From: an uncultured Acidobacteriota bacterium | Lineage (GTDB): Bacteria; Acidobacteriota; Thermoanaerobaculia; Gp7-AA8 | Assembly: GCA_963822445.1 (NCBI GenBank) | Contig: CAWGHO010000002.1 | Location: 480,001 to 544,000 of the forward strand | Reading direction: 5' to 3' | DNA length: 64,000 bases | Shown here: positions 1-64,000 of the stretch, piece after piece | Layout: every line of letters begins with the position of its first letter | Position numbering within the stretch: position 1 is the first letter of the stretch | Made by a program: the position numbers and the translations under genes | The notes under the pieces: model-generated | The model's database searches: none | What the model was told of the DNA's origin: nothing | The model's input: only the letters and a program-made list of their open reading frames with translations

Positions 1-75
1 CCGGCGCGGGTGTAGGCGGTTCGGCCGCCAGGCGCGGCAAACGGCCTACTGCCAAGCCTCTGGCAGTAGTTAGCG
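1..75 (-). repeat. Partial variant attC-like site, truncated by the window edge
   Basis: Ends in CTGGCAGTA-GTTAGCG (+), the same terminal motif as the three full 198-bp repeats. The interior sequence differs. Confidence 0.65.
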
Positions 76-389
76 CGGGGCTCGCTTGGACCCCACGCAC
101 TTCTTTCAAAAGTTCTCGGTTGCAACACGACGCCGACACCACGTGCCTTTGTGGTAGCGCCGATGAACAAGCGGCCACGGCATGATGAGCCGCGGCGTTG
201 AAACAAGAGGCTGGAAGTAGCCTAAGGGCGCGTCCGCAGGACTCCTCAAGGCGATGGCGCTTCAACAGGTGGTTCCTCTACGACACCCTTGGCAGGTCGA
301 CGTAGAAATCAGTGTTCTCGGTGTGACCTGGTAAGAGTCAGCTCAACACGTGGCGCCGCCGAAGTATCATGAGTTAGGAGGCACGCCCG

Positions 390-845
390 ATGCCCGATCC
401 TACCGAAACGCCAATCGTAACGTTGGCTAGGAAATACTTCGATGAGCATAGCCTGCAGTTTCGAGCCGTTTGGGAGCTTTATCTTTCGTTCTATGTTGCG
501 TTTATCACTTTGAACGGAGCCGCGCTCGGCTTGACTGTTCAGTACGTGAAGGCGCCTCGAGCGAAAGGCATCATCGCGATCACCTTCATCCTGCAGAATG
601 CGCTGGCGGCTGGAACTGCAATAATGATCAGTCGTTACTCGGACCTGGCGGCACGTCGGACACAGGAACTCGGAGAGTTAACAATGGGTGACGTTGGAGC
701 GGATGCGCCGAGCCTCCCGCCCGCACTTCGTGAGTCCCCCATACCGGGCCATATCGGCCGTTGGGGTGGCATCGCAAATCTCCTTGGCCACATTCTGTTC
801 GCGATCCTTTGGTCCGTCGTCGGACTCATCGACATCCACGTTTAG
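390..845 (+). CDS. Hypothetical membrane protein (cassette gene)
   Basis: 151-aa ORF with AGGAGG RBS and about 3 hydrophobic segments. It lies between matching cores GTTAGCGCG (69) and CGGGCTAAC (932-940). Confidence 0.7.
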   Translation: MPDPTETPIVTLARKYFDEHSLQFRAVWELYLSFYVAFITLNGAALGLTVQYVKAPRAKGIIAITFILQNALAAGTAIMISRYSDLAARRTQELGELTMGDVGADAPSLPPALRESPIPGHIGRWGGIANLLGHILFAILWSVVGLIDIHV

Positions 846-933
846 TATCAGTCGTGCATCGCCACGAGAAACGCCTACCGCAGACATGTTCTCGGCTTCT
901 GACCCGTGCGATTCGCGGTGATTGACTGCGTCG

Positions 934-1131
934 GGCTAACGTCTATCGCCTGAGCTGCGCGGCCAGGGCCCGCGTGCCGAAGCCGGAGCGGCGCGGCGGT
1001 TGCCGCGAGCAACGTGCGAAGCACCGCGCCGCGAACTGCAACCGCCGTGACGCCGTCACGCTGGCGAAAAAGCAGCCGGCTCGGCCGGCGGGCCGGAGCC
1101 GGGCCGCGACAGCTCCTGGCAGTAGTTAGGC
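934..1131 (-). repeat. attC-like recombination site, 198 bp (copy 1)
   Basis: GGCTAAC...GTTAGGC cores bound an imperfect palindrome (GAGCTG-CGCGGCC / GGCCGCG-A-CAGCTC). Near-identical to 13684-13881. Confidence 0.85.
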
Positions 1132-1193
1132 GCCGGTTTATCAACGTCCGATGGCATAATGCCATCGTTGACGTGGTGCGCCAAGGGAGGACG

Positions 1194-1841
1194 ATGTCCG
1201 GCAAGACCTCAGCACTTGAGATCGCAAGGCTTTCATACAAGCAAGGCATAGCGGTGGCTCTGATCAGCGCCTTTGCTGGGGTTGCGACTACCGTGATCAG
1301 CAAAGAGATTGCAGAGCGCCGGGCCGCTGATGCGCGGCCGACAGCGACCGCTGGAAGTGCGGCGAACCAGGATAGTCGCACTCCCGAGTTACAGAAAGTG
1401 GTTGACAACACCCGTACACCGCCGAGCGAGGCAGATCAACGCGAAAGCGCGACGGCGTTAGCCTCAGCAAATGAAGCGCTTAGACGCTTGAAACAGCAAT
1501 TGGACAAGGCGAGTTCATTGTCCGTTTCTCTGACCAAGGAGCGAGACGAACTGCAGGCTGAACTAGAGGCCGGTCCAGATTTCGGATGGCGGAGTCTGAC
1601 AACGGAATCGAGTGGGGAGAAATGCGTCGCCAGAGTCATTACGTCAATGAAAGCAGCTGGCGTAACAGTTGCGCACCGCGACGGTATGTACGTGCATGGT
1701 CGCAAGGGCGCAGTAGCGGTCTCGATGGAATGTCCGATAGACGAAACGGGCGAAGCTTTGCTGTTTACTGCGTGCCGCGACATCTCAAACTGTGATGAGT
1801 TGGCCGATCAGATAGAAGTAGAGTTCACATCGAGCCACTGA
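1194..1841 (+). CDS. Hypothetical protein with N-terminal TM segment, coiled coil and Cys-containing C-terminal domain (cassette gene)
   Basis: ATG at 1194 follows a GGGAGG RBS. Bounded by the exact complementary cores GTTAGGCGC (1125) and GCGCCTAAC (1854-1862). Confidence 0.75.
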   Translation: MSGKTSALEIARLSYKQGIAVALISAFAGVATTVISKEIAERRAADARPTATAGSAANQDSRTPELQKVVDNTRTPPSEADQRESATALASANEALRRLKQQLDKASSLSVSLTKERDELQAELEAGPDFGWRSLTTESSGEKCVARVITSMKAAGVTVAHRDGMYVHGRKGAVAVSMECPIDETGEALLFTACRDISNCDELADQIEVEFTSSH

Positions 1842-1855
1842 CCGTGACGTCGTGC

Positions 1856-1874
1856 GCCTAACTTACATTTCGAC
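1856..1874 (-). other. attI-like simple site heading array A
   Basis: Minus strand reads GTCGAAA-TGTAA-GTTAGGC (L-like box, 5-bp spacer, R box). No attC hairpin follows the core. Confidence 0.5.
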
Positions 1875-2309
1875 CGACTCCACGTGTCCATAATTTCTAC
1901 ATACGCGCACCCTTGCGACGCCGTGCCTTGCAAGCGCTAGCCGTTCGTAAACAGGCGCGCCTCTCGGCTTTCCGCGAGCTAGCAACTACGAGCGCGGAGC
2001 GGAGCATCCGTTCGAGAAGAAGGCGTACGGCGTCAATACCAACGCAGCGACGTTACCGTAGCTGACACCATACGGGCGAGCGCCTGCGGACGCTTGACGC
2101 GGGATCGGGACTGCAGGAAGTGGGGCCGCTGCACGGCGCGGGTGTGATCACCGGCATCGCCGAAAGCGAAATCACATTCGTCGACTTGAACACGAATGAA
2201 GTGAACTCGACCATTTGTCAGCAGCCGGGAGAGAGGCAACCTCGACCTGGAGCGCCGCCGTCCGCCGGCGGCTGTACCGCAGGCGTCCGGCGACGCACTT
2301 GCAGGTTCG

Positions 2310-2762
2310 ATGTCCATGAGAATCCTCGTCGCCGTCGATCACTCCCCGCATTCCCTTGCCGCCGTGGAGACAGTCATGGCGCGCCCCTGGCCCGAATCGA
2401 CGAAAGTCCGTCTGCTGACCGTCAACGCGCCTCCCTACGTGGCGTTTGCGCCGTGGGTGGAGCTGCAGGCAACGATGGCGGACTTCGATGCCGAGGTGAA
2501 AAAGCAGGCCGAGGAGCTCGTGAGCACGATGGCGGCGCGAGTTCGGGAGAAGGCTCTCGACGTCGAGGTCGTGATTCGAGACGGTGACCCGCGTACGGAG
2601 ATCGTCGATGAAGCGATCAAGTGGGACAGCGATCTGATCGTGATCGGCTCACACGGCTATACCGGCATCAAGCGGCTTCTTCTCGGCAGCGTCGCGCAAT
2701 ACGTAGTGGCTCACGCGCCCTGCTCGGTGGAAGTCGTGCGGCGTCCTGCAGGAAACGCGTGA
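2310..2762 (+). CDS. Universal stress protein (UspA family)
   Basis: ILVAVDHS N-terminus and GDP...DLIVIGSHG...LLGSVAQYVVAHAPCSVEVVR C-terminal signature. Confidence 0.95.
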   Translation: MSMRILVAVDHSPHSLAAVETVMARPWPESTKVRLLTVNAPPYVAFAPWVELQATMADFDAEVKKQAEELVSTMAARVREKALDVEVVIRDGDPRTEIVDEAIKWDSDLIVIGSHGYTGIKRLLLGSVAQYVVAHAPCSVEVVRRPAGNA

Positions 2763-2778
2763 GCTGCAGCCCACCCCC

Positions 2779-4525
2779 CTAAACCATTTCCTTGACCTTG
2801 TCGGCGAGCAGAGTCAGCGCGATCTCCTTGCGGTTCGGCTCCCCCTTCGCCAACGACTCCGCCAGATGCAGGGCCTGCTTGGCGGTGATCTTCGACGGCA
2901 TTGGCGGCTCGACCGGATCGACGATCGCTTCGATCACGACCGGACCCGGCATGCGCAGGGCCTCGTCGAGCATCGAGCCGCAGAGCAGCGGATCGTCGAT
3001 GGTCATCGCCGCGGCGCCGCATGCGCGCGCGAATGCGGCGAAGTCGATCGGGTGCAGCTCGCAGCCGTACTCGGGATTGCCGAGGAAGACCATCTGCTCC
3101 CACTTGATCATCCCCAGGGTGTTGTTCTTGATGACGATGACCTTGATCGGCAGGCCGTACTTGACCGCGGTCGCCAGCTCGCCCATGAGCATCGTGAAGC
3201 GCCGTCGCCGACGAACGCGACGCATTGACGATCCGGATACGCGACCTGCGCGGCGATGGCGTACGGCAACCCGTTGGCCATCGAGGCCAGCGTTCCCGAA
3301 AGCGAGAACATCTGCCCCTTGCGCGCTTTGATCTGCCGGGCGAACCAGGTCGCGATCGTTCCTGAATCGCTCGACACGATGGCGTCGTCCGCGAGCCGCT
3401 TGCCGAGCTCCCACGCCACCACCTGCGGTTTCATCGGCTTGTCGGTGCGCGTTCCGCGCGTCTCCATCAGCTCCCACCACTCGCGCATCCCCGCTTGCGC
3501 TTTCTCCAGAAACGCGCGGTCTTCCCGTTGCGCGAGCAGCGGAACGAGCTTCTCCAAAGTCCGTTTGCTGTCTCCCGCCAAACCGACTTCGATGGGATGA
3601 CGCAGTCCGATGCGCACCGGGTCGACGTCGATCTGAACCGCGCGCGCCTGGCCGGGCTTGGGCAGGAACTCGATGTACGGAAACGAGGTGCCGACCATGA
3701 GCAGCGTGTCGCATTCCTCCAACGCTTCTTGAGAAGGCCGGGTGCCGAGGAGGCCGATGCCGCCGGTGGTGTACGGACTGTCGTCGGGAACGGCGGCCTT
3801 GCCGAGCAGCGGCTTCACGATCGGTGCGGCCATGCGCGCCGCGGCCTCTTCGAGCAGATCGCCCGCGCCCAGCGCGCCGCGGCCGGCCAGGATGACCGTC
3901 TTGTTTCCCTCGTTCAGAAGATCGGCGGCGCGGCGGATATCGTCATCGCACGGAACGTGAGCGCCGAACGCGAGGACCTCCGACGTGTGATTGGGGATGT
4001 TCCGCTCCGACCCTTTTCGACCTTGATCGATTGCAGGTCGACGGGAAAGTTGATGTGGGCGACGCTGCGGCGGGAGATCGCCATCCGGCAGGCCAGCGTG
4101 GTCACGTTTTCGACGTGCGCCGGACCCATGATGCGCTGGCTGTACACGGCCACGTCGGCGAACACACGATCGAGATCGACGTCCTGCTGCGCGAACGTTC
4201 CGATGAGGTCGTGGTAGTGATGGCCGGTGATGGCCAGCACCGGCTGTCCATCGAGCTTCGCGTCGTAAAGACCGTTCAGCAGATGGAGTCCGCCTGGACC
4301 TGATGTGGCCACGCAGACACCGAGCTTGCCCGTGTACTTGGCGTACGCGCAGGCCATGAACGCCGCCGACTCTTCATGACGAACCTGGATGAATCGGATC
4401 GTGTCGGCGCGCTGGCGGAGCGATTCCATGATTCCGTTGATGCCGTCGCCGGGCAGGCCGAACACCACGTCGACGCCCCACGACTGCAGCGTGTCCACCA
4501 GAACATCGGAAGCGGTTTTGGCCAT
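2779..4525 (-). CDS. poxB: Pyruvate oxidase/dehydrogenase (PoxB-like, TPP-dependent), split by two frameshifts near 4012 and 3200
   Basis: FGLPGDGING, VRHEESAAFMA, GPGGLHLLNGLYDAKLD and the GDG...NN TPP motif are spread over three consecutive frames. Confidence 0.85.
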
Positions 4526-4534
4526 GACCGATGA

Positions 4535-5017
4535 CTACCGCGCAGGGCCGCTGAGAGAGCTCGGCGCATCGAGGTGTGCACCATCGTCGACGCCCACTGA
4601 GAGCCGGCCCACGAGCTCACCGCCGAGCCATCCGGTGATCGTGGCCAGCCCCGCGCCGAGTGCGCCGAGGAGGATGGCCAGGGTTGCGGGGTTGGCGGGA
4701 TGCTCGCGGCGCAGGAACCAGCTCGCGGCAAACAGCACGACCACGATGACGTTTCCGATGCCGTGCAGACGGCCGATGCGTTTCGCGCGCGTGCCGTCGG
4801 GGATCTTCAGATAGTCGATCAATCCGAAGACCGCGGCGATGAGGCCGGCCGCGACACCGGCCGCGATCATGTAGTACGACGCGCTGAAGAGGCCCTGATG
4901 GCGATCGAGAAACAGAGCGATCACGTCGAAGAACAGCGCCATCGCCAGAACGCCCAGGGGAAACACGATCAACATCTGATGAATGGGATGCCCGAACAGC
5001 TTTGCCCTTGCTTCCAT
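4535..5017 (-). CDS. DUF2231-type membrane protein
   Basis: GHPIHQMLIVFP...HGIGN...GWLGGELV motifs. GGAGG RBS before the ATG at 5017. Confidence 0.85.
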   Translation of the reverse strand: MEARAKLFGHPIHQMLIVFPLGVLAMALFFDVIALFLDRHQGLFSASYYMIAAGVAAGLIAAVFGLIDYLKIPDGTRAKRIGRLHGIGNVIVVVLFAASWFLRREHPANPATLAILLGALGAGLATITGWLGGELVGRLSVGVDDGAHLDAPSSLSGPAR

Positions 5018-5089
5018 GGCTCCTCCTCCGTCGCGCAGCAGCCGTGCAAGAGCGGCTCCCATTTCCCCACGCAACCGTTGGAAAACTGA

Positions 5090-5860
5090 TCAGGAAGTTT
5101 TCGGCGGCTCGCGCTCGAAACGGACCTTCTCGTTCTTCCGCGAGGCCGTTGCCGCTCGCACGTGAAACTCGCATCGACCGTCGCCGTCCTGAAACCGCCG
5201 CTCGCGCACGACCTCGCAACCGGTCAACCGCCGCAGCGTGCTGACCGTCGTGCTGCAGATGTCCGGCCGCTCCATGGCTACATTCAGATACGGACAATTC
5301 CGCTCGGTGAGCACGAAGTCGTCGCCACGCCGCTCAACCTCGGTGAACGGATCGCCGGCCATGTAGATCGCCCGAAGCTGCTCCATCTTTTTCTCGAGCG
5401 GCAGTGCAGCGAGATGGGGCTCGAGCCAGCCGACCCGCGCATCGGTCAATCGTGTCAACGCGGCGGCCAGCGACGCATCGCCTTCGACGGCAATCGTGTC
5501 GAGCAGGCCGATCGTCAGTGAGGCGTACTGCTTCGGGAAGAGGTGATCGCCTGCAGCGGTGAGGCAGTACATCGCCGGCGGTCTGCCCGGCGCCGGCTCG
5601 CCGCGTTCGGAGAGATCGGGCTCGCAGTTCGATTTGATCCATCCGCCTTTGTGCAGATCGCCAACCTGCTTGCGCGCCGCCTCATGACTCATCCCCAGCG
5701 CCTCGGCGATTCGAGGGATGGACACGAAGCCTTCGAGCTTCAGCAGACGGAGGATGTTCGCGCGCGTGACAGAAAGCTCATCGAGAACATCGCGGGACGC
5801 CACGGGTGCGAGCTGCTTCAGAAACCATGCCCTGGGAAGCAGCCCCATCCAATTTCCCAA
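5090..5860 (-). CDS. ArsR/SufR-like HTH transcriptional regulator
   Basis: N-terminal wHTH, then GRP..YCLT..G..LFP..Y and ERNCPY...IC...RC cysteines. Confidence 0.8.
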   Translation of the reverse strand: MGNWMGLLPRAWFLKQLAPVASRDVLDELSVTRANILRLLKLEGFVSIPRIAEALGMSHEAARKQVGDLHKGGWIKSNCEPDLSERGEPAPGRPPAMYCLTAAGDHLFPKQYASLTIGLLDTIAVEGDASLAAALTRLTDARVGWLEPHLAALPLEKKMEQLRAIYMAGDPFTEVERRGDDFVLTERNCPYLNVAMERPDICSTTVSTLRRLTGCEVVRERRFQDGDGRCEFHVRAATASRKNEKVRFEREPPKTS

Positions 5861-5917
5861 CTTGCCGGTTGGGAATTGTGAACGCGATTTGCACCACCGA
5901 TGTCAGGAGGTGCTGAC

Positions 5918-7269
5918 ATGGTTCGTACGGAGAGAGCGCGGGCGGGCCTCGCGCTCGGCCTCATTTTCGTGCTTTCGGCATGCGTCGGAATGCCGACGTA
6001 TGCACCACAAAATCCGGCAGTCAAGAACGAGATGCACAGCGGCCGGTATCGCGACGCCGTGGCCGACTACTCGGAGAAACTGTTCAACGAAGGACGGCAG
6101 ATCTTCCGCCACGACACGTTCGGGAGCGAGGCGTTCTGGAGCGGCAAGCTTCGCCTGCACGAGGCCATCGCCGGCGAGCGATTCGGAGGCGTGGGTCACG
6201 GCTCGAGCCGAAGGACGCGCTGAAGCTCGGTCTCAAAGTCGACACGGGCGTCCTCCCGAAAATCCTCGGCGAAGCAGTCAAGGGCGGCGGCGTCGATCTC
6301 GGCGACGTCAAGACGACCATGGAGCTGCTCAAGGCCGATGCAGTCGTCGGCGTTGCCGCGAAGTTCGACGGCGACAAGCTCGTCTCGGTCGGCATCACCT
6401 GCGCGCTCTGCCACTCGACCGTCGACGACTCGATCATGAAGGGCGCCGGCAATCGTCTCGACGGATGGCCGAATCGCGATCTCGACGTCGGCGCGATCGT
6501 GGCCTTAGCCCCCGACCTCAGTCCCTACCAGGATCTCCTCGGCGTCGATCGCGCGGCGGTCGAGCGCGTTCTGAAGAGCTGGGGACCGGGCAAGTACGAC
6601 GCGGAGCTGAACCAGGACGGCAAGGGCTTCCGGCCCGATGGGAAATCCGCCGCCACTGTCCTGCCGGCCGCGTTCGGACTGGCCGGTGTGCATCTGCACA
6701 CGTACACGGGCTGGGGATCAGTCACGTACTGGAACGCGTATGTCGCCACGACACAGATGCAGGGCGTGGGGACGTTCTTCGATCCGCGGATCAAGACATC
6801 AGGGAAGTTCCCCATCGGCGTGAAGGGCGGGTTCGACAACATCCGCCGCACACCCGATCGCGTGACGGAAAAGCTCGCGCCGCTGCACTACTACCAGCTG
6901 TCACTGCCGGCGCCGTCGCCAAAGAGCGACTCTTATGACAACGCGGCCGCCAAACGCGGCGAGGCGATCTTCAATGGGAAGGCGAACTGCGCTCGCTGCC
7001 ACGTACCGCCGCTGTTCACCGAACCGGGATGGGCGATGCACACACCGGAGGAGATCGGCATCGACGATTTCCAGGCGAAGCGCTCGCCGGACGGGATGTA
7101 TCGCACGACGCCGCTGCGCGGTCTGTTCGTTCGCGAAAAGGGCGGGTTCTATCACGATGGCCGCTTCCCCACGTATGGCGCGGTCGTCGATCACTACGAC
7201 GGTCACCTCAGACTCGGACTGACCGCGGCTGAGAAAAATGACCTCATCGAATTTCTGAAGTCGCTGTAA
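5918..7269 (+). CDS. Diheme c-type cytochrome (cytochrome c peroxidase-like) lipoprotein, frameshift near 6202
   Basis: LSAC lipobox, two CXXCH motifs (CALCH, CARCH), YRTTPLRG and FYHDGRF. Confidence 0.8.
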
Positions 7270-7288
7270 ACCGATAGGAGAGACTCCA

Positions 7289-7945
7289 ATGCGCAGCACA
7301 ATATCCATCCTCGTCATTTGCACGTTTTTGTTGTCCGGGTGTGCGTCGCAGCCTTACGGCACAACGTCAGATCACTCGTCAATGCACGCAGGAATGCCGG
7401 CCGATGACAGCCGCACCGCACTGTCGAAGGCAATGCGCGATCTCTGGGCGGATCACGTCATCTGGACGCGCAACTACATCATCGCGGCCGCATCGGATCA
7501 GCCGGATGCGCAGGTAGCAGCGAACCGCCTGCTCGCGAACCAGGACCAGATCGGACAGGCCATCGTTCCTTATTACGGGCAGGAGGCCGGAACGAAGCTC
7601 GCCGGTCTGCTCAGAGACCACATCCTGATCGCGGTCGATCTCGTCGCGGCCGCGAAAGCGAACGATCAGACCAAGCTCGGAGATGCCGACCGGCGCTGGA
7701 AGGCCAATGCCGCCGACATCGCGACATTCCTGAGCGGCGCGAATCCGAACTGGCCGCGTGAGGCCGTGCTCAACATGATGAACGAGCACCTCGCCTTGAC
7801 CACCCAGGAAGCAACCGCGCGGCTACAGAAGAACTGGAGCGAGGACACGGCAACGTTCGACAAGATCTTCGATCAGGCCATGATGATGGCCGACGCATTG
7901 ACGGACGGGATCATCAAGCAGTTTCCGGATCGCTTTCGCGGGTGA
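7289..7945 (+). CDS. Conserved helical lipoprotein of unknown function
   Basis: LSGC lipobox, GGAG RBS, and a His-containing helical domain (LWADHVIWTR, LLRDHI, MMNEHL). Confidence 0.8.
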   Translation: MRSTISILVICTFLLSGCASQPYGTTSDHSSMHAGMPADDSRTALSKAMRDLWADHVIWTRNYIIAAASDQPDAQVAANRLLANQDQIGQAIVPYYGQEAGTKLAGLLRDHILIAVDLVAAAKANDQTKLGDADRRWKANAADIATFLSGANPNWPREAVLNMMNEHLALTTQEATARLQKNWSEDTATFDKIFDQAMMMADALTDGIIKQFPDRFRG

Positions 7946-8011
7946 CTTACACACACGCCGGTGACATCCGACCCTTCGTCGGCATGAAGGGTCGGATAAG
8001 CTCCACCGCGC

Positions 8012-8464
8012 GTGAAGTCTCTGCTCCTCATCGGAACCGCCGTCCTCCTCGGAATCGCGGGGGGCGTCGGTTTCTTCACGTTCGGCTACGCACGCGGCGC
8101 GTCGTATCTCACCAACGATCCCGCCGCGTGCGCGAACTGCCACGTGATGCAGAGCCACTACGACGACTGGCGGCATTCGAGTCACCGCTCGGTCGCTACG
8201 TGCAATGACTGCCACACGCCGCCCGGCCTGATTCCCAAGTACGCGACGAAGGCCTCGAACGGGTTCTGGCATTCGTTCGCGTTCACGACCGGCCGCTTTC
8301 CCGAGCCGCTGCGGATCAAGCCGCACAATCGCGAGATCGCCGAGAAGGCCTGCCGCAAATGTCACGCGGCGATCGTTCAGGCGATCGATCCCGTTCCCCG
8401 GCATGACCCGGCCGATGCGACGTCCTGCATCCGCTGCCACTCCAACGTCGGACACATGAGGTAA
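8012..8464 (+). CDS. nrfH: Cytochrome c nitrite reductase small subunit
   Basis: N-terminal TM helix, four CXXCH motifs with the first as CANCHVM, immediately upstream of nrfA. Confidence 0.93.
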   Translation: MKSLLLIGTAVLLGIAGGVGFFTFGYARGASYLTNDPAACANCHVMQSHYDDWRHSSHRSVATCNDCHTPPGLIPKYATKASNGFWHSFAFTTGRFPEPLRIKPHNREIAEKACRKCHAAIVQAIDPVPRHDPADATSCIRCHSNVGHMR

Positions 8465-8468
8465 GCAA

Positions 8469-9860
8469 ATGGCCAAGGACACTCTCGATCCCGAGCGCAG
8501 CAAGCGCCGCCGCCGCTTCTGGATTCTTCTGAGCGCGATCGTCGCCGGCGTCGCGGTCATCACCGCCGGCCTGACCGCGCTGCTCGTCGACATTTTCGAG
8601 CACAAGCAGGAGGCCCGGAATCCGTTCTACCGAGTGTCCGAGCTCACCGACGAGACTGTCGATCCCGCGAAGTGGGGAGAGAACTTCCCGCTGCAATACG
8701 ACGGGTACAAGCGGACCGTCGATCAGGTGCGCACGCGCTATGGCGGCAGCGAGGCTGTTCCTCGAACGCCGACGTCGGCCGACCCGCGTTCGATGGTCGC
8801 GCAGTCGCGGCTCGAGGAGGACCCGCGGCTGAAGACGATGTGGGCAGGCTACGCGTTCTCGGTCGATTTCCGCGAGGAGCGCGGCCACGCCTACATGCTT
8901 CAGGATCAGGAGTTCACGGAGCGGCAGCATTTCGCAAAGCAACCCGGCACCTGCCTCCACTGCCACGCGTCGGTCTACGTTCCCTACAAGCGCGCCGGCG
9001 GCGGCGATCTGATCAAAGGCTTCGAGAAGCTGAATCAGATGACTTACTTCGAAGCCCGGAAGCAGGTCAGCCATCCGGTGGCCTGCATCGATTGCCATGA
9101 TCCGAAAACGATGCAGCTTCGCATCACCCGTCCGGGCTTCCTCGAGGGAATCCGCGTCGCCAAGGCCGCGGCAGGCATCGCCGATTACGACGTGAACAAG
9201 ATGGCCACGCGGCAGGAGATGCGCTCGTTCGTCTGCGGGCAATGCCACGTCGAGTACTACTTCAAAGGTCCGGAGAAACGCCTCACCTATCCCTGGTTCA
9301 AGGGCCTCAAAGCCGACGAGATCCTCAGCTATTACGAAGAAGTGAAGTTCAAGGACTGGACGCACGAGATCAGTGGAGCGCCGGTCCTGAAAGCGCAGCA
9401 CCCGGAGTTCGAGATGTGGAACCAGGGCATTCACGCGCGCTCGGGCGTGGCCTGCGCCGACTGCCACATGCCCTACGAGCGCGTAGGCGCGATGAAGATC
9501 AGCAGCCATCACGTGCGCAGCCCTGTGCTCAATCTCAACAACGCCTGCCAGACCTGCCACAAGTGGCCGGAGGAAGAGCTGAAGTCCCGCATCGAGATCA
9601 TCCAGACGCGCACGCACGAAATGCGCGGCATCGCCATGGACGCGCTGATCGCCCTGATCAAAGACATCGAACAAGCCCGGACCGCCGGCGCGACCGACGC
9701 CCAACTCGAGAAGCCGCGCAATTTCCAGCGACGCGCGCAGTTCCTCCTCGACTTCATCGAAGCGGAGAACTCGATGGGCTTCCACGCGCCGCAGGAAACG
9801 GCGCGGATTCTCTTGCAGTCAGTGGACAACTCGCGCAAAGGACAGGAGGCACTGCGGTGA
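8469..9860 (+). CDS. nrfA: Ammonia-forming cytochrome c nitrite reductase, catalytic subunit (CXXCH first-heme variant)
   Basis: Five heme motifs (CLHCH, CIDCH, CGQCH, CADCH, CQTCH) plus RGHAY, HVEYYF, KAQHPEFE and ENSMGFHAP. Confidence 0.95.
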   Translation: MAKDTLDPERSKRRRRFWILLSAIVAGVAVITAGLTALLVDIFEHKQEARNPFYRVSELTDETVDPAKWGENFPLQYDGYKRTVDQVRTRYGGSEAVPRTPTSADPRSMVAQSRLEEDPRLKTMWAGYAFSVDFREERGHAYMLQDQEFTERQHFAKQPGTCLHCHASVYVPYKRAGGGDLIKGFEKLNQMTYFEARKQVSHPVACIDCHDPKTMQLRITRPGFLEGIRVAKAAAGIADYDVNKMATRQEMRSFVCGQCHVEYYFKGPEKRLTYPWFKGLKADEILSYYEEVKFKDWTHEISGAPVLKAQHPEFEMWNQGIHARSGVACADCHMPYERVGAMKISSHHVRSPVLNLNNACQTCHKWPEEELKSRIEIIQTRTHEMRGIAMDALIALIKDIEQARTAGATDAQLEKPRNFQRRAQFLLDFIEAENSMGFHAPQETARILLQSVDNSRKGQEALR

Positions 9861-9893
9861 CACGTGGCCGGGAGTCTGCTCCGCGTGCCGGTC

Positions 9894-10150
9894 ATGAACA
9901 GCAAGCTGGAACGCTTTCATGACCTGGTGAAAGACATCGAAGTGGCCATGATGACCACTCAGCGTGGCGACGGTCTGCTGGTTTCGCGACCAATGGCCAC
10001 GCAGGTTTTCGCCGAAGGTGCCGATCTCTGGTTCGTGACGACGAAGGGCAGTCCCAAGTTATCGGAGATCGCGCAGAGCTCCGGCATCAACCTCTCCTAC
10101 TACAAAGACCGGACGCGGGAGTGGATCTCAGTTTCCGGCGACGCCCGCGA
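9894..10150 (+). pseudogene. Truncated general stress protein 26 / pyridoxamine-5'-phosphate oxidase-like protein
   Basis: AMMTT...SRPMATQ...LWFVT...WISVSGDA. Similarity stops at about 85 aa and the frame runs into a convergent gene. Confidence 0.7.
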
Positions 10151-10275
10151 ACCAGGCCCTCCAGTCGGGACGGTAGAGCTCGTGAATCTTCGCGCGATCC
10201 TCCACGACGCGGCAAGAGTCCCGAATTCCCCGACGCGCAGACCATTACGGGCGATTTCCAACGCGAACGTTGATC

Positions 10276-10824
10276 CTAAGCACCGTCTCGTGGGCGGTTC
10301 CTGCCTTTTCGCCAGGCAACCGAACCGATCGACACGAAGCATGCAAAAGAAAACAAAATCACAAAACCGGCGGCAAACCATCGAGTTGGGTCGGTAAAAA
10401 GCTTCCACAACCCAACGCCTGTGAAGAACGCAGAGATCAGCGCAAGGCACGCGACCCAGAGCCAGCCCAACGCTCTTGCCTGCGCTTCCGTCGCATCGCT
10501 CCATTTCATGTTCGATACGGCGGGTGGAAGGCCACGCACTCGCCTCCGGACGCGAAACTCGAACCAGAGGGCATACAGGAGCAGAAGCACAATCGCCGCA
10601 AACACAGCGGCCTGGATGCTTTGGCGACGGGCGACCACTAATGAAATGACGGTGAAGACAAGCACTACGACATAGGACACCTTTAGATCACGCCGCAGAT
10701 CCGACTCGAACGTCGGGTCGGGCAGAACGTAGCCTCGCCCCAAAACGCCGTACGGATAAAAGGCCGTCGAACCATCCGGTTGACGCTTGAAGGAAGGGTC
10801 GGTCAGGGCATCGAGATAGCTCAT
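10276..10824 (-). CDS. Hypothetical membrane protein
   Basis: 182-aa ORF, GGAG RBS, four hydrophobic segments. Confidence 0.7.
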   Translation of the reverse strand: MSYLDALTDPSFKRQPDGSTAFYPYGVLGRGYVLPDPTFESDLRRDLKVSYVVVLVFTVISLVVARRQSIQAAVFAAIVLLLLYALWFEFRVRRRVRGLPPAVSNMKWSDATEAQARALGWLWVACLALISAFFTGVGLWKLFTDPTRWFAAGFVILFSFACFVSIGSVAWRKGRNRPRDGA

Positions 10825-10848
10825 CCCAACTCCAGGTTCGCGCCGGCG

Positions 10849-11499
10849 TCAGGATGCTGGCTTGTTTCGGTGCCAACGGCCTGCAAACGGCAGATCCCAC
10901 AGACTTCTGAGCGGAATGTTCAGGTACGAGCACGTGTCCCGGAGGAGTGGCCAGCCAAAGCCGAACACAATCGACCAGTACACGACGTCGAATAGTAATC
11001 TCAGCACCGCTGCAATGAGGGCAGCGCTGAAGAACGACCATGAGCTCGTGTCCAGGTCGGCCAGCCGGTCCCGGAAAGCGAACAGCCCGACATTTGTGGC
11101 GATTCCGGTGACGGCCCTCACCGCAGCTGGAACGACGTTCCATAGCCGCAGCGTGAGCTCCAGCACAACGAAACGAACAATCAGAAGCAGGACCCGCTGG
11201 CCCTCCACTACCGGAGACGCCAACGTTTGCAACGTCACCTCTCCTGCGGTCGCAGCCCGAACCTCGGCATGCTTCTGCTGAATTTCGAGCTCGAGCTTCC
11301 GCGATTCCAGCGTGGTCTTTCGGAGGATGTTGAACGTAAGGATGAGCCCAAGCAGCGCCGCCGGTATCGCGAGGACACCTGTTGCCACCTTGTACCAGAC
11401 CTCTCCCGCCTTCGCGTTCGCCGCTGCCCCGTCCTGAGCGATCGCGTCACTTGCGAAGATGCAGATGACCACCGCGCACGTCAAAACCGTCCGTCGCAC
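10849..11499 (-). CDS. Hypothetical membrane protein with signal peptide
   Basis: GTG start after GGAGG, AIA-Q cleavage site, several TM segments. Confidence 0.7.
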   Translation of the reverse strand: MRRTVLTCAVVICIFASDAIAQDGAAANAKAGEVWYKVATGVLAIPAALLGLILTFNILRKTTLESRKLELEIQQKHAEVRAATAGEVTLQTLASPVVEGQRVLLLIVRFVVLELTLRLWNVVPAAVRAVTGIATNVGLFAFRDRLADLDTSSWSFFSAALIAAVLRLLFDVVYWSIVFGFGWPLLRDTCSYLNIPLRSLWDLPFAGRWHRNKPAS

Positions 11500-11583
11500 C
11501 GTGAGACCTCCATTGCTGATGTGCTCGGAATTGTACGCGGATCGGCCTGAGGGCTTCAGCGTCACGACGTAGCCAGGGTCTCG

Positions 11584-12081
11584 CTACTGAATCTTCTTGT
11601 CTTCCCGTTTGGCGTCTTCCATGGCCTCAGGCTCGAGCTCTTCCGCCGCTCGATTCAGCCTGATGAATACGCCCCAGGCCGCCAATAATGCCGCCGTTGC
11701 CAACCCGATTGAAGACGCGCTCCACAGCATCCGCGGGTCTCCTTCGAGGAAGCGCACGACGGCAACGAGATATTTGATCGACAGTGCAACCACAACCACG
11801 ACGAGGAAACGCGAAAGGTAGCGGCGTACGCGCGTCGGGGCGCTGACTTGCGAGCGACGGACGACTTCCTCCTCCATCACCGTCTGCGCAATCTCGAGAG
11901 CAACAAGGGCGATCGCAAGAATCCCGATGCTCTCGATGACCTGGGATACGTGTGTTGGCGAGTGGGCCACAGCCTCCCAAAGCGTCACGACAGCGCGGAC
12001 GACGAGCACCACGGCTGCCGCGCCGAAGAAGAAGGCGATGGCCGAGTAGATCAACGTGAACACGCGCATGATCCAGGTCAT
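11584..12081 (-). CDS. Four-TM membrane protein (PsiE-like)
   Basis: IESIG...ALEIAQTVMEEEV...RR.LSRFLVVVVVALSI pattern. Confidence 0.7.
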   Translation of the reverse strand: MTWIMRVFTLIYSAIAFFFGAAAVVLVVRAVVTLWEAVAHSPTHVSQVIESIGILAIALVALEIAQTVMEEEVVRRSQVSAPTRVRRYLSRFLVVVVVALSIKYLVAVVRFLEGDPRMLWSASSIGLATAALLAAWGVFIRLNRAAEELEPEAMEDAKREDKKIQ

Positions 12082-12099
12082 GACTCCGTTATACATCAG

Positions 12100-12304
12100 G
12101 AGTTAGAAGCCGGGCGCGTCAGCGGCGAGCGGCCCGCCCACGGGTGCTGGCGATTTGGGCGGGCCACGCTCACAAGCGATGGAATAGCACGACACAACTT
12201 CGTGTACACCGGCCCAAGTCGAAGAGTACGTGCCCCGCCCCCGAGAAGTGAATGAAGACCTCGCGCGAGCAATCGTGCGCAAGGTATGCAAGGACCGAAC
12301 ATGA
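12100..12304 (+). pseudogene. hicA: Degenerate HicA toxin
   Basis: HicA-like fragments in different frames (AHGCW; EYVPRPREVNEDLARAIVRK*). The stop overlaps the hicB ATG (ATGA). No intact start, and the left boundary is approximate. Confidence 0.55.
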
Positions 12305-12714
12305 GATTTGAGGGCAGAGTAGTGCGTGATGGCCGGTGGTGGCTGGCTGAGATTCCGCTTCTCGATGCAAGAACTCAAGGCCATACACGACGCGAGGCCT
12401 TTGAAATGATCAAGGACTGGGTGGAGACAGCGATCAATCGCCCCGAGTTTTGCGCGACCGTACACCCGCAAGGACGCAAGGAGTTTGAACTCGAAGGGTC
12501 TGATGCTGCTGCAATGATTGCGCTTCTCTTGCGTCGGCGGCGCGAGGCAAGCGGCGCATCCCTGCGAGATATGGCGACGCGACTCGGCTTGAACTCTCGC
12601 AATTCGTACGCTCGTTACGAACGTGGCGAAGCTGTGCCGACTGTTGAGAAGCTCGACGCGCTGCTCCGAGCTACCTCGCCGGGCGGGGATTTCGTTATCC
12701 GAGAGATTCGGTAA
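12301..12714 (+). CDS. hicB: HicB-family antitoxin with C-terminal XRE HTH
   Basis: WWLAEIPLLDARTQGHTRREAFEMIKD HicB fold followed by the HTH SLRDMATRLG..YARYERG..P. Confidence 0.8.
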   Translation: MRFEGRVVRDGRWWLAEIPLLDARTQGHTRREAFEMIKDWVETAINRPEFCATVHPQGRKEFELEGSDAAAMIALLLRRRREASGASLRDMATRLGLNSRNSYARYERGEAVPTVEKLDALLRATSPGGDFVIREIR

Positions 12715-12846
12715 GCAGCGTGTCAGCGGTACGGGCGTCTCCGTGATTCCCTTCAGGTTGGCGACACGGCAGTCACTCCGAGTAGGAAGTCCGCCGCGAG
12801 GCAATCTCGCCGATGGCTTTCGACACGCACCGCGCGATCTCGGTCT

Positions 12847-13044
12847 GCCTAACGTCTATCGCCTAAGCTGCACGGCCAGGGCCCGCGTGCCGAAGCCACA
12901 GCGGCGCACCGGTTGCCGCGAATGACGTTCGAAGAACCGAGTCGCGATATGCAACCGGCGTGACGCCGCCCCGCTGGCGATGCTGTACGCGGCTCGGCCG
13001 CCGGACCGGGGCCGGGCCGTGCCAGCTTCTGGCAGTAGTTGGGC
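12847..13044 (-). repeat. attC-like recombination site, 198 bp (copy 2, divergent)
   Basis: GCCTAAC...GTTGGGC. Same length as copies 1 and 3, with compensatory stem changes. Confidence 0.85.
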
Positions 13045-13049
13045 AGCGG

Positions 13050-13280
13050 TTACTTAACTGCGAGTTCGTGCAGCAACTGCTCGATGTTTTCTGGTACGGA
13101 GACGGGCACGAACCACGAACGAGGGTACAGATAATCTTCCCCCGATTCGTCGATTACGCGCACATAGTTTCGCTGGGCAGCACTGGAATCTTCGAGTACT
13201 TCGTAGACCTTGCGCAGGTGAAGCGTGCCAGCGTATTCGCCGTTCTGAATGCAGATTGCGAAGTGCGTCGTTTGACTCAT
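13050..13280 (-). CDS. Small conserved protein, putative antitoxin/immunity (cassette gene)
   Basis: 76 aa with RVIDESGEDYLYP. ATGA-coupled to the upstream gene, stop 5 bp before the attC core. Confidence 0.8.
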   Translation of the reverse strand: MSQTTHFAICIQNGEYAGTLHLRKVYEVLEDSSAAQRNYVRVIDESGEDYLYPRSWFVPVSVPENIEQLLHELAVK

Positions 13281-13531
13281 CGGACTTGATCGAAAAAGCG
13301 CTTGATCTTCACCCATCGCTTACCGATGCCGTCGGCTTCGTACCAGTGGATCTCAGCTTCGTGCATCGTACCATCCTCGAGCCGAACGATTGCGAGGCCT
13401 TTCAGCTTTCGCCAGTCACCGAGACCGAAGTGTTCTTCCAGATACACCAAGTCGCGGATTCCCTCGCCGCTGGCGATCGTTTCGGCTCGGCGAATCGGCC
13501 CAACGATTTCGAACGACTCCCACACATCCAC
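13277..13531 (-). CDS. Small conserved protein, putative toxin (cassette gene)
   Basis: 84 aa with WRKLKG and AEIHWYEADGIG motifs. Confidence 0.8.
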   Translation of the reverse strand: MDVWESFEIVGPIRRAETIASGEGIRDLVYLEEHFGLGDWRKLKGLAIVRLEDGTMHEAEIHWYEADGIGKRWVKIKRFFDQVR

Positions 13532-13683
13532 GAAGCCAAGGCTAGCACACGCCTCATGACGTGAGTTGATAAGCGCCGCTCACGGAGACATTATGCGTCC
13601 CATGCATCGATGAGTCGCAGTCTAGATCTTCTTGCTGGCACGGGGAAAAGCTGGCCTCCAGCCGTTACACGAGGCTTACGTCT

Positions 13684-13881
13684 GCCCAACGTCTATCGCC
13701 TGAGCTGCGCGGCCAGGGCCCGCGTGCCGAAGCCGGAGCGGCGTGGCGGTTGCCGCGAGCAACGTGCAAAGCACCGCGCCGCGAACTGCAACCGCCGTGA
13801 CGCCGTCAAGCTGGCGAAAAAGCAGCCGGCTCGGCCGGCGGACCGAAGCCGGGCCGCGACAGCTCCTGGCAGTAGTTAGCC
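13684..13881 (-). repeat. attC-like recombination site, 198 bp (copy 3)
   Basis: GCCCAAC...GTTAGCC. The TAA stop of the preceding minus-strand gene lies inside the core. Confidence 0.88.
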
Positions 13882-14775
13882 GGCACGGAGCCGTACGCGA
13901 ACGAGAATGTTGCGTTCCACGCGCTGATGCGCAAGCCACGCGAATATTTGCTGAACCGGTGAACGAGGCGCAGGTGAGCGAAGATATACCCTTAGTCGAT
14001 AGACGCCAGGAGCAAGACTATTGGTATCGAACCAAGTTACGTAAGTTCCCGCTTCTTCAGTGTGAAATTTCGCAGGAGCGGATCTCCATGTCGATCGGGG
14101 CGCTACTTGAATGAACTGCGCGCTGAGATGATCGTGGTTTGTGATTCTGCCCGACAAATGCGCACGCACTTCAAGGGAGTCTGGGCCGCTGACCATCGTG
14201 GCAGAAGGCGTAACGTCAAACTTGTACAGAGAATGCACGTAAGTGTGGCCAACGGCCGTCATGGCGACAAAGATCATGACGCTTCGTTGCCATCCAAAGT
14301 AGTTCGTCGGGTCAAAGTGCGCCGAGATCTGCCAGAGCTGGTTCGGAAGAAAGCGTCGAAAAAGTATGAGCAGTACGACAGCCGCGACCGTGCCGGTGAT
14401 GCCGCCGCCGATATTTCCCATCCTGGGGATGAGGTACAGCACAGATGTAACGCCAACCAGAAAGGGAGCAGTCCACAGCAGGAGCCATCTGACCAGGAAC
14501 CAAAGTGCCAGATCTTGCATGAACATGGCGAATCCGGGCCAAAACCCCTCGTCGATGCCACTGGCGGTCGAAACCAGGCGGCCCGTCGCCGCCAACGCGA
14601 GGGCCAAGGCTATCGTTGAAAGGAAGATGACAAGTACAGATAGCACGTGCGCGGTAAAGACGAGTTCGGAACCCGGACTCACGATGCGCGTCAACGCCGC
14701 ACCGGCCGCAAAGGCAAGTGCCGCCACGGTGCCGGAGAGTGAGGCCAGCGTTCCTGCCTCGAGTTGTCGGTTCAT
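13876..14775 (-). CDS. Hypothetical multi-TM protein with C-terminal beta-rich domain (cassette gene)
   Basis: 299 aa. Bounded by the exact complementary cores GTTAGCCGG (13875) and CCGGCTAAC (14816-14824). Confidence 0.75.
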   Translation of the reverse strand: MNRQLEAGTLASLSGTVAALAFAAGAALTRIVSPGSELVFTAHVLSVLVIFLSTIALALALAATGRLVSTASGIDEGFWPGFAMFMQDLALWFLVRWLLLWTAPFLVGVTSVLYLIPRMGNIGGGITGTVAAVVLLILFRRFLPNQLWQISAHFDPTNYFGWQRSVMIFVAMTAVGHTYVHSLYKFDVTPSATMVSGPDSLEVRAHLSGRITNHDHLSAQFIQVAPRSTWRSAPAKFHTEEAGTYVTWFDTNSLAPGVYRLRVYLRSPAPRSPVQQIFAWLAHQRVERNILVRVRLRAG

Positions 14776-14817
14776 GTCCCGAGCATAACAAGAGACCGCC
14801 CGATCACGTGGGTGTCC

Positions 14818-14836
14818 GGCTAACTAATATTTACAC
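14818..14836 (-). other. attI-like simple site heading array B
   Basis: Minus strand reads GTGTAAA-TATTA-GTTAGCC, the same geometry as 1856-1874. Confidence 0.5.
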
Positions 14837-14887
14837 TTCTCCCCCTCTTTTCACCTGAATCCCACCCCCTCCCGCCATTGCGCCGCC

Positions 14888-14923
14888 CAAAACAAAAAGG
14901 CGGAGCCTCGCGGCTCCGCCTTT
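14888..14923 (-). terminator. Rho-independent terminator of the M6 protease gene
   Basis: AAAGGCGGAGCC-GCGA-GGCTCCGCCTTT hairpin followed by a T-rich tail on the minus strand. Confidence 0.85.
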
Positions 14924-14946
14924 CCTTTACAGCGTTGTAATGCCAG

Positions 14947-17460
14947 CTAGTTCGCGTTCACCTGCAGGTGCATGAACGAATCGTGCGCGCTGGTGGAGAT
15001 CACGCGGATCGTCGTGCCGGTCTTGGGGACGATGACGCTCGAGGTCGGGATGGTGGCATCCCAGTAATTGAGCAGGTCATTGAAGAACGGCTCCGCGGCC
15101 TTGGACGGAACTTCGATCTCGAACTGCACGCGGCGGTTCGGGGTGCCGGCCGGGCTGCCCGGGAGCGGCGGCAGGTTGCCGACGAACGGGAAGACCACGG
15201 TGTCGGTCGGATCGATGCCGAACGTCGCATCGAAGACCTGCAGGGTCGGGGTCCAGGCCGAGAAGTTCCAGAAGCGATCCGTGCCCGGCTCGTTGACGCC
15301 GAGACGCGTCATTGCGACCGAACGCGCGTCGACAGGAAGCGCGAAACCTTCGCCCGGGTGCGCGGACGTGTTGTTGTTCGTCCAGTCGTCATCAGCGTAG
15401 GTGACGAGCAGGCCGTCCTGGTACGGATAGTGGCCGACCTTGCCGCTCAGGTAGCTGGTGCCCGAGTACGGTCCGGTCTGCAGACCCGTGTCGTAACCGC
15501 GGTACTGGCGGAACTCGGCGATGTAGTAGTGCTGCTTGTTCGTGATGCGCTTGCCTTCCGACTGCGTGAACTTGTTCAGCGTCCACCCATTCGGCGAAAC
15601 CTCGGCGTCATCCGAGAACGAGCCGACAGTGATGTTGTCGACCACAACGCCCCAGGAGAAGGTGAAGGCGTCAGTCTTGTACATGATGCGCAGCAGGACC
15701 GTCTGACCGGCATAGGCCGACAGGTTGAAGGAAACGTTGCGCCAGGTGTTGCTGGCCCCGGTGAAACCGTTGCCGAGGTTCTGTCCGTTCGCGTTGGTGG
15801 TCGTGGTCAGGCCCGCGCTGGCGAGGTTCGTCCACGACGTGCCGCCGTTGGTCGAGATCGAGACGTAGCCGTAATCCCAGTTCGCCTCGGTATTGAACGC
15901 CAGGCGCATGCTCAGGGTCGGGCTCACCGTCGGGACGTCGATCGAGCGGATCATCGTCGCCTCGTGGTTGTTGCCCGTGCCGCTGAACCAGACCTTGCCG
16001 GTCGCGGCAGCCTGGGTCAGCGCGGGGTAATCAAACGACACGTTCTGATTCGCCGGAAGCGGGATGACCACGGCCTGCGCGGCCTTGGTGGTGTTCTCCG
16101 CCGGTCCGACTTTGTGCATCGAGAACTTGCCGTGGTCGGCCAGGTCGTAGGCCAGCCAGCCCAGCTGGAGCTTGTCCCAGCCACTCATGTCGCCCGGGCG
16201 CGTGCCGATGTCTTCGCCGCCTTCGCCGAGGTAAGAACCGCTGGACATGATGGTCCAGAAGCCGGTGCCGTTCGTGCCGGCGTTGCTCGTGTCGTAATGA
16301 TCCGGAAGGCCGAGGTCATGGCCGTACTCGTGCGCGAAGACGCCGAGGCCGCCGTTCTCCGGCTGGACGGTGTAGTCGCCGACCCAGATGCCGGTCGGGG
16401 TGACCGGGTAGCGGTTCTGCACCGCGGCCGCGTTCACGCTGGTGCTGTTGATGCCGCGCACGACGCCGCCGGTGGCACCGGACGTTCCGCCGTTCGGGTT
16501 CGCGCCCCAGCCGCCGCCGAACTGCACGCCGCCGTCCTTGTTGTAGGTCGGGCCGACGACGCCGCCGAAGTTGTACCAGGCCTGCCAGCGGTGCGACCAG
16601 ATCGCGTCGGCGCCGAGGATGCCGCCGCCGGTCTCTTCACCAGCGCCGGCGTGGACGATCTGGAAGTGATCGATGTAGCCGTCCGGCTCATTGAAGTTGC
16701 CGTCCTGGTCGTAGTCGTAGCGGTCCTGAACGTCGAAGGTCTTCAGGTAGTCGGCGACCTCGGCCGCCGTCTTGCCGGACGCGATCTCGTTCGCGGTCCA
16801 GGTGTTGATCGTGTCGGCGATCAGCGTCCACATCTGCGCATCGCCGACGAGGTTCGAGCCGTAGCGCGGACCGTTGAACGGCACTTTCACCCAGTGGGCC
16901 ACTTCGCCGTTGAACGTGTAGCGACCCGAGGACTGCGACTTGTAGTACTCAACCATCTTGTTGAAGTACATGTCGACGTAGTGCTCGCGGTTGTAGTCCG
17001 CCTGCCAGATGGTCGTGTTGTTCGTTTCACGGTTCGGCTGGGCGATGGTGTTGTGAAGCGGGCCGGGGATCTGGGAAAGGCCCGGGACGGCGGGATTGCT
17101 GCCGATGAAGCCGCCCTGCGTGCCGTATTCGACCAGCATCACGAAGATGCGGTCCGTGCGCTCGACCGGAAAATCGACGTACTGGCCGCGAGCGACCTCG
17201 TGCGTCTTTCCGCCCTGGTTCTGCCGAGTTGCGATGCGCTGGCTCACGGCCTGACGGCGGAGCTCGGCTTTCGCGTTCGCGTTCGGAGAGAAGAAGTTGT
17301 CGCTGCCGACGAGCTGCATGTCGCCGTCTTCGTTGGGGGCCAGCGACAGGCCGCCGCGATGGCCGGGAAGAGCAGGAGTTGCTTCCTCTTCTTCCTGGGC
17401 TGCCATGGGAAACGCCGCGAGCAGCACGGCGGTAAGGCACAACATGAGGGCTTTTTTCAA
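14947..17460 (-). CDS. Immune inhibitor A-like M6 metalloprotease, secreted
   Basis: TTG start after GGAGG, signal peptide, DGYIDHFQIVHAG, IWSHRW, HEYGHDLGLPD zinc motif, WTIMSSGS. Confidence 0.92.
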   Translation of the reverse strand: MKKALMLCLTAVLLAAFPMAAQEEEEATPALPGHRGGLSLAPNEDGDMQLVGSDNFFSPNANAKAELRRQAVSQRIATRQNQGGKTHEVARGQYVDFPVERTDRIFVMLVEYGTQGGFIGSNPAVPGLSQIPGPLHNTIAQPNRETNNTTIWQADYNREHYVDMYFNKMVEYYKSQSSGRYTFNGEVAHWVKVPFNGPRYGSNLVGDAQMWTLIADTINTWTANEIASGKTAAEVADYLKTFDVQDRYDYDQDGNFNEPDGYIDHFQIVHAGAGEETGGGILGADAIWSHRWQAWYNFGGVVGPTYNKDGGVQFGGGWGANPNGGTSGATGGVVRGINSTSVNAAAVQNRYPVTPTGIWVGDYTVQPENGGLGVFAHEYGHDLGLPDHYDTSNAGTNGTGFWTIMSSGSYLGEGGEDIGTRPGDMSGWDKLQLGWLAYDLADHGKFSMHKVGPAENTTKAAQAVVIPLPANQNVSFDYPALTQAAATGKVWFSGTGNNHEATMIRSIDVPTVSPTLSMRLAFNTEANWDYGYVSISTNGGTSWTNLASAGLTTTTNANGQNLGNGFTGASNTWRNVSFNLSAYAGQTVLLRIMYKTDAFTFSWGVVVDNITVGSFSDDAEVSPNGWTLNKFTQSEGKRITNKQHYYIAEFRQYRGYDTGLQTGPYSGTSYLSGKVGHYPYQDGLLVTYADDDWTNNNTSAHPGEGFALPVDARSVAMTRLGVNEPGTDRFWNFSAWTPTLQVFDATFGIDPTDTVVFPFVGNLPPLPGSPAGTPNRRVQFEIEVPSKAAEPFFNDLLNYWDATIPTSSVIVPKTGTTIRVISTSAHDSFMHLQVNAN

Positions 17461-17735
17461 ACGAGATCCTCCTGGTAAGTGTTGAGACAGCAGACCTTTA
17501 AGGCCGCGGCTGCGCCACGGCATGAACCGACTGCGAGGGTGAAGCGCCACCGCCTTGCCGCTACTGCGGTACAGCTCTCTCTGGTGCTGGAACTGATGTT
17601 TTTGGAAGGCCGCGAGAGTACGGGCGACCGCCTGACTTTGTCAACAGCTCGATCTTTTCTTGTGAGGGAACCGTCAAAAACTGGCACCGGGCGGACACAA
17701 TTCCACCTGTGAGGGAATCCTTACGGATGGCGGAT

Positions 17736-18941
17736 TCAACGCAGCTGGCGGGTCGCTTCGGCGATGCGGGCCACGCCTTCGCGGAGGCGATCCATCGACG
17801 TGGCGTAGCTGATCCGGATGAAGTTGTCCGCGCCAAAGGCCGCGCCAGGCACGACCGCAACCCGGGCCTCATCGAGGAGGAAGTTCGCGAAGCCCTGGGA
17901 GTCGGTGATTCCGCGGCGGCCGAAGAACTCGCTCACGTCGGGGAAGACGTAAAACGCGCCGTCGGGATCGGCGCAGCAGATACCGTCCACGGCCTCGAGC
18001 GCCGGTACGAGCCACGCGCGGCGCTCCGAGTACGCGTCGTACATCCGCTTCACATCCTCGTCGACGCCGTTCAAGGCCTCGACCGCGGCGAGCTGCGAGA
18101 TGGTGCTGGGGTTCGACGTCGAGTGGCTCTGGATCTTGCCGAGGGCGGTGATGATCTCGGGATGGCCGATGGCGTAGCCGAGACGCCAGCCGGTCATCGC
18201 GAACGTCTTCGACATCGAGTTCACGACCACGATCGTCTCCGGATAGCGCTCGAACCACTTGATCGCCGAGACATGCTCGTTGCCAGCGTAGACGAAGAGC
18301 TCGTAGGTCTCGTCGAAAACGAGGAAGGCGTCGCGCGATGCGCACCACTCGACGATGCCGGCCAGCTCCTGCTCGCGGATCACGGCGCCGGTCGGATTGC
18401 AGGGGGAGTTGAGAATCACGCCGCGGGTGCGATCGGTGGCCACTGCGCGAATGTCGTCCAGCGTCGGCCGGAAGTGATTTTCCGGCGTGGTGCTGGCGAA
18501 AACCGGAGTTCCCCCCGCGAACGCGACCTGGTCGGGGAAGCTGACCCAGTACGGCGACGGGATGATCACCTCGTCCCCTTCGCGCACCAGGGCCAGCATC
18601 AGGTTGAAGAGCTCCTGCTTGCCGCCGCTGCCGGCGATCACGTTTTCGAGGCCCAGCCGCGTGCCCCAGCGGCTGTTGTAGCGATTGGCGATTCCCTCGC
18701 GCAACGCTTTCGTTCCGCTGGCGTTCGTGTACTTGGTGAAGCCGCGATCGATGGCGCGCTTGCCGGCCTCGCCTACCGCCGTGGGCGTCGCGAAGTCAGG
18801 CTCGCCCGGTCCGAAGTCGACCACGTCGACGCCCTGGGCGATGAGCGACGTGGCCCGGTTGAGGACGGCCAGCGTCGGCGACTCCTGCATCGCGGAGACA
18901 CGATCCGAAAAGCGGATGCCGGCGCGGGCCGTGGTGGTCAT
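17736..18941 (-). CDS. aspC: PLP-dependent class I aminotransferase (aspartate aminotransferase-like)
   Basis: GEPDF, NSPCNPTG, DETY, SKTFAMTGWRLGY. Confidence 0.92.
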   Translation of the reverse strand: MTTTARAGIRFSDRVSAMQESPTLAVLNRATSLIAQGVDVVDFGPGEPDFATPTAVGEAGKRAIDRGFTKYTNASGTKALREGIANRYNSRWGTRLGLENVIAGSGGKQELFNLMLALVREGDEVIIPSPYWVSFPDQVAFAGGTPVFASTTPENHFRPTLDDIRAVATDRTRGVILNSPCNPTGAVIREQELAGIVEWCASRDAFLVFDETYELFVYAGNEHVSAIKWFERYPETIVVVNSMSKTFAMTGWRLGYAIGHPEIITALGKIQSHSTSNPSTISQLAAVEALNGVDEDVKRMYDAYSERRAWLVPALEAVDGICCADPDGAFYVFPDVSEFFGRRGITDSQGFANFLLDEARVAVVPGAAFGADNFIRISYATSMDRLREGVARIAEATRQLR

Positions 18942-18960
18942 CTGCTCGCCATTCTTATCA

Positions 18961-19968
18961 TCAAAGCTCGTCCGCGGGCTCTTCGTCCTTGATGACCGTC
19001 GTGTGATGCTCCGGTATGTGGGTCGGATCCGGCAAAGCCGGCTCCTCGGGGACCATCCGCGCGTGAATGAGCGAGGCCACGATCGACGCGACCAGAACGC
19101 CGCAGATGACCACGAGCGACCAGACCACCGGGATGTGATAGACGCCGGAGATGAGCATCTTCACGCCGACGAAGACCAGCACCACCGCCAGGCCGACTTT
19201 GAGGTAGTGGAACTTGTCCATCGAGCCGGCGAGGAGAAAGTAGAGCGAGCGCAGTCCGAGAATGGCGAAGACGTTCGAGGTGTAGACGATGAATGGGTCG
19301 GTGGTCACCGCGAAGATGGCCGGAATCGAATCGACGGCGAAGATCAGATCGCTGGTCTCGACGATCACCAGCACCAGCATGAGCGGCGTCGCCCACCACT
19401 TGCCGTCCCGTTTGACGAACATGTGGTTCTTTTCGTACGTGGGCGTGATCCGCGCGAACTTCCGGAACAGGCGCACCACCGCGTTGTCGGACGGATCCTC
19501 CGACTCGTTGTCGCGGGTCAGGAAGATCTTGATGCCGGTGTAGACCAGGAACGCGCCGAAGATGTAGAGGATCCAGCTGAACCGCTCGATCAGGGCCGCG
19601 CCCAGGCCGATGAAGATGCCGCGCATGAGCAGGGCGCCGAGGATTCCCCAGAACAGAACGCGGTGCTGATAGGCGGCCGGCACGCGGAAGCTCGAAAAGA
19701 TCAGGATGAAGACGAAGATGTTGTCGACGCTCAGCGACTTTTCGATGATGTAGCCGGCCAGGTACTGCATGCCGGCCTCGTTGCCCTTGTAGTAGAAGAC
19801 GCCGGCGCCGAAGAGCAGACCGAAGCTGATCCAGATCACCGTCCAGAGCAGCGCTTCCTTCATCGAGATGACGTGCGACTTCCGATGAAAGATGCCCTGA
19901 TCGAGGGCGAGCATGGTCAGGATCAGAAGGGTGAACAACACCCAGGACAGCGGACCACCAGCAAACAT
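18961..19968 (-). CDS. TerC/Alx family membrane protein
   Basis: EKSLSVDNIFVF, DLIFAVDSIPA, SNVFAILGLRSLYF. Confidence 0.95.
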   Translation of the reverse strand: MFAGGPLSWVLFTLLILTMLALDQGIFHRKSHVISMKEALLWTVIWISFGLLFGAGVFYYKGNEAGMQYLAGYIIEKSLSVDNIFVFILIFSSFRVPAAYQHRVLFWGILGALLMRGIFIGLGAALIERFSWILYIFGAFLVYTGIKIFLTRDNESEDPSDNAVVRLFRKFARITPTYEKNHMFVKRDGKWWATPLMLVLVIVETSDLIFAVDSIPAIFAVTTDPFIVYTSNVFAILGLRSLYFLLAGSMDKFHYLKVGLAVVLVFVGVKMLISGVYHIPVVWSLVVICGVLVASIVASLIHARMVPEEPALPDPTHIPEHHTTVIKDEEPADEL

Positions 19969-20079
19969 TCAGGCTCCAGTCGGGAAAAGCGAGACTCCAC
20001 GCCTTGACGGGGGTGCCTCGCCGTGGGGCGCGGATTATACAAGCGCGCCGGGAGCGGGGTTGAGTAACATCGGCCGCCC

Positions 20080-20772
20080 ATGCCGCCGATCAGCAGCCGC
20101 CAGAATCCGCTCTTCAAGCGAATTCGCGAGGCCATCCGCGAGCATGCCGCGGAGATCGTGATCGAGGGACCGAAGCCGGTCGCCGACGCGATTGCCTGCG
20201 GATGGAAACCGATCGAGGTCATCGAGCGCGGCGTTCACTTCACGCCCGAGCTGTTCGACGCGCTCGCGGAAACGAAAACGCCGCAGAACACGATCGGGCT
20301 CTTCGAACGGCCGTCGGCCTCGGCGGCGGCGATTCTCGATCGGCGCGAGACCATCGCCATCGCCCTCGATGCGGTTCAGGATCCGGGCAATGTCGGAACG
20401 ATCGTGCGGCTGGCCGCGGCGTTCGATGCCGCGGGCGTGCTGCTGCTGCCCGGTTGCGCCGATCCGTTCGGACCGAAGGCGATCCGCTCGTCGGTCGGCG
20501 CGATTCTGAACGTGCCCGTCGCGCCGATCACCGTGCGCGAACTGCTCGATGCGCGGGTGAATCTCGTCGCCGCGGACATGAGCGGCGCCGTCGGCGATCC
20601 GCCGTCGCGCGACGCGGTGTTCGTCTTCGGCAACGAAGGCGCGGGTGTGTCGGATGAGTTGATGCGTGCCGCGCGCACGATCGCCATTCCCATGTCCGCA
20701 CGTGTGGAATCACTCAACGTCGCATCGTCCGCGGCGATCCTGCTTTCTCGCAGCTTCACCCTACGAACATGA
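20080..20772 (+). CDS. TrmH/SpoU family RNA methyltransferase
   Basis: QDPGNVGTIVR, FGNEGAG, IPM...ESLNVA. Confidence 0.93.
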   Translation: MPPISSRQNPLFKRIREAIREHAAEIVIEGPKPVADAIACGWKPIEVIERGVHFTPELFDALAETKTPQNTIGLFERPSASAAAILDRRETIAIALDAVQDPGNVGTIVRLAAAFDAAGVLLLPGCADPFGPKAIRSSVGAILNVPVAPITVRELLDARVNLVAADMSGAVGDPPSRDAVFVFGNEGAGVSDELMRAARTIAIPMSARVESLNVASSAAILLSRSFTLRT

Positions 20773-21593
20773 CCGGCAAGCTCCTCATCGTCGGCACCCC
20801 CCTCGGCAATCTCTCCGACATGTCGCCGCGAGCCGTCGACGCGCTCAAGTCCGCGGATCTCATCCTCTGCGAAGACACGCGGCACACGCGGAAGCTGCTC
20901 AATCACTTCGGCATCGATCGGCCGACCGACAGCTATCACGAGCACAACGAGGACGCGAAGGCGGCGTCGCTGATCGAGCGGATCGAAGGCGGCCAGACCC
21001 TCGCGCTGGTGAGCGACGCGGGCATGCCGGTCGTCTCCGATCCCGGCTATCGCATCGTTCGCCTGGCGCGCGAGCGCGAGCTCACCGTCGAGCCGATCCC
21101 CGGTCCGTTCGCGGGAGTCCTCGCCCTCGCCGCGAGCGGCATCGCCCCGCTTCCCTTCACCTTCCTCGGCTTCACACCGCATCGCCAGGGCGAGCGTCTC
21201 GATTTCTACCGGACCGCGGCGGAGCTCGGGCACACGGTCGTGATCTACGAATCGCCGGAACGCGTCATCGCCTCCCTCGAGGACGCCCTCGAGGTCCTCG
21301 GCGACACAGACGTCACCGTCGCCCGCGAGATGACCAAGATGCATGAGGAACTGCTGAACGGGACGATCTCAGAAGTGCTTGCGTCCTTGCGCGAACGCGA
21401 CCGCGTGCATGGCGAGATCACGATCGTCCTCGGAGCGCGGGCACGCGAGGCTGCGGAAGTCTCGACGGAAGAGTTGCGCGCGGAGTTCGACCGACTGCGC
21501 GAGAGCGGCATGCGCCGGAACGACGCGGTGAAGGCGGTCGCGGAGAAGTTCGGGATGCGGAAGAACGACGTTTACCGTTTGCTCGCCGGCTGA
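20769..21593 (+). CDS. rsmI: 16S rRNA (C1402-2'-O)-methyltransferase
   Basis: TPLGNLSD, CEDTRHT, VSDAGMPVVSDPG, YESPER, AREMTKMHEE. Confidence 0.96.
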   Translation: MTGKLLIVGTPLGNLSDMSPRAVDALKSADLILCEDTRHTRKLLNHFGIDRPTDSYHEHNEDAKAASLIERIEGGQTLALVSDAGMPVVSDPGYRIVRLARERELTVEPIPGPFAGVLALAASGIAPLPFTFLGFTPHRQGERLDFYRTAAELGHTVVIYESPERVIASLEDALEVLGDTDVTVAREMTKMHEELLNGTISEVLASLRERDRVHGEITIVLGARAREAAEVSTEELRAEFDRLRESGMRRNDAVKAVAEKFGMRKNDVYRLLAG

Positions 21594-21603
21594 TCGATTT
21601 TCA

Positions 21604-21714
21604 GTTTATCCCGCGCGAAGACGCGGGATCTCTTCGTGCACCGGCACGACCGCAGCGACGGGCGCGAGCTGCATCAGTGCGCGGTGAGATCCCGCGTCTG
21701 CGCGCGGGATAAAC
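21604..21714. repeat. REP-like inverted repeat pair between convergent genes
   Basis: 29-bp arms GTTTATCCCGCGCGAAGACGCGGGATCTC / GAGATCCCGCGTCTGCGCGCGGGATAAAC with 1 mismatch. Confidence 0.8.
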
Positions 21715-21726
21715 TCTGAACGGTTG

Positions 21727-22347
21727 TCAGTCACGCTTATCCAACAACACCGCCCGCGCGAACTTGATGAAGTAGTCGACGCCGGACGACAGCGCGAACA
21801 ACATCACCGCCCACAGCGCGATCTTGCCGGTCAGGCGCAGCTCGCCGAGGGTCGCGCCGAGGATCAGCAGGCCGATGGCGATGACCTGGGAAATCATCTT
21901 TCCCTTCCCCAGCGGCGACGCGGCGATGGTCACCCCCTGCTGCGCGGCAATGGAGCGGAGGCCGGAGACGGCGAACTCCCGGCCGATGATGATCACCACC
22001 ATCCAGGCCGGCACGTGTACGGGATCCATCTCCACCAGCGAGATGAACGCGGCCGACATCAGAAGCTTGTCGGCGATGGGATCGAGCAGGGTTCCCATCC
22101 TGGTGATCTGCCCCCGCCGGCGGGCGAAGTAGCCGTCGAGGAAATCGGTGACCGCGGCCACGAGGAAGATGGCCAGCCCGACGAACTCGCGGCCGTCGAA
22201 CTTGGTCAGCAGGACGACGACCAGGAAGGGGACGAGGAAAATGCGCAGGAGGGTAAGCGAGTTCGGGAGGTTCCAGATCTCGGTTGAAATGCTCTCGCGC
22301 GGGGCGGGCTCTGGCCGCTCGACTAGACGCGGCGTGGGGGTCGACAT
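21727..22347 (-). CDS. pgsA: CDP-diacylglycerol--glycerol-3-phosphate 3-phosphatidyltransferase
   Basis: NLPNSLTLLR, TDFLDGYFARR, LDPIADKLL, REFAVSGLR. Confidence 0.95.
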   Translation of the reverse strand: MSTPTPRLVERPEPAPRESISTEIWNLPNSLTLLRIFLVPFLVVVLLTKFDGREFVGLAIFLVAAVTDFLDGYFARRRGQITRMGTLLDPIADKLLMSAAFISLVEMDPVHVPAWMVVIIIGREFAVSGLRSIAAQQGVTIAASPLGKGKMISQVIAIGLLILGATLGELRLTGKIALWAVMLFALSSGVDYFIKFARAVLLDKRD

Positions 22348-22414
22348 CCGCTCGCCAGAATAGTGATTTCCCTCGAAAGTGGGAAGCTTTGCGAATGGAA
22401 TTTCACTCTCTCAA

Positions 22415-22442
22415 TTGACATTCCTCACCCTGCCACTACAAT
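22415..22442 (+). promoter_or_regulatory. Sigma-70 promoter of tRNA-Leu
   Basis: TTGACA-16 bp-TACAAT, 13 bp upstream of the tRNA. Confidence 0.75.
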
Positions 22443-22455
22443 CGCGGTCCCTCTT

Positions 22456-22542
22456 GCCCGGGTGGCGGAATTGGTAGACGCGCAGGTCTCAGAAGCCTGT
22501 CCTCATTAGAGGGTGCTGGTTCGATTCCAGTCCCGGGCACCA
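22456..22542 (+). tRNA. tRNA-Leu(CAG)
   Basis: GCCCGGG/CCCGGGC acceptor stem, GGTAGAC D loop, CAGGT-CTCAGAA-GCCTG anticodon arm, long variable arm, GGTTCGATTCC, 3' ACCA. Confidence 0.96.
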
Positions 22543-22630
22543 GCCGGCCGGTACGACCGGCAGCGCTGAAGGCGCCGCAACGCGGTGCGAATCCTTCCCC
22601 TTGGCTCATGCTTCGCAAGATTGCTAAACG

Positions 22631-23059
22631 ATGAAGCGCCTCGTTTTTCTCACCGCGTTCGCCGTTTTGGCCTGCGATTCCAGCCCTTCCGGCAAGGCCG
22701 CGGCCGCCAAAACGCAGTCGGAAATGCGCACCATCAATGAAGTGGCGCCGCAGCCCGCGAAGCTCGAGCCGCCGCCGATGCTGACCGACGAAGCGCCTCC
22801 GCCGAAGCCGAAGGTTCTGCCGTGGGAAACGCCGACGGCGATCGTCTTCAGCCCCGAGGACGAGAAGCTCCGCGGATCGCTTCCGTTCACTCCCGCCATC
22901 GCCATGGACCCAATCGACGGCAGCAAGCTGTCGATCCGCGCGGTCACGCCGACGGTCGACTACAAAGGCCGCATCTACTACTTCTCGTCCGAGGAGAACA
23001 AGCGGACGTTCATGGCCAACCCCGCTCAGTATCTGACGGGCAGGTTCACGAAGCTGTAG
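22631..23059 (+). CDS. YHS-domain-like lipoprotein
   Basis: VLAC lipobox and DPIDG...YKGRIYYFSSEENKRTFMANPAQY. Confidence 0.8.
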   Translation: MKRLVFLTAFAVLACDSSPSGKAAAAKTQSEMRTINEVAPQPAKLEPPPMLTDEAPPPKPKVLPWETPTAIVFSPEDEKLRGSLPFTPAIAMDPIDGSKLSIRAVTPTVDYKGRIYYFSSEENKRTFMANPAQYLTGRFTKL

Positions 23060-23068
23060 ACCGCGGCG

Positions 23069-23524
23069 CTACGGCGCCGGTCGCGGGGCGGGCGGCGGTG
23101 GCATCTCCGGCTCGGTCTTTCCGCGATGGCACGTCCAGCACAACACGCGCGGCTCGGCAGGAGCGGTTGCCTCGTGGCCTTCCGCGGCTTCGACCCGTGC
23201 CATCCAGGTCGTGTTGATCTCTCTGGCCATCGTGTACATCACCCGCGCGACGCGCTTCTCTTCCTTCGTGTCGGCGGCGAAGTCGAGCTTCTCTTCGGGC
23301 TCGGTCGCGGTGACGACGTGGCAGTGGTTGCAGCGCACGCCGAGGCCGCGGGTGAAGCCTCGCATCGTGGCGAGGAGCTGCTCGCGGGTGATGTCCGGGG
23401 GAAGGACCTGCAGGTTCTTGAATTCTGGGTTCTTCACCACCGTGGCGGGTGCGGTTGCCGTGGGGCTGGTGGATGTCGTACATCCAAGGATGAGGAACCC
23501 GGCGAGAGTTAACGTCTTGTACAT
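23069..23524 (-). CDS. Diheme c-type cytochrome lipoprotein (reaction-centre cytochrome C subunit-like domain)
   Basis: ILGC lipobox, FKNLQVLP, LGVRCNHCH, CWTCHRG. Confidence 0.85.
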   Translation of the reverse strand: MYKTLTLAGFLILGCTTSTSPTATAPATVVKNPEFKNLQVLPPDITREQLLATMRGFTRGLGVRCNHCHVVTATEPEEKLDFAADTKEEKRVARVMYTMAREINTTWMARVEAAEGHEATAPAEPRVLCWTCHRGKTEPEMPPPPAPRPAP

Positions 23525-23566
23525 TGCGCCTCCCGCCGGGCGTCTGTGCAGAAGTCGTGCAGCCCG

Positions 23567-23908
23567 CTACGGAGCCGCCTCGGCCGGCTCGACTCTGACC
23601 GCGAATGCCTGCCCGAGCGTGCAGCCCGCGGCGTCGCTGAGGAGGATGAGAACGGTCGTGTCCATCACCGTCGTCGGCACGCCGCGAATCCGGCCGTTCG
23701 CGGTCAGGTGCAGTCCGTCGGGTAAAGCGCCGTCGATGATCTCGAAGCGGTAAGGGGGTGTCCCGCTCACGGCTTCAATGGTGAAATTGGCGGGCTGGCC
23801 GACGTAAAAAGTGGGAAGCGATTCGGTCTGGTACGTGAGCAGGCACTGGCCTGATGCGAATGTCGGAGCGAGAAGTAAGACTGCGGCGATGAGCAAGAGC
23901 TTCTTCAT
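23567..23908 (-). CDS. Secreted single Ig-like (He_PIG-type) domain protein
   Basis: Signal peptide and GTPPYRF...GALPDGLHL...GRIRGVPT. Confidence 0.8.
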   Translation of the reverse strand: MKKLLLIAAVLLLAPTFASGQCLLTYQTESLPTFYVGQPANFTIEAVSGTPPYRFEIIDGALPDGLHLTANGRIRGVPTTVMDTTVLILLSDAAGCTLGQAFAVRVEPAEAAP

Positions 23909-23982
23909 GATGTTCTCCTCTCGAAAGGGGGAAATCGTACGTCAACGCCATCCGGACGGCAGCGCGTAAAGATGGAATCTAA

Positions 23983-24423
23983 ATGACAGACATTCCTCAC
24001 AAACGGGGCCGCGGACGTCCACGGCGCGAAGGTGCCGATGACGAGATCCTCGCCGTGACCCTGGCCATGCTGCGCGAGAGCGGTTACGGCGCGCTGACCG
24101 TCGACACGATCGCCGAGCTGGCCGGCGTCGCCAAGACCACGCTGTACCGGCGGTGGCCGTCGAAGAGCGCGCTCGTGGCCGCGGCAATCGCGCCACTGGC
24201 GAATGAGTCCGGCGCGAATGACGTCGACGGCATCCTGCGCGAGACCGCCGCGCTGCTGCGATTGTTCGAGGGCGCGGATGCGGAAGCGATCGAGGTGATC
24301 GCCGCGATTTTGCGGCCGCGGCACGAACGGCTGCGCGCTCTGGCCGGCGACGGACGGGCGGACGAGCTGCTCGGCGCGCTGCTGGTGCGGCTGCTCGTTA
24401 CGCGCGAGCCGATGGTACTTTGA
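23983..24423 (+). CDS. TetR family regulator
   Basis: GRPR...TVDTIAELAGVAKTTLYRRWPSK. Confidence 0.9.
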   Translation: MTDIPHKRGRGRPRREGADDEILAVTLAMLRESGYGALTVDTIAELAGVAKTTLYRRWPSKSALVAAAIAPLANESGANDVDGILRETAALLRLFEGADAEAIEVIAAILRPRHERLRALAGDGRADELLGALLVRLLVTREPMVL

Positions 24424-24430
24424 CGCGCGC

Positions 24431-25543
24431 ATGGCCCTCTCCGACATCGAGCTGCTTCAGCGCCTCGTAGCGATCGACTCGACCAGCGCGATCAGCAATC
24501 TGCCCATCGCCGCCGAGCTGGCGAATTACGTCGAGGGCGCCGCGCAATCGATCGAGTACGTGCGCTCTCCGGACGAGGAGAAAGCGAATCTGCTGATCCG
24601 CTTCGGTCCGGAAGGCGACGGCGGTCTGATTCTCTCCGGACACATGGACGCGGTTCCCGCGGTCGAGCCGGACTGGGAGAGCGATCCCTTCACGCTGACC
24701 GAGCGGGAGGATCGCTACGTCGGACGGGGCGCCGCGGACATGAAGGGATTTCTCGCCGTCGCCACGAACGCGGCGGTGGCCGCGGAGTCCCTGCGCGCGC
24801 CGCTCTACCTTCTCTTCACGTACGACGAAGAAGTGGGCACCCTCGGCGCGCGGCATTTCGCCAAGACCTGGGATCGCGAGCGGCCCCTGCCGCGCCACTG
24901 CATCATCGGCGAGCCGACGTCGTTCCGCCCGGTCCGCGCGCACAAGGGACATCTGAAGCTGCGTATCACCACCACCGGCAAGTCCGCGCACAGCGGCTAC
25001 CCGCACCTCGGCGAAAACGCGATCGAAAAAGCGCGGCCGGTGCTCGACGCGCTTTCGAAGCTGCGGCGCGAGCTCGAAGCGGACCGCACCCGGCACGCCG
25101 AGCTCTTCGCCGACGCGCCGTACGTGCCTTTGAATATCGCGACGATTCATGGCGGCACGGCGGTGAACATCGTTCCCGACTCGTGCGCGATCGAAGTGGG
25201 GATCCGGTTGCTGCCGGGCATGACCGGCGAGGCGATGATCGAGCGTGTGCGCGCCGTGATCGGTAATGCAACGCTCGAAATCCTCAGCGAAAGCCCGCCG
25301 ATGCTTCTCGATGCGACCTCCGACATCTACCAGGCAGTTCTGCCGTACGCGACGCGCGGCCGCCCCGAGTCGGTCTCCTTCGCCAGCGACGCCGGCTGGC
25401 TCCAATCCCTCGGCATCGAATGCCTGCTCTTCGGACCGGGCGCGATCGAAGTAGCGCACCGCCCCGACGAGTTCACGCCGAAAGAGGAGTTCCATCGCGC
25501 CGGCGGTATCCTGCGCGAGCTGATCGCGAGGTTCTGCGCGTGA
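24431..25543 (+). CDS. argE: Acetylornithine deacetylase (M20 family)
   Basis: LSGHMDAVP, GRGAADMKGF, YDEEVG, IIGEPT, AHRPDEF. Confidence 0.9.
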   Translation: MALSDIELLQRLVAIDSTSAISNLPIAAELANYVEGAAQSIEYVRSPDEEKANLLIRFGPEGDGGLILSGHMDAVPAVEPDWESDPFTLTEREDRYVGRGAADMKGFLAVATNAAVAAESLRAPLYLLFTYDEEVGTLGARHFAKTWDRERPLPRHCIIGEPTSFRPVRAHKGHLKLRITTTGKSAHSGYPHLGENAIEKARPVLDALSKLRRELEADRTRHAELFADAPYVPLNIATIHGGTAVNIVPDSCAIEVGIRLLPGMTGEAMIERVRAVIGNATLEILSESPPMLLDATSDIYQAVLPYATRGRPESVSFASDAGWLQSLGIECLLFGPGAIEVAHRPDEFTPKEEFHRAGGILRELIARFCA

Positions 25544-25695
25544 CGCGGCAGGTCATCGTAGGGCGGGCGTCCCGCCCGCACCGATCGGGCGGCCCGCCCG
25601 ATCGTATGAGCGCCGGGCGAGCCGCCCGCCGCGAGGCGGGCGAGACGCCCGCCGTACGCTTCGCGAGGTTCTGCGCGTGACGAGGCAGGTCATCG
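25524..25695. repeat. GTAG-type REP doublet flanked by a 35-bp direct repeat
   Basis: 25524-25558 and 25661-25695 differ at one base. The interior is GTAGGGCGGGCGTCCCGCCCGC...GCGGGCGAGACGCCCGCCGTAC. Confidence 0.8.
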
Positions 25696-26924
25696 AAGCC
25701 GATCTCACCTGGACCGGCGGCGCGCTGACGCCCGGCGTGCAGGTGATGGTCGATCACGGCCGCATCGAAGTCGTCGGTGCCCTCGGATTCGACGCAACCC
25801 GGCGCATGAAAGGCCAGGCCCTCCTCCCCGGCTTCGTCAGCGCGCACTCGCACGCGTTCCAGCGCGCCTTGCGCGGACAGGGCGAGACCTTCCCCGCCGG
25901 CTCGGGCTCGTTCTGGAGCTGGCGCGAAGCGATGTATGAGCTCGTGGCCCAACTCGACGAGAACGCGTTTCACGACGCCGTTCGCGCGACGTTCGAAGAA
26001 ATGCGCGGCGCGGGCATCACCACCGTCGGCGAGTTTCACTACCTGCATCACTCCCCCGCCGGCGCCGACTACGCCTTCGATGAGCTCGTGCTGAACGCCG
26101 CGCACGAGGCCGGCATCCGCATCACATTACTCCTGACCTACTACAAGACTGGCGCAATCGGTCAGCCGCTCTCACCGGCGCAAAAGCGATTCGAAACGCG
26201 CAACCTCGAAGAGTTTTTCAAGCAGGTCGATGCGCTGAAACCCGATCCGCACACGCAGACGATCGGCATCGCCGCCCACAGCATCCGCGGCGTGCCGCTC
26301 GAAGACCTCGAGCCGCTGTACGTCGAAGCGAGACGGCGCGGCATGCCGGTGCACATGCACGTCGAAGAGCAGCGCAAAGAAATCGAGGACTGCATCGCCG
26401 CATACGGCCGCACGCCGATGCAGCTTCTCAACGAGCGCCTGCCGAGCTGCGAAGGGTTGACCGCGGTTCACGCGACGCACAGCGATCCCGCGGAGCTGCA
26501 ACGCTTCCTCGACCGCGGCGGCAGCGTCTGCATCACTCCCCTCACCGAAGCAAACCTCGGCGACGGCATCCCCGACGTCACCCCGCTCCTCGCCCACCCC
26601 GACCGCCTCTCCCTCGGCACCGACTCGAACGCGCGGATCTCCTTCCTCGAAGAAATGCGCTGGCTCGAGTACGCGCAGCGGCTGAAGAGCGAGAGCCGCG
26701 GTGTTTATCGCGATGAAGAGGGCCGCAACGCGCCGCGGCTCCTGCAGTTCGCGACCGCCGGCGGCGCGAGATCGCTCGGCATCGACGCGGGTCGCATCGA
26801 AGCCGGCGCGTGCGCGGACTTCATCGCCGTCGACGTCGCCGATCTCGAAACGCTGATCTTCGGCCGCGGCGATGACGCCATCCGCGCTACCTGCGTCGCG
26901 GGGCAGTGGCGGGATCGGGAATGA
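25677..26924 (+). CDS. hutF: Formimidoylglutamate deiminase
   Basis: HSHAFQRALRG, SFWSWREAMY, VGEFHYLHH, HMHVEEQ, TEANLGDG, LGTDSN. Confidence 0.92.
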   Translation: MTRQVIEADLTWTGGALTPGVQVMVDHGRIEVVGALGFDATRRMKGQALLPGFVSAHSHAFQRALRGQGETFPAGSGSFWSWREAMYELVAQLDENAFHDAVRATFEEMRGAGITTVGEFHYLHHSPAGADYAFDELVLNAAHEAGIRITLLLTYYKTGAIGQPLSPAQKRFETRNLEEFFKQVDALKPDPHTQTIGIAAHSIRGVPLEDLEPLYVEARRRGMPVHMHVEEQRKEIEDCIAAYGRTPMQLLNERLPSCEGLTAVHATHSDPAELQRFLDRGGSVCITPLTEANLGDGIPDVTPLLAHPDRLSLGTDSNARISFLEEMRWLEYAQRLKSESRGVYRDEEGRNAPRLLQFATAGGARSLGIDAGRIEAGACADFIAVDVADLETLIFGRGDDAIRATCVAGQWRDRE

Positions 26925-27933
26925 CCACCGTCACGCCGCCGAATCCACCGCCCGGGCGGCGCCGCACCGCGTAACGCGCGTCGTGAATCTCCACGCGAAT
27001 GCCGCGCGGATCGGGAAAGGTCTCGTACCAGGGAAACCGCGCCCAGGTGAGGAAACCGCGGACCGACGGCTCATCGCGCGCCGCCGCCCATTCCGGCGTT
27101 TCCCTCGCCACCGGAATGCGATGGTCGTTCAAACGAAGCGTGCGATCGAGCCAGGTGAAGCGGCCGTAGCGATACGCATCGCCCACTTCCGCGACGACGT
27201 CCCATCGCAGCGGATCGATCGGATGCGGCGCGGCCATCACCCGCTCGACGCCGGGCAACGTCCGCCGGACCTCCATCGCCGTGGCCGCGTGAATCGTCAA
27301 GCGCGCGCCGATGTAGATCGACGCGACGATCAGCGCCGTCGTCGCGAAGGAACGCTTCGCTCGCCACAGCAGCGCGGCGAGAAGAATCAGCGCGACGACC
27401 GCGACGACGATCAGGTATTGCAGATTTCGCCGCGCAACGACCCAGGAGATCGCCGCGGTGAAGAAGATCCATCCGCCGATGAGCCACGGCGTGGGACGAC
27501 GGCCGGCCAGCCATCCGCTTCCGAGGACCAGCCAGAGGAAGGGATCCATGATGTAGACCGAGTCGCCGTAGAACCACGTCCCGCGAAACGGCATCAGCCA
27601 GCGCATGCCGTAGTTGTTCAGCCAGTCCAGCGTCGGGTGGGTGAGGATGGCGATAAAAGAGAGGCCGAGGAGCCAGCGGAAATCGGCGCGGCGGTCGATG
27701 AGCTTCAGAGTCGCCGCCTGGATGAATGGCAGCAGCACGATCGCGAGCACGCCGTGCGTCCAGCCGCGGCGGAATTCGAGCGCGAAGTCCTGATGGCCGG
27801 TGAAGTAGAGGATCGCGTCGACATCCGGAAGATTCGCGCCGATCACCAGCGCCGCCGCGGCCAGCCGCGTTTTCTCACCGAGGGGCGTGGAGGCGAGGTT
27901 TGCGCCGATGAGAGTGTGGGTCAGCGGATCCAT
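26887..27933 (-). CDS. Membrane-bound metal-dependent hydrolase (YdjM-like)
   Basis: MDPLTHTL.G, ANLPDVD, RRGWTH, THPTLDWLNNYG. Confidence 0.88.
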   Translation of the reverse strand: MDPLTHTLIGANLASTPLGEKTRLAAAALVIGANLPDVDAILYFTGHQDFALEFRRGWTHGVLAIVLLPFIQAATLKLIDRRADFRWLLGLSFIAILTHPTLDWLNNYGMRWLMPFRGTWFYGDSVYIMDPFLWLVLGSGWLAGRRPTPWLIGGWIFFTAAISWVVARRNLQYLIVVAVVALILLAALLWRAKRSFATTALIVASIYIGARLTIHAATAMEVRRTLPGVERVMAAPHPIDPLRWDVVAEVGDAYRYGRFTWLDRTLRLNDHRIPVARETPEWAAARDEPSVRGFLTWARFPWYETFPDPRGIRVEIHDARYAVRRRPGGGFGGVTVVIPDPATAPRRR

Positions 27934-28958
27934 CAGAGGAACAGATCGGCGATGGCCAGCGCGATCGGCTGCGGTGTCGGGTCGTTTCGATTGGTCAGAA
28001 CGATGACCGTCAGCCGGCGATCGGGAAAGCGCACGAGCGCGTTGCGAAAGCCGCGCGTCTCACCGGTATGCGAGACCATCCGCTCGCCGCGATGGCTGCT
28101 GATCCGCCAGCCGAAGCCGTAATCGACGCCGTTGGTGCCTGTCGGCGTGCGCGGAATGAACGCGGTCGCGAATCGCTGGTCGTACAGCGCCGCGTCCCAC
28201 TTCGCGAGGTCATCGATGGAGGAGTAAATGCCGCCGTCGCCGAGGACCGCGCTGGTCGTGCTCTGGTCGGTGCGTTTCCACGCGCCATTCTCAAACGAAT
28301 GGCCGTACGCGCGATGGGCGACGGTGGAGATCCCGTCCTCGAACGCCACGGTGTCGCGCATGCCCAGCGGCTCGAAGATGCGCTCGCGCAGGAAGGTCGC
28401 GAAGGTCTGTCCCGACGCGCGCTCGACGATGAGCGCGAGCAGGGAGTAGCCGCTGTTGCTGTACTGATACTTCGTTCCCGGCGCGAAGTAGGAGCGGTCC
28501 TGCGACTCGAGCAGCCGCAGCACATCGGCATCTTTCAATTGCGCGGTCTGCCCCTCGGGCATCACGTCTTCGTAGTCGATCACTCCCGAGGTGTGGGTAA
28601 GGAGCTGCTGGACGGTGATCGCATCCGCCGACGCCGGGAGCGACGGCAGCCATTTCCGCAGGGGATCGTCGAGCGTCATCCTGCCTTCATCGATCAGCGC
28701 AAGAATCGCCGCCGCGGTGAACTGCTTGGTGATCGAAGCAAGCCGGTAATTGGTGGCCTGCGTCGCACGAACCTTCGCGTCGAGATCGGCGAATCCATAC
28801 GCGTTGCGAACGATCGCCTGCCCGTCGCGGATGACCAGCACGGATGCGCCGGGAACGTCCCCGTCGTACGCGCGCATCAGAGTATCGACGTCGTTCGTCA
28901 GATCACGACCTCCGCTTGCGCAGCCGGCGAGAACGAGGAGCACGATGAGCATGCGCAT
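27933..28958 (-). CDS. Serine hydrolase, beta-lactamase class C-like lipoprotein
   Basis: LAGC lipobox, SITK (SxxK), LLTHTSG, YSN, HTG. Confidence 0.9.
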   Translation of the reverse strand: MRMLIVLLVLAGCASGGRDLTNDVDTLMRAYDGDVPGASVLVIRDGQAIVRNAYGFADLDAKVRATQATNYRLASITKQFTAAAILALIDEGRMTLDDPLRKWLPSLPASADAITVQQLLTHTSGVIDYEDVMPEGQTAQLKDADVLRLLESQDRSYFAPGTKYQYSNSGYSLLALIVERASGQTFATFLRERIFEPLGMRDTVAFEDGISTVAHRAYGHSFENGAWKRTDQSTTSAVLGDGGIYSSIDDLAKWDAALYDQRFATAFIPRTPTGTNGVDYGFGWRISSHRGERMVSHTGETRGFRNALVRFPDRRLTVIVLTNRNDPTPQPIALAIADLFL

Positions 28959-29150
28959 GCGCGCGGGATTGTACGAGCTGTGTCGTTGGCACCGGCGACC
29001 GGGAGCGCCTCCCGGCGGGGCGGCCACGGGCCGCAGCGCTGGTTGTGCCTTCTGCCGAGATAGCGGTAGCTAGCGCGGATCGCGTTCACGCCAACATCAG
29101 CGCTGCGGCCCGTGGCCGCCCGCCGGAGGCCTCTCGGGCGCCGTTGCCAC

Positions 29151-29531
29151 CTACCGACTCTCGTTCAGCAGCAGTACCAACTCCTGCGTGCGCATGTCCG
29201 CGACGGCGCCGCCGGCCACGCGCCATTCGCCCTCGTGCTGTTCGACCAGCATCAACCGATCGAGATCGCCGCGGGAAAGGCCGTAGTCCTTCGCGAAAGT
29301 CGCCCATTCCGCGGGCACGTTCGCCTCGATCTCCGCTTCCGCGAAAAGAGGCTCGCCGGCGCAGTTGAAGTGATCGCAGCCGAACTGCTCCGAGCATTCC
29401 GGGCAGGGCGGCGGATCGTTGAAATCCTGCAGCTCGCTCTCCGTCAGCACGCGGGCCACGCCGCCGCGCTTTTCGCGAACGTAATGCAGGCCGCTTTCAC
29501 TGCGGGAGAGATGGTCGAAGCGATCCGTCAT
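29151..29531 (-). CDS. Hypothetical Cys-cluster protein
   Basis: 126 aa with CPEC...CDHFNC. Confidence 0.6.
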   Translation of the reverse strand: MTDRFDHLSRSESGLHYVREKRGGVARVLTESELQDFNDPPPCPECSEQFGCDHFNCAGEPLFAEAEIEANVPAEWATFAKDYGLSRGDLDRLMLVEQHEGEWRVAGGAVADMRTQELVLLLNESR

Positions 29532-29588
29532 GCCGCGAATCGTAAACCGCGGCCTGGGCCTCGCGGCCCAGGCCTTTGTGCACTTTCG

Positions 29589-30272
29589 CTAACGCGGCAG
29601 GAGTGAGCAGGGCACGGGGTGGAATCCGCTGAAGGTCATGTTCGTCCCGACCGCGGTCGGCTGATCGGAGACGATCCGGATCGTGGCCGGCACGTTGCCG
29701 CCGGCGGAAGGATCGCCCTGGGCCGAAGTCCAGTAGAGAACGTACGTGTTCGAAGCTAGCAGGGGAATGGTCGACGCGCCGCTCTGGCCCGGATACGTCG
29801 GCGCCGGATCGCCGGGATTGACCGGCGAGGCGCCCGGAACGGTGACGCCAGCCAGGTTCACGCCGTCCTTGTTGAGGAAGTGCACGGCGATGTTCGCGGT
29901 CAGCGCGCTGCCGTTGAAGACGTACAGCTCACTGTGGGTGGCGCTGCCGGAGTAATAGTTGCCCGGTGTGCAGACCCAGACGTACGGAGGGCCGCTCGCG
30001 GCATCTTCGCCGGCGGGTCCGGCAGGACCGACAGGCCCAACGGGTCCGGCAGGGCCAGCGGGGCCGATCGGTCCAGCGGGGCCTACGGGACCAACCTCAT
30101 TCCAGACAACGCGCGTCTCATTCCCGTTGCAAGCCACATCTGGCGCAACGAGCCGCATTCCGCCATTGCCCTTATTGATGCACGCTTCGAGAACGTCCGC
30201 CGACAGCGGAACAACCGGCATCAACAACAGGGCCAGGGCGAGAGCAACACCACGAACCGGGGCGATTCTCAT
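29589..30272 (-). CDS. Secreted protein with collagen-like Gly-Pro-X repeat
   Basis: AGGAG RBS, signal peptide, about ten GPX triplets. Confidence 0.8.
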   Translation of the reverse strand: MRIAPVRGVALALALLLMPVVPLSADVLEACINKGNGGMRLVAPDVACNGNETRVVWNEVGPVGPAGPIGPAGPAGPVGPVGPAGPAGEDAASGPPYVWVCTPGNYYSGSATHSELYVFNGSALTANIAVHFLNKDGVNLAGVTVPGASPVNPGDPAPTYPGQSGASTIPLLASNTYVLYWTSAQGDPSAGGNVPATIRIVSDQPTAVGTNMTFSGFHPVPCSLLPR

Positions 30273-30321
30273 GGATCTCTCCTTCTTCGATTTGGGTGGA
30301 GGCAAAGTACCATTCGCCGCC

Positions 30322-31152
30322 ATGACCACGCGTGCGATCCAGATCACACCCGACATCGCTTTCGGCGGCGACAACCCGCCGCTGTTCATCGCCGGCCCGT
30401 GCGTCATCGAGTCGCTCGATCACGTCCTGAAGATGGCCCGCACCCTCGCCAAACTGCGCGATGAGCTGAAGATCAACCTCGTCTTCAAGTCGTCCTTCGA
30501 CAAAGCCAATCGCACCTCCGTGGAATCTTTTCGCGGCCCGGGCGTCGAAGAAGGGATGAAGATCCTCCGCGCGGTGAAGGAAGAGACCGGGCTGGCGCTG
30601 CTGTCCGACGTGCACGAGCCCTGGCAGACCGAGCCCGCCGCGGAAGTCCTGGACATCCTCCAGATCCCGGCGTTCCTCTGCCGCCAGACCGATCTCGTCG
30701 CCGCCGCGGCGCGCACGGGGAAAGCGGTCGGCGTGAAGAAGGGGCAGTTCCTGTCGCCCGAGGAGACGCAGAACATTTTGCAGAAAGGGGCGGAGGTCGG
30801 GAACGACAAGATCTTCATCACCGAGCGGGGAAGCTCGTTCGGTTATCAGAATCTCGTCGTCGACATGCGCTCCTTCCCGATCGTTCGCGGCTTCGGCGCG
30901 CCGGTCGTGTACGACATCACCCATTCCATGCAGAAGCCGGGCGGTGAAGGAAAGCAGACCGGCGGAACGCCGCAGTTCGCGCGACCGCTCGCCCGCGCCG
31001 CCGCGGCCGCGGGTGCGGATGGGTTCTTCATGGAAGTGCATGACAACCCGCCCGCCGCGCTGTCCGATCGCACCACGCAGATCCGCCCGGAAGCGGCGCG
31101 GGAGATCATCGAGGATGTGTTGAAGATCAGGGAGGCGTTGCCTTCGATATGA
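30322..31152 (+). CDS. kdsA: KDO 8-phosphate synthase
   Basis: IAGPCVIES, FDKANRTS, QIPAFLCRQTDL, KKGQFLSP, ERGSSFGY. Confidence 0.96.
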   Translation: MTTRAIQITPDIAFGGDNPPLFIAGPCVIESLDHVLKMARTLAKLRDELKINLVFKSSFDKANRTSVESFRGPGVEEGMKILRAVKEETGLALLSDVHEPWQTEPAAEVLDILQIPAFLCRQTDLVAAAARTGKAVGVKKGQFLSPEETQNILQKGAEVGNDKIFITERGSSFGYQNLVVDMRSFPIVRGFGAPVVYDITHSMQKPGGEGKQTGGTPQFARPLARAAAAAGADGFFMEVHDNPPAALSDRTTQIRPEAAREIIEDVLKIREALPSI

Positions 31153-31247
31153 GTTGCGGGGTTTCGAGGTTACGGGGGTTCGGGGTGATGCGAGAACTCA
31201 GCGACCGGCAACCTCGTAACCCCGTAACCCCGTAACCCCGCAACCCC
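31153..31247. repeat. Inverted arrays of degenerate 8-bp repeats (GTAACCCC)
   Basis: Four GTTRCGGG-like units face five GYAACCYC units in the intergenic space. Confidence 0.75.
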
Positions 31248-31248
31248 C

Positions 31249-32967
31249 ATGACAAAGCTCCGCCTCCTCCTCGCCATCCTCCTCGCCCTCTTCGGCATCC
31301 TCACCTATCTCGAGCGGTTCGTTCTCGTCGAGCTCCTCCTGCGCCGCGCGGCGGTGCCGATGCTTCTCGCGGTCGCCGTGGGACTGGCTGTCATCGCCGC
31401 CGGAGCGCTTGCGCGGCGATCGCGGCGCGTCGATGTTCCGGTCGACTTCCTCATCGGCTATCCGCTATTCGGCGCGCTCTGTTTTCTCGTGGCGCTGTTC
31501 AGGATCTCCGTCTGGACCATGGTGCCACTGCTCGTCCTTGGGGGTCTGGCCGGCATCGCGCTGTTGTTGATGGCTTACGCCGACGACACGAAGGTGCCGC
31601 GCGAGCCGCTGCCGATGCATCGCACGGCCTTCGCGGCGGTGATCACCGTCCTCGCCTGCGGCTTCATCGTCGCGCAGGCACCGCCGGCGTCGCTCGATGA
31701 AGTCGCGTATCACCTCGCCGTCCCGCAGACGTGGGTCCTGGAAGGGCGCGCCATCGAGCTGCCGCTGAGCTCGCACTCTTACTTTCCGCTGGGCATCGAG
31801 TCCGCCGACCTGCCCTTCCTCACACTCCTCGGACCATCGAGCGGCGGCATCGCCTCGCATTTCCTGCATCTCTTCGCGGCGATCGCCACTACCTTGCTGA
31901 TCGCGCGACGAACGCAGTCGTGGCTCGCGACCGCGGCGATCGTCACGACACCGGCCCTGGCCGTCACCGCGGGATGGTCGCTCGTGGACTGGCCGCTGCT
32001 GGGACTCTTCGTGATCCTCTGGACGTCGCTCGAGGACGACGACAGCCGCACCGCGAGCGCGGCGACCGCCGCGGGTCTGCTGACGAAGTACACCTTCCTG
32101 CCGTTCGCGATCCTGGCCTGGGCGTTCAAGCGGCGGCTGCCGTCGTGGGTGGCGTTGCTCGGGCTGATCTTCTTCGCCCGCAACGCCATCCTCACCAGCA
32201 ACCCCATCGCCCCCTTCCTCGGCACCGACGCGCCGCACGTCGCCGGCTATCGCGACCTCGCGCTGTCCGATTACGTCTTCGACGGCGACATCATCGACGA
32301 GTCGATCGGTGCATCGCTGCTGACGCTCGTGCCGTTTGCGACGGGCGCGATTCCACTGGCCACACTCGCCGCCGGCGTTCTGCTCTTCTTCCTCGCTCCC
32401 TCGTCGCGCGTGCTCATCCCCTTCTTCGCCATTCCGGCGATGCAGTCCGCACCGATTCTGCGCAGGCGGCTGATTGCGGCGCTGGTCACGCTGGCCGTGG
32501 TGCTGCAGACCTTCCTCGTGGTCTGGTTCACGGCACGCGGCAACGCCTTCTCCCTGCTCGCGGCCACGGCAGGTGAGGACGACTTCCTCGCCAAACAGCG
32601 CGCGTCGTACTCATCGGTGATGTGGCTGAACGAGGTCCTTCCGCGCAGCTCACGCACGCTGGTCGTCGGTTTGAACGAAACGTACTGGTTCGAGAAGCCG
32701 GTGCGGGGCGGCGGCAACTTCGATGGCCCGCGCGTGTCGGAGTACCTCAACACGCCCGCGCCGGAAGTGCTCCGCGACCGGCTGCGGCGCGACGGCATCA
32801 CCCACGTCGCGATCGTCGCCCCGATCGTGCCGAAGCCCGGCCAGCCTGCGGACGAGCGCCGTACCGCGCTGTCGCCCGAGGCGCAGCGGATGCTCGCTGT
32901 GACACTCGATCGTTACGCGGCCAACGTCGTCTCGCGCGGAGGGGCCACGCTCTTCACGCTACGATGA
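31249..32967 (+). CDS. Polytopic membrane protein, possibly GT-C glycosyltransferase-like
   Basis: 572 aa with many TM segments, DEVAYHL..P, TKYT and RN...NP..P motifs. Confidence 0.7.
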   Translation: MTKLRLLLAILLALFGILTYLERFVLVELLLRRAAVPMLLAVAVGLAVIAAGALARRSRRVDVPVDFLIGYPLFGALCFLVALFRISVWTMVPLLVLGGLAGIALLLMAYADDTKVPREPLPMHRTAFAAVITVLACGFIVAQAPPASLDEVAYHLAVPQTWVLEGRAIELPLSSHSYFPLGIESADLPFLTLLGPSSGGIASHFLHLFAAIATTLLIARRTQSWLATAAIVTTPALAVTAGWSLVDWPLLGLFVILWTSLEDDDSRTASAATAAGLLTKYTFLPFAILAWAFKRRLPSWVALLGLIFFARNAILTSNPIAPFLGTDAPHVAGYRDLALSDYVFDGDIIDESIGASLLTLVPFATGAIPLATLAAGVLLFFLAPSSRVLIPFFAIPAMQSAPILRRRLIAALVTLAVVLQTFLVVWFTARGNAFSLLAATAGEDDFLAKQRASYSSVMWLNEVLPRSSRTLVVGLNETYWFEKPVRGGGNFDGPRVSEYLNTPAPEVLRDRLRRDGITHVAIVAPIVPKPGQPADERRTALSPEAQRMLAVTLDRYAANVVSRGGATLFTLR

Positions 32968-32971
32968 GCGC

Positions 32972-33940
32972 ATGCCGCCTCGAGTCGCGCTTCGCCCCAT
33001 CAACACCTCCCTGATCGACCCCGACCTCGGCACCCACACCTTTCGAAGCGTCGATTCGGATCTCATCGCCAGGCGGGTCTTCGAGAAGATCGGAACATCG
33101 GCCGAAATCGCCGCGAATTTCGTGGAAGGTCTCGCAGCGTGGACCGGCGAGCCCGGCACGGCCGGGGAATTCGCACGGGCGAAGCAAGAGCTGACCGCGA
33201 AGCTTTCTCAATCGTTGTCCGCGGCATACGAGGACGACGTGCCCGTTCGCGCGTACCCATCGCCGCCGGTGGTCACCGTGAAATCCGACCCGGCGCCGCT
33301 TCCCGAGAATCCGACGGTCGAGGATGCGCGGCGATGGATCCTGACCTGGAACACCGAGCCCGAGAGGCCGAGCGACATCATTCGCACCGCCCTCTCGACG
33401 GAACCCGTCGTCGTTGCGACGGTCGACGCCAGTCCCTTCGAACGCGCGCTTCTCGCCTGCGAGGTCGACCTGAACGACGCGACGCTCGGGCAACTGGCGT
33501 CCACGCCGATCGATCCGCCGAAGACCAACAAGTCTTCGGTGCCGAATGGCCCGGCGTCCGGATCGATGTCTTTCGACGCCGGTCAGGCGATGGGCGTGCG
33601 CGCGACCGTGATCCGTAACGAAGGCTTTCCGCCGCCGTTCGTGTATGTCGTCAGCGCGCTGAGTGAAGTGCTCAATCCGTTCATCGAGCGCGATGACGTC
33701 ATCGCCATCGCCAATCTCGCCGAGCTCGAGACGCTGTCGCCGACGGGCATCGCCGTTTCCTACGAGCACAGCGATCCACCCGAGCGCGTGCCGGTGCTGC
33801 TCGTCAACGGACCGTTCGACGCCGACACCCTCGGCCGCGCGGTCGAAGACTGGAAGGAAACGCAGCAACCGCCGGAAGGGCAGTTCGTCTTCGACGTGAC
33901 CGCCGACCATCTCCGCTTACGGCGCGTCGTGATCGGCTAG
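32972..33940 (+). CDS. Hypothetical protein
   Basis: 322-aa ORF directly downstream of the membrane protein gene, typical codon bias. Confidence 0.65.
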   Translation: MPPRVALRPINTSLIDPDLGTHTFRSVDSDLIARRVFEKIGTSAEIAANFVEGLAAWTGEPGTAGEFARAKQELTAKLSQSLSAAYEDDVPVRAYPSPPVVTVKSDPAPLPENPTVEDARRWILTWNTEPERPSDIIRTALSTEPVVVATVDASPFERALLACEVDLNDATLGQLASTPIDPPKTNKSSVPNGPASGSMSFDAGQAMGVRATVIRNEGFPPPFVYVVSALSEVLNPFIERDDVIAIANLAELETLSPTGIAVSYEHSDPPERVPVLLVNGPFDADTLGRAVEDWKETQQPPEGQFVFDVTADHLRLRRVVIG

Positions 33941-34018
33941 GAGCCTGCGCGGCAGAAACTCGGGCTGCACCCGCACGTGCATCAGGCTTGGCCTGCTGGC
34001 GCAGCGGCTCGTAGCCGC

Positions 34019-35443
34019 CTAGCGCCGGCAGGTGTCGGCAGTGCAGCGGTACTCGGCCAGGTTCGCCACCGCCTCCGCCGCCGCGGCGAACTTCCAGTGT
34101 TGTCCGACCGGCGAGAGACGGCATCGCATCGCTGCTGCCGTCGCCCCGCGGATGAGACAGAACACGTCGGAGAGCACGGTTCCGTTGTCGGCGACGTAGG
34201 AGTGGCCGAGGAAGCTCGTGTCGACGTCGCTGACGTCGATGGTGTCGATGTTCGGGAGCACCACGATCCCCGGGCCGGCATCGCCGAGACGCGGTGCGCG
34301 ATCGAACGTCTTTCCCGCGGCCAGCGCTCCATCGCGCGAGGAAGCGTAGAGCGTCACGTGCTTGCCGAGCTTTACGAAGGCCGGAGCGAGATCGCGTTTG
34401 AAGACGTCCGCGTCGAGATCCGGCGCGGCCAGAACGATCTGGTCGAAGCGCGGCCCCTGCGCGGTCACGGCCATTTCTCGCAGCGCGCCGGCCAGCACGC
34501 GATTGCCCATGCTGTGGGCGACGAGATGGATCGAGCTCGCGCCTGCCTGCGCGGCCAGCTCGGTGAGGAACTGGCGGAGATTGCCCGCGGCCCAGTCGGC
34601 GTTGCGTCCGTCGGCGGGATACTCCTTCGTCTTGCCCCACGACGGCCAGCTGTAAAGGACGGCCGGGCCGTCGAAGGCGAGGTCGTACTTGATCTGCGCC
34701 GTGCGCCGCGCCGCGTCTTCGAAGGTGACGTTGTAGCCGTGGATGAAGACGAACGTCTCGCGGCGCGCCGACGCGCGGATGCTGTTCCGCAGCTTCGCGT
34801 AGAAGTGATCGCGCCGCTGCGGTTGCACGCTGAGCAGCACCACGTGCTTTTCGGGATCGGGACGGAACTCGAGCTTGAAGATGGACGGGCTCTCCAGCTC
34901 GCCGAGGCGGTGGACGCGGGGGATGCTCACGCGGGCGATGCCGAGGCTGAGCTTTCCGCGTTGCGGGCCGTACAGCCTGGTCGGTTGGGTCTCGCCGGTG
35001 AACGCGCGATCGGTGGCGTAGTAGAGATTCACCACCGCGTAATTTTTCCCGTCTTCGACGTCGACGCGCGGCACGCTTCCTACCGGCGGCGGCAGCGAGG
35101 GACGGACCTCCGGCGGCGGTGGCGCCGCGGACGAGCGCATCCGTTCCTCGAGCTCGACCTCGAAGCGCGTCTCCTCGGCGCTGACCGTCACCGTCGTCAA
35201 GGTCACTTGAAATCCGCTGCGGCCCGCTTCGAGGTCGTACGTTCCCGGCGGCACGTCGAAACGGGCGATGCCTTCGTCGTCCGTGGTGGCGATGACGGGC
35301 GACGAGGTGCTGCTGGTGAGGGTGACGATCACCCGCGGCACGGCCCGGCCTCTGCTCTTGACCTCGACCAGCAGGACGGCCGCGCTCAACTGCGTGGTCA
35401 CGACCGCGAGAAGTGCGAACAGCACGATCCGGGTTCGCGTCAT
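34019..35443 (-). CDS. DUF900 alpha/beta hydrolase with N-terminal carboxypeptidase-regulatory-like domain
   Basis: Signal peptide, YYATDR, VFIHGYNVTF, YSWPS, AHSMGN, GHSY. Confidence 0.88.
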   Translation of the reverse strand: MTRTRIVLFALLAVVTTQLSAAVLLVEVKSRGRAVPRVIVTLTSSTSSPVIATTDDEGIARFDVPPGTYDLEAGRSGFQVTLTTVTVSAEETRFEVELEERMRSSAAPPPPEVRPSLPPPVGSVPRVDVEDGKNYAVVNLYYATDRAFTGETQPTRLYGPQRGKLSLGIARVSIPRVHRLGELESPSIFKLEFRPDPEKHVVLLSVQPQRRDHFYAKLRNSIRASARRETFVFIHGYNVTFEDAARRTAQIKYDLAFDGPAVLYSWPSWGKTKEYPADGRNADWAAGNLRQFLTELAAQAGASSIHLVAHSMGNRVLAGALREMAVTAQGPRFDQIVLAAPDLDADVFKRDLAPAFVKLGKHVTLYASSRDGALAAGKTFDRAPRLGDAGPGIVVLPNIDTIDVSDVDTSFLGHSYVADNGTVLSDVFCLIRGATAAAMRCRLSPVGQHWKFAAAAEAVANLAEYRCTADTCRR

Positions 35444-35479
35444 TTCAGACGGAATTCTATTCCTGCTGCGGGTGGTCGG

Positions 35480-35551
35480 GGTGTGGTGCAGGCCTCCGGC
35501 CTGCTCTTGGGCGCCGGGCGACCAAGGCGGGCCAGAGGCCTGCACCACACC
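35480..35551. repeat. REP-like inverted repeat
   Basis: GGTGTGGTGCAGGCCTC...GAGGCCTGCACCACACC perfect 17-bp arms. Confidence 0.75.
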
Positions 35552-35564
35552 TATCATTCCGCGC

Positions 35565-36116
35565 ATGGCCACGATCGTCGTCCTGAACGGCACGTCGAGC
35601 TCCGGCAAGACGACGCTCGCTCGCGCGTTTCAGGAGCTCGCCGGAACGGTCTTCCTGAACTTCTCGATCGACAGCATCCTCTACGCCCTTCCGCAGAGCG
35701 CGCTCCACGCGCTGACCGCCGGTAACGGCATTCCCAACCTTCCCTATCCCGAGCTCGACGCCGCCTACTACGCGTGTGTTCGCGAGCTGGCCGCGCTCGG
35801 CCGCGATCTGGTGACCGACAACGCCATCGTCACGCGCGCGCAGGCGGAGCGAATGCTCGATGCGGTCGCGGGACATCGCGTGCTGCTCGTTTCCGTGTCC
35901 TGTCCCGCCGAGGTTCTCGAACAACGCGAACGTGCCCGCGGCGACCGCCGCGCCGGCATGGCCGTGCGCCAGGCCGCGACCATCGATCAATGGCTCGAGT
36001 ACGACCTGCGGATCGATACGTCAGTGGAGAGCGTCAGCGCCGCGGCGGAAAGGATTCATGAGGCGCTCTCCAGCGAGCTCGAAGGAATCGAACGCACACG
36101 CACGCGCCTGCTCTAG
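35565..36116 (+). CDS. Chloramphenicol phosphotransferase-like P-loop kinase
   Basis: LNGTSSSGKTT, RERARGDR..G.A..Q, YDLRIDTS. Confidence 0.88.
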   Translation: MATIVVLNGTSSSGKTTLARAFQELAGTVFLNFSIDSILYALPQSALHALTAGNGIPNLPYPELDAAYYACVRELAALGRDLVTDNAIVTRAQAERMLDAVAGHRVLLVSVSCPAEVLEQRERARGDRRAGMAVRQAATIDQWLEYDLRIDTSVESVSAAAERIHEALSSELEGIERTRTRLL

Positions 36117-36487
36117 GGCGGAGCGTCCATGCCTTCAATGTTTTTCGAAATTATCCCTTTCACAAACCCACTTCTCATGAGCAGGAAAGTGCACAGAGGG
36201 GATGGATAGCGGCAGGCAATGATGATCGCGGCAGCGTCGCGGAGACGCGCGCGCTCCTCAGCCGAGAAGCGGTAGGGCGGCTCACCGAGAATCCATCCGA
36301 CAGACTCACCGGCCGCGTGAGCGATGCCCGCAGCGATCACGAAACTGGGCCGCTTCACCTCGCCGCTGAGTACGCGCGAGAGCGTTGTTGGGCAGATCCC
36401 CGCATCCTCGGCGATCAGGTATTGCTTCCGGCCGGAGCGCTTAACCGCTTCGCGAAGGCGCGCCCGCCACGGTTCAATATTGGACAT
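36113..36487 (-). CDS. XRE family HTH regulator
   Basis: RLREAVKRSG.KQYLIAEDAGICPTTLSRVLSG..KRPSF. Confidence 0.8.
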   Translation of the reverse strand: MSNIEPWRARLREAVKRSGRKQYLIAEDAGICPTTLSRVLSGEVKRPSFVIAAGIAHAAGESVGWILGEPPYRFSAEERARLRDAAAIIIACRYPSPLCTFLLMRSGFVKGIISKNIEGMDAPP

Positions 36488-36829
36488 TCATTCTGGAAAC
36501 ATCACGGCTTCGCCGAACCCCTTGATGGACGCATCCAGGGCGTCTACGTCGTCAGGGTTGATCCCGAGATGGAGATCGTTTGCGGCCTGCTGATCGATGG
36601 TTACGCCGCTCTGTTCTGCGCGGCGAGAGAGGTAGTGAACGAGGTAGGCCGGAAGGTAGATCGTGACCGGCTCGAAGCGCAGAAGGGACGGCAGGACGTG
36701 CACGTCACCGCCAAGGGCGTACCGGACTGCTTCGATGCCCCACTTTTCGACCGCGAGGATGGCGATGGTCTGCCACGTGAGGCGATCCCCTTCAGCGTCG
36801 ATCTCTCCGCTAGGCACGCCGCCGCCCAA
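36488..36829 (-). pseudogene. 5'-truncated paralogue of 51842-52327
   Basis: W.IE....ALG.D..VLP..LR.......LP........RAEQ...TI...I.GF..A..P is shared. The N-terminal part is absent. Confidence 0.6.
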
Positions 36830-36863
36830 GAAGCAGCCGAAACGAAAGCGGTAGGGACGGCGA

Positions 36864-37085
36864 TTACTGTCCCTTCGGTGGGCGATGGCTGAAGTAGTAC
36901 TGAAACATCACCTTCATCGCGTAAACCATCACACCAGTTAACGCTGATGACGGCCATGTGAAGCCGCGGACGATCTGGAAGATCATCGTCCCTACAAAAG
37001 CCATCAGTAGGAACGCCGTAAGGGCGAGGCGAAGTCCTATGTTGAATAGGATCTCGTACGTTTCGGCGGTGTCGCGGTCGATCAT
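36864..37085 (-). CDS. Small two-TM protein
   Basis: 73 aa, ATGA-coupled to the upstream gene, two hydrophobic helices. Confidence 0.6.
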   Translation of the reverse strand: MIDRDTAETYEILFNIGLRLALTAFLLMAFVGTMIFQIVRGFTWPSSALTGVMVYAMKVMFQYYFSHRPPKGQ

Positions 37086-37501
37086 TCTGCTGACGTGTAC
37101 GTGCTCGGTGCGGACGGGGACGGTGCGAACTCTGTCTTCCTCAGCCTGTAGAACGGTATCTTTCGGCACTCTCGTGCCTCGAAGACGCTCGTAAGCTCCA
37201 AGGCTTCGCAAACCGTGCACGAAACCTGCGACGGTGAAAATGAATCGCCGTCGCACACCTCGGACAGCACGCGTTCATCGTTCGGGCAGAGGAGCGCCGT
37301 GCACCGCTCGAAGTAGCCTTCTCGCACAGCCATGTCGCACAGCCATGTCGCTACGGAAAACGGGATGCCGAAAAATGCGCGCACGTTCTCCACGTAGATC
37401 TTCGGCGGCTGACCGGTGTACTGGAGCAGCGCCCGGCGTTTAGCTACGGCCGCGCCGATCCAAGACCGGTCAATTAGCTGAAAGAATCGCTCGAACGACA
37501 T
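37082..37501 (-). CDS. Hypothetical protein with putative Zn ribbon
   Basis: 139 aa with CPND...CTVC. The start overlaps the end of the upstream gene and follows a GAGG RBS. Confidence 0.65.
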   Translation of the reverse strand: MSFERFFQLIDRSWIGAAVAKRRALLQYTGQPPKIYVENVRAFFGIPFSVATWLCDMAVREGYFERCTALLCPNDERVLSEVCDGDSFSPSQVSCTVCEALELTSVFEARECRKIPFYRLRKTEFAPSPSAPSTYTSAE

Positions 37502-38336
37502 TGTCGACCTCGTCCCCATCCTCGCTGTAACGCGTGACAACCAACTCACCAGCCGACGGGTCAGCCGAAAAGAGGGGTGGGTAATTCAGCTCCGCTTTGA
37601 GCGTTTCAAACACGGTCCGGAGAAGTGGCGCCTCCATGGCGTTGGCGTACTCCTCAGGCGAGTCGCGCCGGAGGAGGCACTTCGTGTCCATGGTCTCCGT
37701 GCGCGTGGACTTCGATGCCTTGAACTTCGAGACTTCAGCATCGAACTCGCCGCCCTCCCAGAGGGCCTTCACGCCTTTGTTCATATCGAGGCGCTCGATC
37801 GTGTCGGGCGATTCCAGCGCGCCGAACAGCATTCCGACTACGGCTTCCTCGTCCACGTCTTTCTTGACGCCGACGGCTCGCAGATCGCCATCCAGGTACG
37901 TCGATACGTTCTTCTCGACGATGGTGAACGTGACGCGCACATATTCCAGATCGACCGTCACCCTGATCGGCCAAGCGAAGTTGATGGTCGTTTCATTCCA
38001 CGGCGGACCGCCGACGATCGCCCGATACGCGAACTCAATGAGGTAGAACTCCTCGATGCTGTTCTGACTCCTCTGGACGAACACCGGTGCCTGCCCAGAG
38101 AGAAGCGGATCTCCAAACCCGGCAACGTCTTCCGCTTTGTTTCGGAAGAGGATCACCCGCTGCTTCGTCCGGCCATGATGAGTACGGCAGAACTCGGCGA
38201 TCTCATCTTCGGCGATGTTCTTCGCCACGATCTCCACGAACTCGTCCTTCGACGGCTTTCCGGAGACCTCCCAGAATTCGCGCAACGCGTCAACTGGATA
38301 GAGGCGGAGCAAGCGCGCCAGCACTTCGGTATCCAT
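37470..38336 (-). CDS. Hypothetical protein
   Basis: 288-aa ORF with normal protein composition and no motif recognised. Confidence 0.75.
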   Translation of the reverse strand: MDTEVLARLLRLYPVDALREFWEVSGKPSKDEFVEIVAKNIAEDEIAEFCRTHHGRTKQRVILFRNKAEDVAGFGDPLLSGQAPVFVQRSQNSIEEFYLIEFAYRAIVGGPPWNETTINFAWPIRVTVDLEYVRVTFTIVEKNVSTYLDGDLRAVGVKKDVDEEAVVGMLFGALESPDTIERLDMNKGVKALWEGGEFDAEVSKFKASKSTRTETMDTKCLLRRDSPEEYANAMEAPLLRTVFETLKAELNYPPLFSADPSAGELVVTRYSEDGDEVDNVVRAILSAN

Positions 38337-38978
38337 GCGTACGTTCGACCCTCGGTAGCCATCTTACCCGAGGAATTAGCGACGGATGTATGATCGCTCC
38401 CGTCTGGTCATGTGGTGCTTGCTGTCCGTCGAGAGACGGGCGACAGGAGCCTACCCATGACGAACAAGAACAGAGAAGAAAGTCGACTCGTGAGGATTTT
38501 CCTGAAGTGGACTCTGGTGCTCGGCTTGCTGCGAGCAGGTTTGCTTGAACTCGAAGCAGTAATCCATAGCATCCGCCATTTCGCGACGACAATCATGGGA
38601 GCATGATGCTCAGCTCTGTCCTTGGGAGTTGATAGGTATGCTTAAAGGCAAAGACCCAGCGAGCGACCAAATTACTTCCTTACCGATTAGAGAGGCGCGT
38701 CGTCTCTCACCCGCCACGCATGACCAGACACCCTTAGTCCCTTCACCCTTGCGGCGGTTCGTCGATCCTCACGCCACGGATGCCCGTCTGCGGCTTCTCA
38801 GCGCCCGGCACGACGCAATCCCCTGACTCATGAAAGATCACTTCATCCAGCGCGGCAGGATCGAACCAGAAGTCACACGTCGGGCAGCGTTCGAGGTCGG
38901 GCATGCGACAAGTCTACACGTCCGGCGATGTCCGGCTAAGTTGCTCATTTCCGTGGGTTTGCAAAGTCTATAATTTCG

Positions 38979-39416
38979 ATGTTTTTTCTCCGTCTTCTCG
39001 CGCTCGTATGGCTGACGCACGATGTAGCGGCTCAGGTGTTTGCAGTGAGTCCGCCCAACCCGACCAGCGCCGACATAATCGTGCTGTCAGTAGGGGCACC
39101 GGAGCTTGGCTTCGTCCTGCAGCCGGTTACCGTGACTGGGTCGGCGATAGATGTCACGCTTCGCGGCGGGAGTGCTCTGCCAGCGTTCGAGACTCATGAG
39201 GTGACACTTCCACGTCTGAGTCCCGGGGCCTATGCGGTAACCGTCACCTTTGTATTTCTCGAGTCAGACGGCGAGTTGGATCACGTGGTGACACTGCCGC
39301 CATTTACGTTGCAAGTGCTCCCGGCTGCGGCGATTCCCGCCTCGAGTATTCCGGGCCTGTTAGTGCTTCTCGCCTCGTTGTCGGTTCTCGGTACGGTTGC
39401 GCTGGGCCGTTTGTGA
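38979..39416 (+). CDS. Secreted protein with IPTL-CTERM-like anchor
   Basis: Signal peptide and C-terminal IPASSIPGLLVLL TM segment. Confidence 0.65.
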   Translation: MFFLRLLALVWLTHDVAAQVFAVSPPNPTSADIIVLSVGAPELGFVLQPVTVTGSAIDVTLRGGSALPAFETHEVTLPRLSPGAYAVTVTFVFLESDGELDHVVTLPPFTLQVLPAAAIPASSIPGLLVLLASLSVLGTVALGRL

Positions 39417-39419
39417 AGT

Positions 39420-39830
39420 GCCTCAGCGCGTCGCGGAAAACTCACCCGTTCCTTCGCCGACCGCTTCCGGCTCCTCGCCGGTCACGACGCGCAGCAGCCT
39501 TTCCGCGAGGACGCCCGCCGGATCCGCGGGAATGAGCGTGCGGATGCTCGCGGCGGAGCGGCACCGATGGACCGCCATTCGTGACGACGCTGCCAGGCCC
39601 GCTCCATGGCCTCATCCAGCAGGTCTTCCGTCGGCGCCGCGGCCAGGAAACCGGTCTCGCCGTCGCGAATGATCTCGCCGCTGCCCGACATCGGTCGCGA
39701 TCGCGCGGCCGGCGAATGCCGCATCGCCCCGCGTGAGCGCGACCGCAAACACGATCAAGCTCACGATGCCGGGTGCCAGCCACCATGGACTGCGGCCGAG
39801 GCGCAGCCACATCCACACGGCATTGCATGT
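39420..39830 (-). pseudogene. Chimeric remnant: YnfA-family fragment joined to a glycosyltransferase C-terminus
   Basis: [16 protein letters not shown]...AAFAGRA runs into [23 protein letters not shown]. Confidence 0.55.
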
Positions 39831-40043
39831 GTGATCTCGCACGCCGCGGCGACGAGGAACCAGCCGGCGTCCTTCATGCGTCGATTATCGAGGTTCAGAG
39901 CCCGAGCTCGGCGGCGATGAACTCCTTCACATCGGGACCGCCGTCCAGGCGAAGCGTGAGCGCACCGAACGCCGGTGGCCCACTCGATAGCGAGCAGGGC
40001 GGCGCGCGCGGTGCGTGACCGGTAAACTGCGCGGAGGAGGCCA

Positions 40044-41222
40044 TTGCTCTTGGGTGAACTTCTGAGTCAGGCGCGGAACACTCTGAACTTCATGCTGGTC
40101 GGGGTTGTCGCTCTGGCGTGGGCCGCTTTTCAGAAGCCTGCCCCAGTTTTCGAACTAGCGCGGAACGTAATTCGCGAAGCTCAGACTGCGAGGACCGTAG
40201 CAAATGAGCTGCAGCGCGAGCCACTACCAGAAGTAGCGGAATTTTTCGCTCGGCTGGCCAACGATACTGACTGGGTGGCCCCGGCCACGAAGGCTAGCTT
40301 GGACTTTGATGATGGTGCCTTGAGGACGATCAAAGTTTCCACGTTCACCCCTCTTGTGACCATCAAGAGGCGACCGTTCGAGGACAGGAGAAAATCCGGA
40401 GAGCGCGGTATGGACGTACCTCCATACTTAGAGGACACGGCGGTCTACGGTATGTCACGATGGTCTGCGGAAGTCCTCCAGATAGCGAAAGACACAGACG
40501 TCGCCGAGTTTGCGACGCTCGGCGACGTAGAGACGAGATCGCGTCAAACACTCGAATTGCCCGGTTTGGGCGAGAGAGTCCGCGCCGACCGCGCTGTCGG
40601 TCTGATCGCTATCGGTCTGATAGCGCCGCTCCTCTACCTCTTGAGCATCAGCGGCGCGGTGTATTACCAGGTTCGGGAGGAACCGACGTCGCTGCCGATT
40701 TCCTTCCTGCCGTTTCATCCAGGAGGTTTGGGGGCATGGCTAACCTGCATCTGGCTGTTAAGCCCAGCGGCCATTGCGTGGGTCGCCGGCTTGGGTGAGA
40801 CGAAAAGCGCAATCTTACGGTTTGCGGCCGGCCCTTTGACATTCATCGCAGTTGCCGTTGGCGCTCGGCTCATAGCGACTCGTCATGCGGCAACGACAAC
40901 AACACCGTCGAGATACGTCAAGGCGACGACCTATCTAGGCATCACGAGACCAAACGTTTATTGGGGGCTGTCGGCGCTGGCGTTAGCTCTTATCGCTCTC
41001 CTTACGGGAGACCTTGAGCCCATCGCATTGCGCACACTGGTGGTGTTGATGTCTGTATTGGTCCTGAGCGAGCTCGCAAGTGCGCTCGGACCAGTTGGTT
41101 TCCTAGGGGCTGTAGTGGGAGTTGGTGCGGGGGCATGTGTTGTTTGGTACACAGTTCAGCGTCGTCGAGCGCGTAGAGACGCATCGTCCCGATCCGAAAC
41201 GAATCCTATCTCGGAGGAATAA
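40044..41222 (+). CDS. Hypothetical multi-TM protein
   Basis: 392-aa ORF with GGAGG RBS, hydrophobic C-terminal half and lower GC. Confidence 0.6.
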   Translation: MLLGELLSQARNTLNFMLVGVVALAWAAFQKPAPVFELARNVIREAQTARTVANELQREPLPEVAEFFARLANDTDWVAPATKASLDFDDGALRTIKVSTFTPLVTIKRRPFEDRRKSGERGMDVPPYLEDTAVYGMSRWSAEVLQIAKDTDVAEFATLGDVETRSRQTLELPGLGERVRADRAVGLIAIGLIAPLLYLLSISGAVYYQVREEPTSLPISFLPFHPGGLGAWLTCIWLLSPAAIAWVAGLGETKSAILRFAAGPLTFIAVAVGARLIATRHAATTTTPSRYVKATTYLGITRPNVYWGLSALALALIALLTGDLEPIALRTLVVLMSVLVLSELASALGPVGFLGAVVGVGAGACVVWYTVQRRRARRDASSRSETNPISEE

Positions 41223-41262
41223 TGCTGATTCTCCGGTCAAGGCCCAATGGTTAATAATCGCA

Positions 41263-41715
41263 TTAGTCGATCCAGATGACCTTTTGGATAATCTCGCCCT
41301 TGACGTCGCGTCCGAGGTGACGTGTGCAGCGTGTTGGACGTGCATCTGTTCGGTGAACGCGCGCAACGTTTGCTCGTCGTACTTGGTATCTACCCCCGAC
41401 TTTTGACTTCCAGCACGAGGAGGCTGTGGGCGTCCTCGCCCCGGAAGTGCACGATGAGGTCAGGGAAAACCGTTGTCGCGTGTAAGTCATCATCTGCCGC
41501 ATCTCTCCTTGGAAGGCGCAACCATTTCGGGTCGTCGACATATCGGTTGTACTCCACGTCGACAACGTACGGTGGTGGGACGTCGTCGCGGATGAAGCGC
41601 GCTAAATGGTGGTGAGTGCCCGCTCCTAGACGTTCCTGTCGAGAAGTTCGCGCTCTGACTCAAGCACACGCGCGATCGCGTTGCTCACGAGATTAGCGAC
41701 TTCGTCGGAGTTCAT
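41263..41715 (-). pseudogene. Disrupted PD-(D/E)xK nuclease-like gene
   Basis: ERALTHHLA...VDVEYNR...FPDLIVH.RG...LLVLEVK, with an in-frame TAG near 41627 and a frameshift near 41400. Confidence 0.6.
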
Positions 41716-41861
41716 GGCTAGTTGTGTCTCGTGCGAGGATGGCACAGCTCGTTCGTATCCGGCACTTCCAGCGCGTGCGTTCTCGCCCTGCGTTCTGTTG
41801 TGCCGCTGGTCGGTAACTAGTCGTATGTTAGGTCCCGAGCAACAAACCTATTCCCCGCCCT

Positions 41862-43070
41862 CTACCACCCCGAAACGAACAGCCCTTCCTCTCTCGCCGC
41901 CCGTCTCACTTTCTCCCGCGTCTCCCGAATCAGCGAGGCCTTCCCCATGGCCGCCGCTTCGCGCAGTAGCGCCAGGCCCGGCAGGGCTTGTTCGGTCAGG
42001 CCCGCTTTCGTCAGGTACGCGATCGCTTCGTGGCAGATGGCCGGCACCTGCTTCGGTTGTCCGCTGACGAGCAGTGCGTCCGCGAGATCCAGTGCGACGA
42101 GCGCCGCGTCGATCGGCAGGCTGAGCGCAGCGAACTCGTACCGCGCCTTGCCTAATGCCTCGATGGATTCGCGCTGCCGTTTCGTGCCGCGCAACGCGTT
42201 GCCGAGAGCCCAGCGGACGCGCGCCCGCTCGGTCGGCATCTCGCGTCGCTCGAACTCCGCCAGGCAATACTCCAGCGACCCGATCGACTCCACGCCGCGG
42301 CCGAGCTGCACCAGACAAACCGCTACGTTCGTGGTGTGCATCACGCGAAGCTCGGGATCGGTCTCCGTTTCCTGGAGCGATTCCCAGATGCGCATCGCCT
42401 GCTCCACCGCTCCGCCGAGGTACAACGCAGCCGCTTCGATGCTCCGTGCCATCGCGTACCGTGAACGATCGCCGAGAAGCAGGAACGTCGTCGCCGACTC
42501 CCGGGCGAGTTCCGCCGCCTCGCCGGGACGGTGCAGCCGCAGGGCCAGCGCCTTGACCAGGCGAAGGCGCGCAGCGTCGTAATTCGCGAACGGGACCTGC
42601 TCGAAAGCACGCTCCGCTCGTTCGATGTACTCGAGTGCTTCGGACAAGCGGCGCATGAATGCCAGCACGCAGCCGTGATCGCGCAAGGCCTGGGCGCGCA
42701 TGTTCAGGACCATCCCGCGGGGATAGTCGTCGGTCTCCAGTCCGTCGACCACCATCATGGCCATCGAGGTGACCTGGAGCGCGTCTTCCGGAGACTGCCG
42801 GACGATGCCGATCATGCGGCGCAGGAGCTCCTGCACCATGCCCGCCGTCATCGCTCCAGGTGTCCGGCGCAGACGCTGCGGCCACCATGCGCGCGGCCCG
42901 GTCAGAATGTCGTCGAGGAGTGCGGCGGCGGTGGCGTTCTCGTCAAAGACTAGCAGCGCGATCGGGCGGAACGTCGTTGTCACCGAAGGCCCCTCGTCGA
43001 GGGCCTCCCAGGTGCGCTCATCGCGCAACGTGCGGAGGAGTGCCGTAATGCTTCTCGCCATCGTGCTCAC
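41862..43070 (-). CDS. TPR-like helical repeat protein
   Basis: 402 aa of Ala/Leu/Arg-rich helical repeats. Paralogous to 47441-48592 and GTGA-coupled to the sigma gene. Confidence 0.8.
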   Translation of the reverse strand: MSTMARSITALLRTLRDERTWEALDEGPSVTTTFRPIALLVFDENATAAALLDDILTGPRAWWPQRLRRTPGAMTAGMVQELLRRMIGIVRQSPEDALQVTSMAMMVVDGLETDDYPRGMVLNMRAQALRDHGCVLAFMRRLSEALEYIERAERAFEQVPFANYDAARLRLVKALALRLHRPGEAAELARESATTFLLLGDRSRYAMARSIEAAALYLGGAVEQAMRIWESLQETETDPELRVMHTTNVAVCLVQLGRGVESIGSLEYCLAEFERREMPTERARVRWALGNALRGTKRQRESIEALGKARYEFAALSLPIDAALVALDLADALLVSGQPKQVPAICHEAIAYLTKAGLTEQALPGLALLREAAAMGKASLIRETREKVRRAAREEGLFVSGW

Positions 43071-43546
43071 CGAAGCTTCTTCAGCGACGTAGCCACGAGA
43101 TGCCGCGCGTACTTCACGGTCACGTTCAACTCGGCGGCGATGTCTTCGAACGACCAGCGGTCACGGAATCGCAGGCGTAACGCCTTCTGCGCCACCGCGG
43201 GCAGGGCCTCCAGCCCGCGGACGAGCCCCATGACTTCGCGCGCCCGGGAGGTTGCCAGTGCAGCATCCGGTGCACCCGATCCGCCAATCCGCTGCCGATA
43301 AAGCTCCTCGGCCTTCGAACAGACGATGGCGATCAGCCACGCGTCGGGGTCGGCGGTCGGCACCGTGAGCTGCACATAGGCCAGGAGGGCCTGCTGAATC
43401 AGCTCGTTCCCCTCCTCAGCCGACAGACGGTAATCCCGGGTCAGCGTTCCGCCGAGAACGCGGATCAGCGACTGGTGAAGACGCTCGATCTCCTCGACCT
43501 GAGACGAATGTCGAAGGCCCTCGCTCTCGTTGTGTGAGGCGCTCAT
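43067..43546 (-). CDS. ECF-like sigma-70 factor
   Basis: ELIQQALL...AWLIAIV (region 2) and LEALP...LRLRF...SFEDIAAELNV (region 4). Confidence 0.7.
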   Translation of the reverse strand: MSASHNESEGLRHSSQVEEIERLHQSLIRVLGGTLTRDYRLSAEEGNELIQQALLAYVQLTVPTADPDAWLIAIVCSKAEELYRQRIGGSGAPDAALATSRAREVMGLVRGLEALPAVAQKALRLRFRDRWSFEDIAAELNVTVKYARHLVATSLKKLR

Positions 43547-43653
43547 AGACTCTCGATTTCTGCGAACTCGTGAACCGCCGCGAATCTCTCGGAACCATGA
43601 TCCGCCGGTCCAAAAAGGAACGCAAGATGGGCGGGCCCACGCCCGCCCGACGT

Positions 43654-44314
43654 TCATGACACCAGGCGGATTCCGGCCGCCTCGATTTTTCCGTAGACCC
43701 AGTCCGGCAGGAACAGATCCATCTTGTCCGCCCGGCAATTCGAATGACAGACGATGGTGGCGATGCGAAAGCAGCGCGGAAAATCGAACGTCGTCGACGG
43801 CCAGTAGAACGCCGGGTCGATTCCGTGGCGACGGCAGACATCCAGCGTCAGTGCGATCGCGGCGTCGACCTGCGCTTCGTCCAGTTCCGCGAAGAACCGG
43901 CCGCCGCGCCAATCACTGGTGAAGTGCACCCCCCTGTACGCCGTGTCGGGCGTGATCATTCCGAACGCGTGCAGACGATCTCCGTCGAGGGTGAGCGTCA
44001 GCTCGTTGGCCAGCTCGATGGCCACGGAGGCCCGGTCGTAACGGCCTTTCGTTCCTTTCAGGCCGAGGTGATAGATCCAGCAGGCGTCGTCGAAGGTCTG
44101 GTAGATGGTGCCGTCGCGGTCGACCAGATACGGCGCGCCGACGCGTTGCGCGCCGAGCTTCCACGCCGTCGATCGACGTCGTCGCCAGCCCCGGCTTTCC
44201 GTTGACGGGCGTGTCGCGGGTGCGGCCGCCGGTGCCATGCCAGACGACGTATTTTTTCGGGGTGACGTCCGCGAACCATTGCTTGCGGCTGAGCGGATAT
44301 TTCTGAATGTTCAT
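43654..44314 (-). CDS. N-acetylmuramoyl-L-alanine amidase (Amidase_2-like), frameshift near 44166
   Basis: VVWHGT, YLVDRDGTIYQ, WIYHLG, SVAIELAN, CHSNCRADKMD. Confidence 0.8.
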
Positions 44315-44371
44315 TCTCGATCTCCAAAGGTGGAGCGCGCCCGAAGGCGCGCCCCACACAGTTGAACTGCG

Positions 44372-44497
44372 TCAGCGACGGCGGCGATACGTGATCGTCT
44401 CGATGACCGACGTCGCACGGCGGCGCCACGCCAACCACATGGGAATGAAGCGGCCGGTCGTTGCGCTACGGGCGACCCTTCGCGTGAAGGGCCTCAT
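44372..44497 (-). CDS. 41-aa basic peptide
   Basis: ARSATTGRFIP...RRRATSVIETI. ATGA-coupled, with GGAGG-like RBS. Confidence 0.6.
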   Translation of the reverse strand: MRPFTRRVARSATTGRFIPMWLAWRRRATSVIETITYRRRR

Positions 44498-44817
44498 GCT
44501 TCCGCCCCGAGGTCCTTGCCCGCCTTGAACTGCGCGGTCAGCGAGGCACCGGCCTCGGACACCGCCTCCAGCGTCTGCGCGAGCAGCCCGATGCCGGTGC
44601 GGACCGACTGCGGCACGAGCGGGAACGTGGTCAGAAACGCGAGCAGCGGCTTGAGGCCCTTGTAGACCTTCAGCAGGCGCTGAAAGGCCGCTGCGGGCGA
44701 AGCGGTGATGGCCGTGTTCTCGTGCTCGAGCGACGACATCGCGCGGCGCACGCACGTGTCGAGCTGTTTGCGGGTCTTGTACTGCACGAAGTCATTCGGA
44801 TTCGGATTCGATGGCAT
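44494..44817 (-). CDS. Hypothetical protein
   Basis: 107 aa with strong AAGGAAGGAG RBS, in operon order. Confidence 0.7.
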   Translation of the reverse strand: MPSNPNPNDFVQYKTRKQLDTCVRRAMSSLEHENTAITASPAAAFQRLLKVYKGLKPLLAFLTTFPLVPQSVRTGIGLLAQTLEAVSEAGASLTAQFKAGKDLGAEA

Positions 44818-44862
44818 TTGAGTTTTTCTCCTTCCTTTTGTTGATGGGTAAATGAACCGGCG

Positions 44863-45988
44863 TCACTGCGCACGTCTCTTGGCGGCGGCGTTCACCGCCA
44901 GCCGGTGGCGACGCCTGGCGCCGCGATCGTGCGATTCGGGGCAATACGGATCGGGCTCCGCCAGTCCCACGTCCGCCCAGCCCTCGACGATGGCCCGCTG
45001 GATCCTGCCGCCACGGCCGTAGAGCTCTCCGGCAATGTCGACGGTCGCGCGGGTGAAATCGTCGAAATCCGCCTCGGGTGTGAGGCGGCTCGGTCATTGC
45101 GGCGTACCAGATCCGCCCCAGCACCTCCCACGTCTTCCCGCCGATCTGCATGGCCGCGAGATAGAAAGCGTGATTGAGGATGCCGGAGTTGATGTGGACG
45201 CCGCCGTTGTCCTCGTCCGTGTGAACGTAGCCGCGCATGTGCGACGGCTGCGGGTCGGTCCCGAGGAGCGGATGGTGGTAAGCGCTGCCCGGCAGGGCGA
45301 GCGAACGGACGGCGCAGCCGCTGAACGCGGGCCCGAACAACTCGGCGCCGATGAGCCAGTCCGATTCATCCGCGGCCTGGCCCAGCGTGTACTGCTTGAC
45401 CATGATTCCGAAGGCGTCGGAGAGGTGCTCATTGAGCGCGCCGGTCTCGCCGGCATAGCCGAGGGCGGCGGTGTGCTGCGTCACGCCGTGGGTCAGCTCG
45501 TGTGCGATCACGTCGACTGACGCGGTGAAGCGCGCGAAGACCTCCCCGTCTCCATCGCCGTACACCATCTGGCGGCCGTTCCACATCGCGTTCTGGAAAC
45601 GGATGCCGTAGTGCACGGTGGAGTCGAGGCGCATGCCTTCGCCGTCGATCGAGCGGCGCCCGAAGACGCGCTCGAAGAAGTCGTAAGTGGCGCTGCTGCC
45701 ATCCCACGCTTCCGTAACCTGGAGATCGTCACAGCCGGGTGCTTCGCGCGGTAACACGAGACGGCCCGGCAGCTCGTACCGGTGTCCGGCGTCGTACACG
45801 CGCTGGCGATCGTCCGAAGGCGCTTCGGGCGCGATGAGCGTCTGGGCGCTTCCGGCCAAGTCGCGCATATGCTCGAGCGTGGCGCGGGCGTTGTCGCTCG
45901 CTTCGACGTCCCTCTGTGAGGCGACCCGCTTCAGGATGTGAGGGGGGATCACGCCGCAGAGGACTTGCGGTATTGTCTGCTTCGACAT
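44863..45988 (-). CDS. M4 family metalloprotease (protealysin-like), frameshift near 45088
   Basis: IPPHIL propeptide motif, NAMWNG, HELTH, GALNEHLSD, DNGGVHINSG. Confidence 0.9.
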
Positions 45989-46057
45989 TGTCGTCTTCTC
46001 TCCCGAGAGGGTGCGTGTCGCCTGGGCCGGGCCGCGCTGCAACGTGGCCCGCCCGCA

Positions 46058-46657
46058 TTACGACGCGATCTGCTTCACCTCCTGACTCTGCAGCGCCTGC
46101 GTCTGCTGCAACTCGGCGAAGGCTTCCATCATCCGGGCGAGCTTGCGCTCCTCGCGGTCGGCCTTCGTCGGCACCTTCTTGCCGAGGTCGCGCTTCATGT
46201 TCGCCACGTGGGCGGCCATGAGCGGGCTGCGCTGGTCGCTGGCGTGCTGCTTCGCGATCCGGTAGACCTGCAGCGACTCGAAGGCGACCGAGTCCTTCAG
46301 GTACAGCAGCGCGAAGTTGAGGCGCCGGGTGACGGTGAAGAGCTTGTCGTACAGCGGACGGAACGCCTCGATGTACTGGACCTTGTCCCGCGTCGCGACG
46401 GGATCGAGCTTGTTGCCGGCGGCCAGCTCGGGCAGCTGTTCGACCGCGGCGACGACCGTGGCCACGAACGCGTCCGGAACGCCGATGCGGCTCGGCGCGA
46501 CCTTCCGGCCGGACGCTTCGGCTTCGTCGAGCTTCGGGATGATCCCCAGGATCTGGTCGAGGGCGGCCATGGCCTCGGTCACGAACAGCTGGTAGCGCGT
46601 GACCGTCGGCGGCGCCTGGGGCAGTGCTTGTGTGGTGATTGTGATGTGTTCGGGCAT
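46058..46657 (-). CDS. Hypothetical helical protein, first gene of the protease/amidase operon
   Basis: 199 aa, AAGGAG RBS. Confidence 0.75.
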   Translation of the reverse strand: MPEHITITTQALPQAPPTVTRYQLFVTEAMAALDQILGIIPKLDEAEASGRKVAPSRIGVPDAFVATVVAAVEQLPELAAGNKLDPVATRDKVQYIEAFRPLYDKLFTVTRRLNFALLYLKDSVAFESLQVYRIAKQHASDQRSPLMAAHVANMKRDLGKKVPTKADREERKLARMMEAFAELQQTQALQSQEVKQIAS

Positions 46658-46819
46658 GGATAGAGGGGCTCTCCTTTCACACGCCACGGGCAGTCCACGC
46701 GCCGTGGCGTGCGGTTGATGGGTTACCCGCCCCCGCCTCGGCCGAGGCGTGCCGGGCAATCGGCACCTGCAGATGCCGGTAGGTTGGACCGAGGTCACGT
46801 ATTGTGCATGTGACCGCTG

Positions 46820-46836
46820 AAAAGTCAATGACTTTT
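46820..46836. promoter_or_regulatory. Candidate operator in the divergent promoter
   Basis: Perfect AAAAGTCA-A-TGACTTTT palindrome upstream of the XRE gene. Confidence 0.5.
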
Positions 46837-46906
46837 TCTACAACATTCGCTCAGGATGTTCTGCTAAACTGCCACTGTCGTTTCGAAGAACAGAAAGGAT
46901 GTACCG

Positions 46907-47440
46907 ATGTTCGAACCCCTTCCCACCCTGATCCGGGACGCGCGGGAGCGGCAGGACCTGTCCCAACTGGCCCTGGCGAATCTGGCGGGTGTCAGCCGGA
47001 CGACGATCGTGGCGCTCGAGAGCGGAGAGGACAACATCTCCCTCGGCGTGCTGGTGAAGGTGGCCACGGCGTTGAATCTCACGCAGCTGCAGATCGGCGA
47101 CCTCGTGCTACTCCCTGCATCCGCAGATCTGCGGGTGCTCCTGATCGCGCGCGAGGCCATTGCCGCAGCGCAGAAAGTCGTCGGTCAGGCGGCCTCATCT
47201 CAGAAGGAACTGGAGAACCTGTCGGCATCCGTTTCCGACTTGCTCCATCAGGCATTCGAGCCCCCGCACGTCCCCGACGTCGGTGTCGCCCGCGCCGCCG
47301 AGCGGCTGGCGTCTCGATCGCCGGATCGAGCGACAGCGCGCGCGCTGCGCGACCTCGCCGAAACAGCCGACCGCACTCCCCGCTCCTCGGCGCGCCCGAA
47401 AGCAAGTGCGAAAAGGACTGCAGGCAGGCGGGTGCGCTGA
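46907..47440 (+). CDS. XRE family regulator with C-terminal helical extension
   Basis: IRDARERQDLSQLALANLAGVSRTTIVALESG. Confidence 0.88.
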   Translation: MFEPLPTLIRDARERQDLSQLALANLAGVSRTTIVALESGEDNISLGVLVKVATALNLTQLQIGDLVLLPASADLRVLLIAREAIAAAQKVVGQAASSQKELENLSASVSDLLHQAFEPPHVPDVGVARAAERLASRSPDRATARALRDLAETADRTPRSSARPKASAKRTAGRRVR

Positions 47441-48592
47441 TTGGGTACAGAGATCCCCAGCGGTGTGCGTGAATTCGAGCGGTGGCTGAGCGCGAGCGTC
47501 GCCGAAGCCGAGACGCTCGTCCCGCATCTGCTGGCGCTTCCCGGTCCCCTGCTGCTCGCCGAGCTTCGCCGGCATCCCGAACTCAGAACCGCAGGCGTAA
47601 TGCGCCGGCTCCTCGCCGCGGCTCGCGAGGGTCTGCACCGATTCCCGTCGCGCGCACACGAGATCACGGCGATCGTTGCGCGGTATGCCCGCTCCATGGA
47701 GGTGCCGGCCGAGTTTGCCTTTGCGGCGCGGACGATTCAGGGAGAGGCTTGGCGGGAGCACGCCAGGGCGCTCCGCGAGATCGGACGAACGGCGAAAGCC
47801 GCGCAGGCCGTTGGCCTCGCGCGCAGATACTTTGAAAACACGCCCGGGAGTTGGTGGCTTCTGGCGACGGTCGACATCATCGAAGCGCCGCTTCTCCACG
47901 ATCGGGGCCTCGTCGATGAAGCATTGCGAATGATCCGTCGCGCGGGACAGACCTTTCGCCGCTCGGGCGATCACGGCAGATACGTCGAGGCACGGATGAT
48001 CGAGTCGTGGATGCTTTGGGCGGGAGGCGATCGCACGGCGGCCGCAGAGGTCTGGAGCGCCACAGCCGAAGCGGCGCGCCGGCGCGGCGACGTGGAGTTG
48101 ATGGCGCGGCTCGCGGCGAGGATGGGCGTCTTCGAGCTTCGCTACGGCAGCGCGGAGGAAGCATCGCGACTCCTGGCGGCGGCAGTCGAGTTGTTCGGGA
48201 CCGCGTCGATGTCCGAAGACTCAGTGCGCGCGCGATGGAATCTCGCGGAGGCGCTTGCCGAGCGAGGCCGACTCCACGAGGCGATCTCCGAATACCACAA
48301 GGTGCGGGTCGAGCTTCTCTCCCGCGGCGCGCTCGTCGACGGAGCGATCGCCGCCGTGGAGCTCCTCGATCTTCACCTCCTGGCCGGACGGGAGAGCGAG
48401 CTGCCCTCGCTGACCGAGCGCTTTGTCCACCTGTTCCGTGATGCCGGCCTCCCGCTCAACGCGATGGAGGCGCTGGCCTGGTTACGCGGCCGCGCCGACG
48501 CGGATCGGCTGACCCCCGACGACCTCGCGTACGTGCGCGCCTTCTTCGAAGACGTCGCGCAGAAACCGTACGGGCGTTTCGTCGCGCCCTGA
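47441..48592 (+). CDS. TPR-like helical repeat protein
   Basis: 383 aa. Shares RARWNLAEAL, DGAIAAVEL and AGL...AMEALAWLR patterns with 41862-43070. Confidence 0.8.
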   Translation: MGTEIPSGVREFERWLSASVAEAETLVPHLLALPGPLLLAELRRHPELRTAGVMRRLLAAAREGLHRFPSRAHEITAIVARYARSMEVPAEFAFAARTIQGEAWREHARALREIGRTAKAAQAVGLARRYFENTPGSWWLLATVDIIEAPLLHDRGLVDEALRMIRRAGQTFRRSGDHGRYVEARMIESWMLWAGGDRTAAAEVWSATAEAARRRGDVELMARLAARMGVFELRYGSAEEASRLLAAAVELFGTASMSEDSVRARWNLAEALAERGRLHEAISEYHKVRVELLSRGALVDGAIAAVELLDLHLLAGRESELPSLTERFVHLFRDAGLPLNAMEALAWLRGRADADRLTPDDLAYVRAFFEDVAQKPYGRFVAP

Positions 48593-48599
48593 GCGCTTG

Positions 48600-48965
48600 C
48601 CATCAGCTCCACTCGCATCCTGACCACATCTGATGACAGTCGCATTGCATCTGATCACTTTTGCATTGAACTCAATGGGAAATTGATCAGACTCATTGGG
48701 CGGGACATTGAGTCTATTCAGATTCTGATCAAGTTCATTCAGATTCTGATCAACTCCATTCAGTTTTCCATTGACTTCATTGGCCGCGCCATTGGATTTG
48801 ATGTCGATTTCATAGCGCGTGATCATAAGTTGATCCCCTTGGATTGAAAATCGCATCAAACGCAATGGAAATCCGAATGAACTCCATGGCGAAGTGAATA
48901 GACTCAATGGCGAGCTGAATGAACTCAATGGAAAACTGATCAAGTGTGATCAAAAATTGATCACG
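48600..48965. repeat. AT-rich degenerate 21-bp (3x7) periodic tract
   Basis: Units such as ATCAAGT-TCATTCA-GATTCTG and ATCAACT-CCATTCA-GTTTTCC. GAACTCAATGG.AAA.TGATCA occurs twice. Confidence 0.7.
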
Positions 48966-48984
48966 CGAGATGCCTTCGAAGCCG

Positions 48985-51285
48985 CTACTCCACCGCCTCC
49001 GACGCCATGAAAATCCACACCGCGCCAGTACCGTCGTCATCCTCGAAACCACCGATGGCCGCGGTATTGCCGTCAGCGGAGATAGCCAGTGACTTCCCTT
49101 GGTTCGCGTTCCCGACAGAACCCGCACCGAGCAGTTTAGGTCCCCGTTGATGCCACACGCCATCGCGCTTCCTCCAAACCCATGCGCCACCGGCACCACT
49201 ATTGTCGCTGATTCCTCCAACCAAGGCCGTCATCCCGTCAGCCGACAAACACACAGAGAAACCCTGTCCAGGATTACCAATGAAGCCCGACCCGACGAGC
49301 TTCGGTCGATAAGGACTCCATACCCCTCCCTTGCTTCTCGTCCAGATCCAAGCGGCACCGATGAAATTGTTGTCTTTGCGACCGCCTACGAGTGCCGTAT
49401 TGCCGTCGGCCGAGAGCGAGACGGAGACCCCTTGAAAAGCGGGTCCCATGGCGTCTGTCCCGATGAGCTTCGTTCCTTGGTGAGACCACCTCCCGTCCTG
49501 TCTGATTAACGGCCAGACGGCACCATTGGTGTCATCGTCGGCATGGCCGCCGACGAGAGCCGTTTTGCCGTCAGCCGAAAGCGCTACTGAATATCCGTAA
49601 TCGGCCTGGCCGAACGCGCCTAGAGGAACTAGCTTCGGTCCATCCTGTGTCCAGACGTCGCCGCTTCTCGTCCAGATCCAAACGGCACCGATCTGATCGT
49701 TGTCCAGCCACCCACCCACGATGGCGGTATTGCCGTCCGCGGACAGTGCGACAGCCGCCCCTTGGTAGCTTTGGCCAACGAACCCCGAACCGACCAGTTT
49801 CGGTCCTTGCTGCCTCCATGCCCCGCCCTTCCTCGTCCAAATCCATACAGCTCCGACCCGGCTCCCATCACTGGAACCACCCACAATGGCCGTGTCACCG
49901 TCAGCGGAAAGCGCCACCGCGGTGCCTTGAACACTTCCCTCGCCTCCCGAACCCACCAGCTTCGGTCCATCCTGGGTCCACACGTCACCCTCTCTCGTCC
50001 AGACCCAAGCCGCGCCAGTACCACCGTTGTCGCCCCAACCCCCAACGATGAGGGTATTGCCGGCCGCCGAGAGCGCCACCGATGAGCCCTGAAGAGCGTA
50101 CCCTACGGCCCCGGTGCCAATGAGCTTTGGGCCTTTCTGCGAAAACAGTGCAGCGCCCGGCGTCGACGCACCTAACGTCTTCGGATCTCTGAGAGCGGCG
50201 CTACCTTCGCGAGCGAACGGATCCGTTGGCTGTTCGTCCCGCGAGCCTTTCAGCAGCCATCCGCCACCGAAGGCTAATGCAAGGAAGACGATTGCGATAC
50301 TTGCTAGCGCGAGCGACCGTCGAGTCGCCGAAATTTTCCGCACAAGCGGAGACGTCGAGGTCATCTCTGAGCCGGTTTTCCGAAGCGGTGGTGCGACACC
50401 GTGGCTGCTCCTGATTTTGACTGTCGCCGCGTCGTTAGGGACCGCCGGAAGCGCCGGACTTGTGGTTTCGCGTGTGGACGCGGGCTGAAATTCCCTAAGG
50501 TCACGGGCAATATCAGCAGCATCATCGTAGCGATCGGTCGGCCTTTTTTGTAAGCAGCGGGCGACAATCTCGCCTATTCGGCCAGGAATGCGCTCCGTGG
50601 ACTCGAGGTGGATCGCGCGCATGGTGTTCACATCTGTCGCACGACGAAACGGATGCTTGCCCGTGAACGCTTCATACAGGACGACGCCAAACGAAAAGAT
50701 ATCCGTGCGATAGTCGAGCCGGCGCAGACCATCGGTTTGTTCGGGCGAAAAATAGTCAACCGTTCCGACAATCGTGCCGCTCGTCGTGACGGTTGAGCCG
50801 GCACTTTTCGCCAAGCCGAAGTCGACGATGCGGGCCCGATTGTCGGTGCCGATCATGATGTTCGCTGGCTTCAGATCGCGATGCACCACACCGGCTTGGT
50901 GCACTGCGGCCAGTCCATCGGCGACCTCGCACAGCCAGCGCAGAATTTGGTCCTTACCTGACCGCCGCGTGCGTTCTCGCAGTGAATCTCCTTCGATGAA
51001 CTCCATGACGAGATACGGAACGTCACGGCCGCCGTGGTCCTCGATTGCGAATTCGAAGATACCCACGATATTGGGGTGTGAGAGCCCTGCTAACGTGCGC
51101 GCTTCACGCGTGAACCGCTCGCGGTCGTGGGGGCCGGAGCCCAGAAGCAACTTGATCGCTACATCGCGTTGGAGCATGGGGTCTTTGGCTCGATACACCT
51201 CGCCTTGGCCGCCAGCCGGCAAGACGTCGGCGATCTCGAAGCGACCGAATCGCTGGCCGATACTGAGAGTAGGAGTCGCGTTCAC
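48985..51285 (-). CDS. Hanks-type Ser/Thr kinase with TM helix and C-terminal beta-propeller repeats
   Basis: VAIK, HRDLKPAN, DFG, then a TM segment and about six to seven GPKL.G...QG.SVALSADG.TA.VGG repeats. Confidence 0.92.
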   Translation of the reverse strand: MNATPTLSIGQRFGRFEIADVLPAGGQGEVYRAKDPMLQRDVAIKLLLGSGPHDRERFTREARTLAGLSHPNIVGIFEFAIEDHGGRDVPYLVMEFIEGDSLRERTRRSGKDQILRWLCEVADGLAAVHQAGVVHRDLKPANIMIGTDNRARIVDFGLAKSAGSTVTTSGTIVGTVDYFSPEQTDGLRRLDYRTDIFSFGVVLYEAFTGKHPFRRATDVNTMRAIHLESTERIPGRIGEIVARCLQKRPTDRYDDAADIARDLREFQPASTRETTSPALPAVPNDAATVKIRSSHGVAPPLRKTGSEMTSTSPLVRKISATRRSLALASIAIVFLALAFGGGWLLKGSRDEQPTDPFAREGSAALRDPKTLGASTPGAALFSQKGPKLIGTGAVGYALQGSSVALSAAGNTLIVGGWGDNGGTGAAWVWTREGDVWTQDGPKLVGSGGEGSVQGTAVALSADGDTAIVGGSSDGSRVGAVWIWTRKGGAWRQQGPKLVGSGFVGQSYQGAAVALSADGNTAIVGGWLDNDQIGAVWIWTRSGDVWTQDGPKLVPLGAFGQADYGYSVALSADGKTALVGGHADDDTNGAVWPLIRQDGRWSHQGTKLIGTDAMGPAFQGVSVSLSADGNTALVGGRKDNNFIGAAWIWTRSKGGVWSPYRPKLVGSGFIGNPGQGFSVCLSADGMTALVGGISDNSGAGGAWVWRKRDGVWHQRGPKLLGAGSVGNANQGKSLAISADGNTAAIGGFEDDDGTGAVWIFMASEAVE

Positions 51286-51514
51286 GGGGATGCGATGATT
51301 CTACCGGAACTACATCAATACGGTTCCTACGCGATGACGACGTCGGCATCGACTTCAAACAGGAATGCGTCTGCGAGTCGACGAAGGCGGTTCGGGATCG
51401 TCATCAGGAGTAGCGCTGGATCGCTGCTCGACCACGCACCGCGAATCACACCTCAGAAAGTCCTCACCTTTCCGGATTATCCTCGGTGACCGCGCCGTGT
51501 AAGTGGACCCCACG

Positions 51515-51772
51515 TTACTTGGGGAGAAGCTTTGCGACGTCTTCTTTGTCGAAAACAGAGGTCAGATCGCTGACCTTGCACGGCAGCGCGGCCGCGATCC
51601 GTAGAAGTGTCACGAGATTCGGCAGAAGGATGCCGCGTTCGATGTCGCTGATGTGACTCTGCCGTAGCCCCGTGCGCTCCGCCAACACCACCTGTGTAAC
51701 ATTTCTGTCTTCCCGCAGGACTCGTATCCGCTCTCCGAGCAATTCGCCGGCGCGCGTGCTCGAGTCCTTCAT
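51515..51772 (-). CDS. XRE family HTH regulator
   Basis: LGERIRVLRE...TQVVLAERTGL.QSHISDIERG..LPNL. Confidence 0.88.
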   Translation of the reverse strand: MKDSSTRAGELLGERIRVLREDRNVTQVVLAERTGLRQSHISDIERGILLPNLVTLLRIAAALPCKVSDLTSVFDKEDVAKLLPK

Positions 51773-51784
51773 GCAATGAACCCC

Positions 51785-51818
51785 TTGACTATCGGTTTGG
51801 ACGTATATATGTTTAAAC
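51785..51818. promoter_or_regulatory. Divergent promoter with palindromic operator candidate
   Basis: TTGACT -35-like hexamer followed by GTTTGGAC-GTATATAT-GTTTAAAC. Confidence 0.5.
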
Positions 51819-51841
51819 AGATTCGCGCGAGGAGCGCACAC

Positions 51842-52327
51842 ATGCTCGACCCCGACGTCATCAACCGCATCCGCCACATCTTCCTACACCACCGCCCGCA
51901 CGTCAGCATCTCCACTGCAACGGTACTCCTCGGCTGGACGCATCGCCAGATGACCGACGCCATCGCAGCCGGCGACGTGGAACTGAAGACCACGCCCCTC
52001 GGCAAATGGTTCTGGCGCGAAGAACTGATGGCCAAAGCGCTGGAGACCTGGCCCCTCGACACCATCGAGGAAGCCCTCGGCAGCGACGCCGACCGAGTCC
52101 TCCCGGACGCCCTGCGCACCGCCGAGCTCCGCGTCCGCCTCCCCCGCCACCAAATCGCCATGCTCGAGTACAGGGCGGAACAGGAGCAGACCACCATCAG
52201 CGGCGTGCTCGCCAGAGAGCTCGATGGCATGGCCAGTATCCACGCTGAAGAGCTGTCCGCCGTCATCCCCGGCTTCGCGGCTGCCTTCGCCTGGCCGGAC
52301 GCTGAACCCGCTGGTCTCCCGTGTTGA
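51842..52327 (+). CDS. Hypothetical protein, putative DNA-binding
   Basis: 161 aa, GAGGAG RBS, paralogue of 36488-36829. Confidence 0.75.
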   Translation: MLDPDVINRIRHIFLHHRPHVSISTATVLLGWTHRQMTDAIAAGDVELKTTPLGKWFWREELMAKALETWPLDTIEEALGSDADRVLPDALRTAELRVRLPRHQIAMLEYRAEQEQTTISGVLARELDGMASIHAEELSAVIPGFAAAFAWPDAEPAGLPC

Positions 52328-52487
52328 CCGGGTCGTCCGCGATGTCGCGAAGCCGTCACCACGCCGACGATACGTTGCGAAGTAGGCAGCTGGAGGTCCG
52401 TCTCCCGCCCGCCCCGTAGCGTACGGCGCCAAGCCGTGCATCTCCCGTGCTTGACCTCCACTGGCTTCTCACATTCAATCCTCAGCC

Positions 52488-55400
52488 GTGCCTGGCGCGA
52501 ACTACGCATGGACTCGCTTCTGGTGTTCACGAGAGGGAAGCTACAGCCTCACGACTGAGGGTTTCCTCAGGGAACCGTACAAGAAACACCCGAACATTGG
52601 CGACGTCAAAGCGTTCGCGCTGATCGCCGACACCCCCGTACTGCTCCTCCTGGGTGAACCGGGTATCGGTAAGACATTCGCCATCACCGCCGAACGCGAC
52701 TCCATCAGAGCGGCCGTCGCCGTCCGTGGCGAGCAAATTCTATGGCCGGACCTTCAAGCCATAAGCACACCAGAAGCCTTCGACAGATTTGTTGTGAATG
52801 CCCCTGAGTTCCAAGCTTGGCTTAGAGGAGATGCAGTCCTGCATCTATACCTGGATGCGCTGGACGAATGCATGCTGCGCGTTCGGATACTCGGCCGGCT
52901 TTTAACAAACGCATTGCAGCAAGGTCCTGCCGAACGACTGTGGTTACGCCTGACATGCCGGACGGCAGAGTGGAGCAATGAACTTGAGACGGATTTGAAA
53001 CGACTCCTCGGGACCAACCGGGTAAAAGCGTTTGAGCTTCTGCCACTAACCAAAACCGACGTGGCCAGGGCCGTCGCAGCTAACGAGATCGATGAAGCGA
53101 CCTTCTTTAAATATGTGCAGCGGACAGGCGCCTCCGCGCTTGCGAGCCGCCCAGTCCCGCTCGATTTTCTTATCCGTTGCTTTCGACGTGGCGACCTCCC
53201 TGCCAACCAGATCGAGCTTTACGAACGCGGCTGTCTGGCGCTTTGTGAAGAATCTGAACACCGGATCGAGACCGGCCTCCCGCCGGTCTTGACCGCGCTC
53301 GAACGCCTTGCGATAGCTAAACGACTCGCGGCATGCACGATCTTCAGTACGCGCTCAGTCCTACTTCTTGGCCGCGACGACTCCGATATGCCTGCAGATG
53401 CTCTGCGAATGACCGAGCTGGCTGGAGGACACGAACGTCTTGGCAGCTCGAGTCTCGAAGTAACCGAGGCTGCCCTGAGGGACGCCCTAGACACGGGCCT
53501 ATTCACGTCTCGCGGAGCGAAGGTTCTCGGCTGGGCGCATCACACCTACGAGGAGTACCTTGCCGCGCGATATGTGAGCGACAGCAATCTGTCACCACAA
53601 CAGGTTCTGGCGCTGATCGTTCATCCAGACGATCCCGATCGGAAGCTCACCCCGCAATTGCACGGAGTAGCGGCATGGCTGGCCGCAATGCATGCCGACA
53701 TTTTCGATTACGTGCTGAAGCATGAGCCAGAATTGATTCTTCTGAGCGATGTTGTCGTCCAGCGCGACGAGGATCGTGCGCGGCTAGTTGCCGAGCTACT
53801 GTCGCGAAAGCGCGCGCAGCAACTCGCGCGCATCGACGTGATGATGTACTCCAAATTCCGAAAACTCGCGCATGCCCAGATTGCTGACCAGCTTCGACCA
53901 ATACTGATGAATAGTAGCGAGCCGGACGAGTTGCGCGAGGTCGTAGCCGACATGGCGGAGTACACGGAATGCTCGCTACTGATCCCGGAACTCACTCAGG
54001 TCGCTCTCGATACAACTCAGCCGGTCGGTGTACGTATTGACGCCGCTGGTGCGGTCGTGCAATTAGGCGATGACGAGCAACGTGCTGCGTTAAAGCCGTT
54101 GCTCGACACGCCGGCAACCTCGCGTGAAGAGCGCTGGCTCATCCGCCAGGCCCTCAGGGCCGCGTGGCCGCACGCGCTTTCTGCCGAGGAGCTTTTTGAG
54201 TTCCTGGGCCCGAAACGGCTTCGGCTCGGCACGATCGGTGATGACTACGTGCTCGTTGAACATATTCGGGAGACGCTAACTAGTGACCGTCTCATCCCGG
54301 CACTCAGATGGGTTCTTCGACGCGTGCAAGCGCTGCCCGAAGGTCCGACGATCAAACTCGGCGACGCTCTCCAGCGGTTCGAAGACGGCATCGTCGTTAA
54401 GGCGTGGCGCTCAAATGACGACGCCGTCACGGCAAAGCTGGCCGAGATCGTCGTTGAGAAGATCCGCCGCTATGAGCCGCTCATTTCTCGCGACGACCTC
54501 GATGACGACGACGTCAGCGATCAACAGCTCCTGAGTGACGTATCGCGCAGGCAAAGGTTCGCATCGTTCTTACTTGCTGCGCTTGCTCGCCGTCGCAAGG
54601 TCATCTCGCCCTGGATAATGTTCGAGAAGACGCCATATCTGCAACGCGACGACCTGCCTTGGCTCGTGAAGCGTCAGGCGGAAGTACCACATCGCCCGAA
54701 AGAGGCGGCTCTCGAAGCGAATCTCATTCTGGCCTTTGCCGATTTGACGGTTCCATCGGCGTTCGATCTGATATTGACCGCCGCACGCAGCAATGCCGTG
54801 CTGGCAGAACGCATAAGGAACACGTGCGCCGCCATACCGCTCGACTCGGAAGAAGCTCGCAGAGCGCGGCGAGATCATACGGAGATCCAGGAGTTGTCGC
54901 AGCGGCGAGCGAGTCGCAGAAACAACCGCGAGCAGCCGGATAACGGTGCTCAGGTGGTCGAGTGGCTTGAAGCGACGGAGAAGCGACCGTGTCTCTTCTG
55001 GCGGTTGTTGGACGAGATGGCACGCGCACCAGACGACCGCTACGCCAACTCGATGAATCTCGACGTCCAGAGCTTTCCTGCCTGGATGACTGCGCCCGAC
55101 AGCACACGTCTGCGGATCATCCGCGCCGCGGAACGGTTCGTCCGTCACTGTGATTCCGACGCTGACGCTTGGTTCGGGACGCAACAATTCGCACGATCAG
55201 CGATGGGGGCTGTTCGCGCACTAACACTGCTGAAGACGATAGCGCCGGATCAGTTCGCGTCGCTAGGTTCGGACATATGGACGAAATGGACTCCCGCTCT
55301 TCTCGGGATTCCAAACAACGATCCGACCGTGCCATTACTAGCAACGGCCTATCGACATGCTCCAGGTGAAGTGACTCGAAGAATCCAACAGCTGGTCCGC

Positions 55401-56660
55401 GTCAAAGAGGCTTACGTCGTCCACAAGCTGTCGGACATCTTGGACGACAGGCTGACGTCCGCGATCATCGAAGTTGCACGAGAGGGTGGACTGCCTGACG
55501 ATACGCTGACCCGGCTGCTTGAACCGCTCCTTGAGAATGCGACCGCGCGGATGTTCGCTGAGTCGCTGGTCCGCAGCGCTCTAATGACGGAGTCTCGGCA
55601 GACAGCAGCAGCCGTGGCGGCCACACTGTTATTGCGTACGCCAAACGAATCGTGGGAAACGATTTGGCCGCTGATAACTACTGAAACTGCGTTTGGCCGT
55701 GCGGTAATCGAGCGTGCGGTCGATTCTGACCACTTTGAAGCCGCACCGGTGTACATTCTCGAAGAGAGGCGCGTGGCGGATCTATACTTGTGGCTGACCC
55801 GTGAGTACCCGCCGCGCAAAGATCCACAGCATGAGGGCGGATTTACTCCGGACACACGGGACAACGTCTCTTCGTGGCGTTCGCGATGCCTCGACAGCCT
55901 GAAACGGAAGGGAACGCGAGCTGCCTGCGACGCGTTGCGGCGGCTTGCCGCGGCGCTTCCCGAACAGAGCTACCTGCCAACACTGGTCGTAGAAGCTGAA
56001 TCGGTGCGTCGCCAGAAATCGTGGCGACCTACGCCAGTGGCTACGCTTCGGCAACTGCTCACCGATCGGTCGCGACGTCAGGTTCGCAGTGAGACCGAGC
56101 TCGCCGACGTCATCGTCGAATCGCTTGAACAACTCCAAGCAAAACTCCAAGGTGAGACGCCGGCCGCGTTCGATCTCTGGAACACATCGCCGTACAAACC
56201 AAAAACCGAGAATGAATGTTCGAGTTACATCGCGCGCTACCTCCGGGATGAACTCAAGAACCGCGGAGTGATTCTGGCTCGCGAAGTCGAGATCCGGCCG
56301 ACTGCCTCAGTCAGTAGCGGCGAGCGCACCGACATCCATGTCGACGTCGCAGGCGACGTGCAAGGGCGCACACAGGTATTCAGCGTTATCGTGGAGTTGA
56401 AGGGCTGTTGGAACCGAGGCGTTCATGGAGATATGACCGATCAACTCGCCCGGCGCTATCTTCGTGACAACGCCACGCAAACCGGTATCTTCCTCGTAGC
56501 ATGGTTCCAATGCGCTGTGTGGGGTACGCCGGACTATCGGAAGCGGAAGTGTCTAAGCGACCGGGGAACGCTTTTAAGTAGCCTCAATGATGAAGCGAGG
56601 ACTCTTCGGGGCGAGGGATTCGACATTCGGCCGATTGTCCTCGATTGTTCGCTTCGGTGA
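52488..56660 (+). CDS. NACHT/STAND NTPase with HEAT-like repeats and C-terminal PD-(D/E)xK nuclease-like domain
   Basis: GEPGIGKT Walker A, LYLDALDE Walker B, LTCR, then C-terminal E...REVEI...RTDI...IVELKG. Confidence 0.82.
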   Translation: MPGANYAWTRFWCSREGSYSLTTEGFLREPYKKHPNIGDVKAFALIADTPVLLLLGEPGIGKTFAITAERDSIRAAVAVRGEQILWPDLQAISTPEAFDRFVVNAPEFQAWLRGDAVLHLYLDALDECMLRVRILGRLLTNALQQGPAERLWLRLTCRTAEWSNELETDLKRLLGTNRVKAFELLPLTKTDVARAVAANEIDEATFFKYVQRTGASALASRPVPLDFLIRCFRRGDLPANQIELYERGCLALCEESEHRIETGLPPVLTALERLAIAKRLAACTIFSTRSVLLLGRDDSDMPADALRMTELAGGHERLGSSSLEVTEAALRDALDTGLFTSRGAKVLGWAHHTYEEYLAARYVSDSNLSPQQVLALIVHPDDPDRKLTPQLHGVAAWLAAMHADIFDYVLKHEPELILLSDVVVQRDEDRARLVAELLSRKRAQQLARIDVMMYSKFRKLAHAQIADQLRPILMNSSEPDELREVVADMAEYTECSLLIPELTQVALDTTQPVGVRIDAAGAVVQLGDDEQRAALKPLLDTPATSREERWLIRQALRAAWPHALSAEELFEFLGPKRLRLGTIGDDYVLVEHIRETLTSDRLIPALRWVLRRVQALPEGPTIKLGDALQRFEDGIVVKAWRSNDDAVTAKLAEIVVEKIRRYEPLISRDDLDDDDVSDQQLLSDVSRRQRFASFLLAALARRRKVISPWIMFEKTPYLQRDDLPWLVKRQAEVPHRPKEAALEANLILAFADLTVPSAFDLILTAARSNAVLAERIRNTCAAIPLDSEEARRARRDHTEIQELSQRRASRRNNREQPDNGAQVVEWLEATEKRPCLFWRLLDEMARAPDDRYANSMNLDVQSFPAWMTAPDSTRLRIIRAAERFVRHCDSDADAWFGTQQFARSAMGAVRALTLLKTIAPDQFASLGSDIWTKWTPALLGIPNNDPTVPLLATAYRHAPGEVTRRIQQLVRVKEAYVVHKLSDILDDRLTSAIIEVAREGGLPDDTLTRLLEPLLENATARMFAESLVRSALMTESRQTAAAVAATLLLRTPNESWETIWPLITTETAFGRAVIERAVDSDHFEAAPVYILEERRVADLYLWLTREYPPRKDPQHEGGFTPDTRDNVSSWRSRCLDSLKRKGTRAACDALRRLAAALPEQSYLPTLVVEAESVRRQKSWRPTPVATLRQLLTDRSRRQVRSETELADVIVESLEQLQAKLQGETPAAFDLWNTSPYKPKTENECSSYIARYLRDELKNRGVILAREVEIRPTASVSSGERTDIHVDVAGDVQGRTQVFSVIVELKGCWNRGVHGDMTDQLARRYLRDNATQTGIFLVAWFQCAVWGTPDYRKRKCLSDRGTLLSSLNDEARTLRGEGFDIRPIVLDCSLR

Positions 56661-56770
56661 TAACGGCATGCGTCACGAAGTCCCGAGGCACTAGGATACC
56701 CGCGCGCCACCTGAACGAAAGTCTCAAGCCGTTCGAGCTCGCGGCCGCCGCCCGGTGCCCGGCGCGACCA

Positions 56771-58927
56771 TCACTCCAGCCGCCGAAACCACACGTGGGC
56801 CGTCTTTTTGTCGGCGTGTCCTCCCGTCCAGGTGGTCCGATCGAGGATCGCGTCGGCGAGCAGGGGTAGCTTCTTATCGCGAACGGCTGCGTGGCATCGC
56901 TCCATGAAGTCCTCCGTACAGTCGAGCGACAGCCGGTGGTACGTCCCGTCCGATCGGGACTTCCAACGCAGGGTCGCGAATCGTCTCGTTGCGATGGCCC
57001 AGGCAGTCGCGCGCTCATACTCCTTCCGCGTCCTCATCACCCGTAACAGCATCAGCGCGATCTCATGCAGGAACTCGTATTTGGCCCGGCGCGCGGTGCG
57101 CGATCCGTGATTCTTGCGTAACGTCGTGGCGCGACCCTTCGCCAGCGAGCACTCATGACAAAGCGCCGATAGCCCGCCTTTCATGACTTTCGCGATGCAC
57201 GGCCAGACGTATCGCTGCGCCCCACACTCCGGGCAAATCGCCAGAAGCATGTTCCGGCCCCTCGGCTTCGGCGGGACCCGTACTTTGCGACGCGCCACCT
57301 CGCTTCGTAACTCCGGTAACGCCTCCCCTGCTTCACGGAGCTGGTAGTACACGCGACGGGCAGCGGTCGGTGGCCACTTCAGTTGGCGACCCATCCCTTT
57401 GAATGTCACCGTCTCCGCGGCCTGGGCAACATCCCGGACGGCGGCCTGCGCAAGGTGCGGCAGGGTCCACATCGCGCGCCGCAGCCATCGAACCAATGAG
57501 GCGTCCGATCGGACGCCGATCATTGCCGGCGAACGCTTGGTGGTGGCGATGCTTCTCAGAATCCGGCGGGGGCCGCCGGCGCGAATCTTTTCTCCTTCAG
57601 CAAGGCAGCGTGTCACGACGGCGAACTCGGGCTCCGCCTGGCATCCAAAGCAGATCATGAAGTCATGTGGCTCGGTTCCCAGGAAGAAGAAAACCACAGG
57701 AGCGCGAACCAGATCGACACGCCGCCAGCCGATTGTGAATCCGACGCTCATGCGCCCGTCCAGAACCAGATAGGCGCCGTGGTTCTCGACCGTGAAGCTT
57801 CTCGACAAGGCCTGCGCTACGTGATGTTTGGCGTCCGCGATCGGGGCAGCGAAGACATCGTCCAGCACCGACTCGACCAAACGTGCCTGCGTCATATCCT
57901 TCAGCCCGATACGGGTCATCTCGCGCAACAGCGACGCTGGAAGGTCGCCCCAGCGATCATGAGCCGCTCGCGCTTCGCGAATGAGACGGGCCTGGGTCGT
58001 GAGGTCCGCCCGCCGTCGCTCGATGAGCCGAATTCGGGCTCGTTCAAAGATCTCTCGAGGAATCAGCGGTTCATATGCGTCTTCGACGGCGATCTCTTCG
58101 TCCGGTGTTCGAAGCGTTCCGATTCCCGCATATCGAGCGTTCCCCAGCATGTCCACGATCGTTCCTACCGTCCAAACGCTGCCGCCGGGCGACATCAGAC
58201 CGTCGTCGTTCAGCTCTCTGGCGATCGTGGCAGGGCGTTTACAGCGCTCCACGAATGATTCGAAGATTCTGGTGACGGTCGCACTCGTCTCATCGCGAGC
58301 CGGTGCGAGTTTCGTCTTCTGGCAGCTGACGGCCTTTCGACGTCCGCGCGGCAGGTCCTGGACCAAGCGCCCGTCGGGCTCGACGAGAACGCGCTTCATC
58401 CCGTAAGGCGGCGGTCCTCCGCTGTGAAATCCGCGGGACGCGCTTCGCGTCTTCCCATGTGTGATGATCCGCGATTTCTCGCGGCTGAATTCAGCCGCCA
58501 GCACGCGCTTCATCGACTTCTGCAAAGCAGCGTACGGCGTGTGGTCAGACCCGAAACTCTCCTCGACATAGACCACCTGGACGTGATGCCGGAAGCAGAG
58601 AAAGTCGTAATAGGCCGATTCATCGATATTGTCGAATCGGCCCCACCGCGACACGTCCCGCACCAGAATGGCGTCGAAGTCAGCGGCGCCGGAGACGACG
58701 ATCTCGATAAGTCTTGTGAACTCCGATCGCCCTCCAGCGTCACGTCCCGATGCGCTTTCGCTGAAGACCGCCACGACCTCGTATCCGAGCTTAGCGGCGT
58801 ACGCGCGCAGGATCTCCTCCTGAATTTCGAGCGAGTCTGCCTGGAGCTCCTGGTTGGTGGACCGCCGCAGGTAGAGAGCTACCCGACGAGGCCAGCGTTC
58901 AGGGGCACGAGGACGCTTCTTACGCAT
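56771..58927 (-). CDS. Large serine recombinase
   Basis: YLRRST..Q..S...Q catalytic motif, DVSRWGR, GGPPPYG recombinase domain, C-terminal CPEC/CHEC. Confidence 0.88.
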   Translation of the reverse strand: MRKKRPRAPERWPRRVALYLRRSTNQELQADSLEIQEEILRAYAAKLGYEVVAVFSESASGRDAGGRSEFTRLIEIVVSGAADFDAILVRDVSRWGRFDNIDESAYYDFLCFRHHVQVVYVEESFGSDHTPYAALQKSMKRVLAAEFSREKSRIITHGKTRSASRGFHSGGPPPYGMKRVLVEPDGRLVQDLPRGRRKAVSCQKTKLAPARDETSATVTRIFESFVERCKRPATIARELNDDGLMSPGGSVWTVGTIVDMLGNARYAGIGTLRTPDEEIAVEDAYEPLIPREIFERARIRLIERRRADLTTQARLIREARAAHDRWGDLPASLLREMTRIGLKDMTQARLVESVLDDVFAAPIADAKHHVAQALSRSFTVENHGAYLVLDGRMSVGFTIGWRRVDLVRAPVVFFFLGTEPHDFMICFGCQAEPEFAVVTRCLAEGEKIRAGGPRRILRSIATTKRSPAMIGVRSDASLVRWLRRAMWTLPHLAQAAVRDVAQAAETVTFKGMGRQLKWPPTAARRVYYQLREAGEALPELRSEVARRKVRVPPKPRGRNMLLAICPECGAQRYVWPCIAKVMKGGLSALCHECSLAKGRATTLRKNHGSRTARRAKYEFLHEIALMLLRVMRTRKEYERATAWAIATRRFATLRWKSRSDGTYHRLSLDCTEDFMERCHAAVRDKKLPLLADAILDRTTWTGGHADKKTAHVWFRRLE

Positions 58928-59036
58928 TCGGGTACCCTTGTTAAGAGGAGTGTCGCGCGAGCCTGATCTCTTACCCGGTCTTGGGCGATAGGGTAGGGAT
59001 CGCTCCCCGTGTGTCACTCCTCTTCCGGGAGGCTTT

Positions 59037-59474
59037 GTGCGTTTTCTAAGCTGGGGATTATTGGCTGCACTGGTTGCAGGAGCCGCGATTGCTGAACAAC
59101 CGAACGATTGCGGCGTCCGAGACGCGCTCTACCCGGCCAGCTTCGCTACGGCGAGCATGCTCAACGGGGAGTTCTGGGCTCAGGCGTCACCGGACGTTCG
59201 GCACTTCTACGTACGTACGGCGACTGAGGCGGTGAAGGCAAGCCAGACGGCTCCACCGCCGGCTAGCGTGGTCGGCTGGACCTATCCGCAGTTCGTCGAG
59301 TGGATCGACGAGTTCTACGCGAGCGACGTTCGCTTTCAGCGGCTTCCGGTAGCGGTGGTATTCACGTACGCAATGCGCGCACGAAACGGTGAAACGCGGG
59401 AAGCGCTTACGCGCGACGCCAAGGACATGCTCCAGCGTCTGCGGAGGATCGATCCAAACCACGAGGACCGGTGA
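59037..59474 (+). CDS. Hypothetical secreted protein
   Basis: GGAGG RBS, signal peptide with AIA-E cleavage site. Confidence 0.65.
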   Translation: MRFLSWGLLAALVAGAAIAEQPNDCGVRDALYPASFATASMLNGEFWAQASPDVRHFYVRTATEAVKASQTAPPPASVVGWTYPQFVEWIDEFYASDVRFQRLPVAVVFTYAMRARNGETREALTRDAKDMLQRLRRIDPNHEDR

Positions 59475-59502
59475 TCGAAGCGAGGCAGGCCCACAGCTCG
59501 AC

Positions 59503-60012
59503 TCAAGTCAACCGCCGGATATAAATGAAGCCCAGCACGGCCAGAACGGCGGCGGTCAGACACAGCCCGAGAAACGAAAGCGTGGGTACGAACGGCGCGC
59601 CGGCTTCTGCTACGAGGAAGTCCCCGCTCCACTGAACGATTCCATCTACGTACACTTCATATGTATAGATGCCCGCTGGGAGGTAGCCGACAAAAAGCGT
59701 CGCCGTCAGTTCCGGAGGAGTGATGGCGGAGCAAGGTGGCTCGACGTCGATCCGGATGTAGGAACCGGTTCGGGAAATGGTCGGGAACTGGCTGCATGGA
59801 GTTGCCGTCCTAACCACGATCGATACCGGCGTAAGCGTGGTTGGAGACGCGGGCTGAACTTCGACAAAGTTGATCTGAGCTGATGCCGATATGGCACTTA
59901 CCAAAAGCACCGCGACAAGGAAGGCACGGTTCAGTAGCTGCCGTCGGTAGAACTGGTGATGCTCGCCGCGATCTCGGCGAGCCGAAGGGAAATGGCAACT
60001 GAAGTCGGCCAT
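59503..60012 (-). CDS. Secreted protein with IPTL-CTERM anchor (start uncertain)
   Basis: ASA-Q signal and C-terminal VPTLSFLGLCL...IRR. Confidence 0.65.
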   Translation of the reverse strand: MADFSCHFPSARRDRGEHHQFYRRQLLNRAFLVAVLLVSAISASAQINFVEVQPASPTTLTPVSIVVRTATPCSQFPTISRTGSYIRIDVEPPCSAITPPELTATLFVGYLPAGIYTYEVYVDGIVQWSGDFLVAEAGAPFVPTLSFLGLCLTAAVLAVLGFIYIRRLT

Positions 60013-60026
60013 CTGCGTACGGTGCA

Positions 60027-63000
60027 TCATTCGACACCTCCGCGCAAATCGGTGATGTGCACGGCCTTGACGAGCGTCTCTCCCGGAATCAGATTCAGGT
60101 CGGTGAAGACACCCGCCGCGAGGCCCAGACTCAGCCGTGCTTCGTTGAGAGCGGAGCGGAGCTCGGTAACGTGCACTGCCTTCATTTGCGTAACATCCGA
60201 GACGACCGCGGGACCATCCGTCCACGAAAGAGGGGGTACCCCGCCGGCGGATCGCATCGCCAGAACGGCCTGCCTCAGTTCGTTGACATGTGAAGCCCTG
60301 ATCACGGACCCGATCGCCGCGAGATCACTGAAGATGACTGTCGTCGCAGGATCGATCACCCAGTCGGAGACCTGCGTTCCATTGCGGGCTCGAACGCGAT
60401 AAAGATAAGTCGTGCCTGCTGTTACCTCGCTGTCGATCGATGACGGTGTGGCGGGTTCCGCGATCGTCACGAATGCAGCATGGACACCGGCGCTCCGTTG
60501 GACTTCATAAGACGCGGCGCCAGCCGAGCTTGCCCAGCTCAATGAGACTTGAGATGTGGATGTCGCTGTCGCCGTGAGGCTGGCCGGCCTAGCCGGCGGC
60601 GCCTCGACACCGGCATAGGCATTCCACACGACGAGCGAGAACCTCTGGTCTTGCGCCGCCGAATCTACGCGCACTTCAAACGCCGTCCCGGCCGACGCGA
60701 AGAAGCGAGCCACCTCCACGTTGTTCTTGGAATCGGGCGTCCCCCCAACACAATCGGTATACAGAATGGATTGCTCGTCAGTCGTCAGAAGATTGCCTGT
60801 GTATCGACCCGTGCACGGTCCGCCCTGATTCAGCAGTACGCTGAGGTTGAGGTTGTTGACCAAGGGCGCTGCAGGCGCCGGGCTTGGCGTTTGACCCCAT
60901 CCGGACTGTGCTACACCCGGCGCATCGCTCCAGACCAACGCGATACGGACCGGCAGCAGGGGATCATGAATCGTGTAGCTGGCCGTCCAGGTGGAACCTG
61001 CCTCGAGCATGTGATCGTTCATGAACACACGGCTGGGGTAGTCGCTCAGAACATCTGTGAGGTTGATACGGCCGAATCCCTGCTGATTGTTCGGGAAAGC
61101 GGCGATTCCGGGCTCGAGCCCCTTGTCACGCCAGGTGAGTCGGACGGTATGGCCGGCCTGATGCTGAATTGTGCCGCCGTCGACGGGCCACGCGGGCTCT
61201 GTCGGATCGGCTGTCGCATTGAACGTTTGGGACACTTCCACTTCGTAATAACGACCGTTGGGGACGGTGGGTATGACACGAGATCCGACGCTATACGCAA
61301 CAGCGGGAAACCACCTCGTGAGGCTTCCCCTGTCTCGACCGCCGCGCATGCTCTTCGCGCCCGCAATCAGCATCGCCTTGACGAGCGACGGCTTGGCGGC
61401 GGCTGGATTGCTACTAAACCGGCGGCTGGCCAAGGCGGCCGACGCCACGCCAACCGGTGCGGAGAAACTGGTGCCAGTTCCGCCGGAATAAGGCAACGGC
61501 ACGGAAGCGTCCGCCGATGCGCAAAATGTCCCTGTGACCTGATCGTTCGATTTGACTGCAGCTATGTTCGACGAAACGGCGATGAGGTCCGGTTTGAACC
61601 AGCCTGGCGTGGCTGTGCCACGTTTCGCCTGGTAAGCGAGGTTGGCAAAATCATCCGCGCGCGCGTTGGCGCAGTTCCATGAATCGGGCCGTACGGCCTC
61701 TCCGCCGCCCATGGCGATCACGTTCTTGGCCGTCGCCGGGGGCAGGGTAAGGGTGCGGTCGATCCACAGGCAATGGCCATGAGCCGACTGCTGGTTGACG
61801 TTCCCCGAAGATACGGTGAGAGTAATCGGTTGCTCGCCTGCAGTAACGTCGTCGGCGTCCACGACCGCCACATCGAAATCGCGCGAGAGCAACGAGTACC
61901 TGCCGTCGAAGAATCTTTCGCACTCGTGCTGGCTACCCGCGACAGGTGCGGTCCGGTACTGATTCATACTGAAGTTCTGCCAATAGGCGGATGTGGCCGT
62001 TTCGGAACGGGCGTTTCTGGTGACATCCCTCACCGGTGTTGCTGAGGGCTGACTTCCGAGCAAGAGGGTGTTGATCTTAGTCACCACGATTCCGGCGGAT
62101 GGCGCAACTCCCATACCCCAGAGGAATCCGTCGGTGTCTTTCGGGCCTGTCGGCAACGGATCGCCGGCCGCGATGGCTGTCACGAGCGTGCCGTGACCGA
62201 TGGTGTCATGCTTCGACTGCGTCGTGTCGGGACACATCGTGAAACTAGTGCAATCGGTCCACGTCCGCCCAGCATCAAAAGCCTGCTTCTCGAAACTCTT
62301 GCCCCATACGACCCGGCTTTTCGCAAGTTCCGGTCGATGCAGGTCACTCGAGCCGGTCTCACCCGGCAGCGTGCCGCTGGCGACCCGGTCGCCCCCATCT
62401 AGACCCGTGTCGGCAATCCCTATGTAAAAGCCATCGCCGCGCAAGTCCATCCCTGAGGTCTGCAAGCTCGTCGACTCGCACGATGGGCATGTGTCGTTCA
62501 GCCACTTCTTGTACTTGCCGGCGACATTGGATCCAGCAGCGGGAACCAGATCCGTCACCGCTAGAGCGGTGCGCTCATCGGAGAGCGCTATCAGGGGTCG
62601 CTCGTCGAGCATGAATACCAGTGGCTCGGCGCGGATTGTTTCCAGATCGGCCGTTCGAAAAACGCCCTGTACACGCACCTCACTATCCGACCACGGCGCC
62701 CACGCGATCGGTCCTACCGCCAGATTCTCGAGGGCTTGTATTGCCAGGTCGGTCTCTTCCGTCCTCGCCACCTCGATCCACAACTCGACCGTTTCTTCGG
62801 AGCGCGGACCTATCGAGGGTTTCAGGAATCGGTGCATCTGCGATGTCCATTGGACGAACGGCAATGCTGCGATTGTTCGGATCGCGGATTCGCGGGCTCC
62901 GATGATGTAGGCGTTCATCGGCACGTGCTGAACCGGCACGACGCCCGCCGCGCGAACCGTGTCGAGCCATCCTGCCTTGATCGGGCCGATGAACTGAATC

Positions 63001-63440
63001 ACCCACGTGCCTCGTTCATCGTTCGGATACGGCGGATCCTCCGCGTGACCGGGCGGAACCGTGGATTCGGGAAAACGTGCGTCGAGTACGTGTCCATTCA
63101 GAAAGATCTTGTCGAAGTCGTCATGGACGCTCGCTCGAACTGAATGACGACGGCCTCGCTCCACGATCTTGTCCTTGTCATTGTCATGGACTTCTACGAG
63201 TGTGATCCCGTCGTACTCCTCGAGCACCTGACCGTTCAGCCCATCCAACACCTTCGGAAGTACGAAACCTGGAGGCGCTGTTGCATTCGGATGTAAGGTC
63301 CAAGGGACTCTGTCGATCGTCGCTTTGACGAACTGGGACTTTGCCTCGCGAGCGATTAGAGGCGTCGTCATCGCGAACGTGACGAGCACAAAGAGGATGC
63401 ACCTTCTCCCACGACTTCGCACTTCGAACGATTCACTCAC
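60027..63440 (-). CDS. Secreted S8 subtilase with fibronectin type III domain
   Basis: Catalytic triad motifs IADTG, GHGT and GTSFSAP. FN3 signature SLSW...YEVQRS...YLYRVRA. Confidence 0.92.
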   Translation of the reverse strand: MSESFEVRSRGRRCILFVLVTFAMTTPLIAREAKSQFVKATIDRVPWTLHPNATAPPGFVLPKVLDGLNGQVLEEYDGITLVEVHDNDKDKIVERGRRHSVRASVHDDFDKIFLNGHVLDARFPESTVPPGHAEDPPYPNDERGTWVIQFIGPIKAGWLDTVRAAGVVPVQHVPMNAYIIGARESAIRTIAALPFVQWTSQMHRFLKPSIGPRSEETVELWIEVARTEETDLAIQALENLAVGPIAWAPWSDSEVRVQGVFRTADLETIRAEPLVFMLDERPLIALSDERTALAVTDLVPAAGSNVAGKYKKWLNDTCPSCESTSLQTSGMDLRGDGFYIGIADTGLDGGDRVASGTLPGETGSSDLHRPELAKSRVVWGKSFEKQAFDAGRTWTDCTSFTMCPDTTQSKHDTIGHGTLVTAIAAGDPLPTGPKDTDGFLWGMGVAPSAGIVVTKINTLLLGSQPSATPVRDVTRNARSETATSAYWQNFSMNQYRTAPVAGSQHECERFFDGRYSLLSRDFDVAVVDADDVTAGEQPITLTVSSGNVNQQSAHGHCLWIDRTLTLPPATAKNVIAMGGGEAVRPDSWNCANARADDFANLAYQAKRGTATPGWFKPDLIAVSSNIAAVKSNDQVTGTFCASADASVPLPYSGGTGTSFSAPVGVASAALASRRFSSNPAAAKPSLVKAMLIAGAKSMRGGRDRGSLTRWFPAVAYSVGSRVIPTVPNGRYYEVEVSQTFNATADPTEPAWPVDGGTIQHQAGHTVRLTWRDKGLEPGIAAFPNNQQGFGRINLTDVLSDYPSRVFMNDHMLEAGSTWTASYTIHDPLLPVRIALVWSDAPGVAQSGWGQTPSPAPAAPLVNNLNLSVLLNQGGPCTGRYTGNLLTTDEQSILYTDCVGGTPDSKNNVEVARFFASAGTAFEVRVDSAAQDQRFSLVVWNAYAGVEAPPARPASLTATATSTSQVSLSWASSAGAASYEVQRSAGVHAAFVTIAEPATPSSIDSEVTAGTTYLYRVRARNGTQVSDWVIDPATTVIFSDLAAIGSVIRASHVNELRQAVLAMRSAGGVPPLSWTDGPAVVSDVTQMKAVHVTELRSALNEARLSLGLAAGVFTDLNLIPGETLVKAVHITDLRGGVE

Positions 63441-63622
63441 AGTTTGCGGACCTCTCAGTACAAGGAGTGTAGCCGACGACGAAGATCCCTACCCGGAATC
63501 GACGGTTGCGCTGCGCCGTTTGTGACGCGTCGCGGCCACAGTGAGCGTCGGCTCGACACTGCGATTCTCGCGTAGGTGAGAATTGCGTCGGGTGTACTGA
63601 TCCCGCTCTGTCGCCCCCGTGA

Positions 63623-64000
63623 TTACGGCTTCTTCTGTTCGGCGAACGTCATCACGGCCACGTTCTCGCCCGGGGTTGCGGCGATCCTCACCGACGGAGC
63701 CCGACCGGTGCCTGCCGACAGAGCACGGAGCTCGGCCTTCGATGCCACCGGCCAGAACTCGTACAGTCCGAGCGGCATGTGCCCGAACACGATGCGGCCG
63801 TCGGCATCGGACCAGACCCGCGCTCCCTGAGACTTTCCCAGCTCATCGAGAACTTCCAAGGGAAGGAGACGGCCGTTGTAGCGCACGACGATCGACAGGT
63901 TCGGAATCGGCTGGCGGGACTCGGATTCCATGCGCACGACCAGACGGCTCACGCCCTCGCCAATTCGAAGAGAGGCCTCCTTCGTCCCACCCCGCACCTG
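63623..64000 (-). CDS. C-terminus of a carboxypeptidase-regulatory-like domain protein (partial)
   Basis: Open frame from the window edge with SDADG.I.F...P.G.YE. Confidence 0.55.
   Translation of the reverse strand, partial: QVRGGTKEASLRIGEGVSRLVVRMESESRQPIPNLSIVVRYNGRLLPLEVLDELGKSQGARVWSDADGRIVFGHMPLGLYEFWPVASKAELRALSAGTGRAPSVRIAATPGENVAVMTFAEQKKP

Follow-up and report, generated by a model that had tools for sequence, protein, structure and literature searches.

Repeats of 198 bp in an uncultured Acidobacteriota genome as probable attC sites of a sedentary chromosomal integron

Three direct repeats of equal length, each bounded by inverse core-like motifs, lie in a 64,000-nt window (positions 480001-544000 of contig CAWGHO010000002.1, here C2) of the genome of an uncultured Acidobacteriota bacterium, and they raise the question of whether they are recombination sites and, if so, of which system. 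Our analysis of the window, of the 6-Mb genome around it and of related genomes leads us to conclude with high confidence that the three repeats are attC sites of a genus-specific sedentary chromosomal integron. We identify them as attC because the cores are complementary across cassettes, because the hairpin covaries, and because the integrase-binding module has canonical geometry. A preliminary description, made from the letters of the window, had read the repeats as an attC cassette system; that reading was essentially right, and every refutation test it named came out in its favor. An attC-based system is of a well-known kind, and what is unusual here is the length of its sites.

Extent, cores, and folding of the repeats

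A direct-repeat search of the window found copies at 929-1132, 12842-13045 (82% identical to the first), and 13679-13882 (96%). Measured from the first base of the AAC-ending 7-mer to the last base of the GTT-starting 7-mer, each spans 198 bp, at 934-1131 (copy 1), 12847-13044 (the divergent copy 2), and 13684-13881 (copy 3), confirming both the length and the positions given in the preliminary description. All three are minus-strand features. On the plus strand, copy 1 opens with a 5' R' core ending in AAC and closes with a 3' R'' core beginning with GTT; its top-strand crossover falls at G(940)|TT(939-938), and the R' crossovers of copies 2 and 3 fall at G(12853)|TT and G(13690)|TT. A fourth, decayed site at the left edge had been overlooked. 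It occupies C2:479961-480074, that is, 40 bases before the window plus window positions 1-74 (minus strand), which hold its 3' two-thirds; two nhmmer matches cover profile positions 4-49 and 141-206, an internal deletion has removed about 90 nt, and the AAC of its R' core has mutated to AAG. In the genome as a whole, a profile HMM (nhmmer) recovered 123 matches distributed over 16 loci; 101 of the matches are near full length, and copies lie on all three contigs, the scattered ones truncated. The 99 sites that were measured are 181-201 bp long (mode 197-199), and 66 of them fall within 196-201 bp.

The core triplets AAC and GTT are invariant in all 90 aligned sites, bearing out the RYYYAAC-like and GTT cores described earlier; the resemblance to RYYYAAC is not an exact match, the second position being G or C in many sites. 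Across a cassette, the 6 bases outside the triplets are fully complementary (6/6) in 79 of 84 adjacent pairs, compared with 19/87 within one site, 10/84 for the wrong neighbor, and 670/5000 (13%) for random pairs; several of the 5 pairs that fall short lie beside IS insertions. The complementary core reaches 9 bp. Within the window, the three complementary-end pairs quoted in the preliminary description are all present: the 3' end of copy 1 has its partner at 1854-1862 and that of copy 3 at 14816-14824, and the 3' end of copy 2 pairs with the 5' end of copy 3, so that chimeric cores join copies 2 and 3 and are also found at both first cassettes. Cassette-specific complementarity of this sort extends, as the counts above show, to the other copies in the genome.

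Folded as single strands, the repeats form a long imperfect hairpin on the plus strand of the window. Its R box, 7-9 bp long, carries the invariant AAC/GTT triplets and is followed by an unpaired spacer and a 3-bp L stem; the 1x2 internal loop, the 6-bp stem, and the one-base bulge that lie beyond are present in 89-90 of the 90 sites. The extra bases fall without exception on the R'' arm, facing the bottom-strand 5'-AAC, with the 6-bp stem between them, and the rule given for attC sites is likewise that extrahelical bases stand on the arm across from this AAC, the first and last a 6-bp stem apart (Nivina et al. 2016, PMC5027507). Their identity, C/T and a variable base instead of the usual G and T, counts against a canonical attC, and the spacer is lopsided, its R' (AAC) side being about 6-7 nt long and its R'' side 3-4 nt, where the literature has 5-6 nt per arm (PMC5027507). 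The integrase-binding module being otherwise canonical, the sites owe their unusual length to the terminal stem alone, a conserved and partly branched structure of about 130-150 nt, compared with 20-100 nt reported for the variable terminal structure of attC (PMC4889954).

Covariation supports this fold. For the 90 sites, RNAalifold predicts 27 pairs, 17 of them with compensatory changes; column pair 25-202, for example, occurs as AU (33), GC (32), or CG (25), and column pair 33-195 as GC (59) or AU (30). A structure of 42 pairs has 93.6% of its cells paired, compared with 84.6% in shuffles (0 of 500 reach the observed value) and 29-48% when the partners are slid, and 23 of its pairs change on both sides, compared with 15.1 in shuffles. 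One of the five covariation measures, that of further pair types, counts against it, being reached by 131 of 500 shuffles. The compensatory changes reported for the divergent copy 2 are seen both in its own sequence and in the 90-site alignment.

Could such repeats be something other than attC? A non-autonomous transposable element or REP-like palindrome that looks like attC but is unrelated to IntI would account for a long GC-rich palindrome at 16 loci with truncated copies on all three contigs, and also for single-copy folding z-scores that reach only -3.0 to -4.4. We nevertheless consider this extremely improbable: the flanks are not direct target duplications but inverted complements common to each cassette, AAC and GTT never vary in the 90 sites, and 87 of the 101 near-full copies stand in one co-oriented array beside IntI, at a gene-sized spacing that leaves one to two ORFs per interval. 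Hardly more credible are structured RNA genes, terminators, or insulators duplicated with neighboring genes. The sites are indeed intergenic and their structure is conserved and covaries, but they match no Rfam family at gathering thresholds or at E up to 1, their stem has no T-run after it, the structure is supported on both strands, and the cassette-wise chimeric cores would be left unexplained; a secondary effect of the hairpins on transcription may exist all the same and is compatible with this rejection. When examined as a possible IS end, MITE, or ncRNA family, the outcome that the preliminary description had named as fatal to its reading, the repeat thus shows neither an Rfam match nor an IS-end or MITE signature.

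The integrase and the direction of the cassettes

With the repeats taken as attC sites, the claim that they come with no integrase holds locally and fails genome-wide. The only IntI of the genome is encoded at C2:2118092-2119057, on the same contig as the window and 1.62 Mb away. It scores 456 bits on TIGR02249 (cut-off 265), and its residues 15-319 align end to end with VchIntIA (2a3v, E 2e-93), the IntI-specific segment included, with a single one-residue gap that lies outside this segment; an integrase with the specific segment, expected earlier to be found in the genome, is thus in place. The nearest IntI, at 71% identity, comes from a Thermoanaerobaculia MAG. The main attI crossover is at C2:2119405, 348 bp past the intI stop, and the main array, which begins 1.5 kb after intI, comprises 87 attC sites over 106 kb (C2:2120558-2226600). 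Of these sites, 86 share one orientation, pointing away from intI/attI, and one is inverted. The gene intI is transcribed towards attI and the array, and most cassette genes share the strand of intI and attI. The cargo includes TIR-domain, Mrr-type nuclease, AbiEii-like, and PIN genes, and the IS481- and IS1595-family transposases found among them have inserted into cassettes or sites and do not act as partners to the repeat. IntI would be expected to cut the bottom-strand AAC between A and C, to excise cassettes as circles (attC x attC), and to insert them at attI; from sequence, we infer that it may act in trans today on the attC sites of the window. Among sequencing runs, the DNA set closest to the locus, metagenome contigs from soil, rhizosphere, and sediment, contains a fraction of 0.14 of its sampled words, and no RNA set is listed for it.

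In the preliminary description, the cassettes were taken to run along the plus strand, and this is not borne out. The orientation of the arrays, the placement of the extra bases, and the stability of the two folded strands identify the plus strand of the window as the recombined bottom strand, and the cassettes of the window run in the minus direction. As the bottom strand, 80 of 99 sites fold more stably, by a mean of 2.4 kcal/mol; the top strand folds better in 18 of 99, and the sites are related, so that the Wilcoxon p overstates the bias. Among the 31 Pfam-positive non-transposase ORFs of the main array, 23 are on the attC-direction strand and 8 on the other. Both credible ORFs of the first array in the window run against the cassette direction, as those 8 do, and this counts against the assignment.

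Two satellite arrays and their possible origins

The window holds two CALIN-type satellite arrays, each with at least two attC sites close together and no intI nearby. Read on the minus strand, array 1 runs from an attI-like core (1863-1886) through cassette A, copy 1, and cassette B to the decayed attC, its last recognizable site; array 2 runs from another attI-like core (14825-14848) through cassette X, copy 3, and cassette Y to copy 2, its last intact site. Array 2 has two intact sites, 837 bp apart; in array 1, one site is intact and the other decayed. All four cassette bodies are minus-strand features. Cassette A (1132-1862) begins at TT (1861-1860) after G 1862 and carries a plus-strand ORF of 215 aa (1194-1841) with GGGAGG upstream, and the sole ORF with a good Shine-Dalgarno sequence in cassette B (75-933), whose body is unique in the genome, is also on the plus strand (390-845, 151 aa), so that both are reversed relative to the cassettes. 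In array 2 the ORFs are forward-oriented. Cassette X (13882-14824) has a minus-strand ORF of 299 aa (13876-14775) with one homologue found (301 aa, 55% identity), and this ORF ends with its TAA stop within the R'' core of copy 3, in CCGGCTAAC, as had been noticed for one gene; cassette Y (13045-13683) has a pair of short ORFs that overlap on the minus strand (13277-13531, 84 aa, and 13050-13316, 88 aa), and DNA relatives of it, 74-78% identical, are found at different locations in other genomes of the genus. None of these five ORFs belongs to a credible Pfam or NCBIfam family, and no cassette body is duplicated within the genome. Beyond copy 2 there are cassette-like genes without recognizable sites: a search to the left of copy 2 for the partner core of a third cassette found none, nor is there an attC-like inverted repeat in 9800-12900. 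The mini-arrays of the preliminary description thus stand as two integrase-less arrays, not as a new system but as the known arrangement of CALINs plus a sedentary integron.

Both arrays open with G|TT directly after a flank that is not attC, as at the main attI. In array 1, the first 13 bases of the half-site at 1863-1886 (minus strand), abutting cassette A, share 11 of 13 positions with the main attI flank, and the 16-nt motif GGTCGAAATNNAAGTT has two occurrences in the whole genome, one at the main attI and one at this junction, and none in 30 other genomes of the genus. The flank at 14825-14848 (minus strand), abutting cassette X, agrees with the main attI flank at 15 of 24 positions, the best among 1579 YTAAC sites apart from the main attI itself, and the two array flanks are the two most attI-like of these 1579 sites. 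The satellites may thus have been seeded by IntI-mediated insertion at genome sites that resemble attI, and a published route to such arrays leads through insertion into the genome at a G|TT crossover (Loot et al., preprint 10.1101/2022.09.11.507474).

The sites would be the same element with another origin if the arrays were relics, either of the main integron or of a second platform that once existed, that is, pieces moved or left behind by IS activity, by inversion between opposed attC sites, or by loss of intI. Copying fits the 16-nt motif, which is private to this genome (2 occurrences here, 0/30 elsewhere), better than independent targets do; because the motif is absent from the 30 other genomes, the similarity may be inherited and not selected by the enzyme. 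Descent from older pieces would also suit the decayed site in which array 1 terminates, the continuation of both arrays into DNA that looks like cassettes but lacks attC sites, the HTH_31 gene at 12286-12714, which sits between attC matches in another genome of the genus, and the IS481/IS1595-family transposases and one inverted attC of the main array, and CALINs have been tied to IS and to genomes with IntI elsewhere (Cury et al. 2016, PMC4889954). Against this, the likeness to the main platform ends about 15-24 nt from the crossover, the three junctions have a loose consensus and are not one copied block, no cassette body has a duplicate in the genome, and tblastn (E up to 10) finds no intI remnant in C2:470001-500000. 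An empty pre-insertion site was found in none of the relatives, and the pre-insertion sequence could not be reconstructed: at array 2, conservation of the right flank, seen in 6 genomes of the genus, starts about 60 bp past the junction, and upstream of that point these genomes share nothing with each other or with the window locus; beside array 1, only the TPP-enzyme gene is conserved. We place the relic origin a little short of an even chance and see insertion at attI-like sites and descent from rearranged integron pieces as about evenly balanced.

A bolder reading would join insertion at attI-like sites to the length of the terminal stem: a multi-platform integron in which a single IntI works on its own attI and on at least two attI-like orphan landing pads (1863-1886 and 14825-14848), each with captured cassettes, and in which a terminal stem of about 150 nt is functional in the genus, tuning cassette mobility instead of being neutral padding. 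We regard this combination as rather unlikely. If it were true, the stem could be, for example, a brake on cruciform extrusion or a binding site for a host factor.

Distribution and comparison with known integrons

The attC family occurs in 22 of 24 other genomes of the genus (21 of 23 leaving out the unpublished genome G002), and 16 genomes of other genera gave 2 weak matches; 'lineage-specific', as the preliminary description put it, therefore holds at the level of the genus, with no reliable match elsewhere. At 80 loci around IntI relatives from other genomes, the profile has no match, so this attC sequence family is not common to those relatives, which outside the genus have their own attC sites of about 58-130 nt. 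IntegronFinder has a default upper attC size limit of 200 nt, and the lengths described here matter for detection, standing at or above that limit. The literature searched yielded no account of attC families with sites of about 200 bp, which does not prove that none exists. The Acidobacteria attC covariance model of Ghaly et al. (2021, PMC8352920) was built from 120 sites and has a consensus length of 106 and a W (the longest hit expected) of 247, and given this W, long sites may already be in its training data; the main text of that paper is silent on the length of Acidobacteria sites.

Compared with the attC sites of VCR-type sedentary integrons, the sites studied here are alike in their invariant AAC/GTT inverse cores, in R' cores that are chimeric across cassettes, in two extra bases opposite the bottom-strand AAC with a 6-bp stem between them, in a bottom strand that folds better, in their homogeneity within one large array, and in a long structured terminal region. 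They differ from known attC sites in length (181-201 bp compared with 57-141 bp, PMC5027507), in the lopsided spacer, in extra bases other than G and T, and in a core of up to 9 bp. As in the Treponema-type integron (Wu et al. 2013, PMC3607928), intI is transcribed towards attI and the cassettes, whereas the host lineage is another and the attC sites greatly exceed the 63-132 bp reported in Treponema. The satellites resemble the CALINs and SALINs of Cury et al. (2016) and Neron et al. [quoted passage not shown] This genome thus offers a clean natural case for asking whether CALINs arise at attI-like sites and how an integrase acts in trans over megabases, as well as for the cargo of a soil-type integron of 87 cassettes. 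Its sites push the upper end of the working size range of attC to about 200 bp and keep a canonical integrase-binding module, and they bear on how the length of the terminal stem affects folding and recombination.

A large sedentary integron and its long attC sites

In this analysis, we found that the direct repeats of the window belong to a system that is well supported as a real integron, composed of a large sedentary integron and satellites. Complementary cores, covariation and an integrase in the genome support the long-attC cassette reading put forward in the preliminary description. The repeat of ~200 nt occurs in three copies in the window (929-1132, 12842-13045 and 13679-13882 by repeat search), with copies 2 and 3 being 82% and 96% identical to copy 1. 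These copies had been described as exactly 198 bp long (934-1131, 12847-13044 and 13684-13881), and measuring from the 7-mer that ends in AAC (R' core) to the 7-mer that starts with GTT (R'' core) returns the same limits; the compensatory changes and complementary ends quoted for them were likewise found in the window sequence. A fourth copy spans the left edge of the window (contig C2, 479961-480074), has lost ~90 nt internally and bears the core AAG.

The window corresponds to C2:480001-544000. A profile HMM built from 30 repeat copies found 123 matches at 16 loci in the genome (6.0 Mb, 64% G+C, three contigs), 101 of them near full length. Most lie in one main array at C2:2120558-2226600 (93 matches, 87 near full length), where 86 of the 87 sites share one orientation. 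Directly upstream of this array is the single integron integrase (IntI) of the genome (C2:2118092-2119057), which scores 456 bits on TIGR02249 (cut-off 265) and aligns over residues 15-319 with Vibrio cholerae IntI4 (2a3v; E 2e-93), with one gap, of a single residue, which lies outside the IntI-specific segment; the remaining tyrosine recombinases of the genome fall far under the TIGR02249 cut-off. The claim that the arrays of the window lack an integrase thus applies locally and not to the genome as a whole: tblastn found no intI remnant near them in C2:470001-500000, even at E 10, whereas the IntI gene lies 1.62 Mb away on the same contig.

In integrons, the outer bases of the R' core derive from the next cassette and therefore match the R'' core of that cassette, not that of their own site. 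Scoring the six bases outside AAC/GTT, we found 79 of the 84 adjacent pairs of the main array to be fully complementary across the cassette, compared with 19/87 for the two ends of one site, 10/84 for the wrong neighbour and 670/5000 for random pairs. Among the five exceptions are sites that adjoin insertion-sequence ends. The window follows the same rule, both between copy 2 and copy 3 and in both first cassettes. A transposon or REP element would not give cross-cassette complementary cores, and we consider such an origin of the repeats very unlikely.

Single repeat copies are more stable than shuffled sequence (z-scores of -3.0 to -4.4), and the comparative evidence for structure is stronger. 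RNAalifold on 90 aligned sites yields 27 pairs, 17 with compensatory changes; a structure of 42 pairs has 93.6% of its cells paired, compared to 84.6% in column shuffles (reached by 0/500) and 29-48% with partners shifted by 1-3 columns. Changes on both sides affect 23 pairs compared with 15.1 in shuffles (0/500), while further pair types are not distinctive, being reached by 131/500 shuffles. R-box pairs are frequently broken within a single site, with pair 10-219 paired in just 50 of the 90, as expected from the chimeric nature of the cores.

In the main array, one cassette body of ~290 bp is present in twelve copies (C2:2155131-2223089, loci L091-L094; 65-69% G+C, 89% mean column identity), each followed by its own attC subtype of 189-190 bp with a CTCAC/GTGAG L stem; it has no convincing ORF and no Rfam match, and may represent amplification, within the array, of a cassette that is non-coding or encodes a very small protein. 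Defence-type domains are abundant across the array region (L089-L094), with seven TIR-domain ORFs, one of them of CAP12/Pycsar type, two Mrr-type nucleases, two AAA_21/AbiEii-like ATPases, Abi_C, DndB, two PIN and two FRG. Three IS481-family transposase genes (L093:10354-11286, L093:18943-19875 and L094:8430-9362) and one of the IS1595 family (L093:14376-15365) are inside the array, and at C2:2204392 and C2:2221468 attC sites have insertion-sequence ends directly against their GTTAG core. The one inverted attC (C2:2205449, L093:12449-12647) adjoins the IS1595-type transposase region and may mark a local inversion.

Two satellite arrays in the window

Four lines of evidence agree in making the plus strand of the window the bottom strand that is recombined, with cassettes being read on the minus strand. 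The window copies are oriented opposite to the main-array sites, and the main array leads away from intI and attI. Among 137 main-array ORFs of at least 110 aa, 35 have a Pfam match (E ≤1e-5), including four transposases; the other 31 divide into 23 on the strand that points away from intI and 8 on the opposite one. On the arm opposite 5'-AAC, the extra bases make up a 1x2 internal loop and, across a 6-bp stem, a bulge of one base, an arrangement described for attC bottom strands (Nivina et al. 2016, PMC5027507). Finally, with DNA parameters, the plus-strand form is stabler in 80 of 99 sites, by a mean of 2.4 kcal/mol, and the top strand in 18, these sites being related rather than an independent sample.

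In minus-strand order, array 1 consists of a non-attC flank (1886-1863), a G at 1862, cassette A, attC 1, cassette B and a decayed site, and array 2 of a flank (14848-14825), a G at 14824, cassette X, attC 3, cassette Y and attC 2. The four cassette bodies are each unique in the genome, and no credible family was found for the five cassette ORFs of the window, as is usual for cassettes of integrons. A 299-aa ORF of array 2 has its TAA stop within the R'' core and one homologue (55% identity). Array 1, against expectation, has its two credible ORFs (390-845 and 1194-1841) on the plus strand and thus reversed; each of them has a good ribosome-binding site. Past attC 2 there are no recognisable attC sites; an HTH_31 gene in this site-free DNA has a counterpart that sits between attC matches in another genome of the genus.

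Between the two arrays lie 11 kb of ordinary genes (Usp, a TPP enzyme, DUF2231, cytochrome c552 nitrite reductase and a PNPOx-like protein). The acetolactate-synthase-like TPP enzyme gene (2779-4525, minus strand) is split over three overlapping ORFs, with the N-terminal, middle and C-terminal TPP domains, and has frameshifts or sequencing errors. To the right of array 1, ~250 bp (2013-2260) are 81-83% identical to C2:478443-478700 (L095:443-700), the 3' part of a gene 1.3 kb to its left, so that directly repeated copies of a gene fragment flank array 1 and its neighbourhood on both sides. Elsewhere in the window, a 125-nt direct repeat in four copies (49298-50079; 60-76% identity, spacing 162-330 bp) is probably a repeat-domain gene, and a tRNA gene (22456-22539) is the sole Rfam match above gathering score.

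Origin of the satellites

The first cassette of the main integron starts at C2:2119405, 348 bp past the intI stop. The two window arrays have the same kind of start, with outer flanks similar to the main attI, matching it at 11/13 and 14/24 positions in array 1 and at 8/13 and 15/24 in array 2. The 24-nt attI score of either array is reached by none of the 1579 YTAAC sites of the genome except attI and the two window flanks, and over 13 nt the array 1 flank ranks second, behind attI alone. The motif GGTCGAAATNNAAGTT has exactly two occurrences in the genome, attI and array 1, and is found in 0/30 other genomes of the genus (0/28 without the unpublished G002 and G041). One reading, to which we give about an even chance, is that IntI would have inserted the satellite cassettes at genome sites resembling its own attI; insertion at attG genome sites has been shown experimentally (Loot et al., preprint 10.1101/2022.09.11.507474). 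The likeness of the flanks to attI stops ~15-24 nt from the crossover, and an empty, pre-insertion site for the window arrays was sought in relatives and not found. That the arrays instead descend from rearranged pieces of an integron is a serious possibility, if one we would not call likely.

Distribution and comparison with known attC sites

By BLAST, copy 1 matches 22 of the 24 other genomes of the genus (21/23 without G002), and the 16 genomes searched outside it, from the same order or class, gave only two weak matches (E about 1e-4), in keeping with the lineage specificity that had been proposed. Among IntI proteins of public genomes, the closest reach 50-71% identity, with the top one from a Thermoanaerobaculia MAG, and attC sites at the inspected loci of these relatives measure ~58-130 nt. 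Given these short sites and the distribution of the matches, the long site is a trait of the genus within the sample searched.

Site length is 181-201 bp over the 99 sites measured, and 196-201 bp in 66 of them. IntegronFinder limits attC sites to 200 nt by default. The option to change this exists, '--max-attc-size 300' having been used in one published study. No paper describing an attC family of ~200 bp was found in the literature searched, and an attC length of 57-141 bp is given by Nivina et al. (2016, PMC5027507), who also note that terminal structures in chromosomal integrons are often longer and branched. Cury et al. (2016, PMC4889954), who define CALINs (clusters of attC sites without an integron integrase), give 20-100 nt for the terminal structure. 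The Acidobacteria attC model of Ghaly et al. (2021, PMC8352920, supplementary model file) has a consensus length of 106 and a W of 247, so that long attC sites may already sit in published data sets. In Treponema, intI is transcribed towards attI and attC sites reach 132 bp (Wu et al. 2013, PMC3607928). The sites described here differ from the textbook attC in their lopsided unpaired spacer (~6-7 nt versus 3-4 nt), in extra bases other than G and T, and in a conserved terminal stem ~130-150 nt long. This kind of system is already known. In the present one, the attC sites are ~50% longer than the quoted maximum, but their binding module is canonical.

Follow-up and report, generated by a model that had tools for sequence, protein, structure and literature searches.

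We found that two small cassette arrays, arrays D and E, in a 64,000-nt stretch of the genome of an uncultured Acidobacteriota bacterium (the window) appear to be headed by orphan attI-type sites, which probably originated as complete attI sites of former integron platforms and not as chance secondary sites, a reading that we hold with moderate confidence. It is based on the architecture of the heads, the boundaries of the cassettes, the specificity of the match and its recurrence in the genome and the genus. Judged from these sequences, some integrase-less arrays in this bacterium start at attI-type, not random secondary, sites.

The simple site of a class 1 attI consists of an L box, a spacer and an R box, GTTRRRY, as in attI1 (CCCTAAA-ACAAA-GTTRRRY). 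Both window heads showed this core architecture and a crossover at G|TT. The head of array D (site 1; 1856..1874, minus strand) was read directly from 1874 to 1856 as GTCGAAATGTAA-G|TTAGGC, in which the attI-type left half GTCGAAATGTAA occupies 1874 to 1863, the crossover G lies at 1862, and TTAGGC, from 1861 to 1856, comes from the first cassette. The head of array E (site 2; 14818..14836, minus strand) was read directly from 14836 to 14818 as GTGTAAATATTA-G|TTAGCC, with the attI-type left half GTGTAAATATTA from 14836 to 14825, the crossover G at 14824 and TTAGCC, from 14823 to 14818, contributed by the first cassette. Both heads carry an L box (GSCKAA) that repeats the R box imperfectly in inverted orientation, and a 6-nt AT-rich spacer follows it. 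The first-pass annotation had described the two heads as sharing a consensus, as AT-rich within a GC-rich window and as joining the first cassette of each array to DNA other than attC, and all of this held: the left halves were identical at 8 of 12 positions, contained 8 and 10 A/T in 12 nt in a window of ~60% GC, and each first cassette was joined at G|TT to AT-rich non-attC DNA. It is extremely unlikely that the likeness is a coincidence without meaning. Agreement of two AT-rich 12-mers at 8 of 12 positions is weak alone, and the first-pass annotation compared two sites, but the independent weight-matrix ranks, the number of exact pattern matches and the blinded test given below counter such a reading.

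The genome contains one intact intI (C2:2118092-2119054), which matched TIGR02249 with 456 bits against a cut-off of 265 and had no stops; its closest named relatives were in MAGs labelled Thermoanaerobaculia or Acidobacteria. This gene lies on the same contig as both window heads, ~1.6 Mb apart from them, and no match to TIGR02249 at E ≤ 0.001 was found in the window. Neither head is therefore adjacent to intI, as an attI would be, the only intI being 1.62-1.64 Mb off, and any present activity at the heads must be in trans. About 89 cassettes follow the main attI junction, GTCGAAATAGAAG|TTAGGCCGAC (which reads GTCGAAATAGAAG|TTAGGC), whose distance downstream from the intI match is 350 nt. Site 1 was identical to this attI at 17 of 19 bases and was its sole match in the genome at two or fewer mismatches, and the pattern GGTCGAAATNNAAGTT occurred exactly twice in the 6-Mb genome, once in each of these two sites. 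Site 2 differed from the main attI at five positions, which is the noise level (127 genome matches), so the support for site 2 comes from the genus consensus.

For that comparison, a position weight matrix was derived from 12 intI-adjacent attI left halves of relatives, with the target genome excluded; in 3 of the 12 sites a choice was made among several candidates. Of 132,399 GTT sites, the main attI scored highest, and site 2, head B, site 1 and head F took ranks 14, 24, 26 and 33; the window left halves thus lay within the top 0.02% when scored with a matrix from other genomes. When the matrix was restricted to the nine single-candidate loci, the ranks were still in the top 0.07%, and without the unpublished genome G032 they were still in the top 0.3%, with site 2 at rank 13. 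In an AT-matched control of 2,474 GTT sites, both window sites were among the top 11, site 2 being 6th. The comparison with the attI beside the cognate intI, which the first-pass annotation had proposed, thus showed that the window junctions resemble both the cognate attI and the genus-wide attI consensus. Its suggestion that the sites are more specific than GWT-type attG sites was borne out by the attI-matrix ranks and by the resemblance in L box and spacer; neither head consisted of the minimal GWT-type motif alone, devoid of attI resemblance.

We examined whether other arrays of the genome start in the same way by a test that was blind to the left halves and took in the non-main attC clusters with a cassette-start candidate (n = 11), taking for heads B and H the better of two nearby candidates. 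Six of the 11 heads were attI-like at p ≤ 1.5e-3. The likeness was graded, being strong in heads D, E, B and F, weaker in H and K and marginal in M, and four of the 11 heads were not attI-like; beyond the window, three or four more attI-like CALIN heads are present in the same genome. The junction logo of CALIN heads across the genome accordingly contained more than GTT, and the first-pass annotation's adverse case, a logo of GTT alone, did not arise. In this genome most of the well-preserved CALINs are headed by an attI-type core, as are many across the genus.

Each window array contains two attC sites and has no intI nearby, which is the make-up of a CALIN. Those of array D are at 935-1131 and 1-75, the second extending past the left edge of the window, and those of array E are at 13684-13881 and 12847-13044. 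The orientation of the arrays was read from the main integron, whose attC sites, reading away from intI and attI, have the form RYCTAAC-TACTGCCAG...GGCGATAGAC-GTTRGSC. As a control, R'' in the main array complemented its own 5' start better than that of the next cassette in 55 of 67 cases, with 2 cases of the reverse and 10 ties. The attC sites of both window arrays ran in the same direction as those of the main integron, on the minus strand, in agreement with the minus orientation first proposed. We also considered arrays running on the plus strand, where both ORFs of array D lie, in which case the claimed sites would hold a truncated attC; the orientation of the main integron and the R''/R' covariation test led us to reject this.

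Cassette D1 (940..1861, minus strand) runs from TT at 1861-1860 through G at 940. Its attC matched the attC profile in nhmmer at E = 1.3e-40, with a hairpin fold of z = -3.4, and its R'' region was complementary to its own 5' start at 9 of 10 positions, as compared by eye. Cassette D2 (1..939, minus strand) holds a short attC, with R'' CGCTAAC at 75 to 69, that reaches C2:479968 and whose R' is mutated at the crossover (CTT). Both cassettes carry a plus-strand ORF, antisense to the array (1194-1841 in D1; 390-845 in D2), neither of which matched Pfam. Cassette E1 (13690..14823, minus strand) contains an ORF of 299 aa (13876-14775, minus strand) that is sense to the array, has its stop codon in R'' and had no Pfam match; its attC matched at E = 5.5e-41, and R'' was complementary to the start of its own cassette at 9 of 10 positions. 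Cassette E2 (12853..13689, minus strand) has an attC that matched at E = 6.9e-40, with the same 9 of 10 agreement between R'' and its own start. Since the R'' boxes of D1 and E1 pair with the right half of the respective junction, at 9 of 10 positions each, the first cassettes are complete.

Taken together, both sites are the left halves of genuine attI-type core sites, fused at the canonical G|TT to a complete cassette. Such a junction is what IntI would be expected to produce by recombining a folded attC with a double-stranded attI-type site, and it was probably IntI that made the two junctions. That the heads are instead remnants of attC sites with the interior deleted and R'' (GCCTAAC-like) left near R', a case raised in the first-pass annotation, is very unlikely and can, on sequence grounds, be regarded as largely refuted. 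The L box does resemble R'' (GSCTAA), and the main attI spacer ATAGA equals the ATAGA that precedes R' in attC sites. These remnants do not fit the heads, however: of 86 attC R' arms, 85 had C at position -1, where the heads have A; the L box was followed by A or G, where R'' would have its C and then TACT; and nhmmer with the attC profile gave no match at the heads. Furthermore, the attI sites beside intact intI genes in relatives, directly downstream of them, had the same L box and spacer architecture as the window heads.

The distal ends of the arrays bear on what the empty sites were. The distal junction of array E (12843..12853, minus strand) reads G|TTAGGCAGAC, and this 10-mer had a single other occurrence in the genome, in the distal junction of array D (C2:479973, just left of the window); the two distal right halves shared TTAGGCAGAC-S-GAG, which the rest of the genome lacks. 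Every examined CALIN distal end with an intact R' resembled a cassette start or an R box at 8-11 of 11 positions, which points to complete attI sites as the ancestral empty state. A cassette-free, complete orphan attI of this kind would have read L box + GTTAGGCAGAC, and the source platforms would have been former or duplicated integrons that lost intI.

It is unlikely that the heads are ordinary chromosomal DNA that by chance resembles an attI core, into which cassettes were inserted de novo by an IntI whose sequence preference is stronger than the GWT rule of IntI1-3. Each insertion at such a site regenerates a hybrid site, so small arrays could grow from it, and insertion at secondary sites has been established experimentally (bioRxiv 10.1101/2022.09.11.507474). 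The absence of flanking homology beyond the core and the graded likeness among the heads, from D, E, B and F through H and K to M, are in line with this reading. So is the location of both window heads, which are intergenic and in regions that differ between species. In addition, the score of the weakest ranked head was reached by 33 GTT sites, of which 5 are the main attI and four heads and the other 28 are unoccupied, so the genome does hold a reserve of such sites. Pseudo-attI sites, however, predict that the last attC is followed by TT and unrelated DNA, whereas the distal ends are R-box-like and those of D and E share a 10-mer of their own. Moreover, a perfect 14-position match like that of site 1 is expected only ~0.05 times per genome (12 Mb / 4^14, with uniform base composition assumed), and the orphan heads of relatives are clearly paralogous copies.

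We investigated the DNA upstream of the heads. The first-pass annotation had placed a usp gene region beside site 1 and a protease terminator beside site 2, and both were confirmed: a Usp gene (PF00582, E = 1.8e-32) is located at 2310..2762 on the plus strand, and an M6 (InhA-like) metallopeptidase gene (PF05547, E = 7.4e-80) at 14947..17550 on the minus strand, with a terminator-like hairpin at 14897..14909 (minus strand), ~60 nt upstream of head E. The peptidase gene showed about 80% DNA identity in four relatives, which kept the hairpin; the DNA beyond it was not conserved. Between head D and the Usp gene we found a pseudogene fragment, X' (2013..2230, plus strand), with 83% DNA identity to the 3' part of a 560-aa gene (gene X; C2:477127-478809) that sits across array D from it, which marks an old rearrangement or deletion beside this head. 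Unrelated features are thus only ~60 nt (site 2) and ~138 nt (site 1) from the heads. No upstream homology longer than ~14 nt between the window heads and the main attI region, the other heads or the attI regions of relatives rose above shuffles or noise, and neither an intI fragment nor homology to the intI-attI spacer was found upstream of either window head. By these comparisons site 1 is excluded as a recent copy of the main attI. Both negatives, like the antisense direction of both ORFs in array D, count against the reading preferred here, and descent from a complete attI is no more than probable for this genome.

Such heads were also examined in relatives. Of 23 heads, in 20 loci, 14 had a downstream attC and no IntI match in the fetched flank, 5 were beside intI fragments, and 4 had neither. 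Paralogous heads within G031, and likewise within G035, shared 100-280 nt of upstream homology. The first-pass annotation's other adverse case, that the sites are remnants of deleted intI regions, consequently stays a live alternative. A genus-wide search with a pattern from the attI of the target genome returned mostly coding-sequence noise.

We also looked for empty or variant alleles. In four relatives, the peptidase flank of head E had a different neighbour beyond the terminator in each, with no attC, and in eight relatives the TPP-enzyme flank of head D had neither the Usp gene nor any common neighbour; G008 carried an ortholog of gene X in a rearranged context. The empty alleles that the first-pass annotation had hoped for in relatives were not found, and no empty site could be defined. 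Exact 28-nt probes, each spanning a left half together with its flank, had 0 matches in two scans of metagenome contigs. Among sequencing runs, one rhizosphere study had a 0.10 share of window words, and only short contigs fitted the window; two 151-nt contigs were identical to the window and both fell inside cassette E1 (14105-14255, 14581-14731), and none from this study bridged either head.

The heads might be dead fossils of the same origin, integrons that lost intI, in which the heads are no longer used and the likeness is residual and decaying. The mutated R' of attC D2, the tiny arrays of two attC each, the truncated pseudogene beside head D, the decay series of intI in relatives and the failure to detect polymorphism at either head in metagenome contigs and sequencing runs all suit that account. 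We consider it distinctly unlikely: an intact IntI is present, and the core sites were kept while their surroundings diverged beyond recognition, a pattern more expected under selection for function. The attC sites argue against it as well. Those of D1, E1 and the eighth cassette of the main array were mutually 95.6-96.1% identical (95.6% both between E1 and D1 and between E1 and the main-array attC), and no other attC reached 93%, which is consistent with cassettes having moved recently at the proximal ends of the three arrays. On the reading that we prefer, orphan attI sites of former platforms, the heads may still be used for cassette insertion. The proposal of the first-pass annotation that cassettes are loaded at multiple landing sites, as a distributed integron, was upheld as to attI-type specificity, but not as to current loading; the searches gave neither direct evidence of present activity nor an empty or alternative allele.

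A more far-reaching version, in which the ~27-bp attI core is a dispersed and possibly mobile module and one IntI serves at least seven attI sites over three contigs as a true distributed integron, is a tentative possibility on the improbable side. Arrays D and E would then be headed by sister copies, as the 8 of 12 left-half bases in common and the shared distal right-half sequence could indicate. The seeding of new attI copies elsewhere in the chromosome would require a mechanism outside the known IntI reactions, because exchange between attI and attC, or between attI and a secondary site, cannot move the attI left half.

Among known systems, the window arrays resemble CALINs in having two attC sites, no intI for many kb, cassettes without assigned function and a complete integron in the same genome. 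CALINs were defined without regard to their heads, with attI not searched beyond classes 1-3, and secondary-site insertion, intI loss and rearrangement are listed as their origins in that work (2016, PMC4889954); the window arrays differ in that their heads proved attI-type, a result with a bearing on those origins. As in the attG sites of SALINs, cassettes lie outside the integron and are joined to resident DNA at G|TT. According to Loot et al. (bioRxiv 10.1101/2022.09.11.507474), attG sites have no more than a GWT (or TGWT) consensus and are unlike attI in sequence and structure, whereas the window heads extend this by 12 nt of L box and spacer of the attI type, and their arrays have R-box-like distal ends. 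With class 1 attI the heads share an imperfect inverted L box, a short A-rich spacer, the R box GTTAGGC and the G|TT crossover; they differ in lying away from intI and in their lineage-specific sequence, and accessory direct repeats were not identified. Delta-attI-type cassettes are likewise attI copies away from the canonical place beside intI, but they are reported as recombination-proficient copies inside class 1 and class 2 arrays on mobile elements (Sci Rep 2026, PMC12901181), whereas the window sites stand at the start of separate arrays on the chromosome of an environmental bacterium. Xanthomonas CALINs occupy specific chromosomal loci away from intI, contrasted with the broad distribution of attG, and the available section of that study reports no attI-like head sequence for them (bioRxiv 10.1101/2025.06.18.660453).

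Integron biology has yet to settle how CALINs originate, and the sequences at CALIN heads are not examined in the accessible portions of the papers cited here. If the present pattern is general, an integron could be a system of one integrase and many attI sites, and CALINs could stay addressable for cassette insertion, beyond excision. The head sequence would then be a simple diagnostic of CALIN origin, distinguishing attI-type, attG-type and attC-bounded arrays. A clade-specific attI consensus is now given for this poorly studied group.

The assembly comprises 6.0 Mb in three contigs, C1 to C3, with the window at C2:480001-544000, and contains a single intact intI at C2:2118092-2119054 (+), which matched TIGR02249 with 456 bits (cut-off 265) over model positions 2-313 of 315 and without stops. 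By IntI similarity, the nearest named records were MAGs with the labels Thermoanaerobaculia (71% and 66%) or Acidobacteria (66%), so that the organism is probably an acidobacterium. The main array, co-oriented with intI, extends from C2:2119405 to ~C2:2226592 and comprises ~89 cassettes in ~107 kb. A search with the attC profile showed attC sites of unusual length, every one of the 65 paired sites spanning 180-209 nt; in the direction away from intI they read RYCTAAC-TACT-GCCAGRAGCTG ... CAGCTYAGGC-GATAGAC-GTTRGSC, with R' conserved out to +10 (GTTRGSCSGAC), and the one attC that was folded formed a long hairpin (z=-3.4). Among 67 main-array cassettes, the 7 nt before the AAC of R'' were best complemented by the 5' start of the same cassette in 55 and by that of the next cassette in 2, with a tie in 10, indicating that the cassette boundaries fall on the canonical G|TT and that the assumed array orientation is right. 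The complete integron (C2:2118092-2226592) has an 'inverted-intI' layout, in which attI follows the intI match at a distance of 350 nt, and the interior of its array contains a single inverted attC at C2:2205449-2205645.

The two arrays of the window, D and E, have the minus orientation given in the first-pass annotation, as their attC orientation is carried on the minus strand. Array D contains attC D1 (935-1131) and attC D2 (1-75, crossing the left window edge), whose crossover is mutated to CTT, and array E contains attC E1 (13684-13881) and attC E2 (12847-13044). The attC sites of the main array and attC D1, E1 and E2 have conserved internal modules and group into several subfamilies. By-eye comparison of R'' with the cassette's own 5' start found complementary positions at 9 of 10 in D1, E1 and E2 and at 8 of 10 in D2. 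The first cassettes of both arrays are thus complete units, so that the TTAGGC and TTAGCC at the array heads (the first-cassette junctions) arrived with the cassettes, and the left halves, the 12 nt before G|TT, are resident DNA; such junctions are what would be expected of an attI x attC-type exchange.

Read on the minus strand, site 1, the head of array D, is GTCGAAATGTAA-G|TTAGGC (1874 to 1856), and site 2, the head of array E, is GTGTAAATATTA-G|TTAGCC (14836 to 14818). Direct reading bore out what had been noticed of them: the left halves are identical at 8 of 12 positions and are AT-rich (8/12 in site 1, 10/12 in site 2) in a window of ~60% GC, and the neighbors are a Usp gene (2310-2762) beside head D and, beside head E, an M6 peptidase gene (14947-17550, -) with a terminator-like hairpin (14909-14897, -).

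We compared both sites with the attI beside the cognate intI, as the annotation had proposed. The first-cassette junction there, 350 nt past the end of the intI match, is GTCGAAATAGAAG|TTAGGCCGAC. Site 1 was identical to this main attI at 17 of 19 positions, and no other genomic site came within 2 mismatches; GGTCGAAATNNAAGTT occurs in exactly two copies in 6 Mb, in the main attI and site 1, and its one-mismatch variants occur at five further sites, all unoccupied. Site 2 differed from the 19-mer by 5 mismatches, which taken alone is noise level (127 matches).

Of 34 other genomes in the genus, 24 were found to contain intI, and in each of them we read the junction downstream of the gene. One family of the relatives' attI sites is G-S-C-K-A-W-R-T-A-N-N-A|GTTRGSC, in which the L box is an imperfect inverted repeat of the R box (GSCKAA vs GCCTAA), from which a 6-nt AT-rich spacer separates it. 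A weight matrix was built from 12 intI-adjacent left halves of relatives, with the present genome left out, and was scored on all 132,399 GTT sites of that genome. The main attI ranked 1, site 2 ranked 14 and site 1 ranked 26, and the heads of other CALINs (attC clusters without integrase) ranked 24 (B, C1:1225901), 33 (F, C3:161308) and ~192 (H, C3:1337129). Three of the 12 junctions had been chosen among several candidates; with the 9 single-candidate loci only, the ranks were 9 for the main attI, 95 for D, 54 for E, 14 for F, 15 for B and 93 for H. One of the 12 sites came from a genome flagged as unpublished (G032), and without it the ranks were 1, 23, 13, 72, 27 and 357 in the same order. 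Among the 2,474 GTT sites with at least 8 of 12 A/T upstream bases, site 1 was 11th and site 2 was 6th, indicating that the signal is not AT richness alone. Two unoccupied GTT sites, at C2:537074 (window 57074, -) and C1:95067 (+), ranked 4 and 5 of the 132,399; their right halves are not cassette-like, and C1:95067 lies 4.3 kb upstream of a CALIN at C1:99350 in equal orientation.

Outside the main array, the attC profile identified 18 attC clusters. Heads were sought upstream of the first attC as sequences agreeing with GTTRGSCSGAC at 10 or more of 11 positions, a search blind to the left half, and a candidate was found in 11 clusters and none in 7. For heads B and H the better of two nearby candidates was taken, and for head E the nearest of three, the other two being within the peptidase gene. 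Six of the 11 left halves were attI-like at p<=1.5e-3 (D, E, F, B, H and K, the last at C1:227161 with the triplet GCT instead of GTT), head M had p=0.019, and four were not attI-like (p>=0.18). Of these four junctions, the one at C3:1356405 is formed by the R'' end of an attC in inverted orientation, and the one at C2:313206 coincides with a partial attC match that points the opposite way. At C3:1356220-1357416, an opposite-orientation attC pair surrounds one cassette. Head B (C1:1225901-1225922) consists of the attI-like left half followed by G|TTATGCCGACGAACCGGAGA and G|TTAGCCAGAC, with a 21-nt 'micro-cassette' between the two cassette starts. The junction logo that the annotation had called for therefore contains much more than GTT, but it is uneven across heads. 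Secondary attG sites, described together with SALINs, are reported to have a GWT consensus and to be unlike attI (bioRxiv 10.1101/2022.09.11.507474), whereas the window heads are of attI type and more specific. The window arrays are CALINs, and their heads, by their sequence, are attI-type sites that recur in the genome and the genus.

When a cassette inserts at a random site, the last attC is expected to be followed by TT and unrelated DNA. At the distal junctions examined, 8-11 of 11 positions fit the cassette-start/R-box consensus, and the 10-mer TTAGGCAGAC has only two copies in the genome, one at the distal junction of array D and one at that of array E. The R-box-like ends and the common 10-mer argue against chance secondary sites; before any cassette arrived, the sites were probably complete attI sites, and D and E resemble sister copies. 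In this genome, the pattern of attI left half plus cassette start was matched 9 times and its reversed control twice. A recent copy of the main attI is argued against by the window heads having no homology of >~14 nt to the main attI upstream DNA, each other, other heads or the relatives' attI regions, and by the TIGR02249 search finding no intI fragments near them. To our knowledge, the known exchanges of IntI cannot move an attI left half, given the reaction geometry established for integrons.

In relatives, we examined 23 heads in 20 loci: 14 had attC downstream and no IntI-like match in the fetched flank (usually ~2 kb), 5 were directly downstream of intI fragments, and 4 had neither downstream attC nor intI fragments. 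Genomes G031 and G035 contain paralogous orphan heads with 100-280 nt of common upstream homology. Such paralogs and intI fragments indicate that attI regions are copied in the genus, with intI decaying beside them, a pattern that favors descent of the window heads from true attI sites. Many heads in the genus have a motif in common, CTACGCGGACCAGS, which is found 14 nt to the left of the L box. This motif may be an accessory IntI-binding repeat, as its CTACGCGGAC portion is similar by eye to the extended R box TTAGGCGGAC, in direct orientation. Two relatives have arrays with attI copies in tandem, namely L221 (G035:C75), with heads 1,949 nt apart, and L218 (G045:C4), with intI fragments before each of two heads.

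The window heads may be landing sites still in use, or they may be remnants of integrons whose intI was lost. Present use would fit the intact IntI, the core sites conserved beside flanks diverged beyond recognition, and the attC sites of D1, E1 and the 8th main-array cassette, which are 95.6-96.1% identical (all other attC <93%), as roughly contemporaneous proximal insertions in three arrays would leave them; however, the attC D2 crossover is mutated, arrays D and E are very small, and no polymorphism was found at either head. No empty alleles were found in the available species-level relatives, where the flanks are not syntenic; G024, a genome flagged as unpublished, entered these negative checks only. 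Two exact-probe scans of metagenome contigs gave 0 matches, and the one study with part of the region yielded short contigs only, none across a head. Of the distributed integron with specific landing sites that the annotation envisaged, the attI-type character, the specificity beyond attG and the recurrence are supported; present use is one of two candidate readings. Earlier reports cover CALINs and their proposed origins (PMC4889954), Xanthomonas CALINs at conserved loci, contrasted with attG breadth (10.1101/2025.06.18.660453), Delta-attI cassettes (PMC12901181) and a comment that genomes often contain attI-like sites (10.1101/2022.04.29.490043). In the titles and abstract openings searched, no mention was found of CALIN heads or of a match to cognate attI.

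Around array D, window 2013-2230 is a paralog fragment (83% DNA identity) of a 560-aa beta-propeller-like gene at C2:477127-478809, which places the array between this gene and a piece of the gene's copy. The ortholog in relative G008 has a rearranged context, with a long array of ~20-nt tandem-like repeats downstream (L041 ~9200-10000, G008:C154). A GC-rich, REP-like element of ~45 nt at 2246-2292 recurs many times in this genome and also in G013 and G014, two relatives. The TPP-dependent enzyme gene at 2779-4525 (-) is apparently split into three overlapping ORFs with TPP_C, TPP_M and TPP_N; possible causes are frameshifts, decay to a pseudogene or indels in the assembly. Between arrays D and E lies a cytochrome c552 (NrfA-type nitrite reductase) gene at 8469-9860 (+) (PF02335, E=7.7e-136).
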